NCBI GenBank assembly: GCA_036556545.1
Contig: DATBJF010000060.1
Coordinates: forward strand, 16,548 to 80,547
Length of the DNA: 64,000 nucleotides
From: Candidatus Methylomirabilota bacterium
GTDB taxonomy: Bacteria > Methylomirabilota > Methylomirabilia > Rokubacteriales > CSP1-6
Direction: 5' to 3'
Shown here: positions 1-64,000 of the stretch, one piece after another
Position numbering within the stretch: the first letter of the stretch is position 1
How the letters are laid out: the number at the start of each line of letters is the position of its first letter
Program-made: the position numbers and the translations under genes
Notes under the pieces: generated by a model
Databases searched by the model: none
What the model was told of the DNA's origin: nothing
What the model saw: only the letters and a program-made list of their open reading frames with translations

Positions 1-543
1 AATCACCTTGTTGTGCCACAGGCCGACCGTTTCCAGCTCCCGGGCCGCATGGGCCGCCACGGCAATCAGCAGATTCGTGGAGGTGAACAGCTTTCGGAGA
101 ACGTCGGCCTTGTCGCTCGACTCTCGCACGAGGGCCTCGAACGTCGATCCGCCGTGGACGATGACGGCCGTGGGTGTGAGCCGATCGGGGATGGCCGGGA
201 GGTGCCAGACGAAGCTTTCACGGCCGATCAAGACGACGTCGGGCCGCAGACGGCGGCAGGCGTCGGGCAACAGCCGGGACAGCCCCTGACGCTCGGCCCT
301 GACGTAGTCGTCGTTGAGAGCCAGGCCGGGAACGATGTCGAAGAACGGCACCGGGTAGCGGCGCACCTCGATGGCGGGATTCTCGGCGGCGAACGTGTCC
401 GGTTGAGACAGCGCCGACGCCGCCATCGGCGCGACCGCGACGACGCGGTGCCCACGTCGGGCCAGTGCGGGAACGATCTGAGCCGCCACGAAGGCCGTGC
501 CGCCCGGGTGCGGCGGTAGCGTGCCAAAGTAGAGAACGCGCAT
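1..543 (-). CDS. Glycosyltransferase family 4, N-terminal part (3' end lies beyond window edge)
   Basis: Frame absent from the ORF track because it has no stop inside the window. My translation from ATG 543..541 reads MRVLYFGTLPPHPGGTAFVAAQIVPALARRGHRVVAVAPMAAS... and stays open to position 1. The N-terminus is a paralogue of the adjacent GT4 (LRALYVGPLPPARGGSEVVG). Confidence 0.7.
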   Translation of the reverse strand, partial: MRVLYFGTLPPHPGGTAFVAAQIVPALARRGHRVVAVAPMAASALSQPDTFAAENPAIEVRRYPVPFFDIVPGLALNDDYVRAERQGLSRLLPDACRRLRPDVVLIGRESFVWHLPAIPDRLTPTAVIVHGGSTFEALVRESSDKADVLRKLFTSTNLLIAVAAHAARELETVGLWHNKVI

Positions 544-560
544 AGGTCACCCTTCGCAAT

Positions 561-1850
561 TCACTCCCGCGAGGAGGGGATGGCATCACCGCCCCGGCAA
601 AGTGCGTCGCCGTCGATATCGGCGCTCGCGGGCGCCCCCGGCACGTCCGGGCCGCGACGACGCTCGGCAAGACCGGCCAGCAGCTCCGCGTAGGCACCCG
701 CCACGCGATGACTCGCGTGGACGGCAACCGCGGCCTGGGCCTTGATGCCGATCGCCGCTCGCAGCGCCGGATGGGCTGCCGCGACCACGAGCTTGCGAGC
801 GAGGTCGGCGACCTGACCTCGCTCGAAGAGCAATCCTGTTTCACCGTCGGTGATGACTTCGCGGGCGGCCGGAATGTCACTGGCCACGATGAGCTTCCCG
901 CAGGCCTGGGCCTCCAGATAGACGAGCGACTGTCCTTCCCGCTCGGAGGGCATGACGACGACGTCGGCCAGGTTGATGTAGTCGGGCACACGCCAGTGAT
1001 CGATCCACCCGACGAATCGGAAGCGGCGCTGGGCCCCGGCCGCCGCCACCCGCCGCTCCAGAGCCGGCCGAAGCGGGCCATCGCCCACGACGATGTAGAG
1101 CAGCCGGTCGTCCATGCGGGACGCGAGCTCGGCGGCGTACACGAGGTCCAGCGGGCGCTTCAGCTCCCCCAGGTTGGACAGGTGCAGGACGACCGTGCTT
1201 TGCGGTGGAATGCCGAGCGCCCGCGTCAGCGCCGCCGACGGAGCCCGCCGCGTGAACAGCCGCGTGTCGACGGGATTGGGAATCACGGAGACCCGCGTGA
1301 GCCCGAGCTCGCGCAAAGCGCGACTGACGTGCTGCGCGACGGCCACCACCACGTCGACCTTGCGCAGCTGCGCCAGCAGCGCGGCCGCGGAAAACGCTTC
1401 GTGGCCGCCGAGCAGGCCGTGAAGCGTCTGTCCGCCGTGGACGATCGCGACGGTCGGGATGCCGTGCTCCAGGGCGATGTCGGGGACGTGCCAGCCGAGC
1501 GACTCACGGCCGATGATGACGACGTCCGGCCGGGTCGCACGAAGGATGCCCGGCAGCATCGCCGCGATCCGCCCGCCTTCGGCGGCGCGATAGCCCGGGT
1601 CGCTGGAGCCCATCTCCAGCATGCTCGACGGCGTGGGAACGTCATAGCGGGTGACGCCGAGCTCGCCATCCAGGCGTCGATATTCCGCCGAGACCGCCGC
1701 CCCGCGCAGCGCGCGGGGCAGCGCCGCCAGCGCGGACACGGCGACACCGCGCGCGCGAAGCTCGCGCAGGAGCACCATGCCGACGACCTCGCTTCCGCCG
1801 CGCGCCGGCGGCAACGGCCCGACGTACAGTGCGCGCAGCCGGCGGGTCAC
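561..1850 (-). CDS. Glycosyltransferase family 4
   Basis: C-terminal GT4 signature VVMPSEREGQSLVYLEAQACGKLIVASDIPAAREVITDGETGLLF (E-x7-E). Start placed at GTG 1850..1848 (VTRRLRALYVGPLPPARGG), overlapping the upstream TGA as GTGA. The rest of the 722-aa track ORF upstream is Arg-rich read-through. Confidence 0.85.
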   Translation of the reverse strand: MTRRLRALYVGPLPPARGGSEVVGMVLLRELRARGVAVSALAALPRALRGAAVSAEYRRLDGELGVTRYDVPTPSSMLEMGSSDPGYRAAEGGRIAAMLPGILRATRPDVVIIGRESLGWHVPDIALEHGIPTVAIVHGGQTLHGLLGGHEAFSAAALLAQLRKVDVVVAVAQHVSRALRELGLTRVSVIPNPVDTRLFTRRAPSAALTRALGIPPQSTVVLHLSNLGELKRPLDLVYAAELASRMDDRLLYIVVGDGPLRPALERRVAAAGAQRRFRFVGWIDHWRVPDYINLADVVVMPSEREGQSLVYLEAQACGKLIVASDIPAAREVITDGETGLLFERGQVADLARKLVVAAAHPALRAAIGIKAQAAVAVHASHRVAGAYAELLAGLAERRRGPDVPGAPASADIDGDALCRGGDAIPSSRE

Positions 1851-2983
1851 CGTCGCGTCACCGGCGAAGGGATCATGGCCTCGCAGACCTGCGAGAGCCA
1901 GGCGTGATCGGCGGTCGGGCCGGCGCCGAGGTCGCACACGTACGTGCTCGTGGCGGCCAGCAGCGACTCGGTGGTGGTCCGCGCCATCGGGCCGACGGCG
2001 CCGGGGACGGTCGAGTCGCTCATGAACAAGGCCGTGGCGTCGTGCGGGGAAAACAAGGCCGCCGCGAGAGCCGCGCGCGCGTCCGGCTTCGCCAGCTCGT
2101 GCACGGTGATCTGATGGCGTTGGGTCAGGAACCGCGGAAACACGATCGCGGCCGCCGTCGCCCGGATTCCCGCGGCGGCGCCGAACACGTCGCAGAACTG
2201 GATCGGCGTGAGGCTCCAGGCTTCCGCCGGCGCCCTCGGCGCCGCCAGGCCGTCTCGCCGCGTCTCCTCGAGCGTCCGCCGGTAGTCGTAGCGCGAGCGC
2301 AGCAGGCGAGCGTCGAGATCCGGAAAGCGCGGCGTCGTCGACACGCGGACGCTGACGATGGTCGGCATCCCGCGCACCACGGCGCCGTCGGAGCCGACAC
2401 GGATCGCCAGGCGATCGTTGGCGATGAACCGCGCGCGGCCGCTCTCGAGCGCATGCATCAGCAGCGTCGTCTTCCCTGCCCGCTTGGGACCGGCGACGAT
2501 GACCGCCCCGTCGTCGACGATGAACCCGGCCGCGTGCACGAGCATCCACCCGGCGCGCTGGAGGTGAACCATGACCAGCTCGCGCACCACGCGCATCACC
2601 GCGACGCGCGTGCTGCCGACGGCCGCGCGCGCGACGACGTGCGTTCGGCCTCGGGTCCGGTCGCGGCGATAGAACGCCCCCAGCTGTCGATCGAGCACGA
2701 CCAGCTCGCCGTCCTCGGCACCGTTCCACAGCGGCAGCTCCACGAGCCCGCGGTCGAACATGAAGCAGCCGGCGACGCGGCCGTCCGGGCTCGGGCCACG
2801 GTCATACATGCGGTCGAACTCGGCGGCGTCGATCTGGAGGCTCACGAGCTCCTCGACGTCGGCCACCGGGTCCCGGACGGCGAACGCGGGGGCGAGAAAC
2901 TCGGCCAGCCACGCGACGATGGACGCATCGGGAGCGGCCACCCGGATCGCGCAGTCCTCGTAGTGGAAGTCCCGCGCGGTCAT
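1847..2983 (-). CDS. HPr kinase/phosphorylase-like P-loop protein (HprK-related)
   Basis: Core LVHAAGFIVDDGAVIVAGPKRAGKTTLLMHALESGRARFIANDRLAI resembles the HprK C-terminal domain (Walker A followed by an acidic pair). Start ATG 2983..2981 (MTARDFHYEDCAIRV), 4 nt after the upstream TAG. Confidence 0.6.
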   Translation of the reverse strand: MTARDFHYEDCAIRVAAPDASIVAWLAEFLAPAFAVRDPVADVEELVSLQIDAAEFDRMYDRGPSPDGRVAGCFMFDRGLVELPLWNGAEDGELVVLDRQLGAFYRRDRTRGRTHVVARAAVGSTRVAVMRVVRELVMVHLQRAGWMLVHAAGFIVDDGAVIVAGPKRAGKTTLLMHALESGRARFIANDRLAIRVGSDGAVVRGMPTIVSVRVSTTPRFPDLDARLLRSRYDYRRTLEETRRDGLAAPRAPAEAWSLTPIQFCDVFGAAAGIRATAAAIVFPRFLTQRHQITVHELAKPDARAALAAALFSPHDATALFMSDSTVPGAVGPMARTTTESLLAATSTYVCDLGAGPTADHAWLSQVCEAMIPSPVTRR

Positions 2984-2987
2984 GCCG

Positions 2988-3881
2988 CTATCCCGCGACC
3001 GCCGGTCGAAGGCTTCCGGCGCGGCGGCCGCCGAGTAGCCCGCGGAGACGCGCGACCGGGCGGCGCACCCCGGGGACGCCGACGCGCAGTCGAAACGCTG
3101 CCGCATCGACCAGCACGAGGATCGCCCAGTGGACGAAATGATCCCGAAAGCTGCGCCACGGCGCCGAGTCGCCATAGCCCTCGGCGTAGACGGCGTGCTG
3201 GCGCGCGCTCATGGGCCAGCGATGCCACGTCCGCGCCAGGTCGTAGCCGTACGCATCGATGCGGATGCTGTCGTTGTCGACCACCACCAGACGTCCGGAC
3301 GGATCCTCGACGATGTTCTCCGCGCAGAGATCGCCGTGGCACAAACCGGTGGTGACGGTCGTCGGCGCGTGGTCGTCGGCGAGCCGGTGGGCGAACGCGG
3401 CCTCGGCTCCATCGAGCGCGCCGGCGCGCACGAGCTCGCCGAGCCGCTCGGCGAGCCTGGTTCGCCGCTCGGCCGGTGACCGGCGCCACACGACGGCGTC
3501 CGGCGCGGGCGTTCGATGAATCGACGCATGCAGCCGGCCGACGAACCGAATCACGTCGACCGCGCAGTGGGCGGGCCGGAGCCGGGTGCCGTCGATCCAC
3601 TCCGTCAGGAGCGCGCGGCCCCGACGCACGCGCACGGCGGGGAAGAATCGACCGTCCAGGAGACGGGACAAGGTCTCGATGCGGTCCGCGTCGCCGATCG
3701 TCTCCGCGCGCCGGCCCTTGAGGACGCGCCCGTCGGCGAATCGCAACCGGAAGCAGGCACGGTCCGACTTCGGCGTCGGAAGCGTCGTCACCAGTCGGGC
3801 CGCGACGAGCGGGACGCCGACCTGCTGGACGAGCGCCCACAGGTCCTCGCCGAGGCGCTGCTCGATGTCAGACGATCCCAC
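2988..3881 (-). CDS. Aminoglycoside/choline-kinase-like phosphotransferase (protein-kinase-like fold)
   Basis: Motifs GLCHGDLCAENIVED (HGD-x4-N) and LVVVDNDSIRIDAYGYDLA. Start uncertain; GTG 3881..3879 (VGSSDIEQRLGEDLW) chosen, which overlaps the upstream stop by 14 nt. Confidence 0.65.
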   Translation of the reverse strand: MGSSDIEQRLGEDLWALVQQVGVPLVAARLVTTLPTPKSDRACFRLRFADGRVLKGRRAETIGDADRIETLSRLLDGRFFPAVRVRRGRALLTEWIDGTRLRPAHCAVDVIRFVGRLHASIHRTPAPDAVVWRRSPAERRTRLAERLGELVRAGALDGAEAAFAHRLADDHAPTTVTTGLCHGDLCAENIVEDPSGRLVVVDNDSIRIDAYGYDLARTWHRWPMSARQHAVYAEGYGDSAPWRSFRDHFVHWAILVLVDAAAFRLRVGVPGVRRPVARLRGLLGGRRAGSLRPAVAG

Positions 3882-5016
3882 GGAAGGCCCCCGCGATGGC
3901 GCGCGCGTACGTCGCAATCCGGTGATCCCACGTGTGATGGGCGAGGACGTACGCGATCGCCGCCTCCCGGTCCCAGGGGCGGCGAGCGGCGGTCTCCACC
4001 ATGTCGGCGAAGGTTGGATCGTCGTCAAAGGGGGCGACGAGACCGCAGCCGGAGGCCACCAGGACGTCGTTGTTCGGCACCGGCTCCTCGCTCACGACGG
4101 GCAGTCCGCTTCGCAGGTAGTAGAAGATCTTGCTGCTTTCGTTCTGCTGGATCGGCCCCTGGGCGAGGACGAGACCGACGTCGGCGAAATACTGGTAGTC
4201 CCAGATATCGTCGTGCGCGATCGGGCCGATGTTCACGACGGCGGCCGGGTCGAGGCGATCGGTGGCGCCGGGGCCGATGAAGGCCAGCGTGATTCCGCGG
4301 CGGCGCAGGAGTCGGCCCAGGCTGTTCAGGCGCTCTTGCCAGAGCAGGTTGATGTGCCGCTGCATGGTCAGGTAGAGATGGCCGATGTAGACGGCGATCG
4401 GTCCCGTGATGCCCAGCGCGCGATACGGGTTGCGCCGTGGCCCGGGAATCACGCGCTCGACGCCGGTGGGCACGAGCAGCAGGCGCGAGGGATCCGTCCG
4501 GAACTCCCGGTGCCACAGCGTGCGGTTCGGATCGCTCGAGAACGAGACGTAGCGGCTGGCGCGATCGATGCGGCGCTGGGTCTCGTAGAGCGCCTCGCGC
4601 TCGGCTCCGAAGAAGTGGACGCCCGGGGCGCCGTCCCGGCCGCCGACCACGGAGGCGAGCCGGCTGATGATGAAGGGGTGCGACGCACCGCCCGCCTGGC
4701 TCAGCTCCTGGAAGCCTCGCTGGTAGAGCGTCTTGACGACGTCATAGGCCGACCAGTCGGCGTCCGTGATGGGCACGTAGCCGAGGTTCGGGTGGCGGCG
4801 TGCGAGCTGGGCGCCGACCCCGACCATCATGTCGACTCGAAATCCCGCGCGCGCCAGCGCCTCCGAGACGCGCATCCAGCGGACGGTATCCATGGCCTGG
4901 ATGTCACCGTCGCGGAGCGGCAGTGGCTTGCACACGGTGGCGATCCGGATGCCGCCGCCCTCGACGCCGAGGTCGCTCCCCGGCGCGGTCGTCACCTGGT
5001 CGCGCGATGTGAGCAT
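3868..5016 (-). CDS. Glycosyltransferase-like protein (GT-B fold, family unassigned)
   Basis: N-terminus IRIATVCKPLP...RWMRVSEALARAGFRVDMMV looks like a GT-B beta1/alpha1. C-terminal YYLRSGLPVVSEEPVPNNDVLVASGCGLV resembles the nucleotide-sugar half of GT1/GT4 enzymes. First gene of the coupled cassette. Confidence 0.5.
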   Translation of the reverse strand: MLTSRDQVTTAPGSDLGVEGGGIRIATVCKPLPLRDGDIQAMDTVRWMRVSEALARAGFRVDMMVGVGAQLARRHPNLGYVPITDADWSAYDVVKTLYQRGFQELSQAGGASHPFIISRLASVVGGRDGAPGVHFFGAEREALYETQRRIDRASRYVSFSSDPNRTLWHREFRTDPSRLLLVPTGVERVIPGPRRNPYRALGITGPIAVYIGHLYLTMQRHINLLWQERLNSLGRLLRRRGITLAFIGPGATDRLDPAAVVNIGPIAHDDIWDYQYFADVGLVLAQGPIQQNESSKIFYYLRSGLPVVSEEPVPNNDVLVASGCGLVAPFDDDPTFADMVETAARRPWDREAAIAYVLAHHTWDHRIATYARAIAGAFRGIV

Positions 5017-5156
5017 TCACGTGACTGTGGTGGAAGGCGGGAGGGCCGGTCAATGTACCGCCGGGAATAGACGTGCCGACACCTTCAGGTGTGGATCGCG
5101 GCGTGCTATCGTCCTCCGATTCGGATCGGAAGTCCTCTGGAGAGGGAGATTGCGCT

Positions 5157-5753
5157 ATGACGGTGCGAGACGTCCTCAGGTCGATTCCGGGCACGGTCCC
5201 CGTCGTCCGGTATCTGCGGACGGTCGGACGCCCGGCGCCTCCGCATCGATACTGGGAAAAGCGAAAGCATTTTCGCTATTACGCGGAGGTGCTGCGACTG
5301 GCCCGGCGCTACGGTCCCGACGCGCGCTCGGTGCTCGACGTCGGATCGATGCACAGCCCGTTCATTCTGCAGTTCGACTGGATCGCGGAGAAAACCAGCC
5401 TCGACGTCCGTCCGGGCGCCCGCCTCCGCGGCTGCACGTGCCTCCAGGGTGATTTCCTCACCTACGACGTCCCCGGGCCCTTCGACCTCGTCGTCTGCCT
5501 GCAAGTGCTCGAGCATCTCGAGGCGCCGACACCATTCGTTCAGAAGCTCCTCGACACCGGCGCCACCGTCATCGTCTCGGTGCCGTACCGCTGGCCGCAC
5601 GGCAAGTCGCCGAACCACGTGCAGGATCCCGTGGACGAGGCCAAGCTCCGCCGATGGGCGGGGCGCGACTGGGTCGAGCAGCAGGTCGTCCGGGAGAGCG
5701 ACGGAACCGAGCGACTCGTGGTCGTGTTCCGGAGCGCGGCCACGCCGCGTTAG
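5157..5753 (+). CDS. Class I SAM-dependent methyltransferase
   Basis: Motif I VLDVGSMHSP and FDLVVCLQVLEHLEAP. ATG 5157 is preceded by GGAGAGGGAG (5139-5148). The longer track ORF from 5073 lacks a ribosome-binding site. Confidence 0.75.
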   Translation: MTVRDVLRSIPGTVPVVRYLRTVGRPAPPHRYWEKRKHFRYYAEVLRLARRYGPDARSVLDVGSMHSPFILQFDWIAEKTSLDVRPGARLRGCTCLQGDFLTYDVPGPFDLVVCLQVLEHLEAPTPFVQKLLDTGATVIVSVPYRWPHGKSPNHVQDPVDEAKLRRWAGRDWVEQQVVRESDGTERLVVVFRSAATPR

Positions 5754-6838
5754 GAGCGCCGCGGGCGGGCCGTCAGCGTGCGGATCCCGTCGCGGATCGG
5801 ACGCAGCCCGGGCACGACGCGCAACCACCAGTACGGGTGCAGCTTGTCGCGCCAGTCCTCGCGGAGGTGGAAGTACATGCGCGCGCCGCGAACACGGCCG
5901 CCCGGTGGACTGCTGCGATCGTCGAAGAGCGCCTCTTCCTCCTGCCGCACCAGCGCGTTGACGCGGCGATGCGCTCCCCACGCGGGGAGCCCTGACGAGG
6001 GAAGCCGCAGCACCGACCGCGCCAGGCCCAGCCCGAACTCCACGAGCCGTCGGATCCGCAGGAACGCCGCCTCGTCGGCGATCCGGCTCCAGTCCAGGCT
6101 CGGGCCGCTCCGCATGACCTGGCCGATGTCGCAGATCTTCGCCAGCCGCGTACGGCCTAGCCAGCCGTCACGCCCCGCCTGCAGGCAGAGCGCGATGAAG
6201 AGGTCGGCCGCGGAAAGCGTCTGGACCGGGTGTCCGTCGAGCGACACCGTGATGCGCCGACTCCACAGTCGATCGAAGGGCAGCGGCGCCGGAAACGCGC
6301 GCGAGCTGAGCTCTCGATGGAGATCGATCGTCGAGCCGTGGTCCTGATGGACGAACTTCACCTCGTAGCCGAAGTCCTTGCGCGGGCGATAGCCCAGCGT
6401 ACCGAGGAGCTGCTCGGCACGGCCGGACTGCGCCGGGTCGACAAGCAGATCCAGATCGTCGAACTGCCGCGCCGTGAGGGAGCCGTACACCTCGGTCGCG
6501 AGCACGGGGCCCTTGAACGGCATGAGCGCGACGCCGTCCCGCCCGGCCCGCTCCACGACCCGGATCAGCTCACCGGCGAGACGGCGGGCGCGCGTCGCGC
6601 TCTCGTCGAACCGGAGCTGAAGCGATTCGGCTCGATCCGGGGACAGCTGCGGCGCCCGCTCCCGGACGAGGAGACGATGCAGGAGCGGCACCACCTGATG
6701 GTACCGCGCGATCCGGAGCGCGTAGTCCCAATCGCTGACGGCGGCCAGCCGCGCGTTCAGATCGGCGCCCTCCGTCACGTCGACACTGCGCCTGACGCAG
6801 GCGAGGACCAGCGCTTCTTCCGGACGGAGGGGCGTCAC
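5750..6838 (-). CDS. Nucleotidyltransferase family protein (NTP_transf_5-like)
   Basis: LVLACVRRS...DWDYALRIARYHQVVPLLHRLL N-terminus and the segment ALMPFKGPVLATEVYGSLTARQFDDLDLLVDP (G-x-S...D-x-D nucleotidyltransferase-fold pattern). Start uncertain: GTG 6838 chosen. The in-frame extension to 7009 is Arg-rich. Confidence 0.55.
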   Translation of the reverse strand: MTPLRPEEALVLACVRRSVDVTEGADLNARLAAVSDWDYALRIARYHQVVPLLHRLLVRERAPQLSPDRAESLQLRFDESATRARRLAGELIRVVERAGRDGVALMPFKGPVLATEVYGSLTARQFDDLDLLVDPAQSGRAEQLLGTLGYRPRKDFGYEVKFVHQDHGSTIDLHRELSSRAFPAPLPFDRLWSRRITVSLDGHPVQTLSAADLFIALCLQAGRDGWLGRTRLAKICDIGQVMRSGPSLDWSRIADEAAFLRIRRLVEFGLGLARSVLRLPSSGLPAWGAHRRVNALVRQEEEALFDDRSSPPGGRVRGARMYFHLREDWRDKLHPYWWLRVVPGLRPIRDGIRTLTARPRRS

Positions 6839-7032
6839 GCAGCGAGTGTAACGGACGGCGGCGAAACCGCGGACAAGAACCCGTCCGCCCCGGCATTCTT
6901 CGCGCCCGGAGTACAATCGCGCACAACGCACGCTGGCGTCGAGCCTCCCGGAACTCCGGATCACCAGCGCCTGACGCGGTGCACGAGCGCCGTGCGGTCG
7001 TCCCATCACGTCATTCGTGAGGTCCGAGTACG

Positions 7033-8370
7033 ATGGACAATGTCTGGATCGAAGTCACGCTCGTCGTGGTCGCCATCGTCGTCAACGGCTTCTTTTCCGG
7101 CTCGGAGATCGCGCTCGTCTCGGCCCGGATCGCGCGACTCGTCGAGCTCCGTCGCGCGGGAGCGCGCGGGGCCGCCACCGCGCTGGCACTGAAGGAGTCC
7201 CCGGAGTCGTTCCTGGCCACGATCCAGATCGCCATCACGCTGGTCGGCGCGCTCGCCTCGGCCGTGGGCGGCGCGGCCGCCATCGAGCGCCTGACGCCCG
7301 TGCTGGCCGCGCTTCCCGTGCCCGGGGCGACGACGTGGGCGCAGCCGGTGTCGCTCGGCATCGTCATCCTCGTCATCACGTACTTGTCGCTCGTCGTCGG
7401 CGAGCTGACGCCCAAGGCGATCGCGCTCCGGAACCCCGAGCGGATCTCCTGCGTCGTGGCGCCGGTGCTCGCCGCGCTCAACCGTGCGGCGGGCTGGCTG
7501 GTGGCCATCCTGACCGCCTCGACCAACGCGCTGCTGGCCGGTCTCGGCCAGGGCCGCGCGCAGCAGTCGCCGTTCATCTCCGAGGAGGAGGTCAAATACC
7601 TCGTTCGCGAGGGCGCGGCCAAGGGCGTGTTCGAGAAGGTCGAGGAGGAGCTCGTCCACAACGCGTTCGAGTTCGCGGATACGACGGTGCGGGAAATCAT
7701 GGTGCCGCGCCCGAGCATCGTCGGCATCGACATCGACACGCCGTCCGCCGAGTTGCTGCGCCGCATCGCCGACGTGGGGCATTCGCGCATACCCGTCTTC
7801 CGCGACTCCGTCGAGCATGTCACCGGCATCGTCACCGTGCGCGACCTCTTCCGGCGGGTCGCGCGCGGCGAGCCCGTGGCCCTCGCCGAGCTCCTCCGCC
7901 CGCCGCACTTCATCCCGGAGTCCGCGCGCATCAGCGCGGCGCTGCGTGAGTTCCAGCGCACCCGCCAATACCTGGCCCTCGTGGTCGACGAGTACGGCAG
8001 CGTGGTCGGCCTCGTGACGCTGGAAGACGTGCTGGAGGAGATCGTCGGGGAGATCCGGGAAGAGGGTGAGGCCATCCCCGCCTTCGTGACGCGGCTCACG
8101 GAGCGGTCGTTCGTCGTCGAGGGCATCGCGCCCATCCGTGACGTCCGTCAGCGGCTCGGCATCTCGCTGCCGGACTCACCCGATTACACGACCGTGGCCG
8201 GCTTCGTCACGCACACGCTCGGCGAGATCCCCCAGGTGGGAACGACGGTGACGCTCGGCAATCACCGCTGGACGGTGATCGAGGTCGACGGCCCGCGCGT
8301 GAAGCGACTCAAGGTGGAGCTGTTACCCGGCGAGCGCCGCGTCACCGATGGACGTTCACCAAGAGGTTGA
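7033..8370 (+). CDS. Hemolysin-family / CNNM transporter (DUF21 - CBS pair - CorC_HlyC)
   Basis: N-terminal DUF21 membrane domain (VNGFFSGSEIALVSAR, LVVGELTPKAIAL), CBS pair (VREIMVPRPSIVGID...HSRIPVF...GIVTVRDL) and C-terminal transporter-associated domain. Confidence 0.9.
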   Translation: MDNVWIEVTLVVVAIVVNGFFSGSEIALVSARIARLVELRRAGARGAATALALKESPESFLATIQIAITLVGALASAVGGAAAIERLTPVLAALPVPGATTWAQPVSLGIVILVITYLSLVVGELTPKAIALRNPERISCVVAPVLAALNRAAGWLVAILTASTNALLAGLGQGRAQQSPFISEEEVKYLVREGAAKGVFEKVEEELVHNAFEFADTTVREIMVPRPSIVGIDIDTPSAELLRRIADVGHSRIPVFRDSVEHVTGIVTVRDLFRRVARGEPVALAELLRPPHFIPESARISAALREFQRTRQYLALVVDEYGSVVGLVTLEDVLEEIVGEIREEGEAIPAFVTRLTERSFVVEGIAPIRDVRQRLGISLPDSPDYTTVAGFVTHTLGEIPQVGTTVTLGNHRWTVIEVDGPRVKRLKVELLPGERRVTDGRSPRG

Positions 8371-11300
8371 TCAGTCGCGCCGAGTCCACGGGCTTCACGA
8401 GATGCATGTCGAAGCCCGCCTCCTCCGCCGCGCGACGATCGGCCGCCTGTCCGTACCCGGTGAGCGCGATGAGCCGGACGCCGGCCTGCTTCGGGTTGGC
8501 CCGGATGCGGCGAGCGATCTGAAACCCATCCATGCCGGGCAGACCCACGTCGAGGATCACGACGTGCGGCGACATCGCGTCCAGCCGCGCCATGGCCGCC
8601 GCTCCCGTCTCCACCCCCTGGCACTCGAATCCGGCCCGGTCGAGCAGCGCGCAGAGGGTCTCGCGGCTGTCGGCATTGTCCTCGACCACGAGGACCCGTA
8701 GCCGCTGATCCGCCGGCGGCGCGGCCGGCGCCGCGCTCACCTCACGCACGGTCTCGCCCCCCGGCGCGTCGGCGAGGGGCAGGCGGACGACGAACTCGCT
8801 GCCTTTTTCCTCCCCGTCGCTGCGCGCCACCACCGTCCCGCCGTGCATGCCGACCAGCGACCGCACGAGCGTGAGCCCGACGCCGAGGCCACCGCCGGCC
8901 CGGTCGAGGGTCCGGCTCGACTGGACGAACAGGTCGAACACGGACTCCAGCATGTCGGTCCGGATCCCCATGCCCGTGTCGCGAACGCGAATCACGGCGC
9001 TGTCGCCGTCCCGCCGCACCGTCAGCGTCACGGCCCCGCCACGCGGCGTGTATTTCACGGCGTTACTGAGGAGGTTGGCGTGGATCTGCTCGAGACGCGA
9101 GGCATCGCCCCGCACGTAGATGGGACCGCGGTCGAGATCCGGGCTGAACGTCAGCCCCTGCGCGTCCATCTGGATGCGCGCCGCCTCCGCCGCGTCGCGT
9201 GCCACGGCGCAGACGTCGACGATGTCCTGGCGCAGCTCGATCTTGTTCTGGGTCACCCGGCTGGCTTCGAGGAGATCGTCGAGCAGCCGCGCCATCTGCC
9301 GGGTCTGGCGCTCGAGGATCCCCAGGAACTTCCCGCGATCGCCGTCGGAGTCGCCGCCGTTCCTGAGGATCGCCATGGCGGTCACCATGGCTCCCAGCGG
9401 ATTGCGCAGCTCGTGCGAGAGCATGGCGAGGAACTGATCGCGGCGCCGGACGGCCTCGCGGATCCTGTCCTCGGCCTGCTTCTGTGCGGTGACGTCCCGA
9501 AAGATCACGATGATGCCGACCGTCCGTCCGTCGCCGTCACGCAGCGGCAACCGCGTCACCAGGTCCCACGCCTCGTCGCCATCTCCGCCGGGCCGACGCT
9601 CCAGCCGGTAGTGCTGCGCTTCCCCGGTGCGCAGGACGACGTCGTCCTCGCGCTGCAGGGCCAGCGCCATCTCGCGATCGGGCAGGTCGAAGGCGGTCTT
9701 TCCGGCGGCGGCCGTCGCGTCGTCGAGGCCCAGTCGCTTCGCCATGGCGTCGTTGGCGCGGATGAAGCGGCCGCGGCCGTCCTTGAAGTAGATGGCGTCG
9801 GGCACGGTCCGTAGCAGGCTGTTGAGGAGATAGCGCTCGCGGAACAGCGCATCCTCGGCCGCGCGCAGGCCGCTGACGTCGATGAGGGTGAGCACCACGC
9901 CGTCGATGGTGCCCTTCACCCGGTACGGCAGGACGCGGAGGAAGAAGCCCTTGCCGCGCACGTCGCGGAGCTCACGCTCGATCGCCTGGCCGTTCTGGAG
10001 CACACGCGCCAGATCCTCGGCCAGCTCGGGATACTCCAGGTTGTTCGCGAAGGCGTCGATGGGGCGCCCGATGTCGTGCACCAGCAGATTGAAGGCTTCG
10101 CCGATCGGCGGCGTGAACTTGCGGATCCTGAGCTGTCGATCGAGGAAGATGGTGCCCACCTCGGTGCTCGACAGGAGGTTGTCCATGTCGTTGGTGAGCT
10201 CGGTGAGCTCGGCGATCTTCCGCTTGTACTCCGCGTTGACCGTGTACAGCTCCTCGTTGACGCTCTGCAGCTCTTCGTTCGTGCTCTGGAGCTCCTCGTT
10301 CGACGCCTGCAGCTCTTCGTAGCTCGCCTGCAGCTCCTCGTTGCTCGCCTCCCGCTCCTCGATGGCCGCCTGCAGCGTCTCCTTCGTATACGCGAGCTCG
10401 GCCTCGAGCGCGTTGAGCTGCTGCTGTGACACCTGATCGAGCTCGATCTCCGGCGCCGAGGTGCCGGGCCGTGGCGGGGGGCTCTCCATCGGCTCGAACG
10501 AGATCAGGAGATGCGGGGTGCTCGCGGCGCGACCCTGGACGCGGCGAATGGCCACCCGATGACTCGTCGCCCCGTCGGCGCCGGCAAGATGAACCGCCTT
10601 GAACACGACCGGCGAGGACTGGCCGAGGGCGCGCTTGAGCCCGCCCATGAGGATCACCTTGAGCTCGCCCTCGACGAGATCGAGCACGTCCAGTCCCTGG
10701 CGCCCGTCGCGGAGCCGGAGAAAGCCGCTGGCGCCGCCGAAGGTCTGGACGAGCTCGCCGCGCTCGGTCACGAGCAAGCTCGGGGGCATGTACTCGTCGA
10801 GCAGCGAGTCGTACGTCCCCAGGAGCTGTCCGATGGCGTAGCGGCCGGTCGGCAGCGGCGCCAGCGTCGCCATCGGGCGCGGCGGCTCGGCCGGCACGAA
10901 CGACGGCACGCGCGTCTCCACCGGGGTCCGGACGTCGCTGTGCTTGCGATAGAGCTGCCATTGCCGGTCGACGACCTCGAAGGCGCGCCCCAGCGGGCCC
11001 GGCGTCTCGCTGGGACCGAGCCACAGAACGCCGTCGCGGTTCAGCGAAAAATGGAACAGGGAGAGCACCTTCTGCTGGATGGCGGGCTGCAGGTAGATGA
11101 GCATGTTCCGGCAGCTCACGAGGTCGACCCGCGTGAACGGCGCGTCCTTGATGACGTTGTGGGGAGCGAAGACGATCGTCTGCTTCAGCTCCGGAACGAC
11201 CTGATACGTCCGGCCGCTCTGCACGAAGTACCGCGCGAGGCGTTCCGGCGAGACATTGGCGACGGCCTCCTCGTCGTAGATGCCGCGGGCCGCGCGCTCC

Positions 11301-12346
11301 AGCGAGCCCCGATGGACGTCGGTGGCGAACACCTGCACCGGTCGGTGGCCGAAGCGGGAGAGGGCTTCCTGCAGCACGATGGCGATCGAGTAGGCCTCCT
11401 CGCCCGTGGCGCAGCCGGCCACCCACACGCGCAGCGGACGGCCCTCGGTTCGGCGCTGGAGCAGCTCCGGCACGACGCGGCGCTCGAGCAGGTCGAACGC
11501 CGGCTCGTCGCGGAAGAACCGGGTGACGCCGATCAGGAGGTCGCGATAGAGGGCGTCCAGCTCGTCGCGCTCGTCGCGGAGGCGCTGGAGGTATTCGCCG
11601 ATGTCCTCGGAGCGGGCGAGCCCGATGCGCCGCTCGATGCGACGGGTGACCGTGCTCGGCTTGTAGTGCGTGAAGTCGATCCCGTACTCCTCCTCGAGCA
11701 TTCGATAGACGCCTTCGATGCCCGGCAGCGTGACACGGCCGCGGTCCTCATTGCGCCCGGAGACAGCGGGGGTGCCGATGCGATCGGCATGGCGAAGGAG
11801 CATCTGGGGCATCTCTTCGGGCGCGAGCACGTGGTCGACGACACCCGTGTCGCGCGCCGCGCGCGGCATGCCGTCGAACTGCGCGGTGTCGGCGTCCTGC
11901 ACGAGGACGAGCCCGCCCGCGGCGTGCACGTCGCAGATCCCCCGCGACCCGTCGCTGCCACCGCCGGACATCACGATGGCAACACCGCGCGGCCCGCAGT
12001 CCTGCGCGAGCGAGCGGAAGAACACGTCGATCGGAAGGCTCAGCTCCTGCTGGCGGTCGCTCTCGCTGAGGAGCAGCCGCCCGCCGGAGATGATCATCTC
12101 CTTCCGCGGCGGGATCAGGTAGATGTGATCGCCGTGCACGGGCATGCCGTCCTCCACCGGACGGATGGGCAGCCGCGTGTGCCGGGCGAGCAGCTCGTCC
12201 ATGAGGCTCTTGAAGTCCGGGGAGAGATGCTGGATCACGACGAAGGCAATTCCGGTGTCGGCCGGCAGGTGATCGAAGAATCGAGTGAGCGGCTCGAGAC
12301 CACCCGCAGAAGCGCCGATGCCGACGACGTAGCGTGGAGAGATCAC
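8342..12346 (-). CDS. CheB methylesterase - CheR methyltransferase - PAS - HisKA/HATPase - receiver fusion protein
   Basis: VVGIGASAGGLEPL (CheB), LRVWVAGCATGEEAYSIAI (CheR SAM site), NEELQ coiled coil, PAS segments, H-box FLAMLSHELRNPL, HATPase (RVRDTGMGI, GGLGVGLTLV), and C-terminal REC (VLVVEDNADS...ILDVGLPGMDG). Start placed at GTG 12346 (GGGAGG about 10 nt upstream). The track start at 12409 is a TTG. Confidence 0.9.
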   Translation of the reverse strand: MISPRYVVGIGASAGGLEPLTRFFDHLPADTGIAFVVIQHLSPDFKSLMDELLARHTRLPIRPVEDGMPVHGDHIYLIPPRKEMIISGGRLLLSESDRQQELSLPIDVFFRSLAQDCGPRGVAIVMSGGGSDGSRGICDVHAAGGLVLVQDADTAQFDGMPRAARDTGVVDHVLAPEEMPQMLLRHADRIGTPAVSGRNEDRGRVTLPGIEGVYRMLEEEYGIDFTHYKPSTVTRRIERRIGLARSEDIGEYLQRLRDERDELDALYRDLLIGVTRFFRDEPAFDLLERRVVPELLQRRTEGRPLRVWVAGCATGEEAYSIAIVLQEALSRFGHRPVQVFATDVHRGSLERAARGIYDEEAVANVSPERLARYFVQSGRTYQVVPELKQTIVFAPHNVIKDAPFTRVDLVSCRNMLIYLQPAIQQKVLSLFHFSLNRDGVLWLGPSETPGPLGRAFEVVDRQWQLYRKHSDVRTPVETRVPSFVPAEPPRPMATLAPLPTGRYAIGQLLGTYDSLLDEYMPPSLLVTERGELVQTFGGASGFLRLRDGRQGLDVLDLVEGELKVILMGGLKRALGQSSPVVFKAVHLAGADGATSHRVAIRRVQGRAASTPHLLISFEPMESPPPRPGTSAPEIELDQVSQQQLNALEAELAYTKETLQAAIEEREASNEELQASYEELQASNEELQSTNEELQSVNEELYTVNAEYKRKIAELTELTNDMDNLLSSTEVGTIFLDRQLRIRKFTPPIGEAFNLLVHDIGRPIDAFANNLEYPELAEDLARVLQNGQAIERELRDVRGKGFFLRVLPYRVKGTIDGVVLTLIDVSGLRAAEDALFRERYLLNSLLRTVPDAIYFKDGRGRFIRANDAMAKRLGLDDATAAAGKTAFDLPDREMALALQREDDVVLRTGEAQHYRLERRPGGDGDEAWDLVTRLPLRDGDGRTVGIIVIFRDVTAQKQAEDRIREAVRRRDQFLAMLSHELRNPLGAMVTAMAILRNGGDSDGDRGKFLGILERQTRQMARLLDDLLEASRVTQNKIELRQDIVDVCAVARDAAEAARIQMDAQGLTFSPDLDRGPIYVRGDASRLEQIHANLLSNAVKYTPRGGAVTLTVRRDGDSAVIRVRDTGMGIRTDMLESVFDLFVQSSRTLDRAGGGLGVGLTLVRSLVGMHGGTVVARSDGEEKGSEFVVRLPLADAPGGETVREVSAAPAAPPADQRLRVLVVEDNADSRETLCALLDRAGFECQGVETGAAAMARLDAMSPHVVILDVGLPGMDGFQIARRIRANPKQAGVRLIALTGYGQAADRRAAEEAGFDMHLVKPVDSARLINLLVNVHR
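10244..10348 (-). repeat. Five tandem 21-nt units encoding heptad repeats (in-CDS)
   Basis: Plus-strand units: gtacagctcctcgttgacgct / ctgcagctcttcgttcgtgct / ctggagctcctcgttcgacgc / ctgcagctcttcgtagctcgc / ctgcagctcctcgttgctcgc. They encode ASNEELQASYEELQASNEELQSTNEELQSVNEELYTVN between the CheR and PAS modules. Confidence 0.85.
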
Positions 12347-12553
12347 CCCTGGTCTGCCTCCCACCGCGGCCTGTGAAATCGTATGAACACGTTTCTGCGG
12401 GCGACGCAATGCAGCGGACGTGCCGAACCGGCTACGGCCGGAACCGCGGGAAAATCAGGAATTTCCGCGTGCCGACCGGCGAGGAGGCGTGTAATTCTTT
12501 CAACAACCGTGGTAGACCGCGCGAGTGGCGGGGGACTACGGGAGTGCCGCGAC

Positions 12554-13129
12554 CTAGAGCAACGCGTCCTGCGTCGACGTCATCAGGACGCACGTGCAGC
12601 CGGTTTCGCTCCACACACGCCGGTCGACGCTGCCGGCGTCGGACCGGAGATAGTCGCCGGGGTGGAGCCGCTTGTCGTCCACCATCAACACGCCGTGAAG
12701 GAGATGCAGCTCCTCGACTCCGGCGTGACGGTGGGGCGGATAGTCCGTGCCGGGCGCGAGGCGCACGAGCATGGTGACGCGCTGTGTCGCGGTGTCGGTC
12801 CCGAGCAGCCTGTAGAAGATGCCGGGGGCCGCTTCTTCCCAGGCCGATCCCCGCGGTGGCACGGGCGGATGCAACAACGGCTCGCGGCCGCTGTCGGCGG
12901 CGATTCGCCGAGCCAGCCGTTCCCACAGCACCGGCGACGGGCGCAACACATCCGTGGGCCAGGCCACGAAGGAGTCGACCACCGGATGCAGGATTTCCAG
13001 CTCGCGCCGGCAGTCTCCGCATGCCGAGAGCTGAGCCTCCACGGCGGCCAGCTCGCCCGACTGGAGGGCTCGCACGGCATACAGCGACACCGACTCCGAA
13101 TGCGCCTCGTCGTGTCGGCTCGAGATCAT
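12554..13129 (-). CDS. ChrR-like anti-sigma factor (N-terminal CxxC anti-sigma domain + C-terminal cupin)
   Basis: ATG 13129 overlaps the sigma-factor TGA (ATGA). N-terminal LSACGDCRREL and C-terminal cupin PPHRHAGVEELHLLHGVLMVDD. The canonical ZAS His position is Gln here. Confidence 0.75.
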   Translation of the reverse strand: MISSRHDEAHSESVSLYAVRALQSGELAAVEAQLSACGDCRRELEILHPVVDSFVAWPTDVLRPSPVLWERLARRIAADSGREPLLHPPVPPRGSAWEEAAPGIFYRLLGTDTATQRVTMLVRLAPGTDYPPHRHAGVEELHLLHGVLMVDDKRLHPGDYLRSDAGSVDRRVWSETGCTCVLMTSTQDALL

Positions 13130-13776
13130 CGGCCCTTCTCCGCCTCGCCCAGCGCATCGCGAAGCTTCCCGAGCGCGGAGCGAATACGCGTCTTCACGGT
13201 TCCGAGCGGCTGGTTCAGCTTCGAGGCGACTTCTTGATACGTCAGCTCGCCGAAAAACGCCGCCTCGACAACCTGCCGCTCGTCCGGCGTGAGGCACGTC
13301 AAGGCAACCCGGAGGACATCGGCCTCCTGTCGCGCGTCGACCGCCGCGGCCGGATCGGTGGCCGGGATGGCGGGTGGCGAGCTGTCCGCCGAATCCCCGA
13401 CACGCTTCTTTCGCTGCTCGAACCGCAGCCGGTCGATGGCCCTGGACCGCGCTTGATTCATGATCCATCCGACGACGGAGCCATTCGCGGGATCGTAGGT
13501 CCCCGCCCGGCGCCACACGTCGTGGAACACGTCGAGCGTCACTTCCTCCGCCGTCTGCCGGTTACCGAGAATACGCACGGTCAGCGTGAACACCAGGCGA
13601 TGCGTCCGCTCGTACAGCGCGTGGAGCGCACGCTGATCACGCGCCGCGACCGACCGGACCAGCTCGGCCCACTCCTTCTCGGAGGTCCCGCTCGCTCCGG
13701 TGTCGGCATGGAGCAGCTCGCCGAGGCTTTTCGCCCGGCGTTCACCCGGATCTCGCTCTTCGGGGACTGCGGCCAC
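13126..13776 (-). CDS. ECF-type sigma-70 family RNA polymerase sigma factor
   Basis: Region 2 (ALHALYERTHRLVFTLTVRILGNRQTAEEVTLDVFHDVW) and region 4 HTH (LTPDERQVVEAAFFGELTYQEVASKLNQPLGTVKTRI). GTG start. Confidence 0.9.
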   Translation of the reverse strand: MAAVPEERDPGERRAKSLGELLHADTGASGTSEKEWAELVRSVAARDQRALHALYERTHRLVFTLTVRILGNRQTAEEVTLDVFHDVWRRAGTYDPANGSVVGWIMNQARSRAIDRLRFEQRKKRVGDSADSSPPAIPATDPAAAVDARQEADVLRVALTCLTPDERQVVEAAFFGELTYQEVASKLNQPLGTVKTRIRSALGKLRDALGEAEKGR

Positions 13777-13846
13777 GGCCAGACATCATGCAAGCATCCC
13801 GATCGGCCGGTCAAGGTGCGGCTGAACACGTTGGGCCGCTGCCCCC

Positions 13847-14095
13847 TCACGCGGTGTTGGCGTGTCTCCGTTTGAACGTTTGCCAGCTCTCGTAGCACTC
13901 GCGGTGGAACTCGAGGGAGAGCGCTCCGAGGAGCGTGACGGTCAAGAGCATCTCGAAAGGACCGATCGTCTCGCTACACCCCCGGCAGCGTGACCCTCGA
14001 CCGCTTCCCACGACCGGAGAGTCGTCGATGGGGGCAGGCAGACCGCCGCGCGCCGTCTTGTCTGCGGTTCTCTGGACGCGACTGGCGTCGGGCAT
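13847..14095 (-). CDS. Small hypothetical Cys/His protein (82 aa)
   Basis: CRGCSETIGPFEM...LEFHRECYESWQ (CxxC...HxxC...W) looks like a small zinc-ribbon-like family I recall but cannot name. Third codon positions mostly G/C. Weak ribosome-binding site. Confidence 0.35.
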   Translation of the reverse strand: MPDASRVQRTADKTARGGLPAPIDDSPVVGSGRGSRCRGCSETIGPFEMLLTVTLLGALSLEFHRECYESWQTFKRRHANTA

Positions 14096-14148
14096 GGCTC
14101 AACCCATAAAACGTCAAACCGGACCCTTTGGATTTGTCAGGCACCACC

Positions 14149-15168
14149 CTATCGGGAAGCCGGCAATCCTGCCGCGTTCCGCAACGACGCCTCGGCCTCG
14201 GTGATGGGCGAATTGCTGTTCATGACCTCGCGCGCGAGGCTCAGCATCGGATAGCCGCCGCGCGCCTCCTGGGCAAAGCGCCGGGCGAAGTCGCCGGTTT
14301 TGATGTCCGCGAGCACGCGGCGGAAGCGCGTTGCCAGTTCCTCGCGGTCCAGGTCCAGCGTTCGGGTGATCCCGCCGAAGAGCGCCGTCGGTCCGTGATC
14401 CTCGGAGGCTCGAAAGAATCCCGCTCGACGAAAGCCCTCGAACACCGCCTCCATCTCACCCGACATGTACATCTCCATGACGAGCGCCTCCGCCGGAATC
14501 CCGGCCTCGCGCCCGACCTCGAAGGCGGTCATGATGGCCGCGCCCAGCAGCGGGCCCACCGTCTGCTCCACGAAGAGGTCGAGCGTCGCTTCGGTCGCCG
14601 CCGGGGTCTCGATCGCACCCGAGCGCAGCGCGCCCAGCGCACTGGCGAGCCCCAGCATGCGGGCGCGCGCGCGCCCGGTGCGATCCGCCTCGACGCCCAC
14701 GCACGCCCAGAATCCCTGGCCGGCCAGATATCGTTCGCGCGCGACGACGCCGGCCATCCGCGGCGCGACGAGCAGCACATCGACGCTGTGCGGCAGCTCC
14801 ACCAGCTGGAAGGCCAGGCAGTATCCCGACGCAAACGCGATGGCGCTGCCGGCACGCAGGCCGGGAGCGATCTCGGATGCGAAGACCTCGGGGATGACCT
14901 CGTCCGGCAGCAGGACGAAGATCACGTCGTCCATGGCCGCCGTGCCCAGGGACACCACCTCGAAGCCATCGGCTCGCGCGCGCTCGGCATACGCGTCCTG
15001 CCGGTTGCCGATACGAACCTTGACCCCGGAGTCTCTCAGGTTGAGAGCCGCGGTACGTCCGAGATAGCCGTAACCGAGCACCGCCACGGCCTCGCCGGCG
15101 AGCGCCGCGATATCGATGTCGGGACGCCCGCGATGCACGGTCACGGCACAGGAGCCTGGCTCAGGCAT
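14149..15168 (-). CDS. Ketol-acid reductoisomerase-like oxidoreductase (divergent class I KARI)
   Basis: VAVLGYGYLGRTAALNLRDSGVKV (Rossmann motif; canonical is GYGSQGHAHALNLRDSG), LDLFVEQTV (canonical TDLFGEQ, acidic pair kept) and a knotted C-terminal domain. ATG 15168 overlaps the upstream gene by 8 nt. Confidence 0.75.
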   Translation of the reverse strand: MPEPGSCAVTVHRGRPDIDIAALAGEAVAVLGYGYLGRTAALNLRDSGVKVRIGNRQDAYAERARADGFEVVSLGTAAMDDVIFVLLPDEVIPEVFASEIAPGLRAGSAIAFASGYCLAFQLVELPHSVDVLLVAPRMAGVVARERYLAGQGFWACVGVEADRTGRARARMLGLASALGALRSGAIETPAATEATLDLFVEQTVGPLLGAAIMTAFEVGREAGIPAEALVMEMYMSGEMEAVFEGFRRAGFFRASEDHGPTALFGGITRTLDLDREELATRFRRVLADIKTGDFARRFAQEARGGYPMLSLAREVMNSNSPITEAEASLRNAAGLPASR

Positions 15169-17485
15169 GGATCTCCTCCACGATCTTGTGGGCGATGTAT
15201 CGGCCGAGCGCGTAGACGGTGTAGCAGGGGTTCACGCCGAGCGACGTGGGCAGGATCGACGCGTCGGCGACGTAGAGCCCTTCCACGTCCCAGGAGCGCC
15301 CCCGGGAGTCCACCACGTCGCGCCGCGGGTCACCGCCCAGGGCGCAGCCGCCCATGGGATGACCGCTGGTGATCTGGATGCGCTGTTCGGCGACGACGGC
15401 GGGCGAGACGACGGCCGAGATATCGTCTTGCGCGTTGACGATCAATGGATGGTGGCTGTTGTAGAAGACTCGCTGCGCGCCGGCCGCGAACATGATCCGC
15501 GCGCCCGTCCGCAACGCGTCGAGCCATCCGGGATGGTCCTCCTCCGCCAGCTCGTACTCGAATCCGCGGGACGTCACCCGCCCCACGGCCTTGTCGCGGA
15601 ACATCAGCGCCAGCGTCATCGTCTGATTGAAGCGCTGCATCAACGCTTGATGGCTCTCCGCCGACTCATAGGGCGCGAGCTGCGCGTACGCGAGCGGGTG
15701 ATTCACCAGGCCTTCGAGAGCGTAGCGGACGTGGTGGATGGCCGGGTCGGCATTTGCCTGAGCATCGACCTCGTACGTTTTCACGAAGTACCCCATGGGC
15801 GGCGTCGCGGCGGAGGGATAGAGCGGCTCCTCGAACTCCCCGTGCATGCTCACCGTCGCGTGCGTCGAAAACCGATCTCCAATCGCCAGCTCGACGCCCT
15901 TCATCCGCCGCAGGCTCGGCACCCCGCTCCGCATCAGAATGCGCGGCGATCCGAACGGGCCCGCCGCCAGGACGACCCGACGCGCCCGGATCACGACCCG
16001 CTGCCGATCGCCGCCGCGCGAGTCCGTGAGCTGCGCCACCACGCCGGCCACGCGGTGGGTGCGCCCGTCGCGGCCATCGCCGGGAAGCGCCTCGAGGAGC
16101 ACCTCGTCGACCCGGCAGTTCGGCAACACCTGCGCGCCGTGGCGGGCGGCGAGCGGCAGGACCACGTTGAGAGGCGTCAGCTTGCGGTTGTAGCGGCAGC
16201 CGAGATCGCAGAACCCGCAGCCGATGCACTGGTGCGCGTTGCGAATCGTGGGGCCGTGATGGGGAAGACCGAGCGCCTGCACGCCGCGGCGCAAGGCCAG
16301 GTTGCCGCCCGCGATCTGGGATTCGGGCACCGGCCCGATGCGGAGCAGCTTCCGGATCGCCGCCAGGTGGGGCTCGAGGTCCTCGTATCCGAACTGCGCG
16401 CCGTAGCGCTCGCGCCAGTCGCGGAGCACCGGACGGGGCGGCTCGAACGCGAGCGCATGGTTGATGGTGGCGGATCCCCCCACCAGCTTGCCGCTGACCA
16501 CGGCGGTGGACACGGTCGGGATCTCGTAGCCGAAGATCTCGAGCACCGAAAACTCGGTGTCGAAGATGCGCGGCATCATGAGGCGCTCGCGCTGCACGAA
16601 CTCGTGAGGCTCGATGAAGTCGCCCTTCTCGAGAATCAAGATCCGCTGCCCGGTCCTCGCCGCCAGCTCGGCGGCCACGAAGGATCCGCCGGCGCCCGAG
16701 CCGACCACGACGACGTCCGTGGTCAGGATCAGCTGGTCCGAGGCCACGGCGGCGGCGCTTTCCACCCCGGTTGCAACGTCCCCGTGCGAGACCACGCGGC
16801 GGCGAAGCATCGCGATGTTCTCGTCGAGCTCGCGCGCCATGTCGAACGACGTCGCCCCCTCGCGGTCCGCGGCCGTCGTCGCGGGATCTCGCGCCCAGGG
16901 GCCGGGATAGCTCATCATCTTCCACACCACCGTCTCGTTGGTGTAGATCGGCGCCGTCCCGATGAACTTGGCGCCGCTGAAGATGTTGCGCAGGGACCGC
17001 AGCCCACTGTCGCGCAGGAAGAGGAAGTAGCGGTTGGCGTCCTCGGTGTGAAACCGCCGGAACTCGAGCCGCGCCGGCAGGCGGTGGCGCGTGGAGAACG
17101 TCCGCGTGAAGGTGGGCAGGACGTTCAGGAAGTCGAGGAGCAGCTTCATGCTCGACACGAACTCGTCGCCATGGGCGAAGGCGAACGCCGAATAGGCGGC
17201 GACCGGATCGTAGGCGGGGTCCTCGCGCGCCAGCCGGCGCCGCAGCTCCGTGTCCGGCGGGTTGAAGCCGTCGATGATCTTCGCCATGACCTCCCGCTGG
17301 ACGGGGCCGAAGACCGGCGCCGCCTCGCCGAGCTCCAGCCGCTCGATACCCCGGCGCACCACGCTGCATCCGGCCGGCGAGGCGAGCAGCACGGCCGCCG
17401 CCGCCGCGCGGCCGAGGCCGGTGAGGAAGTGGCGCCGATTCATGGCGCGGACGACGTCGGCATCGAAGGCGCGCTGCCCGTTCAC
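15161..17485 (-). CDS. Tat-exported GMC-family FAD oxidoreductase fused to a gluconate-2-dehydrogenase-subunit-3-like N-domain
   Basis: Twin-arginine motif NRRHFLTGLG followed by LLASPAGC. N-domain of about 250 aa (VQREVMAKIIDGFNPPD). FAD motif DVVVVGSGAGGSFVAAELA near residue 258. C-terminal GMC motif SGHPMGGCALGG...LYVADASILPTSLGVNP. GTG start with GGAGGGGAG upstream. Confidence 0.8.
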   Translation of the reverse strand: MNGQRAFDADVVRAMNRRHFLTGLGRAAAAAVLLASPAGCSVVRRGIERLELGEAAPVFGPVQREVMAKIIDGFNPPDTELRRRLAREDPAYDPVAAYSAFAFAHGDEFVSSMKLLLDFLNVLPTFTRTFSTRHRLPARLEFRRFHTEDANRYFLFLRDSGLRSLRNIFSGAKFIGTAPIYTNETVVWKMMSYPGPWARDPATTAADREGATSFDMARELDENIAMLRRRVVSHGDVATGVESAAAVASDQLILTTDVVVVGSGAGGSFVAAELAARTGQRILILEKGDFIEPHEFVQRERLMMPRIFDTEFSVLEIFGYEIPTVSTAVVSGKLVGGSATINHALAFEPPRPVLRDWRERYGAQFGYEDLEPHLAAIRKLLRIGPVPESQIAGGNLALRRGVQALGLPHHGPTIRNAHQCIGCGFCDLGCRYNRKLTPLNVVLPLAARHGAQVLPNCRVDEVLLEALPGDGRDGRTHRVAGVVAQLTDSRGGDRQRVVIRARRVVLAAGPFGSPRILMRSGVPSLRRMKGVELAIGDRFSTHATVSMHGEFEEPLYPSAATPPMGYFVKTYEVDAQANADPAIHHVRYALEGLVNHPLAYAQLAPYESAESHQALMQRFNQTMTLALMFRDKAVGRVTSRGFEYELAEEDHPGWLDALRTGARIMFAAGAQRVFYNSHHPLIVNAQDDISAVVSPAVVAEQRIQITSGHPMGGCALGGDPRRDVVDSRGRSWDVEGLYVADASILPTSLGVNPCYTVYALGRYIAHKIVEEIHA

Positions 17486-17489
17486 CGGC

Positions 17490-18164
17490 CTACTCCCCTC
17501 CCGGCACGGCGAATCGATGCGTGTTGACGATCTGACCGGTCAGCGTCTCGCCAACACGTACGTGGCACTGAACGCAGCGGTTCGTCGTGCTGCCCGAGTC
17601 GATCGGGTAGTGCGTGTCGCGGCCCGCGTGGCAGCCGGTGCACAGATCCGCTCGCTTCGCCGCCGCCTCGCCGAAACGATGCTCGTCGTAGTGACAGGCC
17701 GCACACAGTCGCCCGCCCAGCTCGTTCGACGTCGCGTCTCCGGCGAACCGGCGGCCCTCGGCGGCTGTCACGAGAAAGCGGGCCCGGCGCAACGCCGCCC
17801 GCGCCGCGCGGTCGCCGTCGAGCGGACGACGATCGCGCGAGGCGAAATGCTTGCTCAGGAGCGTCTGCTGGTACTCGGCCTGGTGGCAGCCGCCGCAGCC
17901 GGCATCCGCCACCGGATGGGTGAAGTCGGGATGTCCAGCCGGGCGATGACATTGACCGCAACGGACGCCGCGGGCGCTGTGCTTGCTCGGGGCGTTCGGC
18001 CCGTCCACGTGCGCGGCGTGGCAGGTCTCACAGCGCTCCACGTACACGGCAGGACCGGACACGGATGCCGGACGGGGCCGCTCCGGTGACGATGGCGCCA
18101 GGAAGCAACCGCCCAGCACCGCCGCCAGCGCAACGAGTCGCAGGGTCTCGATGAAGTGCTTCAT
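17490..18164 (-). CDS. Hexaheme c-type cytochrome lipoprotein
   Basis: Six CxxCH motifs (CETCH, CGQCH, CGGCH, CAACH, CTGCH, CVQCH). Signal peptide with lipobox LGGC. Confidence 0.85.
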   Translation of the reverse strand: MKHFIETLRLVALAAVLGGCFLAPSSPERPRPASVSGPAVYVERCETCHAAHVDGPNAPSKHSARGVRCGQCHRPAGHPDFTHPVADAGCGGCHQAEYQQTLLSKHFASRDRRPLDGDRAARAALRRARFLVTAAEGRRFAGDATSNELGGRLCAACHYDEHRFGEAAAKRADLCTGCHAGRDTHYPIDSGSTTNRCVQCHVRVGETLTGQIVNTHRFAVPGGE

Positions 18165-18206
18165 TCCGGGCGCCGATATCCTTTGGGCGATGGCGAGCGA
18201 TCATCT

Positions 18207-18224
18207 ATGGGACGTTGGTCCCAC
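18207..18224 (-). promoter_or_regulatory. Palindromic box ATGGGAC-GTTG-GTCCCAC (GGAC-N4-GTCC family), copy 1 of a tandem pair
   Basis: Read directly from the sequence. About 45 nt upstream of the cytochrome c start (18164). Shares the 13-mer TCTATGGGACGTT with 51314-51326. Confidence 0.5.
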
Positions 18225-18247
18225 CGCGCCGTCCGCGCCGAGCGCGA

Positions 18248-18265
18248 ATAGGACGTTGGTCCCAG
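18248..18265 (-). promoter_or_regulatory. Palindromic box ATAGGAC-GTTG-GTCCCAG, copy 2 of the tandem pair
   Basis: GGACGTTGGTCCC is identical to copy 1 and sits 41 bp away. It lies in the 234-bp divergent region between the cytochrome operon and the FixJ-type regulator. Confidence 0.5.
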
Positions 18266-18398
18266 CACTATTGCAGGAGCCCGGGTGACCGTGATAGACG
18301 CCGCTATGCTCCGCCGCTTCCCCGCTGTGGTGCGTGGGACGCGAGCACTGAGGTGCCGGTCGACCGTCCGTGTGCGACGAGTGACGAGGGGGCCCGCC

Positions 18399-19031
18399 GT
18401 GAGCGACGCGATCGTCTACGTCGTCGATGATGATGCGGCCATCAGCCGCTCGCTGGCCCGGCTGATCCGCTCGGTCGGCCTCGACGCAGTCACCTTCCCA
18501 TCGGCTCAGGCGTTCCTGGACCATCCGCGGTCGACCGGCGCCGCGTGTCTGGTGCTCGACGTGCGCATGCCGGGCCTGGGCGGGCTCGATCTCCAGACGC
18601 GACTCGGAGACGTCCGCAAGACGCTGCCGATCATCTTCATCACCGGGCACGGAAACGTCCCGACCAGCGTGCGCGCCATGAAGAGCGGCGCCGTCGACTT
18701 TCTACAAAAGCCATTCAACGACGACGAGCTGATCGCGGCCATCCACCGCGCGCTGGCGCTCAGCCGGCAGGCGCACGTCGAAGCGGCCGAGCGCGGCGAG
18801 ATCGAGCGCCGCGTCCGCACCCTGACCCCGCGGGAGCGCGAGGTGATGGACCGCGTGGTCAAGGGGCTGCTGAACAAGCAGATCGCGGCCGACCTCGGCG
18901 CCGCCGAGAAGACCGTGAAGGTCCATCGTGGACGCGTCATGCAGAAGATGCAGGCGAGCTCCGTCGCCGACCTCGTTCACATGGCCGAGCGCATCGGCGT
19001 GTCGACGGGATCGTCGTCCTCGAAGGTGTAG
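18399..19031 (+). CDS. FixJ/NarL-family response regulator (REC + LuxR-type HTH)
   Basis: IVYVVDDDAAISRSLARLIRS...LVLDVRMPGLGGLD...IIFITGHG...FLQKPF (REC). LTPREREVMDRVVKGLLNKQIAADLGAAEKTVKVHRGRVMQKM (LuxR HTH). GTG 18399 with GAGGGGG upstream. Confidence 0.9.
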   Translation: MSDAIVYVVDDDAAISRSLARLIRSVGLDAVTFPSAQAFLDHPRSTGAACLVLDVRMPGLGGLDLQTRLGDVRKTLPIIFITGHGNVPTSVRAMKSGAVDFLQKPFNDDELIAAIHRALALSRQAHVEAAERGEIERRVRTLTPREREVMDRVVKGLLNKQIAADLGAAEKTVKVHRGRVMQKMQASSVADLVHMAERIGVSTGSSSSKV

Positions 19032-19041
19032 GTCGCCCTGC

Positions 19042-19084
19042 GACCTTAGTCCGACCCGGTCGCCCGAAGGTCCAATAGTCCGCC
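19042..19084 (+). promoter_or_regulatory. Two degenerate copies of the box (GACCTTAGTCCGAC and GGTCCAATAGTCCGCC)
   Basis: One-mismatch (19042-19055) and looser (19069-19084) versions. They lie 65-110 nt upstream of the DUF3300 ATG. A GGTCGC-cct-GCGACC hairpin (19031-19045) directly follows the regulator stop codon. Confidence 0.3.
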
Positions 19085-19149
19085 GCGGAGCACGATCGTA
19101 GGCTGGCCTGCGTCTCATCATCCGGCGTCGACGCGCGGGAGGATTCGTC

Positions 19150-20667
19150 ATGACGTCGCTGCAGCGAATCGTCGTTTGGCTCGTCCTGGCGATGGCACTG
19201 TGTCCGGCTCCGTCGTCGGCGCAGGACGCACCGCGGTTCAAGCCCGAGGAGCTCGAGCAGCTCGTGGCGCCCGTCGCCTTGCATCCCGATCCGCTGCTGG
19301 TCCAGGTGCTGATGGCGTCCACGTACCCGCTCGAAGTCGTGCAGGCCGCCCGCTTCGTCAAGGACAACCCGAATCTGAAGGGCGATCAGCTGAACGAGGC
19401 GCTCAAGCAGCACCAGTGGGACGACAGCGTGAAGTCGCTCACCACCTTCCCGCAGGTCCTCACGATGATGAACGACAAGCTCGACTGGCTTCAGAAGCTG
19501 GGCGACGCCTTCCTCGGCCAGCAGCAGGAGCTGATGGCCGCCGTCCAGCGTCTGCGTGCGCGGGCACACGAGTCGGGCCAGCTCAAGAACACGGCGCAGC
19601 AAAACGTCGTCGTGGAGCCGGCGGCGGCAGTTCCCGCGGCGCCGCCCCCGGGCGCCGCACCGCCCGCGTCCGCGCAGGCACCGGCGGCACCGGCGCCGGC
19701 CGGCCAGGCCGCCGCGCCGTTCGTGCAGGCCCAGCCGGCGCCCGCCACGGTGCAGGTCCAGCAGGCCCCGGCCACGGTGCAGGTCGTGCAGGCGCCGCCC
19801 ACGGTCATCAAGATCGAGCCGGCGAATCCCCAGGTCGTCGCGGTGCCGAGCTACGACCCCATGGTCGTCTACGGCGCCTGGCCGTATCCGGCCTATCCGC
19901 CGTACTACCCGTACCCACCTGGATATTTCGCGGCCGGCGCGATGATGTTCGGCGCCGGAGTCGCCGTCGGTGCGGCGCTGTGGGGCGACGCCGACTGGAA
20001 CGGCGGCGAGGTCAACATCAACAACAGCAATGCCAACAACTTTTCGAACAACGTGAACAACTCGAACGAGGCGCGGAACCGTGTCGAGCATCGTAACAAG
20101 AGCGGCGGCTCGGGCACGGGAGGCCAGAACCGTGGCAAGTGGCAGCACAACCCGGAGCACCGCAAGGGCGTGCAGTACCGCGACAAGGGCACGCAGCAGC
20201 GGTTCAACAAGACCGGGCCCGCCAACGCGCAATCACGCGAGGCGTTCCGTGGACGAAGCGGTCAGGGCGGTGATTTCAATCGCGCCGCGCAGCAGGGCGG
20301 GCTCGGTCAGCAAGGGCGCGGTCAGGCCGGAGTCGCCGATCGCGCAGGCGGTGGTCAGAGCGGGATCGGGGCGGATCGAGCAGGCGGGGTCGATCGAGGA
20401 GCCGCTCAGGCGTCGCCACGGAGCGGCGGCTTCGGTCAGGGCGGCGGACAGGGTCGCCAGCCAGGCGCGTTCGAAGGCATGAGCGGTGGCCGGGATACGC
20501 AAAGCTTCAGCAATCGAGGCCGCGAGAGCCGGGAGAGCTTCAACCGTTCCAGCGGCGGTAGCCGCAGCGGAGGCGGTGGTGGCGGTGGAAGTCGCGGCGG
20601 CGGCGGCGGCGGTGGCGGTGGTCGCAGCGGCGGTGGTGGTCGCGGAGGCGGAGGAGGACGTCGATGA
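19150..20667 (+). CDS. DUF3300 domain-containing secreted protein with Pro/Ala linker and Gly/Arg tail
   Basis: Signal peptide, then the DUF3300 hallmark LEQLVAPVALHPDPLLVQVLMASTYPLEVVQAARF...LKQHQWDDSVKSLTTFPQVL. GGGAGG ribosome-binding site before the ATG. Confidence 0.85.
   Translation: MTSLQRIVVWLVLAMALCPAPSSAQDAPRFKPEELEQLVAPVALHPDPLLVQVLMASTYPLEVVQAARFVKDNPNLKGDQLNEALKQHQWDDSVKSLTTFPQVLTMMNDKLDWLQKLGDAFLGQQQELMAAVQRLRARAHESGQLKNTAQQNVVVEPAAAVPAAPPPGAAPPASAQAPAAPAPAGQAAAPFVQAQPAPATVQVQQAPATVQVVQAPPTVIKIEPANPQVVAVPSYDPMVVYGAWPYPAYPPYYPYPPGYFAAGAMMFGAGVAVGAALWGDADWNGGEVNINNSNANNFSNNVNNSNEARNRVEHRNKSGGSGTGGQNRGKWQHNPEHRKGVQYRDKGTQQRFNKTGPANAQSREAFRGRSGQGGDFNRAAQQGGLGQQGRGQAGVADRAGGGQSGIGADRAGGVDRGAAQASPRSGGFGQGGGQGRQPGAFEGMSGGRDTQSFSNRGRESRESFNRSSGGSRSGGGGGGGSRGGGGGGGGGRSGGGGRGGGGGRR
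20551..20664 (+). repeat. Low-complexity GGY/CGY codon run (RGG-type tail, in-CDS)
   Basis: Encodes SGGSRSGGGGGGGSRGGGGGGGGGRSGGGGRGGGGGRR at the C-terminus of the DUF3300 protein. Confidence 0.9.
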
Positions 20668-21650
20668 GCGCGCGATTTCGATTGGTGATCCTCGTCACGG
20701 CGGCGCTGCTCGACTGGCAGTCCGGATCGCCTGTCGGCGCGCAGACATCACCGCCGGCCGCCGAGACCCCCACGACGAAGCCGGCGTCACCGAAGCCCGC
20801 CGTCGTGGCGCCCAAGCGGTTCGCTTCGGCGGAGGAGGCCGCGCAGGCGTTCGTCACTGCGCTACGCGCCGACGACACGAAGGCGCTGCTCACGATCCTC
20901 GGCAGCGAGGCCCGGTCGCTCGTCTCTTCCGGCGATCCGGTCGCCGATCGGCAGGCGCGCGCGCAGTTCGTGCAGTGGTACGACACCGCCAGCAGGCTGG
21001 AGGCCTCTGGCAACACGACGGTCATCCGCATCGGTGATGACTGGCCGTTCCCGATCCCGCTGGTGAAGGACGGTGAGCGCTGGCGCTTCGACGTCCGGCG
21101 CGGTCGCGAGGAGATCATCGCGCGGCGGGTCGGTCGCAACGAGCTGCACACGATGCAGACCTGTCTCGCATACGTCGACGCGCAGCGCGAGTACTACGAG
21201 GCGGATCGAAACGGCGACGGGATCCTGGAATATGCGCAGCAGTTCAAGAGCGCTCCCGGCAAGCGCGACGGTCTCTACTGGCCCACACGGCCCGACGAGC
21301 CGCCGAGTCCCCTCGGCGATCTGGTCGTCAGCGCTCACGCCAGGGGATATCGGCTTGCCAAGGAAGGCGCGCCGACGCCCTTCAACGGCTACCTCTTCCG
21401 CATCCTCACGGGCCAGGGCCCGGCCGCGCCGGATGGTGCCTACGACTACATCGTGCGCGGTCACATGATCGCGGGCTTCGGCCTGGTCGCCTTCCCCGCG
21501 CAGTATGGCGTCTCCGGCGTCATGACGTTCATCGTCAACCACGACGGCATCGTGTACCAGAAGGATCTCGGACCGACGACGGGCACGATCGCCGCTGCGA
21601 TGCGTCGCTTCAATCCCGACAAGAGCTGGACCAAGGTCGACGTTCCCTGA
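20664..21650 (+). CDS. DUF2950 domain-containing secreted protein
   Basis: ATG overlaps the upstream stop (ATGA). Typical DUF2950 segments TCLAYVDAQREYY, GLYWPT, FNGYLFRILTGQG, GFGLVAFPAQYGVSGVMTFIVNHDGIVYQKDLG. Confidence 0.85.
   Translation: MSARFRLVILVTAALLDWQSGSPVGAQTSPPAAETPTTKPASPKPAVVAPKRFASAEEAAQAFVTALRADDTKALLTILGSEARSLVSSGDPVADRQARAQFVQWYDTASRLEASGNTTVIRIGDDWPFPIPLVKDGERWRFDVRRGREEIIARRVGRNELHTMQTCLAYVDAQREYYEADRNGDGILEYAQQFKSAPGKRDGLYWPTRPDEPPSPLGDLVVSAHARGYRLAKEGAPTPFNGYLFRILTGQGPAAPDGAYDYIVRGHMIAGFGLVAFPAQYGVSGVMTFIVNHDGIVYQKDLGPTTGTIAAAMRRFNPDKSWTKVDVP
21629..21638 (+). promoter_or_regulatory. Exact decamer GACCAAGGTC inside the last 22 nt of the DUF2950 CDS
   Basis: Read directly (ctGGACCAAGGTCGACgttccctga). 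It is the only exact copy with no downstream gene in the sense orientation, and may be a coding coincidence (W-T-K-V). Confidence 0.25.
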
Positions 21651-21669
21651 GCCGAACCGTCCGCCGCGC

Positions 21670-22854
21670 TCACGGGTCGCGCTCGACCACCAGCGCGATC
21701 CCCTGCCCGCCCCCGATGCACAGCGTGGCCAGTCCGAATCGCCGTGACAGGCGGCGCATGCCATGGATCAGTGTCACGAGGATGCGGCAACCACTGGCGC
21801 CGATAGGGTGCCCGAGCGCGATGGCGCCGCCCGAGACGTTCGTGATCTCGGAGGGCAAGCGAAGCTCGCGAGCCACGGCCAGCGCCTGCGCCGCGAATGC
21901 CTCGTTGGCTTCGACCAGCTCGAGGCTCTCGACCTTCAAACCGGCCCGGGCCAGCGCGCGCGGCGCTGCGGCGACCGGACCGATCCCCATGATCTTCGGC
22001 TCGACGCCGGCGGCGGCGTAGCCGCGCACGCGGGCGAGGGGCGGAAGTCCGAGCGTCTCCGCCCGCTCGCCGGCCATCAGGACCACCGCCGCCGCGCCGT
22101 CGTTGATCCCCGACGCGTTCCCGGCGGTGACGGTGCCGTCCTTCTTGAAGGCGGGGCGGAGCGTCGCCATCACGTCGGGGGCGGGTCGGCTTCGCGGCAG
22201 CTCGTCGGTGTCGAACACGAACGAGGCCGCCTTGCGCTGGGCGATCTCGACGGAAACGATCTCCTCCCGGAAATGACCGGCGTCGATGGCCGCCTGCGCC
22301 CGACGGATGCTCTCCGACGCGAACGCGTCCTGCTCCTCGCGGCCGATCCCGAAGCGCTCGGCCACGTGCTCGGCCGTGATGCCCATGTGGTCGCCGGTGA
22401 ACGGATCGAGCAGCCCATCGCGGAGCATCGAGTCCACGAAGGGCTCGTCGCCCATGCGGAGTCCCCAGCGCGCGGCGCCGAGCAGGTACGGCGCGTTGCT
22501 CATGCTCTCCATCCCCCCGGCGACGACGACGTCCGCATCGCCGACAGCAATCGCCTGCGCGCCCAAGGCGACCGCCTTCAAGCCGGAGCCGCACACCTTG
22601 TTCACGGTGAAGGCAGGCACCTCGACGGGGACGCCGGCGTTCACGCTGCACTGCCGCGCGGGATTTTCGCCGAGGCCCGCCTGCAGGACGTTGCCCATGA
22701 TGACTTCGTCGACGCTCTCCGGACGCACGCGCGCTCGCTTCAGCACGTCGGCGATGACGATGGTCCCGAGCGCCACGGCCGACAGGCTCTTCAGGCTCCC
22801 GCCGAACGTGCCGATGGCCGTGCGGCTCGCCCCCGCGATGACGACGTCACGCAT
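21670..22854 (-). CDS. Acetyl-CoA C-acetyltransferase (thiolase II)
   Basis: MRDVVIAGASRTAIGTFGGSLKSL, active-site context VNKVCGSGLKAV, and C-terminal GLATLCIGGGQGIALVVE. Confidence 0.95.
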   Translation of the reverse strand: MRDVVIAGASRTAIGTFGGSLKSLSAVALGTIVIADVLKRARVRPESVDEVIMGNVLQAGLGENPARQCSVNAGVPVEVPAFTVNKVCGSGLKAVALGAQAIAVGDADVVVAGGMESMSNAPYLLGAARWGLRMGDEPFVDSMLRDGLLDPFTGDHMGITAEHVAERFGIGREEQDAFASESIRRAQAAIDAGHFREEIVSVEIAQRKAASFVFDTDELPRSRPAPDVMATLRPAFKKDGTVTAGNASGINDGAAAVVLMAGERAETLGLPPLARVRGYAAAGVEPKIMGIGPVAAAPRALARAGLKVESLELVEANEAFAAQALAVARELRLPSEITNVSGGAIALGHPIGASGCRILVTLIHGMRRLSRRFGLATLCIGGGQGIALVVERDP

Positions 22855-23308
22855 CGGAGCGGCTCGCCAGCTCGACGCTGATGCGCTCCAGCGTTGCCGT
22901 CTCGATGACGGCGATCAGCGCGCGCAGCAGATCGTCGCCGGTCACGATCCCGACCAGCTCGTCACCGTCCACCACCGGCAGGCCGCCGATCTTCCGGGCG
23001 ACCAGGAGCCGTGCGGCATCCTCGATGCGAGTGCGGGGGCCGATCGTGATCGGGGCGGGCGTCATGACGGAGTCGACGGTCGCGTGACGCGCGTCCGTCG
23101 CGTGAGCCGACCTCAGATCCCGATCCGACACGATGCCGACGAGACGGCCATCGCGCACGACCGGCACGTGACGGATTCGATGCTGGTCGAGCAGCCGCCG
23201 CGCCTCCGCGAGGCTCGCGTCGGACGTCAGCGTCACCACGCGGCGGGTCATGACGGCGTCGACGAGCACGACGAGCACGGGCGAGCTCGTTTCCGTCATG
23301 CCCGGCAT
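22847..23308 (-). CDS. CBS-pair domain protein
   Basis: Two CBS motifs (VMTRRVVTLTSDASLAEARRLLDQHRIRHVPVV; VMTPAPITIGPRTRIEDAARLLVARKIGGLPVV). ATG 23308 shares one base with the upstream TGA (TGATG). The stop overlaps the thiolase start by 8 nt. Confidence 0.8.
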   Translation of the reverse strand: MPGMTETSSPVLVVLVDAVMTRRVVTLTSDASLAEARRLLDQHRIRHVPVVRDGRLVGIVSDRDLRSAHATDARHATVDSVMTPAPITIGPRTRIEDAARLLVARKIGGLPVVDGDELVGIVTGDDLLRALIAVIETATLERISVELASRSDA

Positions 23309-23706
23309 CACGGCGCCGCGCAGCGCCCGAACAGCAGGTAGCCTCCCTGCGACAGCACCGCTCCCGCCATGCTCCCGGACTTCTCGTCGACCACCAGATC
23401 CCAGGCGATCCCGAGCGTCTGCACGTCCAGGCCACGGAGCATCATCTTCCCGGCTCCGCGGTCGATCGAGATGATCTGGACGGTCCGGCCGGTTGCCGCG
23501 CCGCTGATCAGCTTGTTGCCGACATCGACGGTGAGGACCGGCGGCAGATTGACGGTAGCGGCGGTCCCGCGCACGCACGTCGATGGCTCGTTGCACACCA
23601 TGACCGTCTGAATCGTGCATTTCATGGCAGTCGCGCCCGCGTACGGTCCCGCCGCGGCCTCCGAGCCGAACAGCAGCAAGGCCGCGACGATCAGCACGAT
23701 CTTCAT
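23308..23706 (-). CDS. Small secreted hypothetical protein (132 aa)
   Basis: MKIVLIVAALLLFGSEAAAG signal peptide. GGAGG 8 nt upstream of ATG 23706. Three Cys in the mature part. No recognisable family. Confidence 0.6.
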   Translation of the reverse strand: MKIVLIVAALLLFGSEAAAGPYAGATAMKCTIQTVMVCNEPSTCVRGTAATVNLPPVLTVDVGNKLISGAATGRTVQIISIDRGAGKMMLRGLDVQTLGIAWDLVVDEKSGSMAGAVLSQGGYLLFGRCAAP

Positions 23707-23719
23707 GGCAGCGCCTCCG

Positions 23720-23735
23720 CTCGAGGTGCCTCGAG
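23720..23735. promoter_or_regulatory. 16-bp palindrome CTCGAGG-TG-CCTCGAG next to the ribosome-binding site of gene 23308-23706
   Basis: Read directly. 7-bp arms, immediately upstream (mRNA sense) of the GGAGG. Confidence 0.25.
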
Positions 23736-23849
23736 CACTATGCGATGAGCTCCATGCTTCGGACATCGGTGGCCATGGCGGATCTCCTTCGGTGGCGGCA
23801 GGGCGCGACCCCCGCGAGCGCACCGTAGCGCGCGTGCGCCATCGCCTCC

Positions 23850-23867
23850 ATCGGACCTTGGTCTCAG
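23850..23867 (-). promoter_or_regulatory. Box ATCGGACC-TT-GGTCTCAG (exact decamer GACCTTGGTC 23854-23863)
   Basis: Read directly. Lies 31 nt upstream of the ATG at 23895 (+) and about 150 nt upstream of the minus-strand start at 23706. Confidence 0.5.
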
Positions 23868-23894
23868 ATCTCGTCGGCCCGAAGACGGCGCCGG

Positions 23895-24281
23895 ATGGCG
23901 TCGTACGCCGATCAAATGGCGCCCTCGGTCGAGCCGATCACCGCGTCCGCACGCTACCGTCGTTCCATGGTGCCGCTGCGCTGGGTCAACGACGTCCGCC
24001 ACTACGACGTGACGCCGGCCACCATCGAGTACGACATCGACCTCGACGCCTTCTTCGTCGCCCGCGCGGACATCCGGTCTCCCTCGCAGGATCATCGGCT
24101 CAGCCTGGTCGTCAGCGTGACGCTCCGAGACCTCACGGCCAATCAACTCACGCTGGAGGACGCGCTTGTCCGCGGCCGGGATCTCCTGGACCGGCTCATC
24201 GCCGCCCACCGATCGGCCGTCGACTCCATCGGCGGGCACTCGATCTGGGTCTTCGATTTCATCGGGGCTCGTCTCAGATGA
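23895..24281 (+). CDS. Hypothetical protein (128 aa)
   Basis: Balanced amino-acid composition and strong G/C bias at third codon positions. No motif recognised. Confidence 0.5.
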   Translation: MASYADQMAPSVEPITASARYRRSMVPLRWVNDVRHYDVTPATIEYDIDLDAFFVARADIRSPSQDHRLSLVVSVTLRDLTANQLTLEDALVRGRDLLDRLIAAHRSAVDSIGGHSIWVFDFIGARLR

Positions 24282-24368
24282 TCGCTTTTGTCCCCGGTTG
24301 CGGGCTGGCACAATGACACCGTTGGGGTAGTAACGGCGTCGTCCGGGTGGCGCGGGCCGCTCCGGTGA

Positions 24369-24382
24369 GACCAAGGTCTGAT
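24369..24382 (+). promoter_or_regulatory. Box GACCAAGGTCTGAT (exact decamer 24369-24378)
   Basis: Read directly. Lies about 50 nt upstream of the ATG at 24434, in sense orientation. Confidence 0.5.
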
Positions 24383-24433
24383 TGCCGATCAACGGCGGAT
24401 CGACGACCGTGACGCCTCGGGGGAGTCGAAACC

Positions 24434-27088
24434 ATGCCCGAATGCGTCGCGGTAGCGCCGCCGGCCATCGGAGCCCGCGGCGGAAGAGAGTGGCTGATCG
24501 ATCTGGCCGCGGCCGGCGACCGTGCGCTCTGCGGCGGCAAGGCCGCCGGACTGGCGCAGCTGCAGCGCGCCGGGTTCTCTGTTCCCGACGGCATCTGCCT
24601 GACCATCGAGCTTTGCCGGGCGGCGCTCCGGCAGCTCGATGTCGCCGCCCGAGTCGAGGCGCTCGCCGCCGATCCGCATATCGACCCGCAGACGCGCTCC
24701 GACCGGCTCGCCGACATACGCCGGCTCGTGGAAACGGCGCCCCTGCCCCCGAGTATCGTGGACGCCATCCATGGCGCCGTCATGACCGTGCGAACGGACT
24801 GGAACGGCATGCTGGCGGTCCGGTCGTCGGCGGTCCTCGAAGATCATCCCGACGCCTCGCACGCGGGCATCCACGCCAGCTTCGTCGGTCAGTACGCGGC
24901 CCCAGCGGTCGTGGCGCGGGTCAAGAGCTGCTGGGCATCGCTGTGGAGCGAGCGCGCGTGGGCCTACCGCGAGCGCCTCGGGATCCCGCACGCCGACGCC
25001 GCCATGGCCGTGATCGTGCAGCGATTCGTGGCGGGTGGTCGCGCAGGGGTGGCGTTCTCGGCCGATCCCCTGAGCGGCGACTCGGCCACGGTCGTCATCG
25101 AAGCCGTGCGGGGAACCGGCGAGGCCATCGTCGGCGGTACGCTCACCCCCGAGCAGTATCGCGTCACCATCAGCGGTGAGACGACCGCCGTGCACGCGGA
25201 GCGTTCCTCCGCACGCCCGGTGCTCGGCGGCGCCGAGATCCGCACGCTCGCGCGAGTGGTCAAGCGCGTGGAGCACGCGCTCCAGCAACCGGTCGACGTC
25301 GAGTGGGTCTACGACGGCGACACGCTGTGGCTCGTTCAGAGCCGGCCGATGCGTCGAGGCGCGCCGCGGCGCGAAGAGACGCTGTGGACGCGGGCCAATC
25401 TGAAGGAGGTCTTCCCCGACCTTCCGAGTCCTCTGGCGGCCTCCTACGTCGAGGTCGCACTGAATCGAATGTTTCGCGAATACCACTCCGCGCAAGGGTA
25501 CGCGGTGCGGGCGGACACCGGCCTCGTCCGTGTCTTCCGCGGCCGGCCGTATCTCAATCTCACCCTCATGACCCACATGACCGTCGTCCGTGGCGGCAAC
25601 CCGAGCATCGTGGCGCGGCTCTTCGGCGGGGCCATGCCGTCCGGTGCGCCGGTGGAGCGCCCGGTGTCCCGCCCGGTCATGGACCTGCGGCAGGGGGCCC
25701 GGCTGGTGCGCGAGCTGCTCACGACCATTTTCCTCACGCCTCGCCGTGCCGAGCGACTGTTCCGGACGATGCGCCGGCGGGCGAAGCGCTACGCGGCGGT
25801 TCCGCTGGAGCGGCTCGACGATGCGGCGGTGAGCCAGCACCTGATCCGCCTTGCCAATACGCTGCTCCATCCGGCGACGCTCCGCCGCCTCCACGAGATC
25901 GTGTCCGCGCAGTCGCGCGCTTACATGATCCTCGAGCGGCTCCTGGCGGCATGGATCCCCGCCGAGGCCGGCCGGCTGCTCGCGCAGCTCGTGACCGGCC
26001 TCGGCACGCTGCCCAACACGCGGCTGACGTACCGCCTCGTCGCGCTCAGCGAGGTGGCCCGGGCGGAGCCACGCGTCGAGGCGTTTCTCATGGAGGCGCG
26101 AGACCGCGAGGCGTTACGGACGTACCCGGCGGTCCTCGGGGGCACCCGGTTCCTCGCCGACCTCGACGAGGTCCTGCGCGAATTCGGTCACCGGGGTCCA
26201 TTCGAGTCGGACGTGATGTCGCCGCGATTCGAGGAGCAGCCGGAGCTGCTGCTGGAGATCATCCAGACGTACCTGCGCGCCCCCGCCCTCGAGAATCCCG
26301 CGCGTCACGAAGCCTATCGCCGCCGTCTGCGGGAAGGCGCCGAGCGTGAAGTCCGCGTGGCGCTCAGAGACAGGCCGTGGCTCACGTTCGTGCTCCAATC
26401 GACGATCCTCTCGGTCGTCGGACGCGCGCTCCAGCGACTGGTGGCGCAGCGTGACGAGAACCGCCACGTGACCACGTTGCTGGTGGCCCACCTGCGCCGG
26501 GTCGCGCTGGAGATCGGGCGCCGCGCGGCGCGCAAAGGCTCGTTCGCCGCCGCGGACGACGTGTTCTTCGTGCGGTGGGACGAGTTTGCCGGTGTCCTCA
26601 CCGGTCCCCGCCGCGACTGGCGCACGCTGGTCGCCGAGCGCCGCCGCGAGCGAGCGCGCAACGAGACCGTCAGCGCGCCGGATCTCCTGCGGGGCGACGA
26701 GTCCGCCGACGATGATGCGCCTCACGGTCTGGGCGGATTCGGTGTGAGTCCCGGCCGGGTCACGGGCACGGTGAAGATCATCAAGTCCCCGGCCGATCTG
26801 CGTGCCCTCGGCGGAGAGATCGCCGTCGTGTCGGCGATCGAGCCGAGCCTGACCTCGATCTTTCCGCTCGTCACCGGACTGATCGCCGAGATCGGCGGCC
26901 TGCTGAGCCACGGGGCCATCCTCGCGCGTGAATACGGATTGCCGGCCGTGGTGAACGCCAAGGACATCACTCGCCGATTGCACGATGGCGATCGGATCGA
27001 GCTGGACGGGACGAGCGGCCGGATCCGTCTGCTAGGACGCGAGTCCACCGCCGGCAACGGCGCCTGCACGGTGGCGAACGAGCAGTGA
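24434..27088 (+). CDS. PEP-utilising / pyruvate-water-dikinase-family enzyme with rifampicin-phosphotransferase-like architecture
   Basis: N-terminal PPDK_N ATP-grasp (GGKAAGLAQLQRAGFSVPDG...VRSSAVLEDHPDASHAGIHASF), a central region of about 450 aa, and a C-terminal swivel His domain (GVSPGRVTGTVKII...GGLLSHGAILAREYGLPAVV). 884 aa. Confidence 0.8.
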   Translation: MPECVAVAPPAIGARGGREWLIDLAAAGDRALCGGKAAGLAQLQRAGFSVPDGICLTIELCRAALRQLDVAARVEALAADPHIDPQTRSDRLADIRRLVETAPLPPSIVDAIHGAVMTVRTDWNGMLAVRSSAVLEDHPDASHAGIHASFVGQYAAPAVVARVKSCWASLWSERAWAYRERLGIPHADAAMAVIVQRFVAGGRAGVAFSADPLSGDSATVVIEAVRGTGEAIVGGTLTPEQYRVTISGETTAVHAERSSARPVLGGAEIRTLARVVKRVEHALQQPVDVEWVYDGDTLWLVQSRPMRRGAPRREETLWTRANLKEVFPDLPSPLAASYVEVALNRMFREYHSAQGYAVRADTGLVRVFRGRPYLNLTLMTHMTVVRGGNPSIVARLFGGAMPSGAPVERPVSRPVMDLRQGARLVRELLTTIFLTPRRAERLFRTMRRRAKRYAAVPLERLDDAAVSQHLIRLANTLLHPATLRRLHEIVSAQSRAYMILERLLAAWIPAEAGRLLAQLVTGLGTLPNTRLTYRLVALSEVARAEPRVEAFLMEARDREALRTYPAVLGGTRFLADLDEVLREFGHRGPFESDVMSPRFEEQPELLLEIIQTYLRAPALENPARHEAYRRRLREGAEREVRVALRDRPWLTFVLQSTILSVVGRALQRLVAQRDENRHVTTLLVAHLRRVALEIGRRAARKGSFAAADDVFFVRWDEFAGVLTGPRRDWRTLVAERRRERARNETVSAPDLLRGDESADDDAPHGLGGFGVSPGRVTGTVKIIKSPADLRALGGEIAVVSAIEPSLTSIFPLVTGLIAEIGGLLSHGAILAREYGLPAVVNAKDITRRLHDGDRIELDGTSGRIRLLGRESTAGNGACTVANEQ

Positions 27089-27619
27089 CGCGATCGCGAA
27101 GCCGATGAACGCGCCCGCGATCACGTCGGACAGGTAGTGTCGCGCCAGGTACACCCGCCCCAGCGCGATGGCGGCGGCCAGGCCGTACAGCGGCCAGCGC
27201 AGGGCGGGGTACGACGACGCAAGCGCGGTGGCCACGGCGAACACGGAGGTGGCGTGTCCCGAGGGAAACGAATCGAGCTCCAGGGAAAGGCTCGTCTCGG
27301 CCGCCGCGGGACGGGGCCGGCCAACCACGTACTTGAGGGTGTACTCGACCGCGCCCGCCGCCATGAACGCCAGGGCGCCGGCCCAGGCCGCCTCGCGCAG
27401 ACGAGGTCTCGCGCGGCTGAGGGCGGCCAGGACCAGGCACACGGCCAGCAGCGTGACCCCGCTGCCGATCGGATTGAGCACGCCGACGATGCCGTCGAGC
27501 GCGAGACCTCTGAGCTGCCGAGCCCAGTCCGCCACGTGATCATCGAGAAGGAACGCGGTCGCTAGAACGACGAGCATGGCGGACAGAGCCGTAACGAGCC
27601 TTCGCGAGGCGAGACCCAT
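27032..27619 (-). CDS. PAP2-family (type 2 phosphatidic acid phosphatase-like) membrane phosphatase
   Basis: KYVVGRPRP, PSGH and ARHYLSD, which match the three PAP2 motifs. Start ATG 27619 (MGLASRRL) is tentative. The 3' end overlaps the convergent gene by 57 nt. Confidence 0.8.
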   Translation of the reverse strand: MGLASRRLVTALSAMLVVLATAFLLDDHVADWARQLRGLALDGIVGVLNPIGSGVTLLAVCLVLAALSRARPRLREAAWAGALAFMAAGAVEYTLKYVVGRPRPAAAETSLSLELDSFPSGHATSVFAVATALASSYPALRWPLYGLAAAIALGRVYLARHYLSDVIAGAFIGFAIASLLVRHRAGAVAGGGLAS

Positions 27620-27677
27620 CGATTCGAGTATCGGCCGCGCACCGCGGATTGACAAGCTTCCCGAGAGGGGGCGATAG

Positions 27678-28649
27678 ATGACCAAGGTCTGGCGGGGCGG
27701 GCTGGTGGTCCTGGGCCTGGTGTCCGTGGGGTCCCTCATCGCCGCCACCGGCGTGACGGCCGTCCTGTCGGCCATGGCGACGCTGTCCTGGCGGATCGTC
27801 GTGATCGTGGTGTGCCCGGCCATCGTCGTGGTTGCGCTCGATACCCTGGCCTGGCGGTTCGCCTTCGAGCGGCTCCCTCCCTTTTACCGTCTCTTTGGCG
27901 TGCGCCTGGCCGGCGAGGCACTGAACACGGGCACCGCCTCCATCGGCGGCGAGGCCGCCAAGGTCTACCTCCTGCAGCCGGAGGTCCCGGCCGTCGAGGC
28001 CTCGGCCGCGACGCTGGTGGGAAAGACCGGCATCACGATCGCCCAGGTCCTCTTCCTGGGCGTCGGTCTGGCGGTGGCCCTCTCGTGCCTGGAGCCATCG
28101 CCCCTGGTGCTCACCGCAGCCTTCGTCGCCCTGGCGCTGGAGGCGATGGCCGTGGCCGCCTTCGTCCTCGTGCAGTGCGCCGGTGTCGTCGGGCGCACGC
28201 TCCGCCTCCTGCGACGGTGGGCCTGGCACGCTGCCGCCGACCGTCTCCAAGACCTGGTCCGCCTCGATCATTCGCTGGCCACGTTCTACGGGCGCCGGCG
28301 GGGACGCTTCGCGACCTGCGTCGCTCTCCATCTCGCCGCCTGGATCGTGGGCAGCCTCGAGGTCTATCTGGTGCTGCACTGGCTCGGCGTCGGCGTATCG
28401 TTCCCGATGGCCCTCTTCATCGACGCGGCCGGGTCGGCCATCAGCTTCGTAGGATTCGCCGTTCCGGCGCGACTCGGCGTGCTGGAAGGGGGGTACATGT
28501 CCGTATTCGCGGCGCTCGGCCTGGCTTCCGGAGTCGGCCTGTCCTTTGCGCTGATCCGCCGCCTGCGCCTTCTCGTCTGGAGCCTGCTCGGCGTCGTCGT
28601 GCTCATGGCCTATCAGGCGACGGCCACGCCACGCGCGTCGGCAACGTGA
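27678..28649 (+). CDS. Flippase-like membrane protein (lysylphosphatidylglycerol-synthase TM region / UPF0104 family)
   Basis: About eight hydrophobic helices. The segment RLAGEALNTGTASIGGEAAKVYLL is typical of this family. Start is ATG 27678 or GTG 27705. Confidence 0.75.
   Translation: MTKVWRGGLVVLGLVSVGSLIAATGVTAVLSAMATLSWRIVVIVVCPAIVVVALDTLAWRFAFERLPPFYRLFGVRLAGEALNTGTASIGGEAAKVYLLQPEVPAVEASAATLVGKTGITIAQVLFLGVGLAVALSCLEPSPLVLTAAFVALALEAMAVAAFVLVQCAGVVGRTLRLLRRWAWHAAADRLQDLVRLDHSLATFYGRRRGRFATCVALHLAAWIVGSLEVYLVLHWLGVGVSFPMALFIDAAGSAISFVGFAVPARLGVLEGGYMSVFAALGLASGVGLSFALIRRLRLLVWSLLGVVVLMAYQATATPRASAT
27680..27689 (+). promoter_or_regulatory. Exact decamer GACCAAGGTC (followed by TGG) at the annotated start of the flippase-like gene
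   Basis: Read directly (gatagatGACCAAGGTCTGgcg). Lies 61 nt upstream of the PAP2 start on the other strand. If this is an operator, the real start of the plus-strand gene may be GTG 27705. Confidence 0.45.
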
Positions 28650-28662
28650 ACCGGAGACGCCG

Positions 28663-31600
28663 GTGAGCCGACTCCTGGTTGCGGTGCTCCGTCTGTCCAC
28701 CGCGCGGCCAGCCCTGACCGCCGCCCTGTGTCTCGCGGCCGCCGCCGCGGCGCTCGTCTACGCGAGCAGCGCGCTGACGTTCGAGACATCCTCGGTGCGG
28801 TTGCTCCCGCCCCACCGCGTGTACGTTCAGGAATTCGACCGCTACCTTCGCGAGTTCGGCGAGCTCAACGACATCGTCATCGTCGTGGAGTCGAACGAGC
28901 CGGAGCAGGCCAAGGACTACGCCGCACGGCTGGCCAGCCTGCTCTCGGGCCCGCCGGTTCGCGCCACGCGCGTCACCTACCGCATCGATCCCGACCAGTT
29001 CGAGGGGCGCGCGCTGCTGTACCTGTCGCTGGAGCGGCTCACTGCGCTCCGGGATGCCGTCGAACGGCACCGCGAGTTCCTCGGGGCATACGCCGCCGAC
29101 CCGACGCTGGCGACTCTGGTCGCGTCCATCGACCGCGAGATGGTCCGTCGCCTCGCCGGACGCTTCGTCGATCTCGGGATCGAAGAGGCGTCGGCGTCGA
29201 GCTTCGACCCGGCCTTCGTCGACACGCTGCTCGCGTCCATCGGCGAGCGCCTGACGTCGGCGGCGGCGCGCCCGGCCTCGCCGTGGGGCGCGCTCATCTC
29301 CACCGGCCACGACGAGCGGTCGGGGTATTTCACGTCCCGCGACGGCAAGCTCCTCTTCGTGCTCGTGGAGCCGCGGCGCGAGGCCGGCAACTTCACCGAC
29401 AACAAGGAGATCATCGCCAGCATCCGGCGGACGATCGCAGACCTGCGCGCCGACTATCCCGCCGTCAGCGCCGGCGTGACCGGGACGCCCGCCCTGTCGA
29501 ACGACGAGATGCTCACCGCCTTTCGGGACAGCAGCGTCGCCACCGCCGCCTCCTGTCTCGCGACATTGCTGGTGGTGCTCCTCGTCTTCCGGCAGGTGCG
29601 CAAGCCTCTCGTAATGCTGTTCGTGCTCCAGGTGAGCCTGGCGTGGTCGCTCGGACTGATCGCGCTCACCGTCGGCCACCTGACCGTCTTCTCGGTGATG
29701 TTCATCGCCCTCTTCATCGGAGTCGGCGTCGACTACGGCATCTACCTGCTCTTCCGGTACCAGGAAGAGCTCGGCATCGCCCGGGATCCGCGCGCGGCGC
29801 TCGACACCGCTGTCGCCAGGGCGGGTCCCGGCATCGTCTTCGCCGCCCTCGCCGCCGCCGGCACGTTCGCGGTCCTGATGCTCACGGAGTTTCGCGGGAT
29901 CGTGGAGTTCGGCTTCATCGGCGCCCTGTCGATCGTGATGGCGCTCGTCGCCATGCTGACGTTGTTCCCGGCTCTGCTGCTCGTCCTCGACCGCCGATCG
30001 CCGCGGCCCGGTCCGGTCCTCGCCGGCGCGCAGCACACGGGGCGTCCGGCGGCCTCGCTCCTCGAGCGCGCGACCCGGCACACCCGGGTGATTCTCGGCG
30101 CCGCCGCGCTGGCGACCGGCTATTCGCTCTGGGCCGTCGCGGGAGTCGGCTTCGACTACAACCGCCTCAACCTCCAGGCCAAGGGCAGCGAGGCGGTGGT
30201 CTGGGAGAAGAAAATTCTCGACTCGGGCCGCTCGGCGTTCCCCGCCCTCGCCTCGGCCGGTTCGCTGGACGAGCTGCGGGCGAAGCAGGCGGCCTTTGGA
30301 CGGCTGTCCACGGTCTCGGAGGTCGTCAGCGTGTTGCGCGCGATCCCGACGGAGCAGACGCAGAAGATCGCGATCATCGGTGAGCTGGCCCCGACCGTGG
30401 CGCCCGTCCGGGTGGCGGACGCGCGTGACGCCGAGCCGGACAAGCTCCGGGCCGCCCTGCTCGGCCTGCGCAAGCGGCTGGCACTGGCGATTCGTGAGGC
30501 GGGCCCCGACGGCCCTTCGGCGACCCTCCGCTCGGCCGACTCCCGCGCCGAGGATCTGCTCGGACGCCTGGCGAACATCAGCCCGGAAGCGAGGGGTCGC
30601 CTCTCGACGATCCAGCGCGACTTCCGGGCCGATTTCGACGTGAAGCTGCGGCAGTTCCAGGACAACCTCGCCCCGACGCCGGTCACCGTCGACGTGCTGC
30701 CCGAGGAGGTCCGCCGGAAATTCATGGGACGGACCGGGACGTTCCTCATGCAGATCACACCGGCCGTGAACACGTGGAACCGAGAGGGCGTCGAGCAGTT
30801 CGTGCGCGAGCTGCGGACCGTCGATGCGGCGGTGACCGGATCGCCGGTCATCAGCTACGAGGCGAGCCGGCTCATGGAGATGGCGTACTTCGACGGCACG
30901 CTGTACGCCGGCCTCCTCGTGATCGGGCTGGCCGCGATGATGCTCCGGCGCCCGCGCGACACCGTGCTGGCCGTCCTGCCGATGTTCCTCGGGACGCTGT
31001 GGACGATCGGCTTCATGAACGCGGTCGGCCTGTCGTTCAACCTGGCGAACGTGTGGGCCCTGCCGCTGATCATCGGCGCCGCGGCCGAGTACGGTCTGAA
31101 CGTGGCCCTGCGCGATCGCGAAGCGCTCGAGCACGGCGGCCCTCGCCTGGCGCAGAGCACGGTCATGGCGGTCGTCCTGAACGGACTGACGACGGTGGCG
31201 GGCTTCAGCAGTCTCATGTTCGCTCGGCACCAGGGGATGTTCGGGCTCGGTCTGGTGCTGACGGTCGGCGCCGTCGCCGGGCTCGCGGCGGCGTTGCTCG
31301 TGCTTCCCGTGCTGCTGCGCCTCTTCAGCCGGGCGCCGGCGCCCGTGCGAATCAATTCCGGACTCGTGGAGGCCTCGATGACAGGCAAGCGATCATGCGT
31401 CGTGCTGGTGACCCTTCTCTCGCTCGCGGCCGTCGGATCGGTCGGCGCCCGCGCGGCCGGGGCCGGCGAGCCCACGGAACGGGTGCGGTCCGTGGTCGAC
31501 CGGCTCTACCGCCTGGCGTCGTCGCCCGCCCCCACGGTCGAAGATCGCCGCCAGCGCGACGTCGCCGCCGCCGAGGTCATGGAGCAGCTGTTCGACTGGC

Positions 31601-32046
31601 AGACGATGGCACGGCTGACGCTGCGGCAGCACTGGGAGAAGCGGACGCCGGCCGAGCGAGACGAGTTCACGCGGCTCTTCGCCGAGCTCTTCCGGCACGC
31701 GTATCTGACGCGGCTGTCCCTCGTGGACGCCAACGCCTTCCGCTACGAGGGCGACACCATCGCCGGCGAGCAGGCGACGGTGAACACCCAGGTCGTCACC
31801 AAGCGCGGCAGTGTCATCGGGGTCGCCTACGGCCTCGCCCGTTCCGGCGGACGTGGCTGGCGCGTGCACGACGTGCGCGTCGAGGGGATCAGCCTGCTGG
31901 ACAACTACCGCACACAGTTCGCGGCCATCATCGCCCGGTCGTCGTACGAGGCGCTGGTCGAGCGCCTCCGGGCCCGCGTCCGCGAGCACGGCTCCGGCTC
32001 GTCCGCCAGCCGACCCACAGCACGCCAAGGAGCGTCAGGGTCATGA
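28663..32046 (+). CDS. MMPL/RND-superfamily lipid exporter (HpnN-like) with in-frame C-terminal MlaC/Ttg2D-like module
   Basis: Two 6-TM bundles with large periplasmic loops (VVLLVFRQVRKPLVMLFVLQVSLAWSLGLIAL; MFLGTLWTIGFMNAVGLSFNLANVWALPLIIGAAAEYGLN). GTG start with GGAGA upstream. The frame continues without a stop into the MlaC-like part. Confidence 0.85.
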   Translation: MSRLLVAVLRLSTARPALTAALCLAAAAAALVYASSALTFETSSVRLLPPHRVYVQEFDRYLREFGELNDIVIVVESNEPEQAKDYAARLASLLSGPPVRATRVTYRIDPDQFEGRALLYLSLERLTALRDAVERHREFLGAYAADPTLATLVASIDREMVRRLAGRFVDLGIEEASASSFDPAFVDTLLASIGERLTSAAARPASPWGALISTGHDERSGYFTSRDGKLLFVLVEPRREAGNFTDNKEIIASIRRTIADLRADYPAVSAGVTGTPALSNDEMLTAFRDSSVATAASCLATLLVVLLVFRQVRKPLVMLFVLQVSLAWSLGLIALTVGHLTVFSVMFIALFIGVGVDYGIYLLFRYQEELGIARDPRAALDTAVARAGPGIVFAALAAAGTFAVLMLTEFRGIVEFGFIGALSIVMALVAMLTLFPALLLVLDRRSPRPGPVLAGAQHTGRPAASLLERATRHTRVILGAAALATGYSLWAVAGVGFDYNRLNLQAKGSEAVVWEKKILDSGRSAFPALASAGSLDELRAKQAAFGRLSTVSEVVSVLRAIPTEQTQKIAIIGELAPTVAPVRVADARDAEPDKLRAALLGLRKRLALAIREAGPDGPSATLRSADSRAEDLLGRLANISPEARGRLSTIQRDFRADFDVKLRQFQDNLAPTPVTVDVLPEEVRRKFMGRTGTFLMQITPAVNTWNREGVEQFVRELRTVDAAVTGSPVISYEASRLMEMAYFDGTLYAGLLVIGLAAMMLRRPRDTVLAVLPMFLGTLWTIGFMNAVGLSFNLANVWALPLIIGAAAEYGLNVALRDREALEHGGPRLAQSTVMAVVLNGLTTVAGFSSLMFARHQGMFGLGLVLTVGAVAGLAAALLVLPVLLRLFSRAPAPVRINSGLVEASMTGKRSCVVLVTLLSLAAVGSVGARAAGAGEPTERVRSVVDRLYRLASSPAPTVEDRRQRDVAAAEVMEQLFDWQTMARLTLRQHWEKRTPAERDEFTRLFAELFRHAYLTRLSLVDANAFRYEGDTIAGEQATVNTQVVTKRGSVIGVAYGLARSGGRGWRVHDVRVEGISLLDNYRTQFAAIIARSSYEALVERLRARVREHGSGSSASRPTARQGASGS
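31378..32046 (+). other. MlaC/Ttg2D-like phospholipid-binding module with its own ribosome-binding site, ATG and signal peptide, nested in frame in the MMPL ORF
   Basis: GTGGAGG lies 6 nt before ATG 31378. MTGKRSCVVLVTLLSLAAVGSVGARAAGA looks like a signal peptide. MlaC-type core: MEQLFDWQTMARLTLRQHWEKRTPAERDEFTRLFAELFRHAYLTRL. Confidence 0.55.
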
Positions 32047-32446
32047 CGACGGCGTTCGGCCAGGACGCCAGCGTCCAGCGCCCCGCATAGGACCACCCCC
32101 ACTCGGAGAGCGGCCAGAAATAGCGGATGGGCAATCCACCGGTGCCCACCAGGTCCAGGGCCAGGTGGAGGTGGAAGCTCAGCAGCCCGAGTACGGCTGC
32201 CGTCCCGCGCTCGTCCGCGAGCGCCAGCGTGAGCGCGACCCACGCCAGCACGAACACGAGGCCGTGGCCAACGGCGCGGTGCGCCGCCACGTAGGCGTCC
32301 TGGCTCCAGAGGATCCCCACGCCGTCGAAGTCCGGGAGAACACCGGCCAGCGTGATGAGCCAGCGGTCCCGCGCCGATCGGGCGCGAAGGCTGGCCACGA
32401 TCCAGCTGAGACCGATGTGAGTCAGGAAGTGCAGCCCCGTCAGCAT
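31928..32446 (-). CDS. Membrane-bound metal-dependent hydrolase (YdjM/DUF457 family)
   Basis: MLTGLHFLTHIGLSWIV...LAGVLPDFDG...HRAVGHGL...SFHLHLALD pattern of His/Asp on short TM helices. The 3' tail overlaps the convergent ORF by 119 nt. Confidence 0.7.
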   Translation of the reverse strand: MLTGLHFLTHIGLSWIVASLRARSARDRWLITLAGVLPDFDGVGILWSQDAYVAAHRAVGHGLVFVLAWVALTLALADERGTAAVLGLLSFHLHLALDLVGTGGLPIRYFWPLSEWGWSYAGRWTLASWPNAVVMTLTLLGVLWVGWRTSRSRARGRGPGGARPAPRTTTGR

Positions 32447-32489
32447 GTGAGTCGGCGCCGCGAGCGTGCGCCGCCGTCGATGGCCGACC

Positions 32490-32507
32490 TATCGGACCAA
32501 GGTCCGA
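32490..32507 (+). promoter_or_regulatory. 18-bp near-perfect palindrome ATCGGACC-AA-GGTCCGAT (exact decamer 32494-32503)
   Basis: Read directly. Best copy of the family. Lies in the divergent region between the YdjM-like gene (start 32446) and the decarboxylase operon (ATG 32592). Confidence 0.55.
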
Positions 32508-32534
32508 TGGCAGGGATGAGGCGTGCACAGCACA

Positions 32535-32568
32535 GTCGTCGATGCCGTTGGGTTGAGCCGGCGACGAC
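32535..32568 (+). promoter_or_regulatory. Leader hairpin upstream of the decarboxylase gene
   Basis: GTCGTCG(atg)CCG ... CGGCGACGAC forms a stem of about 10 bp with a 3-nt bulge. It ends 24 nt before ATG 32592 and is followed by ATCGAC-GAAGGAG-ATCGAC. Confidence 0.3.
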
Positions 32569-32591
32569 GCTCATCGACGAAGGAGATCGAC

Positions 32592-35360
32592 ATGGCTGAG
32601 ACGCAGCATGCCACATCCCTCGACCTCAAGGATTTCTTCTCGGCCGCCGAGGCGCGAACCGATCGCTGGCGTCAGATGCACGCTGCCGCGCGCGCCTGGG
32701 AGGCCGCCGTGGCGCAGGGCAAGCTCGACGACCGCCTGCCCGCCGAGGCTCGACGTCTCCTCGCGGACATCGCGCCGCTCGAGGGGTACTGGGCGTATCC
32801 CGGTCCGCGCTTGATGGCGCTCGTCGGCGACGCCCTCGATGGTGGCAATGCCGCGGTCTTCGCTCGACTCACACAGCGGATCTCCGCGTCGCTGCTGAGC
32901 GGCACGTACCGCCACGACAGTGTGGCGTGGGATCCGCTCGACGACGCCGAGGCGCGTCTCGGTGACGTGCTGCCGCCCGACCTGCAACCGGGCGACGGGC
33001 ACCGGCCGTACTTCGAGGTGCTGGTGGTGACGCCGAGCGATCCTGCCACCTGGGAGCGCGCACGCGCCGCCGTGCGCCGCATGCGTCGCGCCGAGGACCC
33101 CTTCACCTACGAGATCGTCCAGGTCGGAAGCTTCGAGGACGGCGTGATCGGCGCGATCTTCAACACCAACGTCCAGGCGGTCGTCATCTACGACGGATTT
33201 CAGTTCCGCTCCCGCCACGACCTCCCGGTGATGCGCGAGTTCCTCTTCCGCCATCTTCGGACTGATGCCGATAGCCTGGCCCCGGGCGCGCTCGCCACCA
33301 CCCTCGCCCGTGCCGTGAAGAGCTACCGACCCGAGCTCGACGTCTTTCTCCTGACCGACCGCGCCGTCGAGCAGCTCGCGGGCAGCGCGGAGGCGGCACC
33401 GATCCGGCGCATCTTCCACAACGTCGAGGAGCTGATGGAGCTGCACCTCGGCATCCTCGACGGCGTGAACGATCGATACGAGACACCGTACTTCAACAAC
33501 CTGAAGAAGTATGCGCAGCGGCCCATCGGCACCTTCCACGCGCTCCCCATCGCCCGCGGGAAGTCGATCTTCCGGTCGAACTGGATTCGCGACATGGGGC
33601 ACTTCTACGGGACCAACCTCTTCCTGGCCGAGTCGTCGGCCACGACGGGCGGTCTCGACAGCCTGCTGGAGCCGACCGGCAACATCAAGAAAGCCCAGGA
33701 GGCGGCTGCGCGCGCCTTCGGCGCCAAGCGCGCGTACTTCGCCACCAACGGCACCTCGACCTCCAACAAGATCGTGGTGCAGGCCGTGTGCAAGCCGGGC
33801 GACATCGTCGTCGTCGACCGCAACTGTCACAAGTCGCACCACTACGGCTTCGTGCTGTCCGGGGCGCAGCCGTACTACGTCGAGGCCTTCCCGCTCACGC
33901 AGTACTCGATGTACGGCGCCGTGCCCCTGCGCACGATCAAGAAGGCGCTGCTCGATTGTCAGGCGGCCGGCACGCTCGACCGCGTGAAGGTCATCGACAT
34001 GACGAACTGCACCTTCGACGGCCACATGTACAACCCCGCCCGCGTGATGGAGGAGTGCCTGGCCATCAAGCCGGACCTGATCTTCCTCTGGGACGAGGCG
34101 TGGTTCGGCTTCGCCCGGTTCAGCCCGTTCCACCGCCGGCGCACGGCCATGGGCGCCGCGGCCGCCCTGACGGCGAAGTATCGGCATCCCGACTATCGCG
34201 CGGAGTACCAGGCGTTCGCCGAAAAGATGGGGCCGATCGATCCCAAGAACCCGCTGGTGCTCGACACACCGCTCTTGCCCGATCCGGACCGCGTGCGTAT
34301 CCGCGTGTACGAGACGAACTCCACCCACAAGTCGATGTCGGCGCTGCGCCAGGGCTCCATGATTCTCGTGTGGGACGAGGACTTCCATCACGTCGAGGGC
34401 CCCTTCGAGGAAGCGTTCTTCGCGCACACCTCGACCTCGCCCAATCTGCAGATCATCGCCTCGCTCGACGTCGCCCGGCGGCAGATGGAGCTCGAGGGCT
34501 ACGAGCTGACGATGCGCGCGACCGAGCTGGCGCTGAAGATCCGCCGCGAGGTGAACAGCCATCCGCTCATCGCCAAGTACTTCCACATCGCGACGCCGGG
34601 GGAGATGGTCCCGGTGGAGTTCCGGCCGTCGAAGATCACCGACTACGGCCGGCCGCACTCCAGCTGGAAGGACGTGATCGACGCGTGGGACAACGACGAG
34701 TTCGCGCTCGACCCCACCCGGCTCACGGTGATCTGTGGCGCGGCCGGTTTCGACGGCACGCAGTTCAAGAATCTCCTGGCCGACCGCTTCGACGTTCAGC
34801 TCAACAAGACGTCGCGCAACAGCGTGCTCATCCAGACGAACATCAACAACACGCGCAGCGACGCGGCCCTGCTGATCAAGGTGCTGGCCGATCTCTCCCG
34901 CGAGATCGAGCAGCGCCTGGCCCAGGGCGGCGCCGTCGAGCGGGCGGCCTTCGCGGCGCGCGTGAAGTCGCTGATGACCGACGTGCCCGACCTCCCGAAC
35001 TTCAGCCGCTTCCACGACGCGTTCCGGGACAACCCGCAGAGCCCGAGCAACGAGGGGCACATGCGCGCGCCGTTCTTCATGGCCTACGACGAGGCCAACT
35101 GCGAGTTCGTGAAGCTGGCCAGCCCGGAGATCGACGAGCGGCTGAAGAACGGACCCGAGATGGTCTCGGCGAACTTCGTGATCCCCTACCCGCCCGGCTT
35201 CCCGATCATGGTGCCGGGACAGGTGATCACGGCGGAGACGATCACGTTCATGCGCAAGCTCGACGTCAAGGAAATCCACGGCTATCACGCGGCCCAGGGC
35301 CTGAAGCTCATCACGCCGGCCGCGCTGGCCAATCGCCGGGCGCCGGGCCGCGACGCCTGA
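32592..35360 (+). CDS. Orn/Lys/Arg decarboxylase, large (fold-type I, OKR_DC_1) form
   Basis: PLP-lysine motif YETNSTHKSMSAL. Major domain (ATNGTSTSNKIVVQAV...VVVDRNCHKSHHYG). C-terminal domain (VIPYPPGFPIMVPGQ). AGGAG 7 nt before ATG 32592. Confidence 0.9.
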   Translation: MAETQHATSLDLKDFFSAAEARTDRWRQMHAAARAWEAAVAQGKLDDRLPAEARRLLADIAPLEGYWAYPGPRLMALVGDALDGGNAAVFARLTQRISASLLSGTYRHDSVAWDPLDDAEARLGDVLPPDLQPGDGHRPYFEVLVVTPSDPATWERARAAVRRMRRAEDPFTYEIVQVGSFEDGVIGAIFNTNVQAVVIYDGFQFRSRHDLPVMREFLFRHLRTDADSLAPGALATTLARAVKSYRPELDVFLLTDRAVEQLAGSAEAAPIRRIFHNVEELMELHLGILDGVNDRYETPYFNNLKKYAQRPIGTFHALPIARGKSIFRSNWIRDMGHFYGTNLFLAESSATTGGLDSLLEPTGNIKKAQEAAARAFGAKRAYFATNGTSTSNKIVVQAVCKPGDIVVVDRNCHKSHHYGFVLSGAQPYYVEAFPLTQYSMYGAVPLRTIKKALLDCQAAGTLDRVKVIDMTNCTFDGHMYNPARVMEECLAIKPDLIFLWDEAWFGFARFSPFHRRRTAMGAAAALTAKYRHPDYRAEYQAFAEKMGPIDPKNPLVLDTPLLPDPDRVRIRVYETNSTHKSMSALRQGSMILVWDEDFHHVEGPFEEAFFAHTSTSPNLQIIASLDVARRQMELEGYELTMRATELALKIRREVNSHPLIAKYFHIATPGEMVPVEFRPSKITDYGRPHSSWKDVIDAWDNDEFALDPTRLTVICGAAGFDGTQFKNLLADRFDVQLNKTSRNSVLIQTNINNTRSDAALLIKVLADLSREIEQRLAQGGAVERAAFAARVKSLMTDVPDLPNFSRFHDAFRDNPQSPSNEGHMRAPFFMAYDEANCEFVKLASPEIDERLKNGPEMVSANFVIPYPPGFPIMVPGQVITAETITFMRKLDVKEIHGYHAAQGLKLITPAALANRRAPGRDA

Positions 35361-35376
35361 CGGCGGGGAGACGACG

Positions 35377-37089
35377 ATGCACGACGTATTCGAGTTCCTC
35401 CGGGCGAACCCGTTCCTGCTGCTCTTCGTCACGCTGGCCTTGTCGGTCTGGATCGGGCGCTTCTCCGTGAAGGGATACGGGCTCGGCATGGTGGCGGCCG
35501 CGGTCGTCGTCGGGGTCGCGCTGGCCACGTGGGCGTCGACCTACGGCGTGAAGCTGGAGCTCGACAACTTTGCGAAGTCCCTCATGTACTACCTGTTCAT
35601 GTACGGCGTCGGCCTCCGGGTCGGCCCGTCGTTCTTCAACAGCCTGAAGAAGGACGGTCTCACCTTCACCATCCTGGCCGTCGTGTGCAGCGTGGTGGGC
35701 CTGGGCCTCGTCGTCGTCCTGAGTCGCCTGTTCGGGCTGCCGGCGGGCGCCGCCGGCGGCGTGCTCGCCGGCTCGCAGACGATGTCGGCGGCGATCGGCA
35801 CGGCCGAGATGGCGATCAGTCAGGGGGCATACAAGGTCCCGGAGGGATCCACCGCCGAGGCCGTCACGGCGATAATCGCGCTCGGCTACGGCATCACGTA
35901 CATCTGGGGCACGGTCGGCATCATCCTCGTCTGCAAGTACCTGCCGCGGTGGTGGGGCGTCGACGCCCGCGAGGCCGCGCGGAAGTACGAGAGCGACTTC
36001 GGCGTCGCCAACGTGGACGATGCCGGGATCACCGGCTATCGGCCGGCCGGGCTTCGCGCCTACCGGCTCGAGAATCCCCAGCTGGCGGGCAAGTCGGTCG
36101 CCACCTTCCGGCTCGAGCATCCCGAGTACCGCGTCCTCAACGTCGTGCGCGGTGAGACGGTGCTCGGCGCCGATCCCGGGACCGTGCTGGAGAAGGGCGA
36201 CGTGATCGCGCTCGGCGGCCGGCTCGAGGCGCTCACGGCGAAGATGGGTCTGATCGGTCCGGAGGTCGCCGACGCGAAGGCGCTCAACATTCCGCTCGAC
36301 CAGGCCGAGATCCTGGTCGTGGGCAAGCAGGTCGTGGACAAGCCCGTGCGCGAGCTGCAGGCGCTCTTCGGCCAGGCCGATTTCGCCGGCCAGGTGCAGG
36401 TCACGCGCCTGGAGCGCGGCGGCGTTCCCATCCCCGTCGGACTCGACACCACGCTGCAGAAGCTCGACGTGATCTTCCTGGTCGGCCTGAAGTCGGCCGT
36501 CGACAAGGCCGCGGCCATCTTCGGCAAGGTGGCGCGGCCGAGCACGGCCACCGACCTGTTGACGCTGTCGGTCGGCATGATCATCGGACTCCTGATCGGC
36601 CAGATCAACGTGCCCGTGGCCGGATTCTCGGTCGGGCTCGGCAACGCCGGCGGCCTGCTGCTCTCGGGCATCTTCGTCTCGTCGGCGGTGTCACGCCTGC
36701 GCTTCTTCGGCAGCACGCCGAACGCCGCGCGCAACGTCCTCGAGGACCTCGGGCTGGTGACCTTCGTCGGCATCGTGGGCATCAACGCCGGCGCCTCGCT
36801 CCTGGCCCAGCTCACGGGCGCCATCGCCGTCAAGATCTTCGTGGTCGGCTTCCTCGCGTCGACTATTCCTCCCTTCCTCACGTGGGCGCTCGGGTATCAC
36901 CTGTTCAAGATCAACCCCGCCGTGCTGATGGGCGGCGTGGCAGGCGCCCGCTCGCACTCCGGGCCCTGCCGCGAGGCGGCCAAGGAAATCGGCAGCTCGG
37001 TGCCGTGGGTCGGCTTCCCGGTCGGCTATGCCGTCTCCGGCGTGCTGCTCACCGTCTTCGGCTACTTCGCGATGGTGCTCTCGCAATGA
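35377..37089 (+). CDS. AspT/YidE/YbjL-family (aspartate:alanine exchanger family) transporter
   Basis: Duplicated membrane domains flank two TrkA-C/RCK_C-like segments (RVLNVVRGETVLGADPGTVLEKGDVIALGG; VQVTRLERGGVPIPVGLDTTLQKLDVIFLVG). Starts 16 nt after the decarboxylase stop. Confidence 0.85.
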   Translation: MHDVFEFLRANPFLLLFVTLALSVWIGRFSVKGYGLGMVAAAVVVGVALATWASTYGVKLELDNFAKSLMYYLFMYGVGLRVGPSFFNSLKKDGLTFTILAVVCSVVGLGLVVVLSRLFGLPAGAAGGVLAGSQTMSAAIGTAEMAISQGAYKVPEGSTAEAVTAIIALGYGITYIWGTVGIILVCKYLPRWWGVDAREAARKYESDFGVANVDDAGITGYRPAGLRAYRLENPQLAGKSVATFRLEHPEYRVLNVVRGETVLGADPGTVLEKGDVIALGGRLEALTAKMGLIGPEVADAKALNIPLDQAEILVVGKQVVDKPVRELQALFGQADFAGQVQVTRLERGGVPIPVGLDTTLQKLDVIFLVGLKSAVDKAAAIFGKVARPSTATDLLTLSVGMIIGLLIGQINVPVAGFSVGLGNAGGLLLSGIFVSSAVSRLRFFGSTPNAARNVLEDLGLVTFVGIVGINAGASLLAQLTGAIAVKIFVVGFLASTIPPFLTWALGYHLFKINPAVLMGGVAGARSHSGPCREAAKEIGSSVPWVGFPVGYAVSGVLLTVFGYFAMVLSQ

Positions 37090-38492
37090 CGTTCGTCGCC
37101 GCGCTCGCCGTCGCGGTGGTGCTCGTCATGCCGGCGCTGGTCGCGGCCCAGCCGCCGCCCGGCGCCGCCCAGCCGGCGGCCCCGCCGCAAGAGGCGGGCC
37201 CGCCGACAGACTCGGCGGCACGGCCGGAGGATCCTGGGCAACGGGCGGACGTCAGCATCGGGGCGCCCGACACGGCGCTGTTCCCGCCTCAGATGGGATT
37301 GCTGGAAACCACGTTCCCCCGCCTGCGGGAAGGGATGAGCACGCTGCCGCCGTTCATCCGTGACACCGACCTCAACGTCCGGTTCCGTACGTTCTATTTC
37401 AACCGGCAGAGCGACGACGACACGGCCCTCGAGGCGTGGGCCGCCGGCGGCTGGATCCAGTACGTGTCGGGCTGGCTGGCAGATACGTTCGCGGTCGGTA
37501 CGACGTACTACACGTCGCAACCGCTCTATGCTCCCGACGACCGCGCCGGAACGCTGCTGCTCACGCCCGGCCGGGACGCCATCGGCGTCTTCGGCGAGGC
37601 GTGGGGCGCCCTTCGCTACAAGGAGTACGCGCTGCTCAAGGCCTACCGCCAGCGCATCGACGACGGCTACGTCAACTCCCAGGACAACCGGATGGTCCCG
37701 AACACGTTCCAGGCCATCACGCTGTCGGGCACGTTCGACTGGCTCCGCTACAACGCCGGGTACGTCGAGGACATCAAGCCGCGGGACTCGAACGATTTCA
37801 TTCCCATGTCGCGACAGGCGGGAGCCCGCGGCGCCGGTGAGGGCCTGGTCCTCGGCTCGCTGTCGGTGGCGCCGATCAAGGATCTGCTCCTCTACGCCGG
37901 GACGTTCTACGGACAGGAAACCTTCAACACCGTGTTCGGCAAGGCGGAGTACTTGCACACCGTCACGCCCGACCTGAAGCTGCAGTTCGGCGTGCAGTAC
38001 ACCGACCAGCGCTCGGTCGGCGACGCGCGGCTGGGCGACTTCAACACGTGGAACGTCGGCGCCGGGACCCGGCTGCTGTGGCGAGGGTTGACCGTAGGCG
38101 CCGCCACGCACTTCACGAGCGACAACGAGTCGATCCGCTCGCCGTGGGGCTCGTGGCCCGGCTATCTCTCGCTGCAGGTGACAGACTTCAATCGAGCCCA
38201 GGAGAAGGCGTTCGGCTTCGGCGTCAAGTACGACTTCGGCGGCACCCTCCTGCCGTTCCAGCTGCCCGGTTTGACCGTGCACCTGCTCTACGGCCAGGGC
38301 AACGACCGCATCGACCCCGGCAACGGCCGCCACCAGCCAACGACCCGCGAAGGGAACCTGGACATCACCTACAACGTCCCCGCCGTCAAGGGTCTGTCGC
38401 TGCGCTTCCGCAACGCGTATGTGGGCCGCGGCAACTCCGACGAGCTGCAGGAGTTCCGCCTGATCGTCAACTACGAGCTCGATCTGCTCTGA
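37086..38492 (+). CDS. OprD/Occ-family outer-membrane porin
   Basis: ATG overlaps the upstream TGA (ATGA). Signal peptide MTFVAALAVAVVLVMPALVAAQ. NVRFRTFYFNRQ and alternating beta-strand pattern. Aromatic/hydrophobic C-terminus FRLIVNYELDLL. Confidence 0.8.
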   Translation: MTFVAALAVAVVLVMPALVAAQPPPGAAQPAAPPQEAGPPTDSAARPEDPGQRADVSIGAPDTALFPPQMGLLETTFPRLREGMSTLPPFIRDTDLNVRFRTFYFNRQSDDDTALEAWAAGGWIQYVSGWLADTFAVGTTYYTSQPLYAPDDRAGTLLLTPGRDAIGVFGEAWGALRYKEYALLKAYRQRIDDGYVNSQDNRMVPNTFQAITLSGTFDWLRYNAGYVEDIKPRDSNDFIPMSRQAGARGAGEGLVLGSLSVAPIKDLLLYAGTFYGQETFNTVFGKAEYLHTVTPDLKLQFGVQYTDQRSVGDARLGDFNTWNVGAGTRLLWRGLTVGAATHFTSDNESIRSPWGSWPGYLSLQVTDFNRAQEKAFGFGVKYDFGGTLLPFQLPGLTVHLLYGQGNDRIDPGNGRHQPTTREGNLDITYNVPAVKGLSLRFRNAYVGRGNSDELQEFRLIVNYELDLL

Positions 38493-38518
38493 GCGGAGCC
38501 GGAGAAGGACAAGCAGAA

Positions 38519-39310
38519 GTGACGGAGCGCCGGACGGACGAGCTGCGACCGGTGCTGCAGGGCCAGCGCGCGCTCGTGGTCGGCATCGCCAACGAGCAGT
38601 CGATCGCCTACGGCTGCGCGACCGCCTTCCGGCGGCTGGGGGCCGAGCTGGCCATCACCTATCTCAACGAGCGGGCGAAGCCCTACGTCAAGCCGCTCGC
38701 CGACGCGCTGTCCGCGTCGCTCCTGCTGGCGCTCGACGTCTCCGTGCCCGGCCAGCTCGAGGCGACGTTCGACGCCGTCGCCAAGGAGTGGGGACGGCTC
38801 GACATCCTCCTCCACTCCATCGCCTACGCGCCGAAGCAAGACCTGCAAGGCGGGCTGCTCGACTGCTCCGCCGAGGGCTTTCGCACGGCCATGGACGTCT
38901 CCTGCCACTCGTTCGTGCGGATGGCGAAGCTGGCGGCACCGCTCATGACCGAGGGCGGCACCATGCTGGCCATGAGCTACCACGGCGCCCAGAAGGTCGT
39001 GCCGAACTACAACGTGATGGGGCCCGTCAAGGCGGCGCTGGAGGCCGCGTGCCGCTACCTCGCCTACGAGCTCGGGCCCAGGCACATCCGCGTCCACGCG
39101 GTGTCGCCGGGGCCATTGAAGACACGTGCCGCCGCTGGGCTGAAGGACTTCGACCTGATCCTGAACCAGGCGATGCAGCGGGCGCCGCTCGGCGACCTCG
39201 TCGATATCGAAGACGTCGGCTTCGCCTGCGCCTACCTCGCCACGCCGCTCGCGCGGCGTCTCACCGGCACCACGATGTACGTCGACGGCGGCGTGAACAT
39301 CATGGCCTGA
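38519..39310 (+). CDS. fabI: Enoyl-[acyl-carrier-protein] reductase (NADH), FabI
   Basis: VVGIANEQSIAYGCATAFRRLGAELAITY. Catalytic region SYHGAQKVVPNYNVMGPVKAALEA. VHAVSPGPLKTRAA. GTG start with GGAGAAGGA upstream. Confidence 0.9.
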   Translation: MTERRTDELRPVLQGQRALVVGIANEQSIAYGCATAFRRLGAELAITYLNERAKPYVKPLADALSASLLLALDVSVPGQLEATFDAVAKEWGRLDILLHSIAYAPKQDLQGGLLDCSAEGFRTAMDVSCHSFVRMAKLAAPLMTEGGTMLAMSYHGAQKVVPNYNVMGPVKAALEAACRYLAYELGPRHIRVHAVSPGPLKTRAAAGLKDFDLILNQAMQRAPLGDLVDIEDVGFACAYLATPLARRLTGTTMYVDGGVNIMA

Positions 39311-39312
39311 CC

Positions 39313-39328
39313 CGTTCCAACCGGAACG
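39313..39328. terminator. Short hairpin between convergent genes (CGTTCC-AACC-GGAACG)
   Basis: Read directly. 6-bp stem and 4-nt loop in the 25-nt gap between fabI and gene 39336-39632. No U-tract. Confidence 0.25.
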
Positions 39329-39335
39329 CGTCCGC

Positions 39336-39632
39336 TCAGCGGCCGCGCAGCGGCTCGCCGTCGATGTCGATGAAGACGAGCGGCTGACGGCGGTCGCTGA
39401 CAACCCAGACGGCCGAGGCGACGTGGCCGGTGGCGCGGTTCAGTCCCTGCCACACGCCGTTGCGCGCATGATGGCGGGGATCCCGCGCCTCCTCGCGCTT
39501 GCATTCCTCGAACCCGTCACGCGCGAGCGCGTGCACGACGTCGTCCGCCTCCGCCAACCAGCCGTCGGCGGCGCCGATCCAGCGCATTTTCCCGGCCGCG
39601 CACAGGGCGTTCAGGCTCTCGATGGAGTCCAT
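39336..39632 (-). CDS. Hypothetical protein (98 aa)
   Basis: ATG 39632 preceded by AAGGAG at 7-nt spacing. Last gene of the DUF3141-pta-ackA operon. No recognisable motif. Confidence 0.55.
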   Translation of the reverse strand: MDSIESLNALCAAGKMRWIGAADGWLAEADDVVHALARDGFEECKREEARDPRHHARNGVWQGLNRATGHVASAVWVVSDRRQPLVFIDIDGEPLRGR

Positions 39633-39676
39633 CGGAGCACTCCTTTCCGACCCGACCTCCGCGCCGTGCGTCGCTT

Positions 39677-40888
39677 TCAGGTGCCTGCGCGCGCCGTGGC
39701 GCCCGTGTGCGCGCGCCACAGCTTCACCGTATGCGTGGCGATCATCCGCTCCTCGTCGGTCGGAATGACCCACGCGGAGACCCGTGAGCCAGGCGCGGAG
39801 ATCAGCGGTCCGCCGGTGTCGTTGGCCACGTCGTCGAGCCGAAGTCCGAGCCAGGCCGTGCGCCGGCAGATCCGCGCGCGGATCTCCGGCGAGTTCTCGC
39901 CGATGCCGGCGGTGAAGACCACGGCGTCGATGCCGTCCATCGCCGCCGCCAGCGAGCCGAGCTCTCGCGTCACGCGATAGACGAAGTAGTCGAGCGCCAG
40001 ACGCGCGCGGGGATCGGCGCTGGTCAGCAGGTCGCGGACGTCGTTGCTGATCCCGGAGAGACCGCGCAGCCCGGCCCGCTGGTAGAGCAGCTGCTCGATC
40101 TCGTACCCGCTGAGGCCTTTCTCCGTCAGCAGATACAGCACGACGCCGGGATCGAGCTGACCACAGCGAGTCCCCATCGGCAGCCCGTCGAGCGCCGTGA
40201 AGCCCATCGTGCTGTCGACGCTGCGCCCGTTCTTGACGGCGCACATGCTCGCGCCGCTCCCGAGGTGACACACGACCACGGCCCCGGCGGCGATCTCCGG
40301 GGCCACCAGCGGGAGGCGCCCGACGACGTACTCGTAGGAGAGCCCGTGGAAGCCATAGCGGCGGATGCCGTCCTGATACAGCTCGTCGGGCAGCGCGTAG
40401 CGATCGGCGACCTCGGCGTGGCCGCGATGGAACGCCGTGTCGAAGCAGGCCACCTGCAGCGTCCCGGGGAATCGCTCGGCGAGCGTGCGCATCGGCCGCA
40501 GATGATGCGGCTGGTGGAGCGGGGCGAGCGGGATGAACTGCTCGAGGCCCTTCAGCACCGACTCATCGACGACCACCGGCGCCGCGTAGATCGGACCGCC
40601 GTGCGCCACGCGGTGGCCGACGGCCACGAGCCCGGCATCGGCGTACCGCTCGCGGAGCCAGGCTCCGACCCGCGTGGTGGCCGCGGCCAGGTCGGGCGTC
40701 TCGGCCTGCGTGAAGCTCTTGTCGACGAGCACGGCGCCGCGGTCGTCGCGTGCGCGCAGGCGCGGCCGCGAGCCGATGCCGTCGAGCTGGCCCCTGGACA
40801 TCAGGAACAGCGCGTCGCCGGCCCCGACGACGTACACGTTGAACTTGAGACTCGACGACCCGGCGTTGATGACGAGGAAAACGTCCAT
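39677..40888 (-). CDS. ackA: Acetate kinase
   Basis: MDVFLVINAGSSSLKF, GHRVAHGG, GFHGLSYEY, HLGSGASMCAV, FTAGIGENS. Confidence 0.95.
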   Translation of the reverse strand: MDVFLVINAGSSSLKFNVYVVGAGDALFLMSRGQLDGIGSRPRLRARDDRGAVLVDKSFTQAETPDLAAATTRVGAWLRERYADAGLVAVGHRVAHGGPIYAAPVVVDESVLKGLEQFIPLAPLHQPHHLRPMRTLAERFPGTLQVACFDTAFHRGHAEVADRYALPDELYQDGIRRYGFHGLSYEYVVGRLPLVAPEIAAGAVVVCHLGSGASMCAVKNGRSVDSTMGFTALDGLPMGTRCGQLDPGVVLYLLTEKGLSGYEIEQLLYQRAGLRGLSGISNDVRDLLTSADPRARLALDYFVYRVTRELGSLAAAMDGIDAVVFTAGIGENSPEIRARICRRTAWLGLRLDDVANDTGGPLISAPGSRVSAWVIPTDEERMIATHTVKLWRAHTGATARAGT

Positions 40889-40896
40889 GGCCTTCC

Positions 40897-41841
40897 CTAG
40901 GCCGCCACCGGGTTCTGCGCGCGGCGGGCATGTGCGTAGAGGGCCGCCACCGCGCACGAGGCCATCCGGGTACGCTCGTTGTCGGCGCGGCTGGTAAGGA
41001 TGACCGGCGCCCGTGCGCCGAGGACGATGCCGGCGGCGTCGGCCCGCGCCATGAACGTCAGATTCTTCGCGAGCATGTTGCCGGCCTCCAGATCGGGAAC
41101 GACGAGGATGTCGGCGTCGCCGGCCACCAGCGACGTGATGTGCTTGATCCGCGCGGCTTCGGCGCTGATGGCGTTGTCGAAGGCCAGCGGTCCGTCGAGG
41201 AGGGCGCCGGTGATCTGGCCGCGGTCGGCCATCTTGCACAGGGCGGCCGCCTCGATCGTCGAAGGGATCTTGGCGGTGACCGTCTCCACCGCGGACAGGA
41301 TCGCCACCTTCGGCTGCTGGATGTGCAGCGCATGAGCCAGGTCGACGGCGTTCTGGATGATGTCGCGCTTGTCGTCGAGCGTCGGGGCGATGTTCACGGC
41401 GGCATCGGTGACCATGAGCGGCTTGTGGTACGTCGGGACGTCCATCACGAACACGTGACTCACGCGTCGCGCGGTGCGCAGGCCGCCGTCCCGCTTCACC
41501 ACCTCGGCCATCAGCTCGTCGGTATGAAGGCTCCCCTTCATCAGGAGCTCGGCGCGGCCGAGGCGCACGAGCTCGACGGCCCGCGCCGCGGCCGCGTGGC
41601 TGTGCGGCACGTCGACGATCTCGTAGCGCTCGACGTCGATCGACAGGTCCTTGGCCACGCGGCGGATGCGCTCGGCCGGACCGCAGAGGATCGGCTCGAT
41701 GATCCCTGCCCGGGCCGCCTCGATCACCGCGGAGAGGGCCGACTGGTCACAGGGGTGGGCGACCGCCGTGGCGACCGCCGGGACCTCCTTGCACCGAGCC
41801 AGCAGCTGCTCGTACTTTCCGGTGCCCCGCGCCTCTGTCAT
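40897..41841 (-). CDS. pta: Phosphate acetyl/butyryl-transferase (short PTA_PTB form)
   Basis: 314-aa PTA_PTB domain (AVAHPCD...LMKGSLHTDELM...AILSAVE...DGPLAFDNA...VVPDLEAGNMLAK). ATG overlaps the upstream TGA (ATGA). Confidence 0.85.
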   Translation of the reverse strand: MTEARGTGKYEQLLARCKEVPAVATAVAHPCDQSALSAVIEAARAGIIEPILCGPAERIRRVAKDLSIDVERYEIVDVPHSHAAAARAVELVRLGRAELLMKGSLHTDELMAEVVKRDGGLRTARRVSHVFVMDVPTYHKPLMVTDAAVNIAPTLDDKRDIIQNAVDLAHALHIQQPKVAILSAVETVTAKIPSTIEAAALCKMADRGQITGALLDGPLAFDNAISAEAARIKHITSLVAGDADILVVPDLEAGNMLAKNLTFMARADAAGIVLGARAPVILTSRADNERTRMASCAVAALYAHARRAQNPVAA

Positions 41842-44126
41842 GCCGTCCTCCCCGAAGGCGACGCGCCCGCTCCGTTCATCAGGAGCGCCTCGAGCCGGGC
41901 CAGCCGCTGCTTGCGCGCCGGCGCCAGCTCGCCCTTGGCCGTGAGAACGCGCCGCACCATCTCGAGCGCCGCCTCGCGCTCCGCCGTCTGCGGGACGAGC
42001 TTCGGCAGCGCCGCGAGGGCCCGCTCCTCGTCGACGAGCAGCATGAAATACTGGTCCCTGAACAGCTGCCGGCGCACGGCCGCGTTGAGCCCCTCACCTC
42101 CGAAGTAATGCTCGTACTCCTCGCGGACGCGCTGCATCATGTGGAAGCCGCGACTGTCGACGACCCCGGCGTCGGCGCCGGCCCAGAGCAGCATCCGGAC
42201 GGCGGCTTCGCGGAGTCCTCCTTCCGCGACACGGGAGCGGAGGGCGGCCACCTTCTGCCGGATCAGCGCCTCGTACACCTCGTCGGGCGCGGCCGGCGCG
42301 GCATCGGCCTGGAGACCGAGCATGGCGCGGACCCATGGTGAGCCGTAGATCGCGCTGAAGCCGACCTCGAACATCTTGTCGCGCGCGTCACGATAGCCGT
42401 TCAGCGCCCCCTCGATGACGGCGGCCATCCGTCGCTCGCCCTCGACGAACGGGTTGTCCGCGGCCACCGGCCGGCGATGCTCGCGCACCTGAGCGGCGAG
42501 CTGCGCGACCGGCTTCATCCATGGATTCCGGTCGGACCAAAGGTAATACTGCATGCGGTTCGGATGCAGGCGGCGCAGCATGTCGGCCGTCGTCTCGGTG
42601 ACGAACGGCTTGACCCACGGGCTGATGAAGGTACGGTACAGCGCCTCGTTGACCTCGGACATGCGGGCGACGGCGGCGAACGCCCGCTCATCCTCCCGCG
42701 TGTCCTCGAGGCCACGGATGTCGTCGAGGCGCCGGCTCTCGAACCGCACCAGATAGCGGCCGGGAATGAGTGCAGCCCCCGGCGCGTCGGGGTGCTTGTC
42801 CTCGATCAGCATCTCCCACAGTCCCGGCGGCAGCGTCTCGATCAGGTCCAGTCCCTGCACGATCTCGGCGTGCTCGCGCTGCGCGACGCGGCCGGAAACG
42901 AAGATGCCGAGGTGGCCGATGTCGTGGTGCAACAGGTAGACGATCGTCTGCTCGCGCGCGAGGATCTCGCGCTCGGAGGTATAGCAGTCGAGGATCCAGT
43001 TGAGCGCCTGCTGCGGCGGCGTGATGTTGTCACCCCAGGACGCGAAGACGACGATCGGAGATTTGATGTTCCGGAGATCGATGCGGCGGCCCGTCGACGA
43101 CACCACCTCGCCGCCCGCCAGCCGGTTGCCGACGAAGAGGTTGTTGACGATGAACCGCATCTCGTCCTCGTTGAGCAGAAAGAAGCCGCCCCACCACTTC
43201 TCGAAATCGAGATAGCGTTCCGCCTCGGTGTCGATCTTGGCGTACAGGTTGTAGGGCTTGCTCCAGAGCGTGTTGGCAGGATTCAGGCTCTCGAAGTTGG
43301 CCACGAGATGGACGCCGTCGAAGCGGCCGTTGCCGAGATCGCTCGCCAGCGAGGCGAGCCACGAGCCGCCGAGGAAGCCACCCGCATAGCGCATCGGATT
43401 CTGCGTTCCCGTCCCGGACCAGTAGGACAGCGGTGCGCCGACGAGGATGATCGGCCCCATCAGCTCCGGCGCCGCCGCGCTCAGCATCATCACCGCCCAT
43501 CCGGCCTGGCAGTTTCCGATCACCGTCGGACGCCCGTCGGCTTCGGGGTGCAGCTCGGCGACCTTCTCCACGAAGCGCGCCTCGGCGCGCGCGACGTGCT
43601 CGAGCGTCTGCCCCGGCTCCGGCTCGGCATGGAAGCCGACGAAGTAACAGGGATGACCGGCTTTCATCGCGACGCCGAGCTCGCTGTCGAGCTTCGATCC
43701 ACCGATGCCGGGACCATGGCCGGCGCGCGGATCCACGACCACGAACGGTCGCTTCGTCCGATCGATGCTGGTCTCCGCCGGCGGCAGGACCCGCATCAGG
43801 AAGTAATTGACGGGCTTCGGCAGCGTGCGGCCGTCCAGGACCATCTGGGTTTTGAAGGTCAGCACGGGCGGCTTTCCCTGCTCCTCGTGCTCGAGGAAGG
43901 TGTTGCCGCGCCGGCGCATGACGTCCCAGAACAAGACCGTGCGCTGGCAGGCATCGATCCAGTAGTCGGACCAGAGCTGCCACGGGTTGGCGCCCGGCCA
44001 CGCGGGCAGGCGCCAGGCCTCGGCGGCTTTGGCGAAATCGCTCATCGCCCGGGGCGTCGCCGGGCCGGATGCTTTCGGGAGCCAGGCTCCCCAGAATTGC
44101 GTCCAGAATTGCAGCGGGGCCATCAT
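41838..44126 (-). CDS. DUF3141 domain protein (alpha/beta-hydrolase, PHA-synthase-like)
   Basis: RPFVVVDPRAGHGPGIGG...VIGNCQAGWAVMML (nucleophile-elbow-like with Cys)...VVFASWGDNITPPQQALNW. Start ATG 44126 with AAAGAGGA upstream. Confidence 0.75.
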   Translation of the reverse strand: MMAPLQFWTQFWGAWLPKASGPATPRAMSDFAKAAEAWRLPAWPGANPWQLWSDYWIDACQRTVLFWDVMRRRGNTFLEHEEQGKPPVLTFKTQMVLDGRTLPKPVNYFLMRVLPPAETSIDRTKRPFVVVDPRAGHGPGIGGSKLDSELGVAMKAGHPCYFVGFHAEPEPGQTLEHVARAEARFVEKVAELHPEADGRPTVIGNCQAGWAVMMLSAAAPELMGPIILVGAPLSYWSGTGTQNPMRYAGGFLGGSWLASLASDLGNGRFDGVHLVANFESLNPANTLWSKPYNLYAKIDTEAERYLDFEKWWGGFFLLNEDEMRFIVNNLFVGNRLAGGEVVSSTGRRIDLRNIKSPIVVFASWGDNITPPQQALNWILDCYTSEREILAREQTIVYLLHHDIGHLGIFVSGRVAQREHAEIVQGLDLIETLPPGLWEMLIEDKHPDAPGAALIPGRYLVRFESRRLDDIRGLEDTREDERAFAAVARMSEVNEALYRTFISPWVKPFVTETTADMLRRLHPNRMQYYLWSDRNPWMKPVAQLAAQVREHRRPVAADNPFVEGERRMAAVIEGALNGYRDARDKMFEVGFSAIYGSPWVRAMLGLQADAAPAAPDEVYEALIRQKVAALRSRVAEGGLREAAVRMLLWAGADAGVVDSRGFHMMQRVREEYEHYFGGEGLNAAVRRQLFRDQYFMLLVDEERALAALPKLVPQTAEREAALEMVRRVLTAKGELAPARKQRLARLEALLMNGAGASPSGRTA

Positions 44127-44204
44127 GGCGTCATCCTCTTTCGTCACGGCCGAACCATGCGGTGTGCGGACTATTCCGTCGTAACGCGGAGGCGCCGAGA
44201 CGAC

Positions 44205-44220
44205 CATTGGACGTTGGGCG
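44205..44220 (-). promoter_or_regulatory. Box variant CATTGGACGTTGGGCG (GGACGTTGG sub-family)
   Basis: Read directly. Lies about 80 nt upstream of the DUF3141 start and 15 nt downstream of the AI-2E gene stop. Confidence 0.35.
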
Positions 44221-44234
44221 TAGGACTCGGCGGA

Positions 44235-45362
44235 TTACAACACCGACGCGAGATCACGCTCCGGGTCGCGGACGGACGATGTCGGTTCCGGGCCTGGCGG
44301 CGCACTCCTCACCCAGTCCGCAAGCAGCGAGTAGCCCACGGCCAGCACGACGGGTCCGATGAAGAGCCCGATGATCCCGAACGCCAGCAGACCGCCGATC
44401 ACGCCGACGATCACCAGGAGCAGCGGCAGATCGGCCCCTTTGCGGATGAGGATCGGACGCAGGACGTTGTCGATGGCGACCACGAACACGCTCCACACCA
44501 GGAGCAGACCGGTCGCCCACCCGCTGGCGCCGATCCAGTACATCCAGACCACCGAGAACACGAGCACCAGGAGCGGTCCGAGCTGCGCGATGCAGAGGAC
44601 GAACGTGACCGCCGTCAGCACCGCCGCGAGCGGAATGCCGGCCACGAACAAGCCGGCAGCGGTCAGAACCGTCTGGACCGCGGCCGTCACCACGATACCC
44701 ATGGCCACGCCGCGGATCGCGTTGGCGGCGAGCCACGCCGAGTGCTCGCCGCGGGCCCCCGCCAGCCGCCGGGCGAAGCGACATGTCGCGTCCGCCGCCC
44801 TCTCACCGGACGCGTAGAGGATGGCGGCGAACAATACCACGAGCAGGAACTGCCCCAGCAGGAGGCCGACGCTCCCGATGGTGCCGGCCACCCAGCCGGC
44901 CGCGACGAGCATGTACGGGCGCAGCCGATCCGAGATCTCGTCGGGAGTCGCCGCTGCGATCTCGGCCCACCGCGCCGCCACGCGCGGCCCCGCGAACGGC
45001 ACATTCGCGACCCATTCCGGCGGCGGCGGCAGCGACGCCGTCACCACCGACTGCGCCCAGGCCGCGATGGCATCGAGGTGCGTGGCGATCGTCGCCAGCG
45101 CGAGGACGAGCGGCACGATGAGGCACAGCAGCAACAAGGCGGACATGGCGCCCACGGCGAGCCCACGCCGGCCCCGAAGAAGCGCCTGCAGGCGCACCAT
45201 GACCGGCCACGTGGCGACGACGATCGTGGCCGCCCACACCGCCGCCGGCAGGAACGGCCGCACGATCCAGAAGGCGGCCAGGATCATGCCGGCGATGAAG
45301 ACCACCACGAAGATGGCGCGCGCGGGATCCCGCGAGAACATCGACTCCGTCACTCCTGCCAC
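44235..45362 (-). CDS. AI-2E family transporter (PerM/YdiK-like)
   Basis: Eight hydrophobic helices and the family-typical ending ...DNVLRPILIRKGADLPLLLVIVGVIGGLLAFGIIGLFIGPVVLAV. The start could also be ATG 45341. Confidence 0.85.
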   Translation of the reverse strand: MAGVTESMFSRDPARAIFVVVFIAGMILAAFWIVRPFLPAAVWAATIVVATWPVMVRLQALLRGRRGLAVGAMSALLLLCLIVPLVLALATIATHLDAIAAWAQSVVTASLPPPPEWVANVPFAGPRVAARWAEIAAATPDEISDRLRPYMLVAAGWVAGTIGSVGLLLGQFLLVVLFAAILYASGERAADATCRFARRLAGARGEHSAWLAANAIRGVAMGIVVTAAVQTVLTAAGLFVAGIPLAAVLTAVTFVLCIAQLGPLLVLVFSVVWMYWIGASGWATGLLLVWSVFVVAIDNVLRPILIRKGADLPLLLVIVGVIGGLLAFGIIGLFIGPVVLAVGYSLLADWVRSAPPGPEPTSSVRDPERDLASVL

Positions 45363-46735
45363 CCACCTCCGAGCGCACGGTAGATGCGGACCACGGCGAG
45401 CAGCTCGTCGCGGCGAGAGCGCGCCAGCCCCAGCTCCGCGTCGAAGAGCTCGCGCTCGCTGTCGAGGACCTCGAGATAGCTGGTCACCCCGCCGCGGTAG
45501 CGGATGTTGGCCAGGCGCGTGGTGCTGCGTGACGCCACCGTGAGCGCCTCCTGCTGCGCGCGCGCCTCCTGGCGCTTGCGATACTCGACGAGGCCATCGG
45601 CCACCTCGCGGAACGCCTGCACGATCACCTGCCGGTACTGGGCGAGCGCCGCCTGGGTGCGCGCTTCCGCGGAGTCGACGTTCGCGGAGACCCGGCCGCT
45701 GTTGAAGATCGGGAGCGTGATGGAGGGACCGACCGCGAAGATCCCCTGCGGCCCGATCTTGGTGCCATCGACCTGGAGTCCTCCGGCGGCGGCCGACGCG
45801 CTCAAGAACACGCGCGGAAAGTAGTCCGCCCTCGCGATGCCGATGCGCGCGGTGGCGGCGTGCAGCTGCGCCTCGGCCTGCTGGATGTCGGGCCGGCGCT
45901 CGAGGAGCGCGGACGGCACGCCGACCGGAAGGGGCGGCGCCGCGAACTGGTCGTCCAGCGGCCGCCCGCGCGGCACCGCGTCGGGGTTCCGGCCCAGCAG
46001 CACGCTCAGCGCGTTCTCGGTCTGCTCGATGAGCCGCTCGGTGTCGGCGATGATGGTCGCCGCCTGCGCCACCAGAATCTCGTTCTGGTGGACGTCGATC
46101 ATCGCGGCCACGCCGCCCTCGGCACGCAGGCGCACCAGTCGCAGCGAGTCCAGGCGCGCCGCGAGCGTACGGCGAGAGATGTCCAGCTCGAGATCCAGCT
46201 CGCGCAGCGAGAAGTACGCGGTGGCGACGTCGCTCACGAGCGTCGTGAATACGAACCGCCGCGCGGCCTCGCTGGCGAGGAGCTCGGCCCGCGCCGCCTC
46301 GGTGGCGCGCCGGAAACGTCCCCAGAAGTCGATCTCGAAGCCGAAGAGGAAGCCGCCGGTGGCGCTGAGCGTGTCCTCGCCCTGCAGCAGGTCACGCTCT
46401 CCCTCGATGCGCTGGTACGCGCCGTCGGCGCGGGCATCCACGGTCGGAAACTGGAACGAGCGGGCGACCGTCACCTGGGATCGCGCGTCGAGGATCCGCG
46501 CCGCCGCGATCTGCAGATCGTAGCTCTCGACCAGCGCCGTCCGGATCAGCCCCTGGAGCGTCTCGTCCTGGAAGAGACGCCACCACCGGATGTCGGCCAG
46601 CGTCTCGGCGGCGGGCTGGCTCTCCACCACCCCGCGGAACTCCGGCGGCGTGGACACCTGGGGCCGCCTGTAGTCGGGACCGAGCGTGCACCCGGCCAGC
46701 AGAAGGCCGGCGGCGGCGAGGGCCCGGGCCCTCAT
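45350..46735 (-). CDS. RND efflux outer-membrane factor lipoprotein (NodT family)
   Basis: Lipobox LLLAGC, PDYRRP, and two OEP repeats. ATG overlaps the pump stop (ATGA). Confidence 0.9.
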   Translation of the reverse strand: MRARALAAAGLLLAGCTLGPDYRRPQVSTPPEFRGVVESQPAAETLADIRWWRLFQDETLQGLIRTALVESYDLQIAAARILDARSQVTVARSFQFPTVDARADGAYQRIEGERDLLQGEDTLSATGGFLFGFEIDFWGRFRRATEAARAELLASEAARRFVFTTLVSDVATAYFSLRELDLELDISRRTLAARLDSLRLVRLRAEGGVAAMIDVHQNEILVAQAATIIADTERLIEQTENALSVLLGRNPDAVPRGRPLDDQFAAPPLPVGVPSALLERRPDIQQAEAQLHAATARIGIARADYFPRVFLSASAAAGGLQVDGTKIGPQGIFAVGPSITLPIFNSGRVSANVDSAEARTQAALAQYRQVIVQAFREVADGLVEYRKRQEARAQQEALTVASRSTTRLANIRYRGGVTSYLEVLDSERELFDAELGLARSRRDELLAVVRIYRALGGGWQE

Positions 46736-49700
46736 GCGTGGTGGCCGCCGTGGGCCGGCGCCGGCACACCCGTCCCCGGCAGGGGTTTCTCGGCACGCGT
46801 GCGTCGGCGCCCGAGGGACTCGACGAACGAGAAGTTGCCCGGGATCAGGAAGACGCCGAGCGCGGTGGCGATGAGCATCCCCCAGAAGACCGCGGTGCCC
46901 ATCACGTTCTGCGCGCCGGCGCCGGCGCCGCTGGCCAGCATCAGCGGCACCACCCCGATGATGAACGCAAAGGCCGTCATCAAGATCGGCCGGAACCGCA
47001 GCCGCGCCGACTCGATGGCCGCCTCCTCCACGGAGAGGCCGTCCTGCTCGTGCTTGGCCTTGGCGAACTCGACGATCAGGATGGCGTTCTTGGCGGCGAG
47101 GCCGATCAGCATGATGTTGCCGATCTGCACGTAGACGTTGTTGTCGTAGCCGGCGAGCCACACACCGAAGAACGCGCCGAGGGCGACCAGCGGCGAGCCG
47201 AGCAGCACGGCCCACGGCAGCCGCCAGCTCTCGTACATCGCCGCCAGCAGCAGGAAGACGAACACGATGGCGAGGATGAACGTCGGCCCCGGCGGCGGCG
47301 CCACCTTCTCCTGATACGACAGCGACGAGTACGCGAAGCCCATCTCCTTCGGCATCGTCTGCTTGAAGACGTCCTCGAGCGCGGCCAGCGCCTGGCCGGA
47401 GCTGACGCCGCGCGCGGGCGCGCCCTGGATCTCCACGGAGCGCAGGAGGTTGAAGCGCGTGGTGATTTCCGTCCCGGGCACCGACGTGATGGTCACCAGC
47501 GTCGAGAGCGGGATCATCGTGCCGGTCGTCTTGCTGCGGACGTAGACGTCGCCGATGTCGCCCGGCTTGCGACGGTAGTCGGCGTCGGCCTGGACGTACA
47601 CGCGGTACAGCCGTCCAAAGCGGTTGAAGTCGTTCACGTAGGTGCCGCCCATCGCCGCCGACATCGCCACGAACACGTCGTTGATCGGCACCCCGAGCGT
47701 CCGGGCCTTCTCGCGGTCGAGCTCGACCTTCACCTGGGGATAGGTTGGATCGAACGCGGTGAAGAGCGACGCGAACTCGGGCCGCTGCCGCGCCGCCGCC
47801 AGGAACGCCCGCGTCTGGGCGCCGAGCTCGTCCACGCTCATCGTGCCGCTTCTATCTTGAAGCAGGAAGTTGAAGCCGGCCGCGGCGCCGAAGCCCGAGA
47901 TGGTCGGGATGTTGAATGGAAACGCGATGGCCTCGGGAATCTGGGCCAGCTCGCGCTGCACCGCCGCCATGATCGCCTTCACGTGCTGCGCCTCGCCATG
48001 CCGCTCATCCCATGGCTTGAGCCGGGCGAAGATGGTTCCGAAGTTCGGCTGGTAGGTGCTCGTCACGACGCCGTAGCCGCCGATGGTCTGGTACGACTCG
48101 AGCTCCGGGATCTTGGCCAGGATGTCCTCGACCCGCTTCAGGACCGCGCTCGTCCGCTCGAGCGAGGCGGCGGGCGGCAGCTGGACGTTCACGCCGAAGA
48201 GCCCCTGGTCCTCGTCGGGGATGAAACCGGCCGGCAATGCGCGCCCCAGCAGGCCGGCGAACACGACGACCACGCCCACCAGCACGATCGTGATGAAGCC
48301 GCGCCTGATCAGCACGCGGGCGACGTGCAGATAGCCCTTCGTCGATGTCTCGAACGCGCGGTTGAATCCGCGGAAGAACATACCGAGCGGGCCGCGCGCA
48401 GGCTTCGCCGGCTTGAGGAGCATGGCCGACAGCGCCGGCGCCAGCGACAGCGCGCTGAACGCCGACAGCAGCACCGAGATGGCGATGGTGAGGGCGAACT
48501 GCTGATACATCTGGCCGGTCAGGCCGCCCAGGAAGGCGACCGGGATGAACACGGCCGAGAGGATCAGCGCGATGCCGATGACGGGCGCCGTGACCTCCTT
48601 CATCGCCTGGATGGTCGCCTCCCGCGGCGCCATGCCGTGCTCGATGTGGTGCATGACGGCCTCGACGACGACGATCGCGTCGTCGACGACGATGCCGATG
48701 GCGAGCACGAGCCCGAACATCGACAGCGTGTTCACCGAGAAACCGAGCATCGGGAAGAAGATGAAGGCCCCGATGATCGACACGGGAACGGTGAGGAGCG
48801 GGATGATGGTGGCCCGGAGGTTCTGGAGGAAGATGTACACCACCAGCGTCACCAGGATCAGCGCCTCGACGAACGTCTTCACGATCGAGTGGATCGACGC
48901 CTGGACCGCCGGCGTCGTGTCGTACACGATCGTGTAGTCCATGTCCGGCGGGAACAGCGTTTTGGCGTCGGCAAGCGTCTGGTAGATCGCCTGCGCGGCC
49001 CCGAGCTGGTTGGCGCCGGGCAGCAGATAGACGGCCAGCGCGCCCGCCGGCTTGCCGTTGAGCCGGCCGAAGGAGTTGTAGTCCTGGCTGCCCAGCTCCG
49101 CGCGCCCGATGTCCTTGATGCGCACCGGCGTGCCCGTGGCCGCCTCGCGGATGATGATGTTCTCGAACTCGGCCGGTGTCACCAGCCGCCCCGGGGCGTT
49201 GACGGTGAACGTGAACGCCTGGTCGACGGGTGTGGGCGGCGCCCCCACCCGCCCCGCCGGCGCCTGGAGATTCTGCTCCTTGATGGCCGACATCACGTCG
49301 CTCGGCGTCAGCCCGAGCTTGGCGAGCCGGTCCGGGCGGAGCCAGATACGGAGCCCGTAGTCCGTCCCGCCGAACAGGTCGACCTGCGCGATCCCCGAAA
49401 TGCGGAGCAGGCGGTCGCGGATGTTGATCGAGGCGTAGTTGATCAGGAAGTTGGCGTCATAGCTCCCGCCCGGCGAGGACAGCGAGATGACCATCAGGAT
49501 GCTCGGGCTCTGCTTCTTGACCGTCACGCCCTGCGCGACGACTTCCTGGGGCAGGCGCGCCTGCGCCGACGACACACGGTTCTGGGTGAGGACGTTCGAG
49601 GTGTCCTGGTCGACGCCGACCTCGAAGTTGACGTCGAGCTGCATGCGGCCGTCGCTCGTGTTCGACGACTTCATGTAGATCATCCGATCGACGCCGTTCA

Positions 49701-49905
49701 CCTCCTGCTCGATCGGCGTGGCGACGGACTGCTCGACGGCCACCGCGGAAGCGCCCGGATAGTTCGCGGTGACGCGGATGGTCGGCGGCGCCAGGAACGG
49801 ATACTGCTCGAAGCTCAGCCGGAGGAGCGTGGCCACCCCGAGCAGCACCGTGAGGATGGCGATGACGATGGCGACGATCGGGCGGCGGATGAAGAAGTTT
49901 GCCAC
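46732..49905 (-). CDS. RND multidrug efflux permease (HAE1, AcrB/MexB-like)
   Basis: MANFFIRRPIVAIVIAILTVLLG N-terminus. 1057 aa, 12 TM helices. Conserved GLVLAIGIVVDDAIVVVE. Confidence 0.95.
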   Translation of the reverse strand: MANFFIRRPIVAIVIAILTVLLGVATLLRLSFEQYPFLAPPTIRVTANYPGASAVAVEQSVATPIEQEVNGVDRMIYMKSSNTSDGRMQLDVNFEVGVDQDTSNVLTQNRVSSAQARLPQEVVAQGVTVKKQSPSILMVISLSSPGGSYDANFLINYASINIRDRLLRISGIAQVDLFGGTDYGLRIWLRPDRLAKLGLTPSDVMSAIKEQNLQAPAGRVGAPPTPVDQAFTFTVNAPGRLVTPAEFENIIIREAATGTPVRIKDIGRAELGSQDYNSFGRLNGKPAGALAVYLLPGANQLGAAQAIYQTLADAKTLFPPDMDYTIVYDTTPAVQASIHSIVKTFVEALILVTLVVYIFLQNLRATIIPLLTVPVSIIGAFIFFPMLGFSVNTLSMFGLVLAIGIVVDDAIVVVEAVMHHIEHGMAPREATIQAMKEVTAPVIGIALILSAVFIPVAFLGGLTGQMYQQFALTIAISVLLSAFSALSLAPALSAMLLKPAKPARGPLGMFFRGFNRAFETSTKGYLHVARVLIRRGFITIVLVGVVVVFAGLLGRALPAGFIPDEDQGLFGVNVQLPPAASLERTSAVLKRVEDILAKIPELESYQTIGGYGVVTSTYQPNFGTIFARLKPWDERHGEAQHVKAIMAAVQRELAQIPEAIAFPFNIPTISGFGAAAGFNFLLQDRSGTMSVDELGAQTRAFLAAARQRPEFASLFTAFDPTYPQVKVELDREKARTLGVPINDVFVAMSAAMGGTYVNDFNRFGRLYRVYVQADADYRRKPGDIGDVYVRSKTTGTMIPLSTLVTITSVPGTEITTRFNLLRSVEIQGAPARGVSSGQALAALEDVFKQTMPKEMGFAYSSLSYQEKVAPPPGPTFILAIVFVFLLLAAMYESWRLPWAVLLGSPLVALGAFFGVWLAGYDNNVYVQIGNIMLIGLAAKNAILIVEFAKAKHEQDGLSVEEAAIESARLRFRPILMTAFAFIIGVVPLMLASGAGAGAQNVMGTAVFWGMLIATALGVFLIPGNFSFVESLGRRRTRAEKPLPGTGVPAPAHGGHHA

Positions 49906-49909
49906 GGCG

Positions 49910-51256
49910 TCACTTCCCGGTGTTCGACTTCGTCACCGGCGAGGCGGCCGGCGCCGACCCCTTCGCTTCGGCCTTGACCTGCATCCCCGGCCGCACTTTC
50001 TGGATGCCGTCCACGATGACCCGCTCCCCAGGTTTCACGCCGGCGGTCACGATGTAAAAATCATCGGTCGCGTCCCCCAGCGTGACGGTCCGCGCGGCCA
50101 CCTTGTCCCCCTCCCCGACCACCAGCACGCTCTTGATGCCTTGCAGCTCGGTGACTGCGAGCTGAGGCACGAGCACCGCGTTGGGCACGTCCTCGGTGAT
50201 GGCGCGGACGCGGCCGAACTGGCCGGGACGCAGGACGCGCTGCGGATTCGGAAACTCCGCTCGCACCGCGATGGTCCCCGTCTTCACGTCGATGGCTCGA
50301 TCGATGAAGATCGGCCGGCCCTTGTGCGGGAACGTCGTCGCATCGGCCACGACCAGCTCGAGCCGCGCCGGCGCATCGCGGCGAGCCTCACCGCGCCCCA
50401 GTCCGGGGCTTCGCTTGACGAACCGAAGATAGTCCGCCTCCGTGATCGCAAAGTCCACGTACATCGGGTCCACCGAGGACACCGTGGCCAGCAGCGTTGG
50501 TTCGGCTTTCCCCACGAGGTTGCCGCTGTCGACGGCGAGCTTGCTGATGATCCCGGTGATCGGGGATTTGATCACGGTGTAGGCGAGATTCAGCTCGGCC
50601 TGAATGACGGCCGCCTTGCCCGATTCGACCGCCGCCTCCGCAAGCTGGATGGCGGTGCGCTGGCTCAGCACGGTGTCCTTGAACGCGGCCGTTGCCGCTT
50701 CGACCCCCGCTGCGGCGGCCAGCTCGCGCGACAGCGCGGTGTCGAGATCCTGCTGCGGTATGGCCTGGGCCTCCGCGAGCGGGCGGTAGCGGGCGACGTC
50801 CTGCTGGACCTTGCCGAGCTCCGCCTTGGCCTGGTCGAGGTTCGCGCGACCGCGATCGACCACCGACGTGTCGCGGGCCCTGGTGAGATCCGCCTCGGCC
50901 TTCGCCAGCTGCGCCCGCGCCGACTGCAGCGCCGCCTTGTACTCCGCCTGCTGGATCACGAACAGGATCTGGCCCTCTTCGACCGCCGAGCCCTCCCGGA
51001 ACTTCACCTGCTCGAGGACTCCTCCGACCCGCGCACGAATCTCGACGGTCGGGACCGCCTCCGTGCGTGCCACGAAATCGCGCATGAGCGGAACGTCGCG
51101 TTGAATGACCGACGCCACGACGACCGTCGGCGGCGGCGGCGCGGCCTTGGCCTGGGGCTCGTTCTTGCCGCGGCTGCAGCCGGTGACCACGGCCGTGGCC
51201 AGCAGGCAGAGGCCCAGGCCCCGGCATATATAGAGGATGCGTCCGGTGGCTGTCAT
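49910..51256 (-). CDS. RND efflux periplasmic adaptor (MFP, AcrA/MexA-like)
   Basis: Lipobox VVTGC. Lipoyl/hairpin segments (VEIRARVGGVLEQVKFREGSAVEEGQILFVI...AKAEADL...) and a C-terminal beta-barrel domain. Confidence 0.9.
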   Translation of the reverse strand: MTATGRILYICRGLGLCLLATAVVTGCSRGKNEPQAKAAPPPPTVVVASVIQRDVPLMRDFVARTEAVPTVEIRARVGGVLEQVKFREGSAVEEGQILFVIQQAEYKAALQSARAQLAKAEADLTRARDTSVVDRGRANLDQAKAELGKVQQDVARYRPLAEAQAIPQQDLDTALSRELAAAAGVEAATAAFKDTVLSQRTAIQLAEAAVESGKAAVIQAELNLAYTVIKSPITGIISKLAVDSGNLVGKAEPTLLATVSSVDPMYVDFAITEADYLRFVKRSPGLGRGEARRDAPARLELVVADATTFPHKGRPIFIDRAIDVKTGTIAVRAEFPNPQRVLRPGQFGRVRAITEDVPNAVLVPQLAVTELQGIKSVLVVGEGDKVAARTVTLGDATDDFYIVTAGVKPGERVIVDGIQKVRPGMQVKAEAKGSAPAASPVTKSNTGK

Positions 51257-51313
51257 CGAAATGTCCCCCTCGGAAAGTCTGCGCGGCGATGATGGCAGCC
51301 GCCACGACAGGGG

Positions 51314-51332
51314 TCTATGGGACGTTCGGTGT
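51314..51332 (-). promoter_or_regulatory. Box variant TCTATGGGACGTTCGGTGT
   Basis: The 13-mer TCTATGGGACGTT is identical to 18204-18216. The right half is degenerate, with a 1-nt insertion. Lies about 60 nt upstream of the MFP start (51256). Confidence 0.35.
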
Positions 51333-51340
51333 ATGTCACC

Positions 51341-52207
51341 TCACTCCGGGATCGCCGAAATCGCGTACATCAGGATCAGCGCCGGGGACGGCTTGCCCAT
51401 CTCGCTGAACCACTTTTCGTACAGCCGCGAGATGTCCTGCGACCGGTACAGGCGGGACAGCGCCCGGTTCACGGCGAGGCGGAAATCGGCGTCGCCGCGG
51501 CGCAGCATCAGGCCGTAGGGCTCGTAGGAGAAGAGCTGCGGCGAGAGCGACAGCTTCGAGCGCTGGGCGCTCCGGCGCCCCAGGCCGATCAGGATGACCC
51601 GGTCTGACGCGTAGACATCGGCGGTCCCGCTCTCCAGTGCGGCCAGGCCCTCGGCATGGTCCTTCACGGGCACGATCTGCGGCGTCACCAGGTATTGCTT
51701 GAGCGCGGCAGCCAGCGCGGTCTGCGTGGTCGTGCCGGGCACGACGGCAACACGCTTGCCCGCCAGATCCTTGACGCCCTCCACGGCCGAGGCGTCGGTG
51801 GCGAGGAGACTTCCGCCGTCCACGAACGTCGTGATGCTGAAGTCCACCTGCTCGGCCCGGGACAGCGTGGCCGTGGTGGAGCCGCACTCGAGGTCCACGG
51901 TGCCGTCGGCGACGGCCTTCACCCGGTCCTCCGGCGTGACCTTCACCCACTTGATCGCCAATCCGGGCACGCCGAGCTGGGCACCGATCGCCTCGGCCGC
52001 CTTCACGCAGAGGTCGACCGAGTAGCCGGCGGGTTTGCCGCCGTCGTCCACGAAGGAGAAGGGCCACGACGACTCACGATGTCCGAGCACGATCGTCTTG
52101 CGATCCTTGATCTTCTTGAGGGTGCCGCCGGGCTCCGCGGCCAGGGCGGCCGCCGGCAAGGAGAGCACCACGAGCGTCACGACGGCCATCCACAGGCGGA
52201 GCATCAT
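51341..52207 (-). CDS. Family-3 (amino-acid type) ABC substrate-binding protein
   Basis: Signal peptide, then IVLGHRESSWPFSF...GYSVDLC...DLECGSTTATLSRAEQVDFS. GGAGGA before ATG 52207. Confidence 0.85.
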   Translation of the reverse strand: MMLRLWMAVVTLVVLSLPAAALAAEPGGTLKKIKDRKTIVLGHRESSWPFSFVDDGGKPAGYSVDLCVKAAEAIGAQLGVPGLAIKWVKVTPEDRVKAVADGTVDLECGSTTATLSRAEQVDFSITTFVDGGSLLATDASAVEGVKDLAGKRVAVVPGTTTQTALAAALKQYLVTPQIVPVKDHAEGLAALESGTADVYASDRVILIGLGRRSAQRSKLSLSPQLFSYEPYGLMLRRGDADFRLAVNRALSRLYRSQDISRLYEKWFSEMGKPSPALILMYAISAIPE

Positions 52208-52236
52208 CGTTGTCCTCCTGGAAACATCGGTCACGA

Positions 52237-52839
52237 TCATCGGGTGCTCGCGGACACGTCGCGGCGCAGCGCGTCGGCGATGTCCCGGCTCAGGCCGGCG
52301 ATCAGTCGACTGTGAGCCGCCACCAGGCTCTCGTAGTCGGCGCCCGCGGCCTCACGCAGCCGCGTAGTGCCGGTTGTCATCTCGTCGCCGCCGCGAGCCA
52401 CGACTCGCCAGCGGGCGGCCAGCACCGCGTCGCCCCCGAGCGCGCCCTCGAGCTGCGAGACCTCCACGACGATCTGCACGTCGGGGACAAACCCGCGCCC
52501 CCACGGGAAGACGGCCACCTGGTCGGTCGGCACGAGCTGCGCGAGGTTCTCGGCCAGGATCATCGGCACGGCATGGCGGAGCGGCGCGGCCCATTGCTGG
52601 AACTCCGAGACGTCCAGCCGGTTCGCGCTCGCGCGGGTGACGATCTGCGGTCGCTCGACGTGCCGCGGGAGGTCCACGCTGCGGATGCCGACCCGCAGGT
52701 CACGCTGCCCGGCCGACGCCGGCCGTGCGGCGGCCGGATCCCTCGCCGGTGACAGGACGTAGTAGCGCGTCGGATCCGTCGCCTTCGCGCAGCCGGCGGC
52801 GGCGAGGGTCAGCAGCACGAGCGCGACCGTGCGATTCAT
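52237..52839 (-). CDS. ABC-type transport auxiliary lipoprotein (PqiC/YmbA, DUF330-like)
   Basis: Lipobox LAAAGC followed by TRYYVLSP, and a size of about 200 aa. Start overlaps the upstream stop by 4 nt. Confidence 0.7.
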   Translation of the reverse strand: MNRTVALVLLTLAAAGCAKATDPTRYYVLSPARDPAAARPASAGQRDLRVGIRSVDLPRHVERPQIVTRASANRLDVSEFQQWAAPLRHAVPMILAENLAQLVPTDQVAVFPWGRGFVPDVQIVVEVSQLEGALGGDAVLAARWRVVARGGDEMTTGTTRLREAAGADYESLVAAHSRLIAGLSRDIADALRRDVSASTR

Positions 52840-53921
52840 CGAGGCGCCCGTCCTTTCCCGAACACGAGCGAATTCGGGTTGCGCTCGAGATAGTCGGCGA
52901 GAACCCGGATGCTCTGCGCCGCCTCCGAGAGATCGTCGAGCGCCGTCTCGAGACCCGCGCGCACGGCGGAGCCGTCGCCGATGACCTCGTCGGCGCCGCG
53001 CAGCGTGTGGTCCAGCCCGGCCAGGGTGCGGTCGAGGCTGACCGCGAGCTGCCCGAGGCGCTCGTCGGTGTTGCGAGCGAGCGTCTGGTAGTCCTTCAGC
53101 GTGCCGTCGGCCGTCTTCAGCGCGGTCTCCACGGTCGGCGTGAGGCGGACGAGGGTGGCCTGCGCTTCTGCGAGCGCGCCCCGGGCACTCTGCGCCGTCG
53201 CCCGGATCTCCTTCATCAGCGGCTCGACCTGCGCGTCGACGCGGCGGACGAGCCCCTCGGCGGCGGCCAGCGCTTCCTCGGCCCGCCGCGCCGCGTTGTT
53301 CAATGACCGCAGCGTCTGGCGGGTCTCCGGCGACCGGACGATCTCGCGCACCGCCTCCAGCGTGTCCTTCGCCGCCGCCGTGATCTCTTCGATGGGCAGA
53401 TTCTGGAGCGCCCGGGTCAGCTTCTCGATGTCGGACGGTATCGTCGGCACTTCCAGATGGTCTTTCGACAATCCCGTCAATCGGAGCGCCGTTTCGGGGT
53501 GGAAGTCCAGGGCGATTCCGACCTGTCCGGTCACGAAGCTTTGCACCTCGAGCTGCGCGCGAAGTCCCCGCTGGAAGAGCCCCTGCATCCGCGTACGGCC
53601 GTCGCCGGTGACCGTGTACTTGCCGCCCGAGACGCTCGTGAGCCGGTCCGCGTCGATCTCGAAGAACACCGGCGTCACGATCGTGGCCTTCGCATCGTCG
53701 ACGACCACGCGTACGTCGGTCACGGCGCCGATCCGGGCCCCCTGGAACGTCACCGGCGCTCCGATGGACACCCCCTTGATCGATCCATCGAAGTACGCGA
53801 CGAGCTCCCGCGTGTGCCGGAAGAACGTTCCCCCGCCCAGCAACACGAGTCCCGTGACAGCCAGGACGATGGCGCCGATCACGAAGCCGCCGATGAGGGC
53901 GGGATTCGCCCGTCTAGGCAT
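52836..53921 (-). CDS. MCE/MlaD-family protein with long helical C-terminal extension
   Basis: N-terminal TM helix, MCE domain (YFDGSIKGVSIGAPVTFQGARIGAVTDV), then a helical Ala/Leu/Arg-rich region of about 200 aa. Start at ATG 53921 (MPRRANP). Confidence 0.85.
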   Translation of the reverse strand: MPRRANPALIGGFVIGAIVLAVTGLVLLGGGTFFRHTRELVAYFDGSIKGVSIGAPVTFQGARIGAVTDVRVVVDDAKATIVTPVFFEIDADRLTSVSGGKYTVTGDGRTRMQGLFQRGLRAQLEVQSFVTGQVGIALDFHPETALRLTGLSKDHLEVPTIPSDIEKLTRALQNLPIEEITAAAKDTLEAVREIVRSPETRQTLRSLNNAARRAEEALAAAEGLVRRVDAQVEPLMKEIRATAQSARGALAEAQATLVRLTPTVETALKTADGTLKDYQTLARNTDERLGQLAVSLDRTLAGLDHTLRGADEVIGDGSAVRAGLETALDDLSEAAQSIRVLADYLERNPNSLVFGKGRAPR

Positions 53922-54699
53922 GGGCCATCTCCGGCCGGCCGTGCCCGTGCGGCGCACCCCGGGTGAGGAAGCGGCGGACCTTCGGATCGGCCGAGTGCAG
54001 CAGCTGCTTCGGATCGCCGCTGGCGGTCATGGTCCTGGTCTCCGCGTCGAGGAAGACCGAGTTCGACGCGATGGCGAAGATGCTGGCCAGCTCGTGCGTC
54101 ACCACGACCACGGTGGCGCCGAGGCTGTCGCGCAGCTCGAGGATCAGATCATCGAGCAGCTTCGAGCTGATGGGATCGAGCCCGGCCGAGGGCTCGTCGA
54201 AGAACAGGATGTCCGGGTCGAGCGCCATGGCGCGGGCGAGGCCGGCGCGCTTGCGCATCCCGCCGCTGATCTCCGACGGGTAGAAGTTCTCGAAACCGGC
54301 CAGCCCGACCAGCGCGAGCTTGAGCGACACCAGCTCGGCGATGCGCGCGGCGTCGAGCGTCGTGTACTCGCCGAGCGGCAGGGCCACGTTCTCCGCCAGC
54401 GTGAGCGAGCTCCACAACGCACCGCTCTGGTACAGGACGCCGAATCGCCGCATGAGGCGCTCGCGCCGGTCCGGCTCGGCCGCCCAGAAGCTCTCGCCGT
54501 CGTACAGCACCTCCCCCCGCGCGGGAGGGATGAGGCCGATGAGGTGCCGCAGCAGCGTGCTCTTGCCGCAGCCGCTGCCGCCCATGATGACGAAGATCTC
54601 GCCGGCGCCGACCGTGAAGGTCAGATCGCGCTGGATCACGCGGTCCCCGTAACGCATGTCGAGGTCACGCACGGCGATGCGGGCGGCCGACGTCGTCAT
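53914..54699 (-). CDS. ABC transporter ATP-binding protein (MlaF-like)
   Basis: Walker A GGSGCGKST, signature SGGMRKRAGLARA, Walker B ILFFDEPSAGLD. Confidence 0.95.
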   Translation of the reverse strand: MTTSAARIAVRDLDMRYGDRVIQRDLTFTVGAGEIFVIMGGSGCGKSTLLRHLIGLIPPARGEVLYDGESFWAAEPDRRERLMRRFGVLYQSGALWSSLTLAENVALPLGEYTTLDAARIAELVSLKLALVGLAGFENFYPSEISGGMRKRAGLARAMALDPDILFFDEPSAGLDPISSKLLDDLILELRDSLGATVVVVTHELASIFAIASNSVFLDAETRTMTASGDPKQLLHSADPKVRRFLTRGAPHGHGRPEMAHA

Positions 54700-54705
54700 G
54701 TTCGG

Positions 54706-55845
54706 CTAGAGTCCGATCAGGTCGAAGACGACCGTGGTGATGGCGTCCGAGACGACGATCAGCACGATGCCCGTCACGACGGCCGAGGTGGTGGCGGCGC
54801 CGACGGCGGCGGAGCTGCGCCCGCACTGGATCCCGCGCAGACAGCCGGCCATGGCGATGAGGACGCCGAACACGGAGGCCTTGATGAGCCCGGCCACGCA
54901 GTCGGCGATGCTGATGGCCTCGATCGTCCGTACGTAGTACTCGACGACGCCGAGGTCCAGCATGCCGATGCCGACCACCATGCCGCCCAGCAGGCCGAGC
55001 AGGTCGGCGTACAGGCACATCAACGGCATCATGAAGCCGAGGGCGAGGATGCGCGGGAGCACGAGGAACTCCATCGGCGCGATGCCGAGCGTCGTCAGCG
55101 CGTCGACCTCCTCGTTGACCTGCATGGTGCCGAGCTGGGCGGCGAAGGCGGCCCCCGTCCGCCCGGCCATGATCACGGCCGCCATCATGGCGCCCATCTC
55201 GCGCGTCATCCCGATCCCGACCAGGTCGGCGACGTAGATCTGCGCCCCGAATTGCCGCAGCTGCACGGCGCCGACGTAGGCGAGGATCACGCCCACCAGG
55301 AAGCTGATCAGGCTCACGATGGGCAGCGCTTGCGCGCCGACTTCTTGCAGGATGAGCATCAGATCGGAGCGCCGGTAGCGCGCGCGGCCGACCGCGAAGC
55401 GCGCCAGCGCGATGACCGTCTCTCCGACGAAGCCGAGTGTCGTGGCGCCGCCACGCACCACGTCGATGGTCGCCGTGCCGACGCGTGCCAGCCATGACGG
55501 CTTCGCGACTCGAACGCCGGTGTCCGGGCGAGCGGGCACCGCGGTCGCGAGGGCGAGCAGCCGCCGGAGGCCTTGCGGCAGCCCGGCGCGATACGCGGCG
55601 ACGCCGCGACGCTCGGCCTGGGCCACCACGTGCAGGAGGAACACGAGGAGTGCGCTGTCCCAGCGCGATACGTTCTCGACGTCGAACGTGACCCGGCGGA
55701 TGCCCGGCCTCGCGTCGAGACAGTCGTCGATCTCGCGGCGCGACGGCAGCGCGGCGTCCATGCTCCAGTCGCCGGCGAGGCGCAGCACCAGCGTGTCGGT
55801 GCTGGCGTCCTCGAGCGCGAGCGTCGCGGCGGCGGCCGTCACCAT
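54706..55845 (-). CDS. MlaE-family ABC permease with N-terminal STAS domain
   Basis: N-terminal stretch of about 110 aa that is STAS-like (LVLRLAGDWSMD...RVTFDVENVSRWDSALLVFL). MlaE core (GAQALPIVSLISFLVG...MTREMGAMMAAVIMAGRTGAAFAAQLGTMQVNEEVDAL). Confidence 0.9.
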   Translation of the reverse strand: MVTAAAATLALEDASTDTLVLRLAGDWSMDAALPSRREIDDCLDARPGIRRVTFDVENVSRWDSALLVFLLHVVAQAERRGVAAYRAGLPQGLRRLLALATAVPARPDTGVRVAKPSWLARVGTATIDVVRGGATTLGFVGETVIALARFAVGRARYRRSDLMLILQEVGAQALPIVSLISFLVGVILAYVGAVQLRQFGAQIYVADLVGIGMTREMGAMMAAVIMAGRTGAAFAAQLGTMQVNEEVDALTTLGIAPMEFLVLPRILALGFMMPLMCLYADLLGLLGGMVVGIGMLDLGVVEYYVRTIEAISIADCVAGLIKASVFGVLIAMAGCLRGIQCGRSSAAVGAATTSAVVTGIVLIVVSDAITTVVFDLIGL

Positions 55846-55852
55846 CGGCGAT

Positions 55853-57097
55853 TCAGTCGAGAATCTCGACGCGCCGGCGCGCGTCCTCGATGACAGCGAT
55901 CCGGCGTCCCACGAGCTGCTGCATGCCAGGCCGCGTGGCCGTTCCCGTGAGCCAGAGCTGGACCTGGCCGGTGGCGCCGCTGTCGCGATGAGCGGCCGCC
56001 AGCTCGCCGGACCGTTGATCCACCGTCTCCGTCCAGAAGAGGAAGTCGACCGGTAGCGGCACCACCGTGTTGCCGTTCTGCGCGCGAGCGACCGCGATGC
56101 GACGGCTCATCCGGAGATCGACGATCGGCGACACCGTCTCGTGGTAGCCGCGCAGGAGCTGCGCCACCGCCGCGTAGTAGTTGGCGTCCGTCTCGTCCTC
56201 GGCCCCGAGAGCCGTTTCGAGGAACGCCTCGCGCCCGCGCGCGGGCGGCGGACCGAGCCGGGCGAGCGACTCGGCGATCAGGATGTAGTGGCGTGGCGTG
56301 AAGCGCGTCTGGTTGACGAAGCGTCGGGTGAGCTCCGCCGAGAGACCGGCCTCCTTCAGCTTGTCCTCCGCGATGACTTTCAGACGGCCGGCCGGCTCCG
56401 CCTTCATGTAATCGTTGACGGCATTGCTCCATCGCACGCCCGTCAAGGCCGTACCCGCCGCGCCGCCGACCGGCATCAGGGCCGCGCTCACCGTCAGGTT
56501 GCCGACGGCAGCCGCCCAGCCGACGCTATTGAGCTCTTCCTGGAGGACCTTGTTGCTCGAGTAGACGTCGACGCCGAGCTGTGCCGCATACTCGCGCTTG
56601 CGCCCGGACACGAGCAGCGCCTTCTTGTACACGGGATCGTCGGTCGGATTCTTCTCGGTGGCGATCGTCTCGGCGACGTCCTCGGTGAGCTTGTACATGC
56701 CCTTGGGAACGCCCGTCAGCGTATCGACGGGATGGACGATCAGGTTCTTGGCGAAGCGAAAGGGCCCCGTGGCCGAGTCGGCCACCGCCGTCGCAAAGGC
56801 TTTGCTCGCCCGGATCTCCTTCAGCTTGCCGATGGCGGCGATCTCGCCGATCAGCTTTCGCAGCGCGCCGGTGCCGGCGGCGTCGAACATCCCGTAGTCC
56901 GACCGGACCTTGAAGCGGAACATGTAGCCGTCGGCCACGACGGGGTTCTGAACCTCCCACCGAGGCCCGCGCGTCAGCTCCTTCGGCAGCACGTCGGCCG
57001 GTTTGTACGTTCCCGGCGCTTCGTAGGACGCCACGACTTGCGCCACGGCTGGAGAAGCCGCGACGAGAGCGAGCAGACCGACGACCAGCAATCGCAA
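55853..57097 (-). CDS. Secreted hypothetical protein (414 aa), first large gene of the Mce-type operon
   Basis: I place the start at TTG 57097, with AAGGAGAGG 6 nt upstream, which gives the signal peptide MRLLVVGLLALVAASPAVAQ. GTG 57121 is an alternative. No motif recognised. The track ORF to 57400 is read-through. Confidence 0.6.
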   Translation of the reverse strand: MRLLVVGLLALVAASPAVAQVVASYEAPGTYKPADVLPKELTRGPRWEVQNPVVADGYMFRFKVRSDYGMFDAAGTGALRKLIGEIAAIGKLKEIRASKAFATAVADSATGPFRFAKNLIVHPVDTLTGVPKGMYKLTEDVAETIATEKNPTDDPVYKKALLVSGRKREYAAQLGVDVYSSNKVLQEELNSVGWAAAVGNLTVSAALMPVGGAAGTALTGVRWSNAVNDYMKAEPAGRLKVIAEDKLKEAGLSAELTRRFVNQTRFTPRHYILIAESLARLGPPPARGREAFLETALGAEDETDANYYAAVAQLLRGYHETVSPIVDLRMSRRIAVARAQNGNTVVPLPVDFLFWTETVDQRSGELAAAHRDSGATGQVQLWLTGTATRPGMQQLVGRRIAVIEDARRRVEILD

Positions 57098-57111
57098 GGG
57101 ACACCTCTCCT

Positions 57112-57417
57112 TCAAGGCCACGCCGCCACGAATGCATCCATCACGACCAGGGATGGCTGTGCACGACACGAGGTCAGCAGCCGATCGATGGCTTTCCCCG
57201 CGACTTCGGCGTCGAAGCCCGCCGTGCGGCGACGCCCGTCCATCACGCCCGTCAGATAGATGAGAGCGCGCTCCTGGCGCCCCGCCTCGAGGCCGAGGAG
57301 CTCCGCGCACGTGAACCGGCTGAAGTCGAGCCGGGTCGGCATCGCGTCGAGACCGGCCGAGGCCGGCGAGATCGGGATCGCGACCAGGAGCAGGACGCAC
57401 GCGAGCACCGCCCTCAT
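57112..57417 (-). CDS. HdeA/HdeB-like small periplasmic protein
   Basis: Signal peptide MRAVLACVLLLVAIPISPASA. FTCAELL ... SCRAQP spacing resembles the HdeA disulfide pair (WTCEDFL ... ACTQD). 101 aa. Confidence 0.45.
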   Translation of the reverse strand: MRAVLACVLLLVAIPISPASAGLDAMPTRLDFSRFTCAELLGLEAGRQERALIYLTGVMDGRRRTAGFDAEVAGKAIDRLLTSCRAQPSLVVMDAFVAAWP

Positions 57418-57453
57418 GGCGGCGAATTCAATCAGAGCGGCAGGTCGCGAAGA

Positions 57454-57467
57454 ATCAGACCTTGGTC
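57454..57467 (-). promoter_or_regulatory. Box ATCAGACCTTGGTC (exact decamer 57458-57467) straddling the histidine-kinase stop codon
   Basis: Read directly. Lies about 40 nt upstream of the HdeA-like start. In mRNA sense it reads GACCAAGGTCTGATT, and a second TCTGATT follows 16 nt later. Confidence 0.5.
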
Positions 57468-60466
57468 GTACCGGGCGCCCCGGCCTCCGGGGCGCCGATC
57501 GCGGGCAGGACAACGTGAAAGACCGCTCCGCCGTTGGGGCCGTTCTCGACCCACAGTCGCCCGTTGTGGGCGCTCACGATCGATTGACTGACCGAGAGGC
57601 CCATGCCCATCCCACCCGGCTTGCTGCTGACGAAGGGTCTGAAGATCGCGCCGAGGCGGTCGGAGGCGATCCCCGGCCCGCTGTCCTCGACATCCAGCTG
57701 CACGCGGTCTCCGTCGAGCGCCCGCGTGCGCAGGGTCACCGTACGCGGCCGGCCGTCCACCGCGGACACGGCATCGAACGCGTTCACGACGAGATTCAGG
57801 AGCACCTGCTGCAGCTGGATTCGATCGCCCGATACCCATCGTGATGCGGGCGCCAGATCGAGGATGATCGCCACCCGCCTCCGCTCGGCATCGCGCAGCA
57901 CGACGGACACCACGTCGTTGACCACCTGGTTGAGCAGGAGCGGGCGCCGCTCGACCTCGCCCTTCTGGAACATCGAGCGCAGATGCTCGATGACGCGCCG
58001 TGCTCGCTCCTCGTCGCCGACGATATCTTTCAGGATCTCGCGCACCTGATCGGTGTCGTGCTTGCCGGCGGCGATCAGCCGCAGGCCGGCCTGGGCCGTG
58101 GTGAGGATCGCGGCCAGCGGCTGGGCCAGCTCGTGGACGATGGCCGCCGTCAGCTCGCCCATCGTGGCGACGCGGGAGATGTGAGCCAGCTCCTGGCGGA
58201 GCTCCTGCGTCTCGGCCTCCGCTTTCTGTCGCTCGCTGATGTCGATCACCGAGGCCACCACGAAGAGGCCCTCCATGGTGCGAATGGGATTGAGGCCGAT
58301 CTCGACGGGCACCTCGCCGCCGTCCTTGCGGCGCCCGAACAGCTCCCGCCCGGCGCCCATCGCGCGCGCCCGCGGGTCGCCCACGAAGCGCTTCCGGTCC
58401 GTCGGATGCTCCTGGCGCAGGCGCTCGGGAATCAGCGTCTCGATGGGCAAACCGACGAGCTCCGACGGCCGATAGCCGAAGACCTTCTCCACCTGGGCAT
58501 TGACGAGGACGATCGTGCCATCCTCGCCGGCCATGATCATGGCGCTGGGCGCCGCTTCGAAGATCTGCCGGAACCTTTCCTCGGCCCGCAGCCGCTCGGT
58601 GATGTCCAGACACGAGCCGATGTACCCCTCGAAGGTCCCCTGCGCATCGAAGCGCGGGACGCCGTGGTCGGAGATCCAGCGATACTCGCCGTCGTGCCGG
58701 CGAAGCCGATACTGGAGCGTGAACGGCCGCCGCGCCTCGAACGCCTCGACATAGGCCTTCAAAGAGCCGGGCCGGTCGTCCGGATGGACGCCCTCGGTCC
58801 AGCCGTCTCCCATCTCCTGCTCCGCCGTGCGACCGGTGAACTGGAGCCAGGAGTTGTTGAAGAAGGTGCATCGCGTGTCGACGCCGGACATCCAGATCAG
58901 CACCGGCGCCGAGTTCGCCACCGTCCGGAACCGCGACTCGCTCTCGCGAAGCCGTTCCTCGGCGAGCTTGCGCTCGGTGATGTCGACCGACGCGCCGCTC
59001 ACCCGGCTCGCCCTGGTCGGGATATCGCCGTCGACCTGGCCGCGAGTCACGATCCAGCGCCGGCTGCCGTCCGGAAGCACGATGCGGAATTCGACGCTCA
59101 GGGCGACCGTCCTTCCCATGGCGTCCTCGAAGAACTCGCGCACCCGCTCGCGATCCTCGGGCGCGGCCACCGTGAGGAACCGCTCGAAGGTCAACACCTC
59201 GTCCGGCGAGAACCGAAACAGCTCGCGCAGCCGGGGGGTGGCCCAGACCTGCCGCGTGACGAGGTCCACGCTCCAGAGGCCTGCCCCCGCCGAATCGACC
59301 GCCAGGTCCATGCGTTGCTCGCTCTCGCGCAACGCTCTCGCCACGCGCCGGCGCTTCACCAGATTCACGCCCAGCAAGATGATCAACGCCGCCTGGAGCA
59401 GCACCACGCCCAGACCGCCGGCGATCCACCAGCGGTAACGCTGCCAGGTCGTCGGCTGCCGGAACTTCACGACGCTGCCGGGTGGCAGGCGATGCTCGGC
59501 GATGTTCCACCGTTGCAGCTCCCGCCAGTCGTACTGTGGCGCGTGCGGCGGAATGATCCGGGGCTGGAAGCTCGACACCGGCTCCCCGCGCAACACACGA
59601 ATGGCGATACGAGCCGACTCGGCGCCCTGAAGCTCCGCCTGGTACAGGCGGCCGCCGACGATGCCGAGGCCCAGCTCGTGCTGGAAAATCCCATTGATCG
59701 GCGCGTTGGCGACCGCGCGCAGACGCTGCAGCGCCTCCTCCTGGTTGTGCGTCACCCCCGATGCGTCACGGATGAGGAGCCCGAGGAGCAGGAATGACTT
59801 CGGGGGCATGTTGGCAACCCGCTCCAGCATCTGATCGAACGACAGATCGTTGAACCAGGTGAAATACACGCGGTTACTGAAGGGCTCGAAGGCGCGCTGG
59901 AATTCACGCGTCCAGTACCGCTCGAGCGGCGAATCGCCGATCACCACCGCGATGTTGGAGGTATCGGGCGCCAGCTGGAGAATGTCCTCGACCAGGCCGC
60001 CCAGGTCGAAGCTCTCGCCGACGAATGTGGCGTTCGGCAACGGGTCCGGCGGCAGCGTTCGCCGGTCCATCCCGGTGTAGATGACGGGCGTCCGCGGAAA
60101 CAGACGCTCCCGGTACTTGTTCACGAAGCGGCCGGCGGGCGAGCCGATCGGCACCACGAGGTCCGGCTGCCACTTCGTCAGGCGCTTGAGGAGGAACTCG
60201 ACGAACGGCGCCTCCATGTCCGGCTGCGCGTAGCGCGCCATATCGAGCGACACCTGATCGAGATCCACACGTCGGCCCATCTCCTGCGTCAGCGTGGTCT
60301 CGAACGCCGTCGAGTGCGTCGTGAACGGGGGCGCCGTGCTCCCGAAGGAGTGAACGATGAGGACGCGCTTGACCTCCTCGGCGGCCGTCGGACTTGCCGT
60401 GAGCGCCAGGAGCAAGGTCCCCAGCGCGAATGCTGCGCCACTCGTCAAAGCCGGCATGGTTCGCAA
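57455..60466 (-). CDS. Sensor histidine kinase: periplasmic PBP-like domain - TM - three PAS - FixL-type HisKA - HATPase
   Basis: Signal/TM, then KRVLIVHSFGSTAPPF (periplasmic binding-protein-like domain, about 330 aa), a second TM, PAS repeats, H-box SRVATMGELTAAIVHELAQPLAAI, and HATPase (VEDSGPGI...GGMGMGLSVS). Confidence 0.9.
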   Translation of the reverse strand: MRTMPALTSGAAFALGTLLLALTASPTAAEEVKRVLIVHSFGSTAPPFTTHSTAFETTLTQEMGRRVDLDQVSLDMARYAQPDMEAPFVEFLLKRLTKWQPDLVVPIGSPAGRFVNKYRERLFPRTPVIYTGMDRRTLPPDPLPNATFVGESFDLGGLVEDILQLAPDTSNIAVVIGDSPLERYWTREFQRAFEPFSNRVYFTWFNDLSFDQMLERVANMPPKSFLLLGLLIRDASGVTHNQEEALQRLRAVANAPINGIFQHELGLGIVGGRLYQAELQGAESARIAIRVLRGEPVSSFQPRIIPPHAPQYDWRELQRWNIAEHRLPPGSVVKFRQPTTWQRYRWWIAGGLGVVLLQAALIILLGVNLVKRRRVARALRESEQRMDLAVDSAGAGLWSVDLVTRQVWATPRLRELFRFSPDEVLTFERFLTVAAPEDRERVREFFEDAMGRTVALSVEFRIVLPDGSRRWIVTRGQVDGDIPTRASRVSGASVDITERKLAEERLRESESRFRTVANSAPVLIWMSGVDTRCTFFNNSWLQFTGRTAEQEMGDGWTEGVHPDDRPGSLKAYVEAFEARRPFTLQYRLRRHDGEYRWISDHGVPRFDAQGTFEGYIGSCLDITERLRAEERFRQIFEAAPSAMIMAGEDGTIVLVNAQVEKVFGYRPSELVGLPIETLIPERLRQEHPTDRKRFVGDPRARAMGAGRELFGRRKDGGEVPVEIGLNPIRTMEGLFVVASVIDISERQKAEAETQELRQELAHISRVATMGELTAAIVHELAQPLAAILTTAQAGLRLIAAGKHDTDQVREILKDIVGDEERARRVIEHLRSMFQKGEVERRPLLLNQVVNDVVSVVLRDAERRRVAIILDLAPASRWVSGDRIQLQQVLLNLVVNAFDAVSAVDGRPRTVTLRTRALDGDRVQLDVEDSGPGIASDRLGAIFRPFVSSKPGGMGMGLSVSQSIVSAHNGRLWVENGPNGGAVFHVVLPAIGAPEAGAPGTTKV

Positions 60467-60541
60467 AATGCTACCGACTGTCGCACGCCGTCATCGCCCG
60501 GGCAAGGGCCGGCCGCGCGAGCCGTCCGAGCCGGGCGTACA

Positions 60542-60554
60542 ACCAAAGTCCGAC
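60542..60554 (+). promoter_or_regulatory. Degenerate box ACCAAAGTCCGAC followed by palindrome GTCCGGAC
   Basis: Matches 11 of 14 positions of GACCAAGGTCCGAT. Lies 90 nt upstream of the SYLF gene ATG, in the divergent region shared with the histidine kinase. Confidence 0.3.
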
Positions 60555-60643
60555 TGTCCGGACGGAGGGCGGGCGCCTACCGTGAGCATCACACATCACG
60601 GGGCGGATCGGGGCCGCGGGCAGGTCCCGACACGGAGGACGAT

Positions 60644-61204
60644 ATGTCGAAGCAGCTGCGGGCACTGACGACGTTCTGTGGTCTCGCCGTCGCGGGCATG
60701 TTGCTATCCACGGCGCCGGCGGTGGCCGCCGACGCGCGCCAGATCGATGCCGAGGTCGATGCCGCCATCCAGGATCTGTATACCGTGAATCCGGACGCCA
60801 GGAACCTGGCGAGGTCGGCGAAGGCGATCCTGGTGTTCCCGAACGTCGTCAAGGCGGGCTTCATCGGCGGCCTGCAGTTCGGCGATGGCGCCCTTCGAGG
60901 CCAGGGCGGCCGCACCCTCGGCTACTACAAGACCACCGCCGCCTCGTACGGGCTCCAGGCAGGCGTACAGAAGTTCGGGTACGCGCTGTTCTTCATGAAC
61001 GACTCGGCGCTCAGCTACCTCGATGATTCGAAGGGCTGGGAGCTCGGCACCGGGCCCAGCATCGTCATCGTCGATGCCGGGCTCGCCAAGTCGCTGTCGA
61101 CCACCACGCTGCAGAAGGACGTGTACGCGTTCTTCTTCGATCAGTCGGGGCTCTTCGCCGGCGTGGGACTGCAGGGCACGAAGATCACGAAGATCAATCC
61201 GTAG
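60644..61204 (+). CDS. SYLF (Ysc84/DUF500) lipid-binding domain protein, secreted
   Basis: Signal peptide, then AKAILVFPNVVKAGFIGGLQFGDGAL...ASYGLQAGVQKFGYALFFMN...GLFAGVGLQGTKI. GGAGGA before ATG 60644. Confidence 0.8.
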   Translation: MSKQLRALTTFCGLAVAGMLLSTAPAVAADARQIDAEVDAAIQDLYTVNPDARNLARSAKAILVFPNVVKAGFIGGLQFGDGALRGQGGRTLGYYKTTAASYGLQAGVQKFGYALFFMNDSALSYLDDSKGWELGTGPSIVIVDAGLAKSLSTTTLQKDVYAFFFDQSGLFAGVGLQGTKITKINP

Positions 61205-61607
61205 TTGCGGCGAGCGCCAGCGCGAGGACGCGCATCAGCACGGCCTCCTCGAAGGGCTTGACGAGATAGGCCGTGCCCCCGAGGCGGCCGGCGCGCGACC
61301 GGCTGACGGCATCGTCCCGTCCCGTCATGAAGATCGTGGGGACGGCATTCTTCGAGGTGGTCATGCACTCGTAGACGTCGAAGCCGCTGGTCGTGCCGAG
61401 ATGGATGTCGAGCAGGACGGCCGCGCAGGACAGCCGTCCGGCTCGCAGCCTCTCGAGGAACGGCTCCGCACAGGTGTACGCCTCGGCGCGGAGGCCATGA
61501 GAGCTCAGCAGCGTCGTCAACGCTCGGCACAGTGACGGATCGTCGTCGACGATACAGACCACCGGCCGACGGCGCCGCCCTCCCATGGTGGTACGACGGG
61601 CCGCCAC
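61194..61607 (-). CDS. Stand-alone receiver (REC) domain response regulator
   Basis: VVCIVDDDPSLCRALTTLL...VLLDIHLG...IFMTGRDD...YLVKPF. No output domain. Start is GTG 61607 or ATG 61586. The 3' end overlaps the SYLF gene by 11 nt. Confidence 0.8.
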   Translation of the reverse strand: MAARRTTMGGRRRRPVVCIVDDDPSLCRALTTLLSSHGLRAEAYTCAEPFLERLRAGRLSCAAVLLDIHLGTTSGFDVYECMTTSKNAVPTIFMTGRDDAVSRSRAGRLGGTAYLVKPFEEAVLMRVLALALAATTD

Positions 61608-61637
61608 TGCCTCGTATTCGCGCAGGTGGCGAAGGGG

Positions 61638-63080
61638 CTAGGCCCCTCCGGCGGAGACGTAGCGCTCGGCGACGGGCACCTTGACGGGCCAGCCGGCATC
61701 GAGCCGCGCCTCCTGCGTGGTCCCGTTCGCCACGGCCATCTGCGCGGCGTCCCACGTCCCGCCGCCGCGGCCAAGGACCTGCGCCACGGTTTCTCCGGCG
61801 CCCGCCGGCCGAATGCGCAACCGACTGTGAACGAGGGGCTCGCGATCGGAAGAGCGCAATGGCCGGAAGCTCTCCGTGGCGCGTTCGAGAGTGCCACCGT
61901 GCCGGTCCCAGGCCGAGCCCTTCGCAATCCCGGTCACGCGGATGATCCGGTGCCGGTGCGCGATCCACGTCAGCGTGACGCGATCACCGTCGCGGGTGTT
62001 GGCCACCAGGCCGGCCGCGGGAAGCGACGCGATCTGTCGGCGCTTGAGCTGCTTCAGCGAAGCCTCCCCGAGGCCGTCCGCCTTCGCACCAGCCACCGGA
62101 TCGTCGCCGGCCGTCACCGCGTGCACGATCATGGCGGCGTCGCCGTCCGGGGCAAGCGCGCCGGCGGCTTCGCGACTCTTCAGGGTCTTCCACCTCGCCG
62201 GCATCTCCAGCGCGACGTCCAGCTCGGGATGCACGAAGCGCGATCCCACGAACACGCCGATGGCCGGATTGTCGCCGACCACGAGGCCGTCGAGGCGACG
62301 GACGAAGGCGTCGCGCGCTCGCGCGGGGGGGGTCGCCGTCTTCGTCGGTGCCAGCGCCGCAGCTTCGATCCTGGCGACCCGTTCGGGCGCGGTCGGATGG
62401 CTGGCGAAGAACCGCACCCGGCCTGGATCCTTGCCCGCGAGCGCATCCTCGCGCTCCATCGTGCGGAGCGCGCGCGCGAGCCCGCGCGGATCCCAGCCCG
62501 CGCGAGCCGCCAGCGCGATGCCGCGGTCGTCGGCCTCGCGCTCCTGGTCGCGGGTGTACGAGGCAAGCGCGGCGCCGGAGGCGAGCCGGCCCGTCCCGCT
62601 GACGATGTCGCCGACGGTCGGACTGACGGTGCCGAGGATCGCGGCCGGCACGCCGAAGAGCACCGCGAACGGCGTGGCGGCTTCCGCGCGTCGCACGGCG
62701 TGGCGCTCGAGGACGTGAGCCATCTCGTGGCCGAGCACGCCTGCCAGCTCGTCCTCGCTGTTGAGCAGGACGAGCAGGCCGCGCGTCACGTAGCACCAGC
62801 CGCCCGGCAGCGCGAAGGCATTGGCGGAGGCGTCATCGGCAATGCTGAACTCCCAGCTGATGTCGCTCCGCTGCGCCGCCTCCGCCAGCCGCGCGCCCAC
62901 CTGGCGGACGTAGCCGAGCACTCTCGGCTCCTGGACGAGCCCCATCGTCCTCTCGATCTCCTCGGCCTCGCCGCGCCCCAGCTCCCGCTCTCTGGCCGGG
63001 GAGATCGTGCCGCAGCCCGCGCTCAGCATCGCCGCGGCGGCGATGAGCCCGCGGCTCCACTCCCGGCGTGTCAGCTCCAT
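61638..63080 (-). CDS. M48-family zinc metalloprotease lipoprotein with C-terminal extension
   Basis: Lipobox LSAGC. HExxH motif in GVLGHEMAHVLERH. Downstream EREADDRG. An extra C-terminal region of about 230 aa. Confidence 0.9.
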   Translation of the reverse strand: MELTRREWSRGLIAAAAMLSAGCGTISPARERELGRGEAEEIERTMGLVQEPRVLGYVRQVGARLAEAAQRSDISWEFSIADDASANAFALPGGWCYVTRGLLVLLNSEDELAGVLGHEMAHVLERHAVRRAEAATPFAVLFGVPAAILGTVSPTVGDIVSGTGRLASGAALASYTRDQEREADDRGIALAARAGWDPRGLARALRTMEREDALAGKDPGRVRFFASHPTAPERVARIEAAALAPTKTATPPARARDAFVRRLDGLVVGDNPAIGVFVGSRFVHPELDVALEMPARWKTLKSREAAGALAPDGDAAMIVHAVTAGDDPVAGAKADGLGEASLKQLKRRQIASLPAAGLVANTRDGDRVTLTWIAHRHRIIRVTGIAKGSAWDRHGGTLERATESFRPLRSSDREPLVHSRLRIRPAGAGETVAQVLGRGGGTWDAAQMAVANGTTQEARLDAGWPVKVPVAERYVSAGGA

Positions 63081-63093
63081 GCTTCGCCCGCCC

Positions 63094-63978
63094 TCACAGT
63101 ACGATCTGGAGCAGCCGGTGCAGGAGCTCTTCCAGTGACACCATCGTGAGGAGCAACGGAGCGATCGGCAACAGCGTGATCACCGCAAGCTGCACCACCG
63201 CATCCCTGGTGACCGGTACGACGCGCATGCTCCGGACGAGCTCGTAGCTGTTGCCGAGGTCGGCCAGGGACTGGATGTCGGCGCTGCCCAGGAGCGGCTC
63301 GGCCGGCGGGCGGCCGCCGCGCAGCCACTTGTCGTCGAACTCCCGTGCGTAGTGCTGCGCGAGGGCGCCGTACTCGCGCAGCCCGATGCGACGCGCCGCC
63401 GCGAGCTGCGGCATGAACATCAGGAGGGGCGCCAGGACGATGAGCAGCAGGAATGCCACCACCACGCCGATCTCGGCCTTGAAGTCCGGCAAGCTCGCCC
63501 CGTCGAAGAAGATGCGGCTCGCCAGCCATCCGGCCAGCAGCGTCCCGTGCGCGGCCAGGAGCGGCGCGAACGCGACGACGGTGCCTGACAGGAAGCCGAG
63601 ACCGGCCACACGATCGGGATGCGTGGGGATCAGGCTGAGCGTGCACCTCGCCACGTGCCAGAGGAAGCGCGTCCATATGAAGAGGCGGAAGTACCAGCGG
63701 AGCAGGATGAACTGGAACAGCGGGAGGCTCACGTACGCGAACCACCAGCCGGCCGGTGAGAGCACCCGTCCGCCCTGTCCGGGCACCGCCTGCCAGGTCG
63801 CCACGCCGAGGCTGCCATAGTATGGCCAGACGAAGACGCTGCTGACGTACACGAGGACCACGAGCACGACTTCGGCCGCCACCGAGTTCCGCAGGCGCTG
63901 GGCGCCCGCGACCGCCGCGTCGAAGCGCGCGCGGGACACGGCCGGAATCAGGTCACGCTCGAAGAACTGCCGGACCAC
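63094..63978 (-). CDS. Hypothetical polytopic membrane protein (5' end possibly beyond window)
   Basis: Five or six hydrophobic helices (VVLVVLVYVSSVFVW, WWFAYVSLPLFQFILLRWYF, GVVVAFLLLIVLAPLLMFM). The frame stays open from the GTG at 63978 to position 64000. No family recognised. Confidence 0.6.
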   Translation of the reverse strand: MVRQFFERDLIPAVSRARFDAAVAGAQRLRNSVAAEVVLVVLVYVSSVFVWPYYGSLGVATWQAVPGQGGRVLSPAGWWFAYVSLPLFQFILLRWYFRLFIWTRFLWHVARCTLSLIPTHPDRVAGLGFLSGTVVAFAPLLAAHGTLLAGWLASRIFFDGASLPDFKAEIGVVVAFLLLIVLAPLLMFMPQLAAARRIGLREYGALAQHYAREFDDKWLRGGRPPAEPLLGSADIQSLADLGNSYELVRSMRVVPVTRDAVVQLAVITLLPIAPLLLTMVSLEELLHRLLQIVL

Positions 63979-64000
63979 CGGTCGCAGCCGCTGATGGACC

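Follow-up and report, generated by a model that had tools for sequence, protein, structure and literature searches.

FixJ, StyR, TodT, and DosR, the characterised relatives of the response regulator described here, are chiefly activators. The operators of StyR and TodT are 16-bp palindromes (ATAAAC-N4-GTTTAT) with several boxes per promoter, and DosR has several boxes in divergent promoter regions plus a box at its own operon. DosS and DosT follow a HisKA_3/haem-GAF design, and FixT is a feedback inhibitor in Caulobacter. The DosR consensus, TTSGGGACTWWAGTCCCSAA, which the first-pass annotation of this DNA had given correctly, is printed in PMC2275270 and PMC2703886, and DosR contacts its bases through Lys179, Lys182, and Asn183 (PMC4082495, PMC5861037). 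FixJ sites have been given as TAAGTAATTTCCCTTA and, from SELEX, as GTAGTTTCCC and GTAMGTAG (PMC4999443). A further string, TTtaTAcCTAGgTAtaAA, is a predicted motif without an assigned factor, orphan motif 48 of the Shewanella cis-regulatory map (PMC2532739). Our literature search returned no relevant description of the box strings reported below, of a FixJ-type regulator with a GGGAC palindrome, or of DUF3300/DUF2950.

In the window, that is, the whole 64-kb stretch of DNA that was analysed, the gene at 18399-19031 (+ strand) encodes a response regulator in which Pfam recognises a receiver (REC; PF00072, 2.9e-25, residues 6-115) and a GerE helix-turn-helix (PF00196, 3.4e-21, residues 141-196). 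This arrangement, an N-terminal receiver with a C-terminal GerE/LuxR helix-turn-helix, is the NarL/LuxR (GerE-type) architecture, and no other GerE-type regulator is encoded in the window. Its translation, aligned to StyR and FixJ, disclosed an intact phospho-acceptor pocket composed of DDD 10-12, D54 (VLDVRMPG), T82 (FITGHG), and K104 (QKPF). The best structural relative is StyR (1yio, 2.5e-55, residues 5-198), followed by Bradyrhizobium FixJ (5xso, 3.3e-50), compared with 1.7e-9 for DosR. The regulator had initially been presented as kin to DosR; its NarL/LuxR membership stands, but within that family it is FixJ/StyR-like. The nearest named family in NCBIfam is FixJ (NF006900), and the score of 224.9 bits falls below the equivalog cut-off of 255. 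By sequence, the protein is a member of an uncharacterised FixJ/StyR-like clade with the recognition helix A-E-K-T-V-K (AEKTVKVHR in the window regulator). The clade is abundant in soil metagenomes, with 7,948 homologues at E <= 1e-40; the best 120 of these are named, if at all, in generic terms, 'FixJ family two-component response regulator' for example.

Two palindromes between divergent genes

Exact copies of the 13-mer GGACGTTGGTCCC occur at 18210-18222 and 18251-18263, as first reported, and a search of the 64 kb with 0 or 1 mismatch returned these two copies only. A repeat finder lengthened both to 17-mers, ATGGGACGTTGGTCCCA (18207-18223) and ATAGGACGTTGGTCCCA (18248-18264), whose starts are separated by the 41 bp originally given, and the first copy indeed extends to ATGGGAC-GTTG-GTCCCAC. 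Taken at 18 bp, box 1 (ATGGGACGTTGGTCCCAC, 18207-18224) is a strong palindrome and putative operator scoring 21.5 bits against a matrix from non-window loci, and box 2 (ATAGGACGTTGGTCCCAG, 18248-18265) scores 17.7 bits. The inverted-repeat finder reported nothing, since the arms of the boxes (5-7 nt) are below its seed length.

Both boxes sit in a divergent region of 234 bp between a cytochrome c/GMC-oxidoreductase operon (- strand) and the REC + GerE regulator gene (+ strand), and Pfam agreed with the earlier description of these flanking genes. Measured from its centre, box 1 lies 51.5 bp upstream of the ATG of the cytochrome c gene, and box 2 lies 142.5 bp upstream of the GTG at which the regulator gene starts. 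The operon begins with a multihaem cytochrome c lipoprotein (17490-18164, -; Cytochrome_C7, c3_2, paired CXXCH), continues with a GMC-family flavoprotein oxidoreductase of 774 aa bearing an N-terminal extension (15161-17485, -; GMC_oxred_N, GMC_oxred_C), and ends with a ketol-acid-reductoisomerase (KARI)-like gene (14149-15168, -; KARI_N, KARI_C). One related locus, L001, has a syntenic cytochrome-GMC operon, in which the cytochrome is 65% and the oxidoreductase 79% identical to its counterpart. In L081 and on contig P0007, too, boxes adjoin the KARI-like gene.

Comparison with relatives revealed that L001 and L081, whose regulators are 80% and 85% identical, respectively, share the 17-mer ATGGGACGTTGGTCCCA with the window unchanged while its flanks diverge, the intergenic DNA around it being only about 63% identical overall. 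L199, a locus with 92% regulator identity, has the same box 2 and the same hexamer TATTGC 3 nt downstream of it (18269-18274, + in the window). A [T/C]ATTGC element lies 2-3 nt past the second box in the window, L001, L081, and L199, and the hexamer is possibly a promoter element of the regulator gene. Orthologous regulator/cytochrome pairs, too, have boxes upstream. In L001 (+44 bp) and L081 (+39 bp), the second box is the weaker of the two. The first-pass annotation had equated the spacing with about four helical turns, which describes the 41 bp of the window; the distance is not kept constant in these relatives, and the tandem boxes of metagenomes, spaced 37-45 and 84-94 bp apart, show no fixed phase. 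Given the variation over 37-45 bp, strict same-face phasing, or cooperative same-face binding, is unsupported as a conserved trait. The two palindromes are very probably DNA sites bound by the neighbouring two-component regulator.

Recognition helix and box type in related loci

A gapless alignment with DosR showed AEKTVK to be identical in both proteins, including the positions of Lys179 and Lys182, whereas the equivalent of Asn183 is Val in the window regulator. The boxes show a comparable mixture. The likeness to the DosR box first proposed is limited to the core GGGAC-N4-GTCCC, which both systems have with a mostly A/T central spacer; the flanks here are ATG/CAT or CAC (family AT-K / M-AT) instead of the TTS / SAA of DosR, and the spacer is GTTG in the window and YWWR in relatives. 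If the DosR contacts carry over, the lysine at the Lys179 position would read the GG step and the lysine at the Lys182 position the conserved AC/GT core.

FixJ shares the REC + GerE architecture and PAS-containing partner kinases with this clade, and the small receiver-only gene downstream in relatives recalls Caulobacter FixT. The resemblance does not reach the helix, where FixJ has S-P-R-T-[VI]-E in place of A-E-K-T-V-K, or the operators, as the published FixJ sites are unrelated to ATKGGAC-YWWR-GTCCMAT. No fixK-type target was found among the genes examined next to boxes, and neither a FixL-type nor any other kinase gene stands beside the regulator in the window. The StyR/TodT operators described at the outset are likewise built as xxAC-N4-GTxx, with 4 nt between the half-sites. 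They differ in the outer half-site (AAAC, here GGAC), in their target genes, and in their sensor kinases, and StyR carries Val (AEVTVKVHR) in place of the clade's specificity lysine.

The shared core and AEKTVK helix could also be those of a true orthologue of DosR/DevR, the mycobacterial hypoxia regulator, with its dormancy regulon. Tandem boxes in a divergent promoter region together with a box at the own operon are common to DosR and the window regulator, and GAF and PAS domains occur in the relatives' kinases. A CBS-pair protein is encoded in the window near the boxes, as presumably are pta-ackA, for which we rely on the first-pass annotation. We regard such orthology as exceedingly improbable. 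The regulator is far nearer to StyR and FixJ than to DosR in the structure matches and nearest to FixJ in NCBIfam, the Asn183 equivalent and the box flanks differ, and the relatives' kinases use HisKA (PF00512), often with a periplasmic ABC_sub_bind domain, unlike the DosS/DosT design. The box-linked genes, among them RND efflux, a decarboxylase, and DUF3300/DUF2950, are unlike the dormancy regulon, and nothing in this analysis points to a hypoxia or redox signal.

To describe the boxes of the FixJ/StyR-like clade we used an 18-bp matrix, ATKGGAC-YWWR-GTCCMAT, built from non-window genomes only; the window scan and loci L081-L199 alone are independent of it. Among 80 homologous regulator loci, from which the matrix sites had themselves been hand-picked, a box of at least 15 bits was present at 18 of the 20 loci with an E-K-T-x-K regulator and at 2 of the 60 others. 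Under a looser x-K-T definition, Fisher's test returned p 2e-10. Exact GGAC-YWWR-GTCC occurred at 8 of 20 K-type loci and at none of the 46 whose regulator has Ile, Val, Leu, or Gln in place of the lysine (the DosR-179 position), compared with 0/20 and 15/46, respectively, for exact ATAC-YWWR-GTAT. The E-K-T-x-K sequences form essentially one group in a neighbour-joining tree. The 80 loci therefore do not count as independent, and the association is largely clade-level.

The ATAC-YWWR-GTAT sister boxes of paralogous FixJ-like regulators share the 18-bp palindrome design and YWWR spacer, with the half-site ATAC in place of GGAC; the Shewanella orphan motif quoted above, TTtaTAcCTAGgTAtaAA, belongs among them. 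They are also placed after the regulator stop (L023, L025, L035, L039, L040, L063), a position that recurs for the GGAC type: in L003, L004, L009, L011, L013, L015, L037, L051, L053, L066, and L072 a box lies 610-650 bp from the regulator start, directly after the stop codon. L026 has a sub-threshold match of 12.0 bits at this offset. In L001, L002, L051, L066, and L072 a box is found upstream of the kinase-regulator operon. The usual gene order in most relatives is kinase, regulator, box, and receiver-only gene, the kinases combining ABC_sub_bind (often, and periplasmic) with GAF, PAS, and HisKA. Box-bearing loci span Methylomirabilota, Gemmatimonadota, Acidobacteriota, Desulfobacterota, Planctomycetota, Verrucomicrobiota, and Alphaproteobacteria. 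This co-occurrence of box and regulator type in several phyla that inhabit soil and sediment suggests an undescribed member of an ordinary type of gene switch.

A metagenome scan yielded 109 matches to the 17-mer, of which 76 continue with T, completing the palindrome, in DNA of 65% G+C; a second strong box stood 16-94 bp away from 11 of the 109. Homologues of the window's RND efflux genes lay downstream of ten boxes, and homologues of its decarboxylase gene downstream of two. A Pfam census of 99 box-adjacent metagenome ORFs returned a heterogeneous list (RND membrane-fusion proteins, HWE/HisKA_2 kinases, SnoaL/DUF4440, and others) from which no common function emerged. Most of the 110 exact-box contigs had no regulator homologue nearby, which indicates that physical linkage of box and regulator is not obligatory. 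Conceivably, then, the boxes serve a transcription factor encoded elsewhere and the neighbouring regulator is merely its target, and the lack of a kinase beside the window regulator would suit such an arrangement. We consider it improbable. The kinase-regulator pair is the sole constant neighbour of the box across phyla while other flanking genes vary, the switch from GGAC to ATAC boxes tracks one residue of the recognition helix, which is hard to reconcile with an unrelated binder, and AEKTVK matches the helix of the one protein known to read GGGAC-N4-GTCCC.

Further boxes in the window and candidate targets

The five best matrix sites in the window, at 32491, 18207, 18248, 24365, and 23850 (15.4-22.5 bits), are all non-coding and upstream of gene starts, coding sequence making up at least 83% of the window; of 20 shuffles, one contained any site of at least 15.4 bits. 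The scan thereby adds three strong sites to boxes 1 and 2 and agrees with the earlier proposal that they belong to a wider motif family, as does the decamer GACCWWGGTC, a close variant of the GACGTTGGTC found in both boxes. This decamer occurs six times against 0.17 expected (35-fold), a count that none of 100 shuffles reached, and GACBWWVGTC occurs 16 times against 2.6 expected in the window. The family is visible only through the 18-bp matrix and the decamer. Searched with up to 3 mismatches, GGACGTTGGTCCC gave 34 hits where 32.3 are expected by chance. At that frequency the 13-mer itself is no dispersed repeat; about the family, this loose count is uninformative.

The highest-scoring box of the window, the perfect palindrome ATCGGACCAAGGTCCGAT (32491-32508, 22.5 bits), lies between YdjM (31928-32446, -) and a pair of genes for an Orn/Lys/Arg decarboxylase and, after it, an Asp-Al_Ex transporter (Pfam). 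The decarboxylase probably starts at ATG 32592, after AAGGAG, and exact boxes are found upstream of its homologues (62-65% identical) in L123 and L153. The intergenic box GTGAGACCAAGGTCTGAT (24365-24382, 15.7 bits) is centred 60.5 bp upstream of a PEP-synthase/rifamycin-phosphotransferase-like gene (24434-27088). Also intergenic, ATCGGACCTTGGTCTCAG (23850-23867, 15.4 bits) separates a small secreted-protein gene (ATG 23706, -) from a 128-aa gene (23895-24281, +).

Weaker sites gained meaning from their orthologues. Just past the regulator stop, upstream of the DUF3300 and DUF2950 genes (19150-21650, +; Pfam), is an eroded box, CTGCGACCTTAGTCCGAC (19038-19055, 9.9 bits), which corresponds to CTGGGACCTTGGTCCGAT in L199 and to ATGGGACCTTGGTCCGAT (24.8 bits) in L083-L086. 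The half-site GGTCCAATAG (19059-19076, 8.4 bits) follows 21 bp later and is kept as AAGGTCCCATAG in L199. A strong box is upstream of DUF3300/DUF2950 orthologues in L001 and L083-L086, and the pair is a probable target operon of the regulator. Of two more distant copies listed in the first-pass annotation, one had to be modified and one abandoned. The 13-mer TCTATGGGACGTT is exact at 51314-51326 and, as the annotation had it, precedes the RND efflux operon, in which Pfam recognises a membrane-fusion protein (49910-51256, -) and an AcrB-type pump (46732-49905, -). The box at 51314-51331 retains its ATGGGAC half-site with the other half mutated, and we had first dropped it on its 4.8 bits. It was reinstated as an eroded orthologous box following the metagenome comparison, in which ten contigs have the full box CAACGTCCCATAGA in the same orientation upstream of homologues of both RND genes. 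The second copy, GGACGTTGG, does occur at 44209, directly against the start codon of the gene at 41838-44207, and its 7.2 bits are background (shuffle maxima 7.9-16.2).

A weak box, ATCAGACCTTGGTCGTAC (57454-57471, 12.3 bits), holds a perfect decamer, overlaps the stop codon of a kinase gene, and lies 54 bp upstream of a 515-aa gene (55853-57400, -) whose homologues adjoin exact boxes in L114, L146, and L170. The sites number about nine in the 64 kb, which is dense for the operator of a regulon and counts against reading them as operators.

Each box can fold into a hairpin of 5-7 bp (-8 to -11 kcal/mol), many loci have a box directly after the regulator stop codon, and the decamers at 21629 and 57458 are located at gene 3' ends. 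Together with the decamer's over-representation, these features would fit a REP-like dispersed repeat or RNA hairpins acting as terminator or 5'-UTR structure. Such an origin is very unlikely. Hairpin z-scores of -1.3 to -1.9 (-0.15 to -1.15 for the whole region) are not significant against shuffles, a scan of 18100-18450 found no T-run terminator-like site, and a search of 17900-19300 gave no Rfam match. Boxes 1 and 2 stand between divergent gene starts, where a terminator is needless, and it is the sequence itself, beyond mere pairing ability, that is kept across phyla. The promoter-side location of the five best sites and the mere two exact copies of the 13-mer likewise characterise the element, within the 64-kb window, as one of promoter regions and not as a dispersed repeat.

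Predicted mode of action and partner kinase

The palindromes are, with good confidence, operators of the adjacent regulator with its A-E-K-T-V-K helix. Autoregulation together with control of the cytochrome operon, as the first-pass annotation had suggested, is supported at the sequence level by conservation, by the independent matrix, and by the clade association. A dimer of phosphorylated regulator would occupy each 18-bp box, every ATGGGAC half-site taking up one GerE helix-turn-helix, and boxes 1 and 2 would control both the cytochrome c/GMC-oxidoreductase/KARI-like operon and the regulator's own gene. The wider regulon could comprise DUF3300-DUF2950, the 128-aa gene, the small secreted protein, the PEP-synthase/rifamycin-phosphotransferase-like enzyme, YdjM, the decarboxylase and transporter, the RND efflux operon, and the 515-aa gene.

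As to the direction of control, we lean towards an activator with positive autoregulation. The box centre is mostly 50-190 bp from the start codon, a better match to upstream activator sites than to operators inside core promoters, and the characterised relatives named at the outset act chiefly in this way. Repression, in which the regulator would bind boxes overlapping core promoters and phosphorylation or a signal would relieve or impose the block, is rather unlikely but has evidence of its own. In the window, L081, L002, and the RND loci, the boxes border directly on a conserved -10-like ATAGA/TATTGC element towards the gene, and at 27650-27689 a promoter-like TTGACA-N18-GATAGAT runs directly into a decamer at the start codon. 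The weaker second box of L001 and L081 would fit a low-affinity site limiting autoinduction. Against this, a sigma-70 consensus scan of 18100-18450 recognised no promoter, and all putative -10 elements failed it.

A more extensive reading, which we hold to be somewhat more likely than not, is that the window contains one locus of a widespread uncharacterised three-gene module that occurs in soil and sediment bacteria from seven or more phyla. Its parts would be a PAS/GAF kinase, a regulator of FixJ type, and a receiver-only protein, the operator standing between the regulator and receiver-only genes. Box choice would follow a one-residue code at the DosR-179 position in which Lys specifies GGAC and Ile, Val, Leu, or Gln specifies ATAC, the Lys-type clade having reached or retained DosR's recognition solution on a FixJ/StyR scaffold. 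The regulon would be of a stress type, with an RND pump, a decarboxylase and exchanger, periplasmic DUF3300/DUF2950, and a cytochrome-linked flavoprotein dehydrogenase. If this is true, a large FixJ-family clade gains an operator and therefore a computable regulon, and NarL/FixJ-type helix-turn-helix proteins gain a one-residue specificity rule (Lys/GG, Ile or Gln/AT) usable to predict or re-engineer binding sites. DUF3300, DUF2950, the cytochrome/GMC dehydrogenase operon, and the RND pump, all poorly understood here, would be joined in one signalling pathway. No new regulatory principle is involved, as two-component regulators use palindromic operators, autoregulation, and divergent promoters as a matter of course.

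The lineage of the window would have lost the adjacent kinase and receiver genes, so that the regulator is presumably phosphorylated by a kinase encoded elsewhere. The candidate is a PAS/HisKA/HATPase sensor kinase of 1003 aa (57455-60466, -), which is 39% identical to the kinase adjoining the regulator in L001 and FixL-like in NCBIfam (332.9 bits, under the cut-off). From these similarities we infer that it may pair with the orphan regulator. A stand-alone receiver protein (61194-61607, -; Pfam Response_reg) is 45% identical to the receiver gene that follows the regulator in L001, and it is akin to the receiver-only genes that follow the post-regulator box in other loci.

Tandem palindromes and their conservation

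Two palindromes, box 1 (18207-18224, tctATGGGACGTTGGTCCCACcgcg) and box 2 (18248-18265, gaATAGGACGTTGGTCCCAGcac), were read from the window sequence in the 234 bp that separate two divergent gene sets. The minus-strand operon encodes a multihaem cytochrome c lipoprotein (17490-18164), a GMC oxidoreductase (774 aa, 15161-17485), and a KARI-like protein (14149-15168); on the plus strand, a REC+GerE response regulator gene (18399-19031) precedes genes for DUF3300 and DUF2950 proteins. The first-pass annotation had described these tandem palindromes correctly in copy number, spacing, and flanking genes. A repeat finder returned two 17-mers at a start-to-start distance of 41, and the 64 kb contain exactly two copies of the 13-mer GGACGTTGGTCCC and none with one mismatch; with up to three mismatches the count was at chance level (34 versus 32.3 expected), so the 13-mer does not behave as a dispersed repeat. 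The operon itself (14149-18164) is oddly composed, combining the cytochrome c lipoprotein with a GMC flavoprotein carrying a ~250-aa N-terminal extension and a ketol-acid-reductoisomerase-like gene, and it is kept in L001, a homologous regulator locus, and on two relatives' contigs, P0007 and P0028.

A scan with one genome per species gave 80 homologous regulator loci. L001, a Methylomirabilota MAG locus whose regulator is 80% identical, is syntenic with the window: the cytochrome and GMC genes flank one side, and next come genes for a 1073-aa GAF/PAS kinase, the regulator, a receiver-only protein, DUF3300, and DUF2950; ATGGGACGTTGGTCCCAC is identical there, between the cytochrome and kinase genes. 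In L081 (regulator 85%), ATGGGACGTTGGTCCCAT lies between a KARI-like gene and a kinase-regulator-receiver operon. The 17-mer is invariant in a three-way alignment of the window, L001, and L081, versus a mean column identity of 63%. Weaker second boxes occur in L001 (GTCAGACTATGGTCGTAC at +44) and L081 (ATGAGACCTTGGTCGTAG at +39), and [T/C]ATTGC follows the second box by 2-3 nt in all three. The 41-bp tandem spacing of the window is not phase-locked in relatives (39-45 bp). Box 2, TATTGC, and the sequence after them are also exact in L199 (regulator 92%), where all sequence farther than 10 nt upstream of box 2 has given way to the terminal part of an IS110-like transposase gene. Boxes are present upstream of orthologous regulators. 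L199 is the closest relative with DNA, with homology to the window starting ~10 nt ahead of box 2; within its positions 1-135 lies the transposase C-terminal end, with the stop codon (117-119) ~27 nt upstream of box 2 (starting near 147). L199 thus retains box 2 and the regulator gene but lacks box 1 and the cytochrome side.

The P0007 contig (regulator 88%) shares the kinase-less order of the window. Together, the relatives' gene orders indicate that the tandem module is ancestral in this group and that the kinase and receiver genes beside the regulator were lost in the window's lineage. An RNA hairpin or a REP-like repeat is a disfavoured reading of the boxes: their RNA folds are unremarkable, neither a terminator-like site nor an Rfam match was found in the regions scanned, and both box position and box sequence are conserved.

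Further boxes in the window and in metagenomes

A search of all loci for GGAC-N4-GTCC revealed clusters of matches with AT-x flanks and an A/T-rich spacer, both in the loci of the closest regulators and in several deltaproteobacterial loci (e.g., ATTGGACCAAAGTCCAAT). From 13 such sites, none from the window, we built a symmetrised 18-bp matrix, ATKGGAC-YWWR-GTCCMAT. Its five best window matches were at 32491 (22.5 bits), 18207 (21.5), 18248 (17.7), 24365 (15.7), and 23850 (15.4, a score reached in 1 of 20 shuffles, whose maxima ran from 7.9 to 16.2 bits), so that both boxes and three further sites bear out the wider motif family of the first-pass annotation. All five are wholly non-coding, although a rough GC3-based gene call marks at least 83% of the window as coding, and all five lie upstream of gene starts. 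Chance as the source of the boxes is excluded. The decamer GACCWWGGTC, presumably the separate decamer family of the earlier annotation, occurs six times versus 0.17 expected.

The decarboxylase ORF is listed from GTG 32523, and its start is more probably ATG 32592, with AAGGAG ahead at 32580-32585; the distance from this ATG back to the centre of the 32491 box is 92.5 bp. The 884-aa PEP-utilising enzyme linked to a box (24434-27088) scores 319.7 bits as a rifamycin-inactivating phosphotransferase, almost as high as its 339.8 bits with PEP synthase models, all its family-model scores being below cut-offs. At 27650-27689, a near-consensus promoter-like TTGACA-N18-GATAGAT runs up to the start codon (ATG) of an LPG_synthase_TM-family gene (27678-28649), and a perfect decamer, GACCAAGGTC, overlaps the first four codons of that gene; transcription here may be leaderless, with the operator at +1. 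The DUF2950 and receiver/M48-peptidase genes are ~40 kb apart here (21650-61190) versus ~1 kb in L001, hence this segment, which holds most additional boxes, was inserted or rearranged relative to L001.

The 17-mer ATGGGACGTTGGTCCCA had 110 exact metagenome matches. The palindrome-completing T came next in 76 of the 109 with enough flank, in DNA of 65% G+C, so most are real boxes. A second strong box lay 16-94 bp off in 11; 10 preceded homologues of the RND membrane-fusion and AcrB genes found in the window, 2 preceded decarboxylase homologues (62-65% identical), and 3 adjoined homologues of the 515-aa gene at 55853-57400. Alignment of the metagenome RND loci (CAATGGGACCAACGTCCCATAGA) with the window, read in the same orientation to the operon (ACATACACCGAACGTCCCATAGA), identifies the previously proposed copy at 51314 as orthologous to full boxes, albeit with one half eroded; the copy proposed at 44209 lacks such orthologous support.

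Regulator identity and helix covariation

The regulator is FixJ/StyR-like by sequence, its closest solved structures being StyR (1yio, 2.5e-55) and Bradyrhizobium FixJ (5xso, 3.3e-50); DosR matched at only 1.7e-9 in the same comparison. FixJ was likewise the nearest NCBIfam model, at 224.9 below the equivalog cut-off of 255, and alignment with StyR and FixJ revealed an intact receiver pocket. The window encodes no other GerE-type regulator. Among 7,948 metagenome homologues (E <= 1e-40), the best 120 carried at most generic names, for example "FixJ family two-component response regulator" or "response regulator". This box bears no relation to published FixJ sites (PMC4999443), and the protein is not a FixJ in functional terms.

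The DosR consensus given in the first-pass annotation agrees with the published one. DosR contacts bases through Lys179, Lys182, and Asn183 (PMC4082495, PMC5861037). In a gapless alignment with the DosR sequence, confirmed against PDB entries, A-E-K-T-V-K is identical, whereas Asn183 corresponds to Val. Identity in this stretch within a distant overall match suggests a system that works like DosR at the core-contact level; the regulator itself lies outside the DosR family.

Box-bearing loci encode the recognition helix E-K-T-[VI]-K, and box-less paralogues E-I-T-V-K, E-L-T, E-V-T, L-Q-T, and so on. Boxes of at least 15 bits occurred in 18 of 20 E-K-T-x-K loci versus 2 of 60 others (looser x-K-T class: 18/7/2/53, p = 2e-10), a clade-level correlation rather than 80 independent trials, since a neighbour-joining tree places the E-K-T sequences in essentially one group. 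A sister box, ATAC-YWWR-GTAT, is found in the other clades. The two are mutually exclusive: exact GGAC-YWWR-GTCC was found in 8 of 20 Lys-type loci and in none of 46 with Ile/Val/Leu/Gln, and exact ATAC-YWWR-GTAT in 0 and 15, respectively. Two bases per half-site switching with one helix residue is what would be predicted for a direct reader of those bases. Binding by an unrelated factor in place of the neighbouring regulator is quite improbable, as it leaves this covariation unexplained. Sister-box loci (L010, L023, L025, L035, L039, L040, L045-L048, L057, L061, L063, L065, L074, L076, L077) encode FixJ-like paralogues in which Ile/Val/Leu/Gln replace the helix lysine.

In full-text literature covering few subscription journals, there was no relevant description of the box strings or of a FixJ-type regulator with such a palindrome; the sister box appeared once, as unassigned predicted motif 48 of a Shewanella cis-regulatory map (PMC2532739). 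Autoregulated two-component regulators with palindromic operators are a familiar class, of which this would be a well-supported case; what it adds is a regulon spanning phyla and a candidate rule that ties specificity to one residue.

Box placement and direction of control

At many loci of other phyla the box lies 610-650 bp from the regulator start, just past the stop codon and usually ahead of a ~125-aa receiver-only gene; the sister box is often likewise post-stop. At other loci the box stands ahead of the kinase-regulator operon. In the window, the post-stop position holds an eroded box (19038, CTGCGACCTTAGTCCGAC); the orthologous box is nearly perfect in L199 (CTGGGACCTTGGTCCGAT) and fully so in L083-L086, where DUF3300 lies ~87 bp downstream. 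The order sensor kinase, regulator, box, ~125-aa receiver-only protein recurs in several phyla (L004, L007, L011, L013, L015, L037, L051, L053, L072, L081, L083-L087), which suggests that the receiver-only protein is regulator-induced and serves in feedback or as a phosphate sink. This order has been lost at the window's regulator locus, and a related receiver-only gene (61194-61607) sits 42 kb away.

Phosphorylated regulator dimers would bind each box and thereby control the transcription units on both sides, one of which contains the regulator's own gene. As to the direction of control, box centres mostly 50-190 bp from start codons count for activation, as does the fact that characterised relatives of the regulator are chiefly activators; conserved -10-like ATAGA/TATTGC elements abutting the boxes count for repression. 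The relatives' kinases carry periplasmic ABC_sub_bind, GAF, and PAS domains, with no specific pointer to oxygen among them. The window's PAS kinase (57455-60466, 1003 aa), a candidate partner of the regulator, is 39% identical to the one adjoining the regulator in L001.

Follow-up and report, generated by a model that had tools for sequence, protein, structure and literature searches.

In the window (the whole 64,000-nucleotide stretch that was analysed), positions 28663-32046 of the forward strand form one open reading frame of 1127 codons with a GTG start, a TGA stop and no stop inside, and with a GC3 of 0.91, which is usual for the genes of this genome. The frame encodes an HpnN-like lipid exporter of the RND/MMPL type and continues without a break into an MlaC/HpnM-like domain. 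The MMPL family (PF03176) matches the N-terminal ~890 residues in two stretches, with 134.5 bits against a cut-off of 20.5, and the MlaC family (PF05494) matches residues 948-1103 with 122.1 bits against a cut-off of 26 (E 2.7e-35), spanning positions 7-165 of the 166 in the model. The parts of the fused gene and its neighbours are given in Table 1.

Table 1. Features of the fused pump-carrier gene and its neighbourhood; loci are counted among 28 loci with fused or split genes.
Feature	Positions	Strand	Description
PPDK_N + PEP-utiliser swivel-domain enzyme (rifampicin-phosphotransferase-like dikinase)	24434..27088	+	22/28 loci
PAP2 lipid-phosphate phosphatase	27032..27823	-	Pfam PAP2 77.8 bits; 22/28 loci; true start may be downstream of 27823
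HpnL-like / LPG_synthase_TM (flippase-like) membrane protein	27678..28649	+	13 nt before the pump GTG; 13/28 loci
RND/MMPL (HAE3, HpnN-like) exporter module	28663..31329	+	residues 1-889; 12 TM helices, two periplasmic domains
Cytoplasmic linker and n-region	31330..31392	+	residues 890-910, net basic, terminal K909-R910; varies among homologues (alignment)
Relic ribosome-binding site GTGGAGG (31366-31372) and ATG (31378-31380, M906)	31366..31380	+	ancestral start of the carrier gene
Hydrophobic core (h-region)	31393..31446	+	residues 911-928; predicted 13th membrane-crossing segment, cytoplasm to periplasm
c-region with A932-G933-A934	31447..31464	+	predicted signal peptidase I cut at 31464/31465 (between A934 and G935)
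MlaC/HpnM-like periplasmic lipid-binding domain	31465..31989	+	residues 935-1109, begins GEPTER
Ser/Gly-rich C-terminal tail and stop	31990..32046	+	non-conserved; overlaps the convergent YdjM gene
YdjM-family inner-membrane putative hydrolase	31928..32446	-	convergent with the fusion; Pfam YdjM 50.6 bits; 20/28 loci

The pump module matches the HpnN structures 5khn/6wu0 over residues 2-885 (E 6e-47), and 5khn is its best structural match in Foldseek (E 5e-29, with about 24% identity over the structural alignment). The HpnN model TIGR03480 is matched over positions 2-857 of its 862 with 524.8 bits, less than its cut-off of 751.85, and scores also fall short of the cut-offs for the HpnN equivalog (NF052374; 312.3 against 1100 bits), the HAE3 subfamily (TIGR00921; 192.8 against 351.9) and the BstA sterol transporter (NF045600; 305.2 against 1400). 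D357-Y358 in TM4 and E809 in TM10 are invariant across the 24 fused proteins, D357 aligns with the TM4 aspartate of HpnN and in the window's protein the residue after E809 is Y810; judging from the alignment, the charged residues of TM4 and TM10 fit an RND proton relay. The HpnN of Burkholderia multivorans / B. pseudomallei (PDB 5KHN, 5KHS, 6WU0), an HAE3/MMPL-type RND hopanoid transporter, shares with this pump the 12 TM helices, the two periplasmic domains and the TM4 aspartate. The window's pump differs from it in the E-Y of TM10, where HpnN has A-F-K, in its location away from hopanoid genes, and in the possession of a 13th segment and a C-terminal carrier domain.

The assignment of the C-terminal module to the MlaC family, made in the original prediction, agrees with its Pfam score and with matches to PDB entries 11hy, 2qgu and 8dte and to MlaC chains. 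Scores for the HpnM equivalog (TIGR03481; 70.8 against 160.1 bits) and for the MlaC equivalog of the MlaFEDB system (NF011697; 23.3 against 195 bits) are below cut-off, and no MlaE, MlaF or MlaD gene adjoins the fusion, the nearest MCE gene in the window being ~21 kb away. In the AlphaFold2 (AF2) model the domain has a mixed alpha/beta fold with block-mean pLDDT of about 67-86, while the Ser/Gly-rich tail has a pLDDT below 50 and was not found in homologues.

The junction is unchanged in Logan contigs from three runs, X12 (31009-32100), X13 (30800-31678) and X6 (31097-32100), all of which span it with no other letters and no gaps; X12 and X13 were not flagged as a possible source of the window's DNA. 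The contigs crossing the junction come from other soil and rhizosphere metagenomes. The fused architecture was found in at least 24 metagenome protein clusters of 1082-1104 residues (clustered at 90% identity), whose members are 54-71% identical and have invariant residues spread over both modules, and in three more species genomes of the Rokubacteria genus (G003, G004 and G006), making four species with that of the window. A lost stop codon or an assembly error, which the original prediction had listed among its possibilities, is thus ruled out by the contigs, the clusters and the other genomes. Nevertheless, only a short-overlap frame change separates split from fused relatives, errors could account for single-contig cases such as L104, and one locus from a nanopore metagenome-assembled genome (L078) is riddled with frameshifts. 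A sequencing error or fresh frameshift without biological meaning is still extremely improbable for the window, given full agreement among three independently assembled runs, the conservation of both modules in fused clusters that have diverged to about 54% identity, and fused genes in four species genomes.

Comparison of orthologues, by which the separate or fused state of the two parts was to be judged, returned both. Among the metagenome loci 23 are split and 10 are fused, and in close relatives the pump and the carrier are separate genes, the stop of the pump overlapping the start of the carrier. Where the window has its internal start, the split orthologues have AAGGAG followed by ATG or GTG, overlapping the pump stop: in L036 the sequence reads AAGGAGCCGTGATG, with a TGA overlapping the carrier start, L062 has GTGTTGA, and L072 has AAGGAG and ATG with an overlap of 40 nt. 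The ancestral state, as shown by this comparison, is a pump stop overlapping the carrier start, the layout expected of translationally coupled genes, from which a small frame change would suffice to join the two. The clade of fused and split forms is a separate, well-supported branch of the tree and contains at least four changes between the two states (bootstrap range 4-4). One of the loci, L104, is a recent fusion in which the carrier's own Met-Met start is still present. By these comparisons the fusion is a genuine one, long-lasting in one clade and having arisen or reverted several times.

The joined region retains the parts of a Sec signal peptide, namely a basic n-region, a short hydrophobic h-region and a polar c-region in which -3 and -1 are small residues; the charge from after LPVLLR to R930 is +5/-1. 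The hydrophobic segment and the peptides cited in the original prediction lie where it had placed them, and its reading of the segment as signal-peptide-like is borne out by this anatomy and by the nearly invariant A-x-A site. In the 24 fused proteins the conservation of A932 and A934 is 90% or higher and G935, P937 and T938 are invariant. The A-x-A beside G-E-P-T is nearly fixed in the fused forms while the linker varies and position -2 is free. Position -3 is A23/V1/D1 in 25 fused forms against A15/V2/T2 in 19 split ones, and position -1 is A24/G1 against A19. The c-region ahead of the site is charged or contains P/G, with P/G at -4 to -7 in 23 of the 25 fused forms, and the last K/R of the n-region lies at a median distance of 23 from -1 in fused forms and 20 in split ones. 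By the measures taken, the junction signal peptide has the parameters of the N-terminal signal peptides of the 19 split orthologues. Seven standalone paralogues in the same genome also have a signal-peptide-like N-terminus, five of which have A-x-A followed by G-x-P-T/A-D.

The survival of an export signal inside the chain implies that the product is probably cut back into pump and free carrier, and a precursor that signal peptidase I splits into a pump of 13 helices and a free carrier is the best reading of these patterns, with a slightly better than even chance of being correct. Following HpnN homology and the charge pattern, the 12th pump helix would end in the cytoplasm, the basic linker would remain intracellular, and the former signal peptide of the carrier would form a 13th segment crossing the membrane outwards. 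Signal peptidase I would then cut A-x-A|GEPT at the periplasmic face, leaving the pump with an extra C-terminal helix and setting free one soluble carrier next to each pump. The Mla system and the proposed HpnN-HpnM route suggest, by analogy, that the pump may use the proton gradient to extract a lipid from the inner membrane and pass it to the carrier, which would ferry it towards the outer membrane. A comparable arrangement is that of the FbcH cytochrome b-c1 precursor of Bradyrhizobium japonicum, whose processing was reportedly shown experimentally by Thony-Meyer and co-workers in about 1989-1991. In FbcH, a membrane protein and its periplasm-facing partner likewise start out as a single chain that is divided at an internal signal peptide, but the proteins are unrelated to those described here, for which processing is predicted.

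The main rival of the cleaved precursor is a permanent tether, in which an uncleaved 13th TM helix would keep the MlaC-like domain fixed to the periplasmic side of the pump, where it would load or receive lipid without acting as a shuttle. All fused forms have an unbroken chain, their run of uncharged residues (median 20, up to 25) would be long enough for a stable anchor in many members, residues 904-925 are predicted as a helix, and fusion of partners is a common route to fixed stoichiometry and proximity. Part of the A-x-A conservation could also be compositional or inherited, alanine being very common in this high-GC organism, and the GEPT motif of the mature domain could by itself constrain the residues next to it. 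However, the A-x-A hardly varies in a linker that otherwise drifts, which within a retained signal peptide argues for cleavage by signal peptidase I over a permanent tether, and in some members the hydrophobic core is no longer than about 12-13 residues, or Lys/Arg stands a few residues before the site. The AF2 model does not place the junction confidently (pLDDT below 50 for residues 891-934, pTM 0.53), its helix at 904-925 is of low confidence, and its first carrier-domain helix starts at residue 936, two residues past the site. The gap between the two helices is thus only about 10 residues, so a tethered domain would rest against the membrane, well short of the height of an HpnN-type periplasmic domain and unable to reach the outer membrane. 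The switches between fused and split states among close relatives would also be easier if both yielded the same mature products. A permanent tether is consequently a minority possibility, if an appreciable one; of the covalent link between shuttle and exporter envisaged in the original prediction, the fusion stands and its permanence is disfavoured by the A-x-A site. A hint of expression comes from one metatranscriptome run, in which contigs 100% identical to the pump part and to the carrier part were found and none bridged the junction, with DNA carry-over possible.

Another reading is that of a nested gene, with the carrier made mainly from ATG 31378 and exported by its own signal peptide, and the read-through fusion a by-product. 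GTGGAGG precedes this ATG by 5 nt and is followed by a complete n-h-c signal peptide, the true start of the split orthologues is at the same position, and the methionine is retained by P0005 and P0012. This methionine (M906) is, however, kept in only three of the five closest fused proteins; it is replaced by leucine in P0006 and P0007 and absent from the other 18 fused clusters, and in the DNA of three fused loci (L032, L033 and L035) no usable start codon precedes the hydrophobic core, so that in these the fused chain must suffice for delivery of the carrier. Ribosomes on the pump would moreover read through unhindered and make the fusion anyway, and an internal start could coexist with the cleaved precursor as a local extra. 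The nested gene is accordingly a distinctly unlikely explanation of the locus. In most fused lineages the internal start has decayed, which is what would be expected of a signal with no remaining use. The dual expression raised in the original prediction holds to the extent that the window's subgroup has a Shine-Dalgarno sequence and ATG, from which a second product is possible; the lack of the methionine in most fused proteins, and of a usable start in the three loci, makes it a local extra at most and not a general mechanism.

Judged by its recurrence across loci, the pump-carrier pair is part of a conserved module with the RPH-like dikinase, PAP2, YdjM and the HpnL-like protein. The dikinase occurs in none of nine control MlaC loci, and the flippase-like gene that had been assigned to the same export line proved to be a recurrent member. 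The module contains no outer-membrane partner gene and no MlaA/HpnS gene. That the pair is the cell's own HpnN-HpnM hopanoid exporter in fused form would fit the best NCBIfam matches (HpnN, HpnM and HpnL), the nearest solved structure (HpnN) and the capacity of the genome to make hopanoids, shown by a squalene-hopene cyclase (772 bits). Nevertheless, HpnN, HpnM and HpnL all score under their curated cut-offs, the cyclase lies on another contig (C126) beside an MlaC-family gene, and a second HpnN-like paralogue (579 bits) is present on contig C127, its counterpart in relatives sitting a few kb from an MlaC-like gene. The separate branch of the fused/split clade, the TM10 E-Y in place of the A-F of HpnN, and a neighbourhood of dikinase, PAP2, YdjM and HpnL-like genes without hopanoid biosynthesis genes also speak against this reading, which is unlikely. 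The caution of the original prediction against an HpnN assignment is therefore upheld by the sub-threshold HpnN, HpnM and BstA scores and by the distant cyclase, and the substrate path of the pair is probably not the main hopanoid route of the cell. The neighbours hint instead at a lipid in a phosphorylation cycle. Tentatively, the pair, dikinase, PAP2, YdjM and HpnL-like flippase may together constitute an undescribed envelope pathway, in which a lipid would be phosphorylated and dephosphorylated at the inner membrane before its export by a proton-driven pump whose carrier is made with it as a self-releasing precursor.

Related systems with separate genes have been proposed elsewhere. An HpnN-HpnM-HpnS hopanoid trafficking route was predicted from synteny and AlphaFold 3 (Lawrence, Pan, Ollikainen & Belin; PMC12324291 / mSystems 2026), in an article where the words 'fused' and 'fusion' are absent. 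It resembles the present pair in combining an RND pump with a signal-peptide-bearing MlaC-family protein in a proposed inner-to-outer-membrane route with an HpnL-like gene nearby, but here the two partners form one chain, in a different phylum, with no MlaA/HpnS in the module and with another set of neighbours, pointing to another substrate. In Campylobacter jejuni, the operon mlaA (Cj1371)-mlaC (Cj1372)-RND (Cj1373) has been proposed to use RND-driven loading of MlaC for anterograde transport, with phospholipids and lysophospholipids as proposed substrates (bioRxiv 10.64898/2026.08.28.747810). There too, translation of an MlaC and of an MMPL-type RND is coupled through the overlap of a stop with a start, but mlaC precedes the RND gene, the reverse of the order in the window, the genes are not fused and MlaA is present.

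Whether MMPL-type RND pumps load MlaC-type carriers towards the outer membrane is an open question in envelope biogenesis, for which two groups have argued in 2025-2026 from synteny and modelling. A natural fusion of pump and carrier, with several origins or reversions, gives independent 'Rosetta stone' evidence of their joint action. With both partners in a single frame, a block at the A-x-A site offers structural studies a way to capture pump and carrier as a 1:1 assembly, and the intact frame offers a test of internal signal peptides that yield two envelope proteins from one chain. If the proposed pathway is correct, it would constitute an Mla-independent, RND-driven anterograde lipid route with a built-in 1:1 pump:carrier stoichiometry. 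The conserved kinase and phosphatase neighbours point to a lipid substrate in a little-known, uncultured soil phylum (Rokubacteria).

The ORF linking pump and carrier is uninterrupted and Pfam recognises both an MMPL (RND) and an MlaC module in it, which bears out the original prediction of an MMPL pump joined in frame to an MlaC-family domain; the candidate ribosome-binding motif GTGGAGG and the ATG of Met906 (M906) also lie where they had been placed. The highest-ranking NCBIfam models are HpnN (524.8 bits), the sterol transporter BstA (305 bits) and HpnM (70.8 bits), all scoring below their curated cut-offs. HpnN is also the nearest solved structure, both by sequence (E 6e-47) and by fold (5khn, E 5e-29). 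The window pump carries D-Y in TM4 and E-Y in TM10, presumably closer to the Asp-Tyr pairs of MmpL3 than to TM10 of HpnN. The Ser/Gly-rich, non-conserved tail of the fusion overlaps a convergent YdjM ORF and homologues stop ~18 residues sooner, so the true ends of the fusion and/or the YdjM gene may be shorter than the ORFs.

Coordinates of the fused gene, its junction, supporting contigs and related loci
Feature	Position	Strand	Remark
Fused pump-carrier ORF	window 28663-32046	+	1127 aa
MMPL (RND) module	first ~890 residues		Pfam
Match to HpnN structure	residues 2-885		sequence
TM12, LPVLLR	residues 881-886
Predicted helix	residues 904-925		AF2, pLDDT <50
GTGGAGG	window 31366-31372
ATG of M906	window 31378
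MlaC module	residues 948-1103		Pfam, E 2.7e-35
Overlap of fusion tail and YdjM ORF	window 31928-32046		119 nt
Gene module around the pair	window 24434-32446
MCE/MlaD-domain gene	window 53502-53813 (G000:C60:70049-70360)	-	~21 kb downstream of fusion
Squalene-hopene cyclase, MlaC-family and MCE (MlaD) genes	G000 C126:2085-6637		cyclase 772 bits
Second HpnN-like paralogue	G000 C127:39173-41872
Contig from run X12	window 31009-32100
Contig from run X13	window 30800-31678
Contig from run X6	window 31097-32100
Metatranscriptome contigs, run X21	window 30800-31055, 31546-31696, 31784-31934		100% identical
Fused loci with SBF gene (G006, G004)	L027 6854-7933; L028 7313-9248
Orthologous locus of MFD06298.bin.2.71	L078 6001-9308		1.07 Mb contig
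Junction of a fused relative	L104 5400-5630

The fusion is not an artefact. Three contigs, each assembled independently from a single public run of 2020 soil and 2025 rhizosphere studies, cross the junction with zero differences and zero gaps, and two of the runs (X12 and X13) carry no flag as a possible source of the window DNA. When the C-terminal part was searched against proteins of similar overall length, 24 clusters came back, all with both Pfam domains; 23 are 1082-1104 aa long and share 54-71% identity with the window protein, with invariant residues throughout both modules of the alignment, and one is a 726-aa fragment. The fused gene is also present in three other species of the same GTDB genus (G003, G004 and G006); no conclusion draws on G020, an unpublished genome in the same tally. 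Against these contigs, clusters and genomes, the lost stop codon or assembly error that had been offered as one explanation fails. In the orthologous locus of the long-contig MAG MFD06298.bin.2.71 the frame of the pump gene shifts at least five times; these shifts look like long-read homopolymer errors, so that the locus is not scorable as fused or split. Contigs from a soil metatranscriptome match pump and carrier parts, but the junction itself is not bridged by any of them and carry-over of DNA is possible, and they are hence mute on one transcript versus two.

Comparison of orthologues, suggested alongside the original prediction, recovered both states, as the same two genes are also found in close relatives as separate, abutting ORFs. 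In one of these (L036, genome G008) the pump ends in ...AAGGAGCCGTGATG and its TGA overlaps the carrier ATG; in another (L062) the overlap is GTGTTGA, and in a third (L072, genome G005) the carrier ATG is preceded by AAGGAG and 40 nt are shared by both ORFs. Among metagenome contigs bearing the carrier domain there are 10 fused and 23 split-adjacent loci; in 42 more loci from the same scan the MlaC gene is more distant and has no pump upstream of it. In the pump tree all fused and adjacent forms make up one clade (SH-aLRT 100), separate from other Rokubacterial HpnN-like pumps. On a tree of pump C-terminus and carrier the fused/split label changes at least four times (bootstrap range 4-4) and most deep branches are split forms, making an ancestral coupled pair followed by several independent fusions the likely history.

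The fused L104 is sister to the branch holding the split L036 and has a nearly identical junction, in which the Shine-Dalgarno-derived 'KERKGAMM', including the carrier's Met-Met start, is still read in frame. Either the two genes fused naturally and very recently here, or a 1-nt assembly error in this one contig joins them. In genome G010 (L034/L018, C7) the orthologous pump (61% identity, first ~500 bases of the locus) ends in a stop, followed only by a short vestige of the carrier's first helix in another frame, which points either to loss or decay of the carrier module in this species or to a chimeric contig. Pump genes on contigs labelled as the archaeon 'Nitrosotalea sp.' SMAG_U15217 (L057, L062, L076), and likewise those from MAGs labelled Verrucomicrobiia, Dormiibacterota, Limnocylindria, Deferrimicrobiaceae and Acidoferrum (L040, L041, L044, L055, L064, L074), nest inside Rokubacterial clades and are probably mis-binned Rokubacteria DNA.

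Beyond TM12 the fused chains continue in a linker of 26-48 residues that is hardly conserved in sequence, its first part net basic in most members, followed by a hydrophobic core, usually a Pro/Gly or charged residue, and an A-x-A site abutting G-E-P-T. Conservation reaches at least 90% at A932 and A934, and G935, P937 and T938 are invariant, while position -2 is unconstrained (A, S, M, T, G, L or W). An n-h-c layout and the -3/-1 rule characterise those Sec signal peptides that signal peptidase I cleaves, and, read from the sequences, the junction has this same pattern. Split orthologues show the same features at their true N-terminus, and in the window's own genome the N-terminus of seven standalone MlaC paralogues resembles a signal peptide, which in five cases ends in A-x-A before G-x-P-T/A-D.

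Signal-peptide features in fused and split carriers
Feature	Fused	Split
Position -3	A23 / V1 / D1	A15 / V2 / T2
Position -1	A24 / G1	A19
Median residues, last n-region K/R to -1	23	20
P/G at -4..-7	23/25	15/19

HpnN (PDB 5KHN) has 12 TM helices with both termini in the cytoplasm, and homology of the window pump to it extends to residue 885. On that basis the basic linker would stay cytoplasmic, the hydrophobic segment would span the membrane in the outward direction, and the A-x-A site would lie on its periplasmic side, which is where signal peptidase I cleaves. The chain would then be inserted and cut at A934|G935, yielding a pump extended by one C-terminal helix and, separately, a free carrier beginning GEPTER. 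Such processing is cautiously favoured because the A-x-A site is kept while its surroundings drift, because in some members the core is only ~12-13 residues long or a charge lies few positions before the site, because the first helix of the carrier fold starts at residue 936, ~10 residues past the helix predicted by AF2, and because switching between fused and split forms appears free among lineages, as would be simplest with identical mature products; the abundance of Ala in this proteome calls for some caution. The AF2 model of the full chain is of moderate quality (pLDDT 69.6, pTM 0.53), comes without inter-domain confidence and is silent on carrier-pump docking, and it was used for secondary structure only.

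Many of the hydrophobic cores have the length needed for a membrane anchor, so that a permanent, uncut tether between pump and carrier is a serious rival, if a less probable one; the ~10 residues between helix and carrier fold would, in the model, pin an uncut domain to the membrane surface. Dual expression, with a free carrier made from the internal start, had also been proposed, and for the window gene initiation at M906 is plausible because both Shine-Dalgarno motif and ATG are intact. This part of the proposal does not extend to the family: the Met is kept in three of the five closest fused proteins and absent from the other 18, two clusters (P0006 and P0007) have Leu in its place (which might be a TTG or CTG codon), and three loci (L032, L033 and L035) have no start codon ahead of the hydrophobic core, so internal initiation cannot be the general mechanism.

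This pair is unlikely to be the main hopanoid exporter, because the squalene-hopene cyclase lies on another contig (C126), where it adjoins another MlaC-family gene and an MCE (MlaD) gene, because a second HpnN-like pump lies on C127, which may adjoin C126, and because in relatives this paralogue type is found a few kb from an MlaC-like gene with only 35-37% identity to the fused carrier domain. The genome encodes eight MlaC-family genes versus three MCE genes and one MlaA gene, indicating that the carrier family has expanded well beyond Mla systems. One MCE/MlaD-domain gene is located in the window.

The pump family, the carrier family, a proposed partnership between them and the type of processing are already known. 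For HpnN-HpnM-HpnS, synteny and AF3 led to a proposed pump-carrier partnership (PMC12324291), and one has also been put forward for the mlaA-mlaC-RND operon of C. jejuni (bioRxiv 10.64898/2026.08.28.747810); neither text mentions a natural RND-MlaC fusion. Literature searches gave no direct match for an RND/MMPL-MlaC fusion, nor for the FbcH precedent of a membrane protein and its partner separated at an internal signal peptide. A junction-spanning query against 1.84 billion representatives at 50% found, among the best 150 matches listed, one full-length cluster (P0015) and some fragments spanning both parts and no other large family with both domains; nor was there a large ESM Atlas cluster with both among the best 150 matches listed. 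As far as these searches reach, the arrangement thus appears confined to one Rokubacterial clade.

Neighbouring genes were counted at 28 fused or split loci of at least 9 kb each. A PPDK_N plus swivel-domain dikinase (rifampicin-phosphotransferase type, RPH-like) and a PAP2 phosphatase each occur near the pair at 22 loci, a YdjM-family membrane hydrolase at 20 and an HpnL-like/LPG_synthase_TM (flippase-type) protein at 13, and none of the four occurs at any of nine control MlaC loci that lack the pump. The downstream Orn/Lys/Arg decarboxylase was rejected as a member (0/28 loci). Pfam confirms the overlapping PAP2 and YdjM genes of the window. The order and orientation of members vary between loci, which include L036, L062, L072, L082, L087, L092-L097, L102, L104, L113 and L122. 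In G006 and G004 an SBF (sodium/bile-acid symporter family) gene replaces the HpnL-like gene directly upstream of the fused pump, and in G004 a HAD hydrolase is upstream as well. The linked dikinase, PAP2, YdjM and HpnL-like genes suggest an uncharacterised pathway of lipid phosphorylation and export, the substrate of which might, as a guess, be a lipid going through phosphorylation and dephosphorylation.
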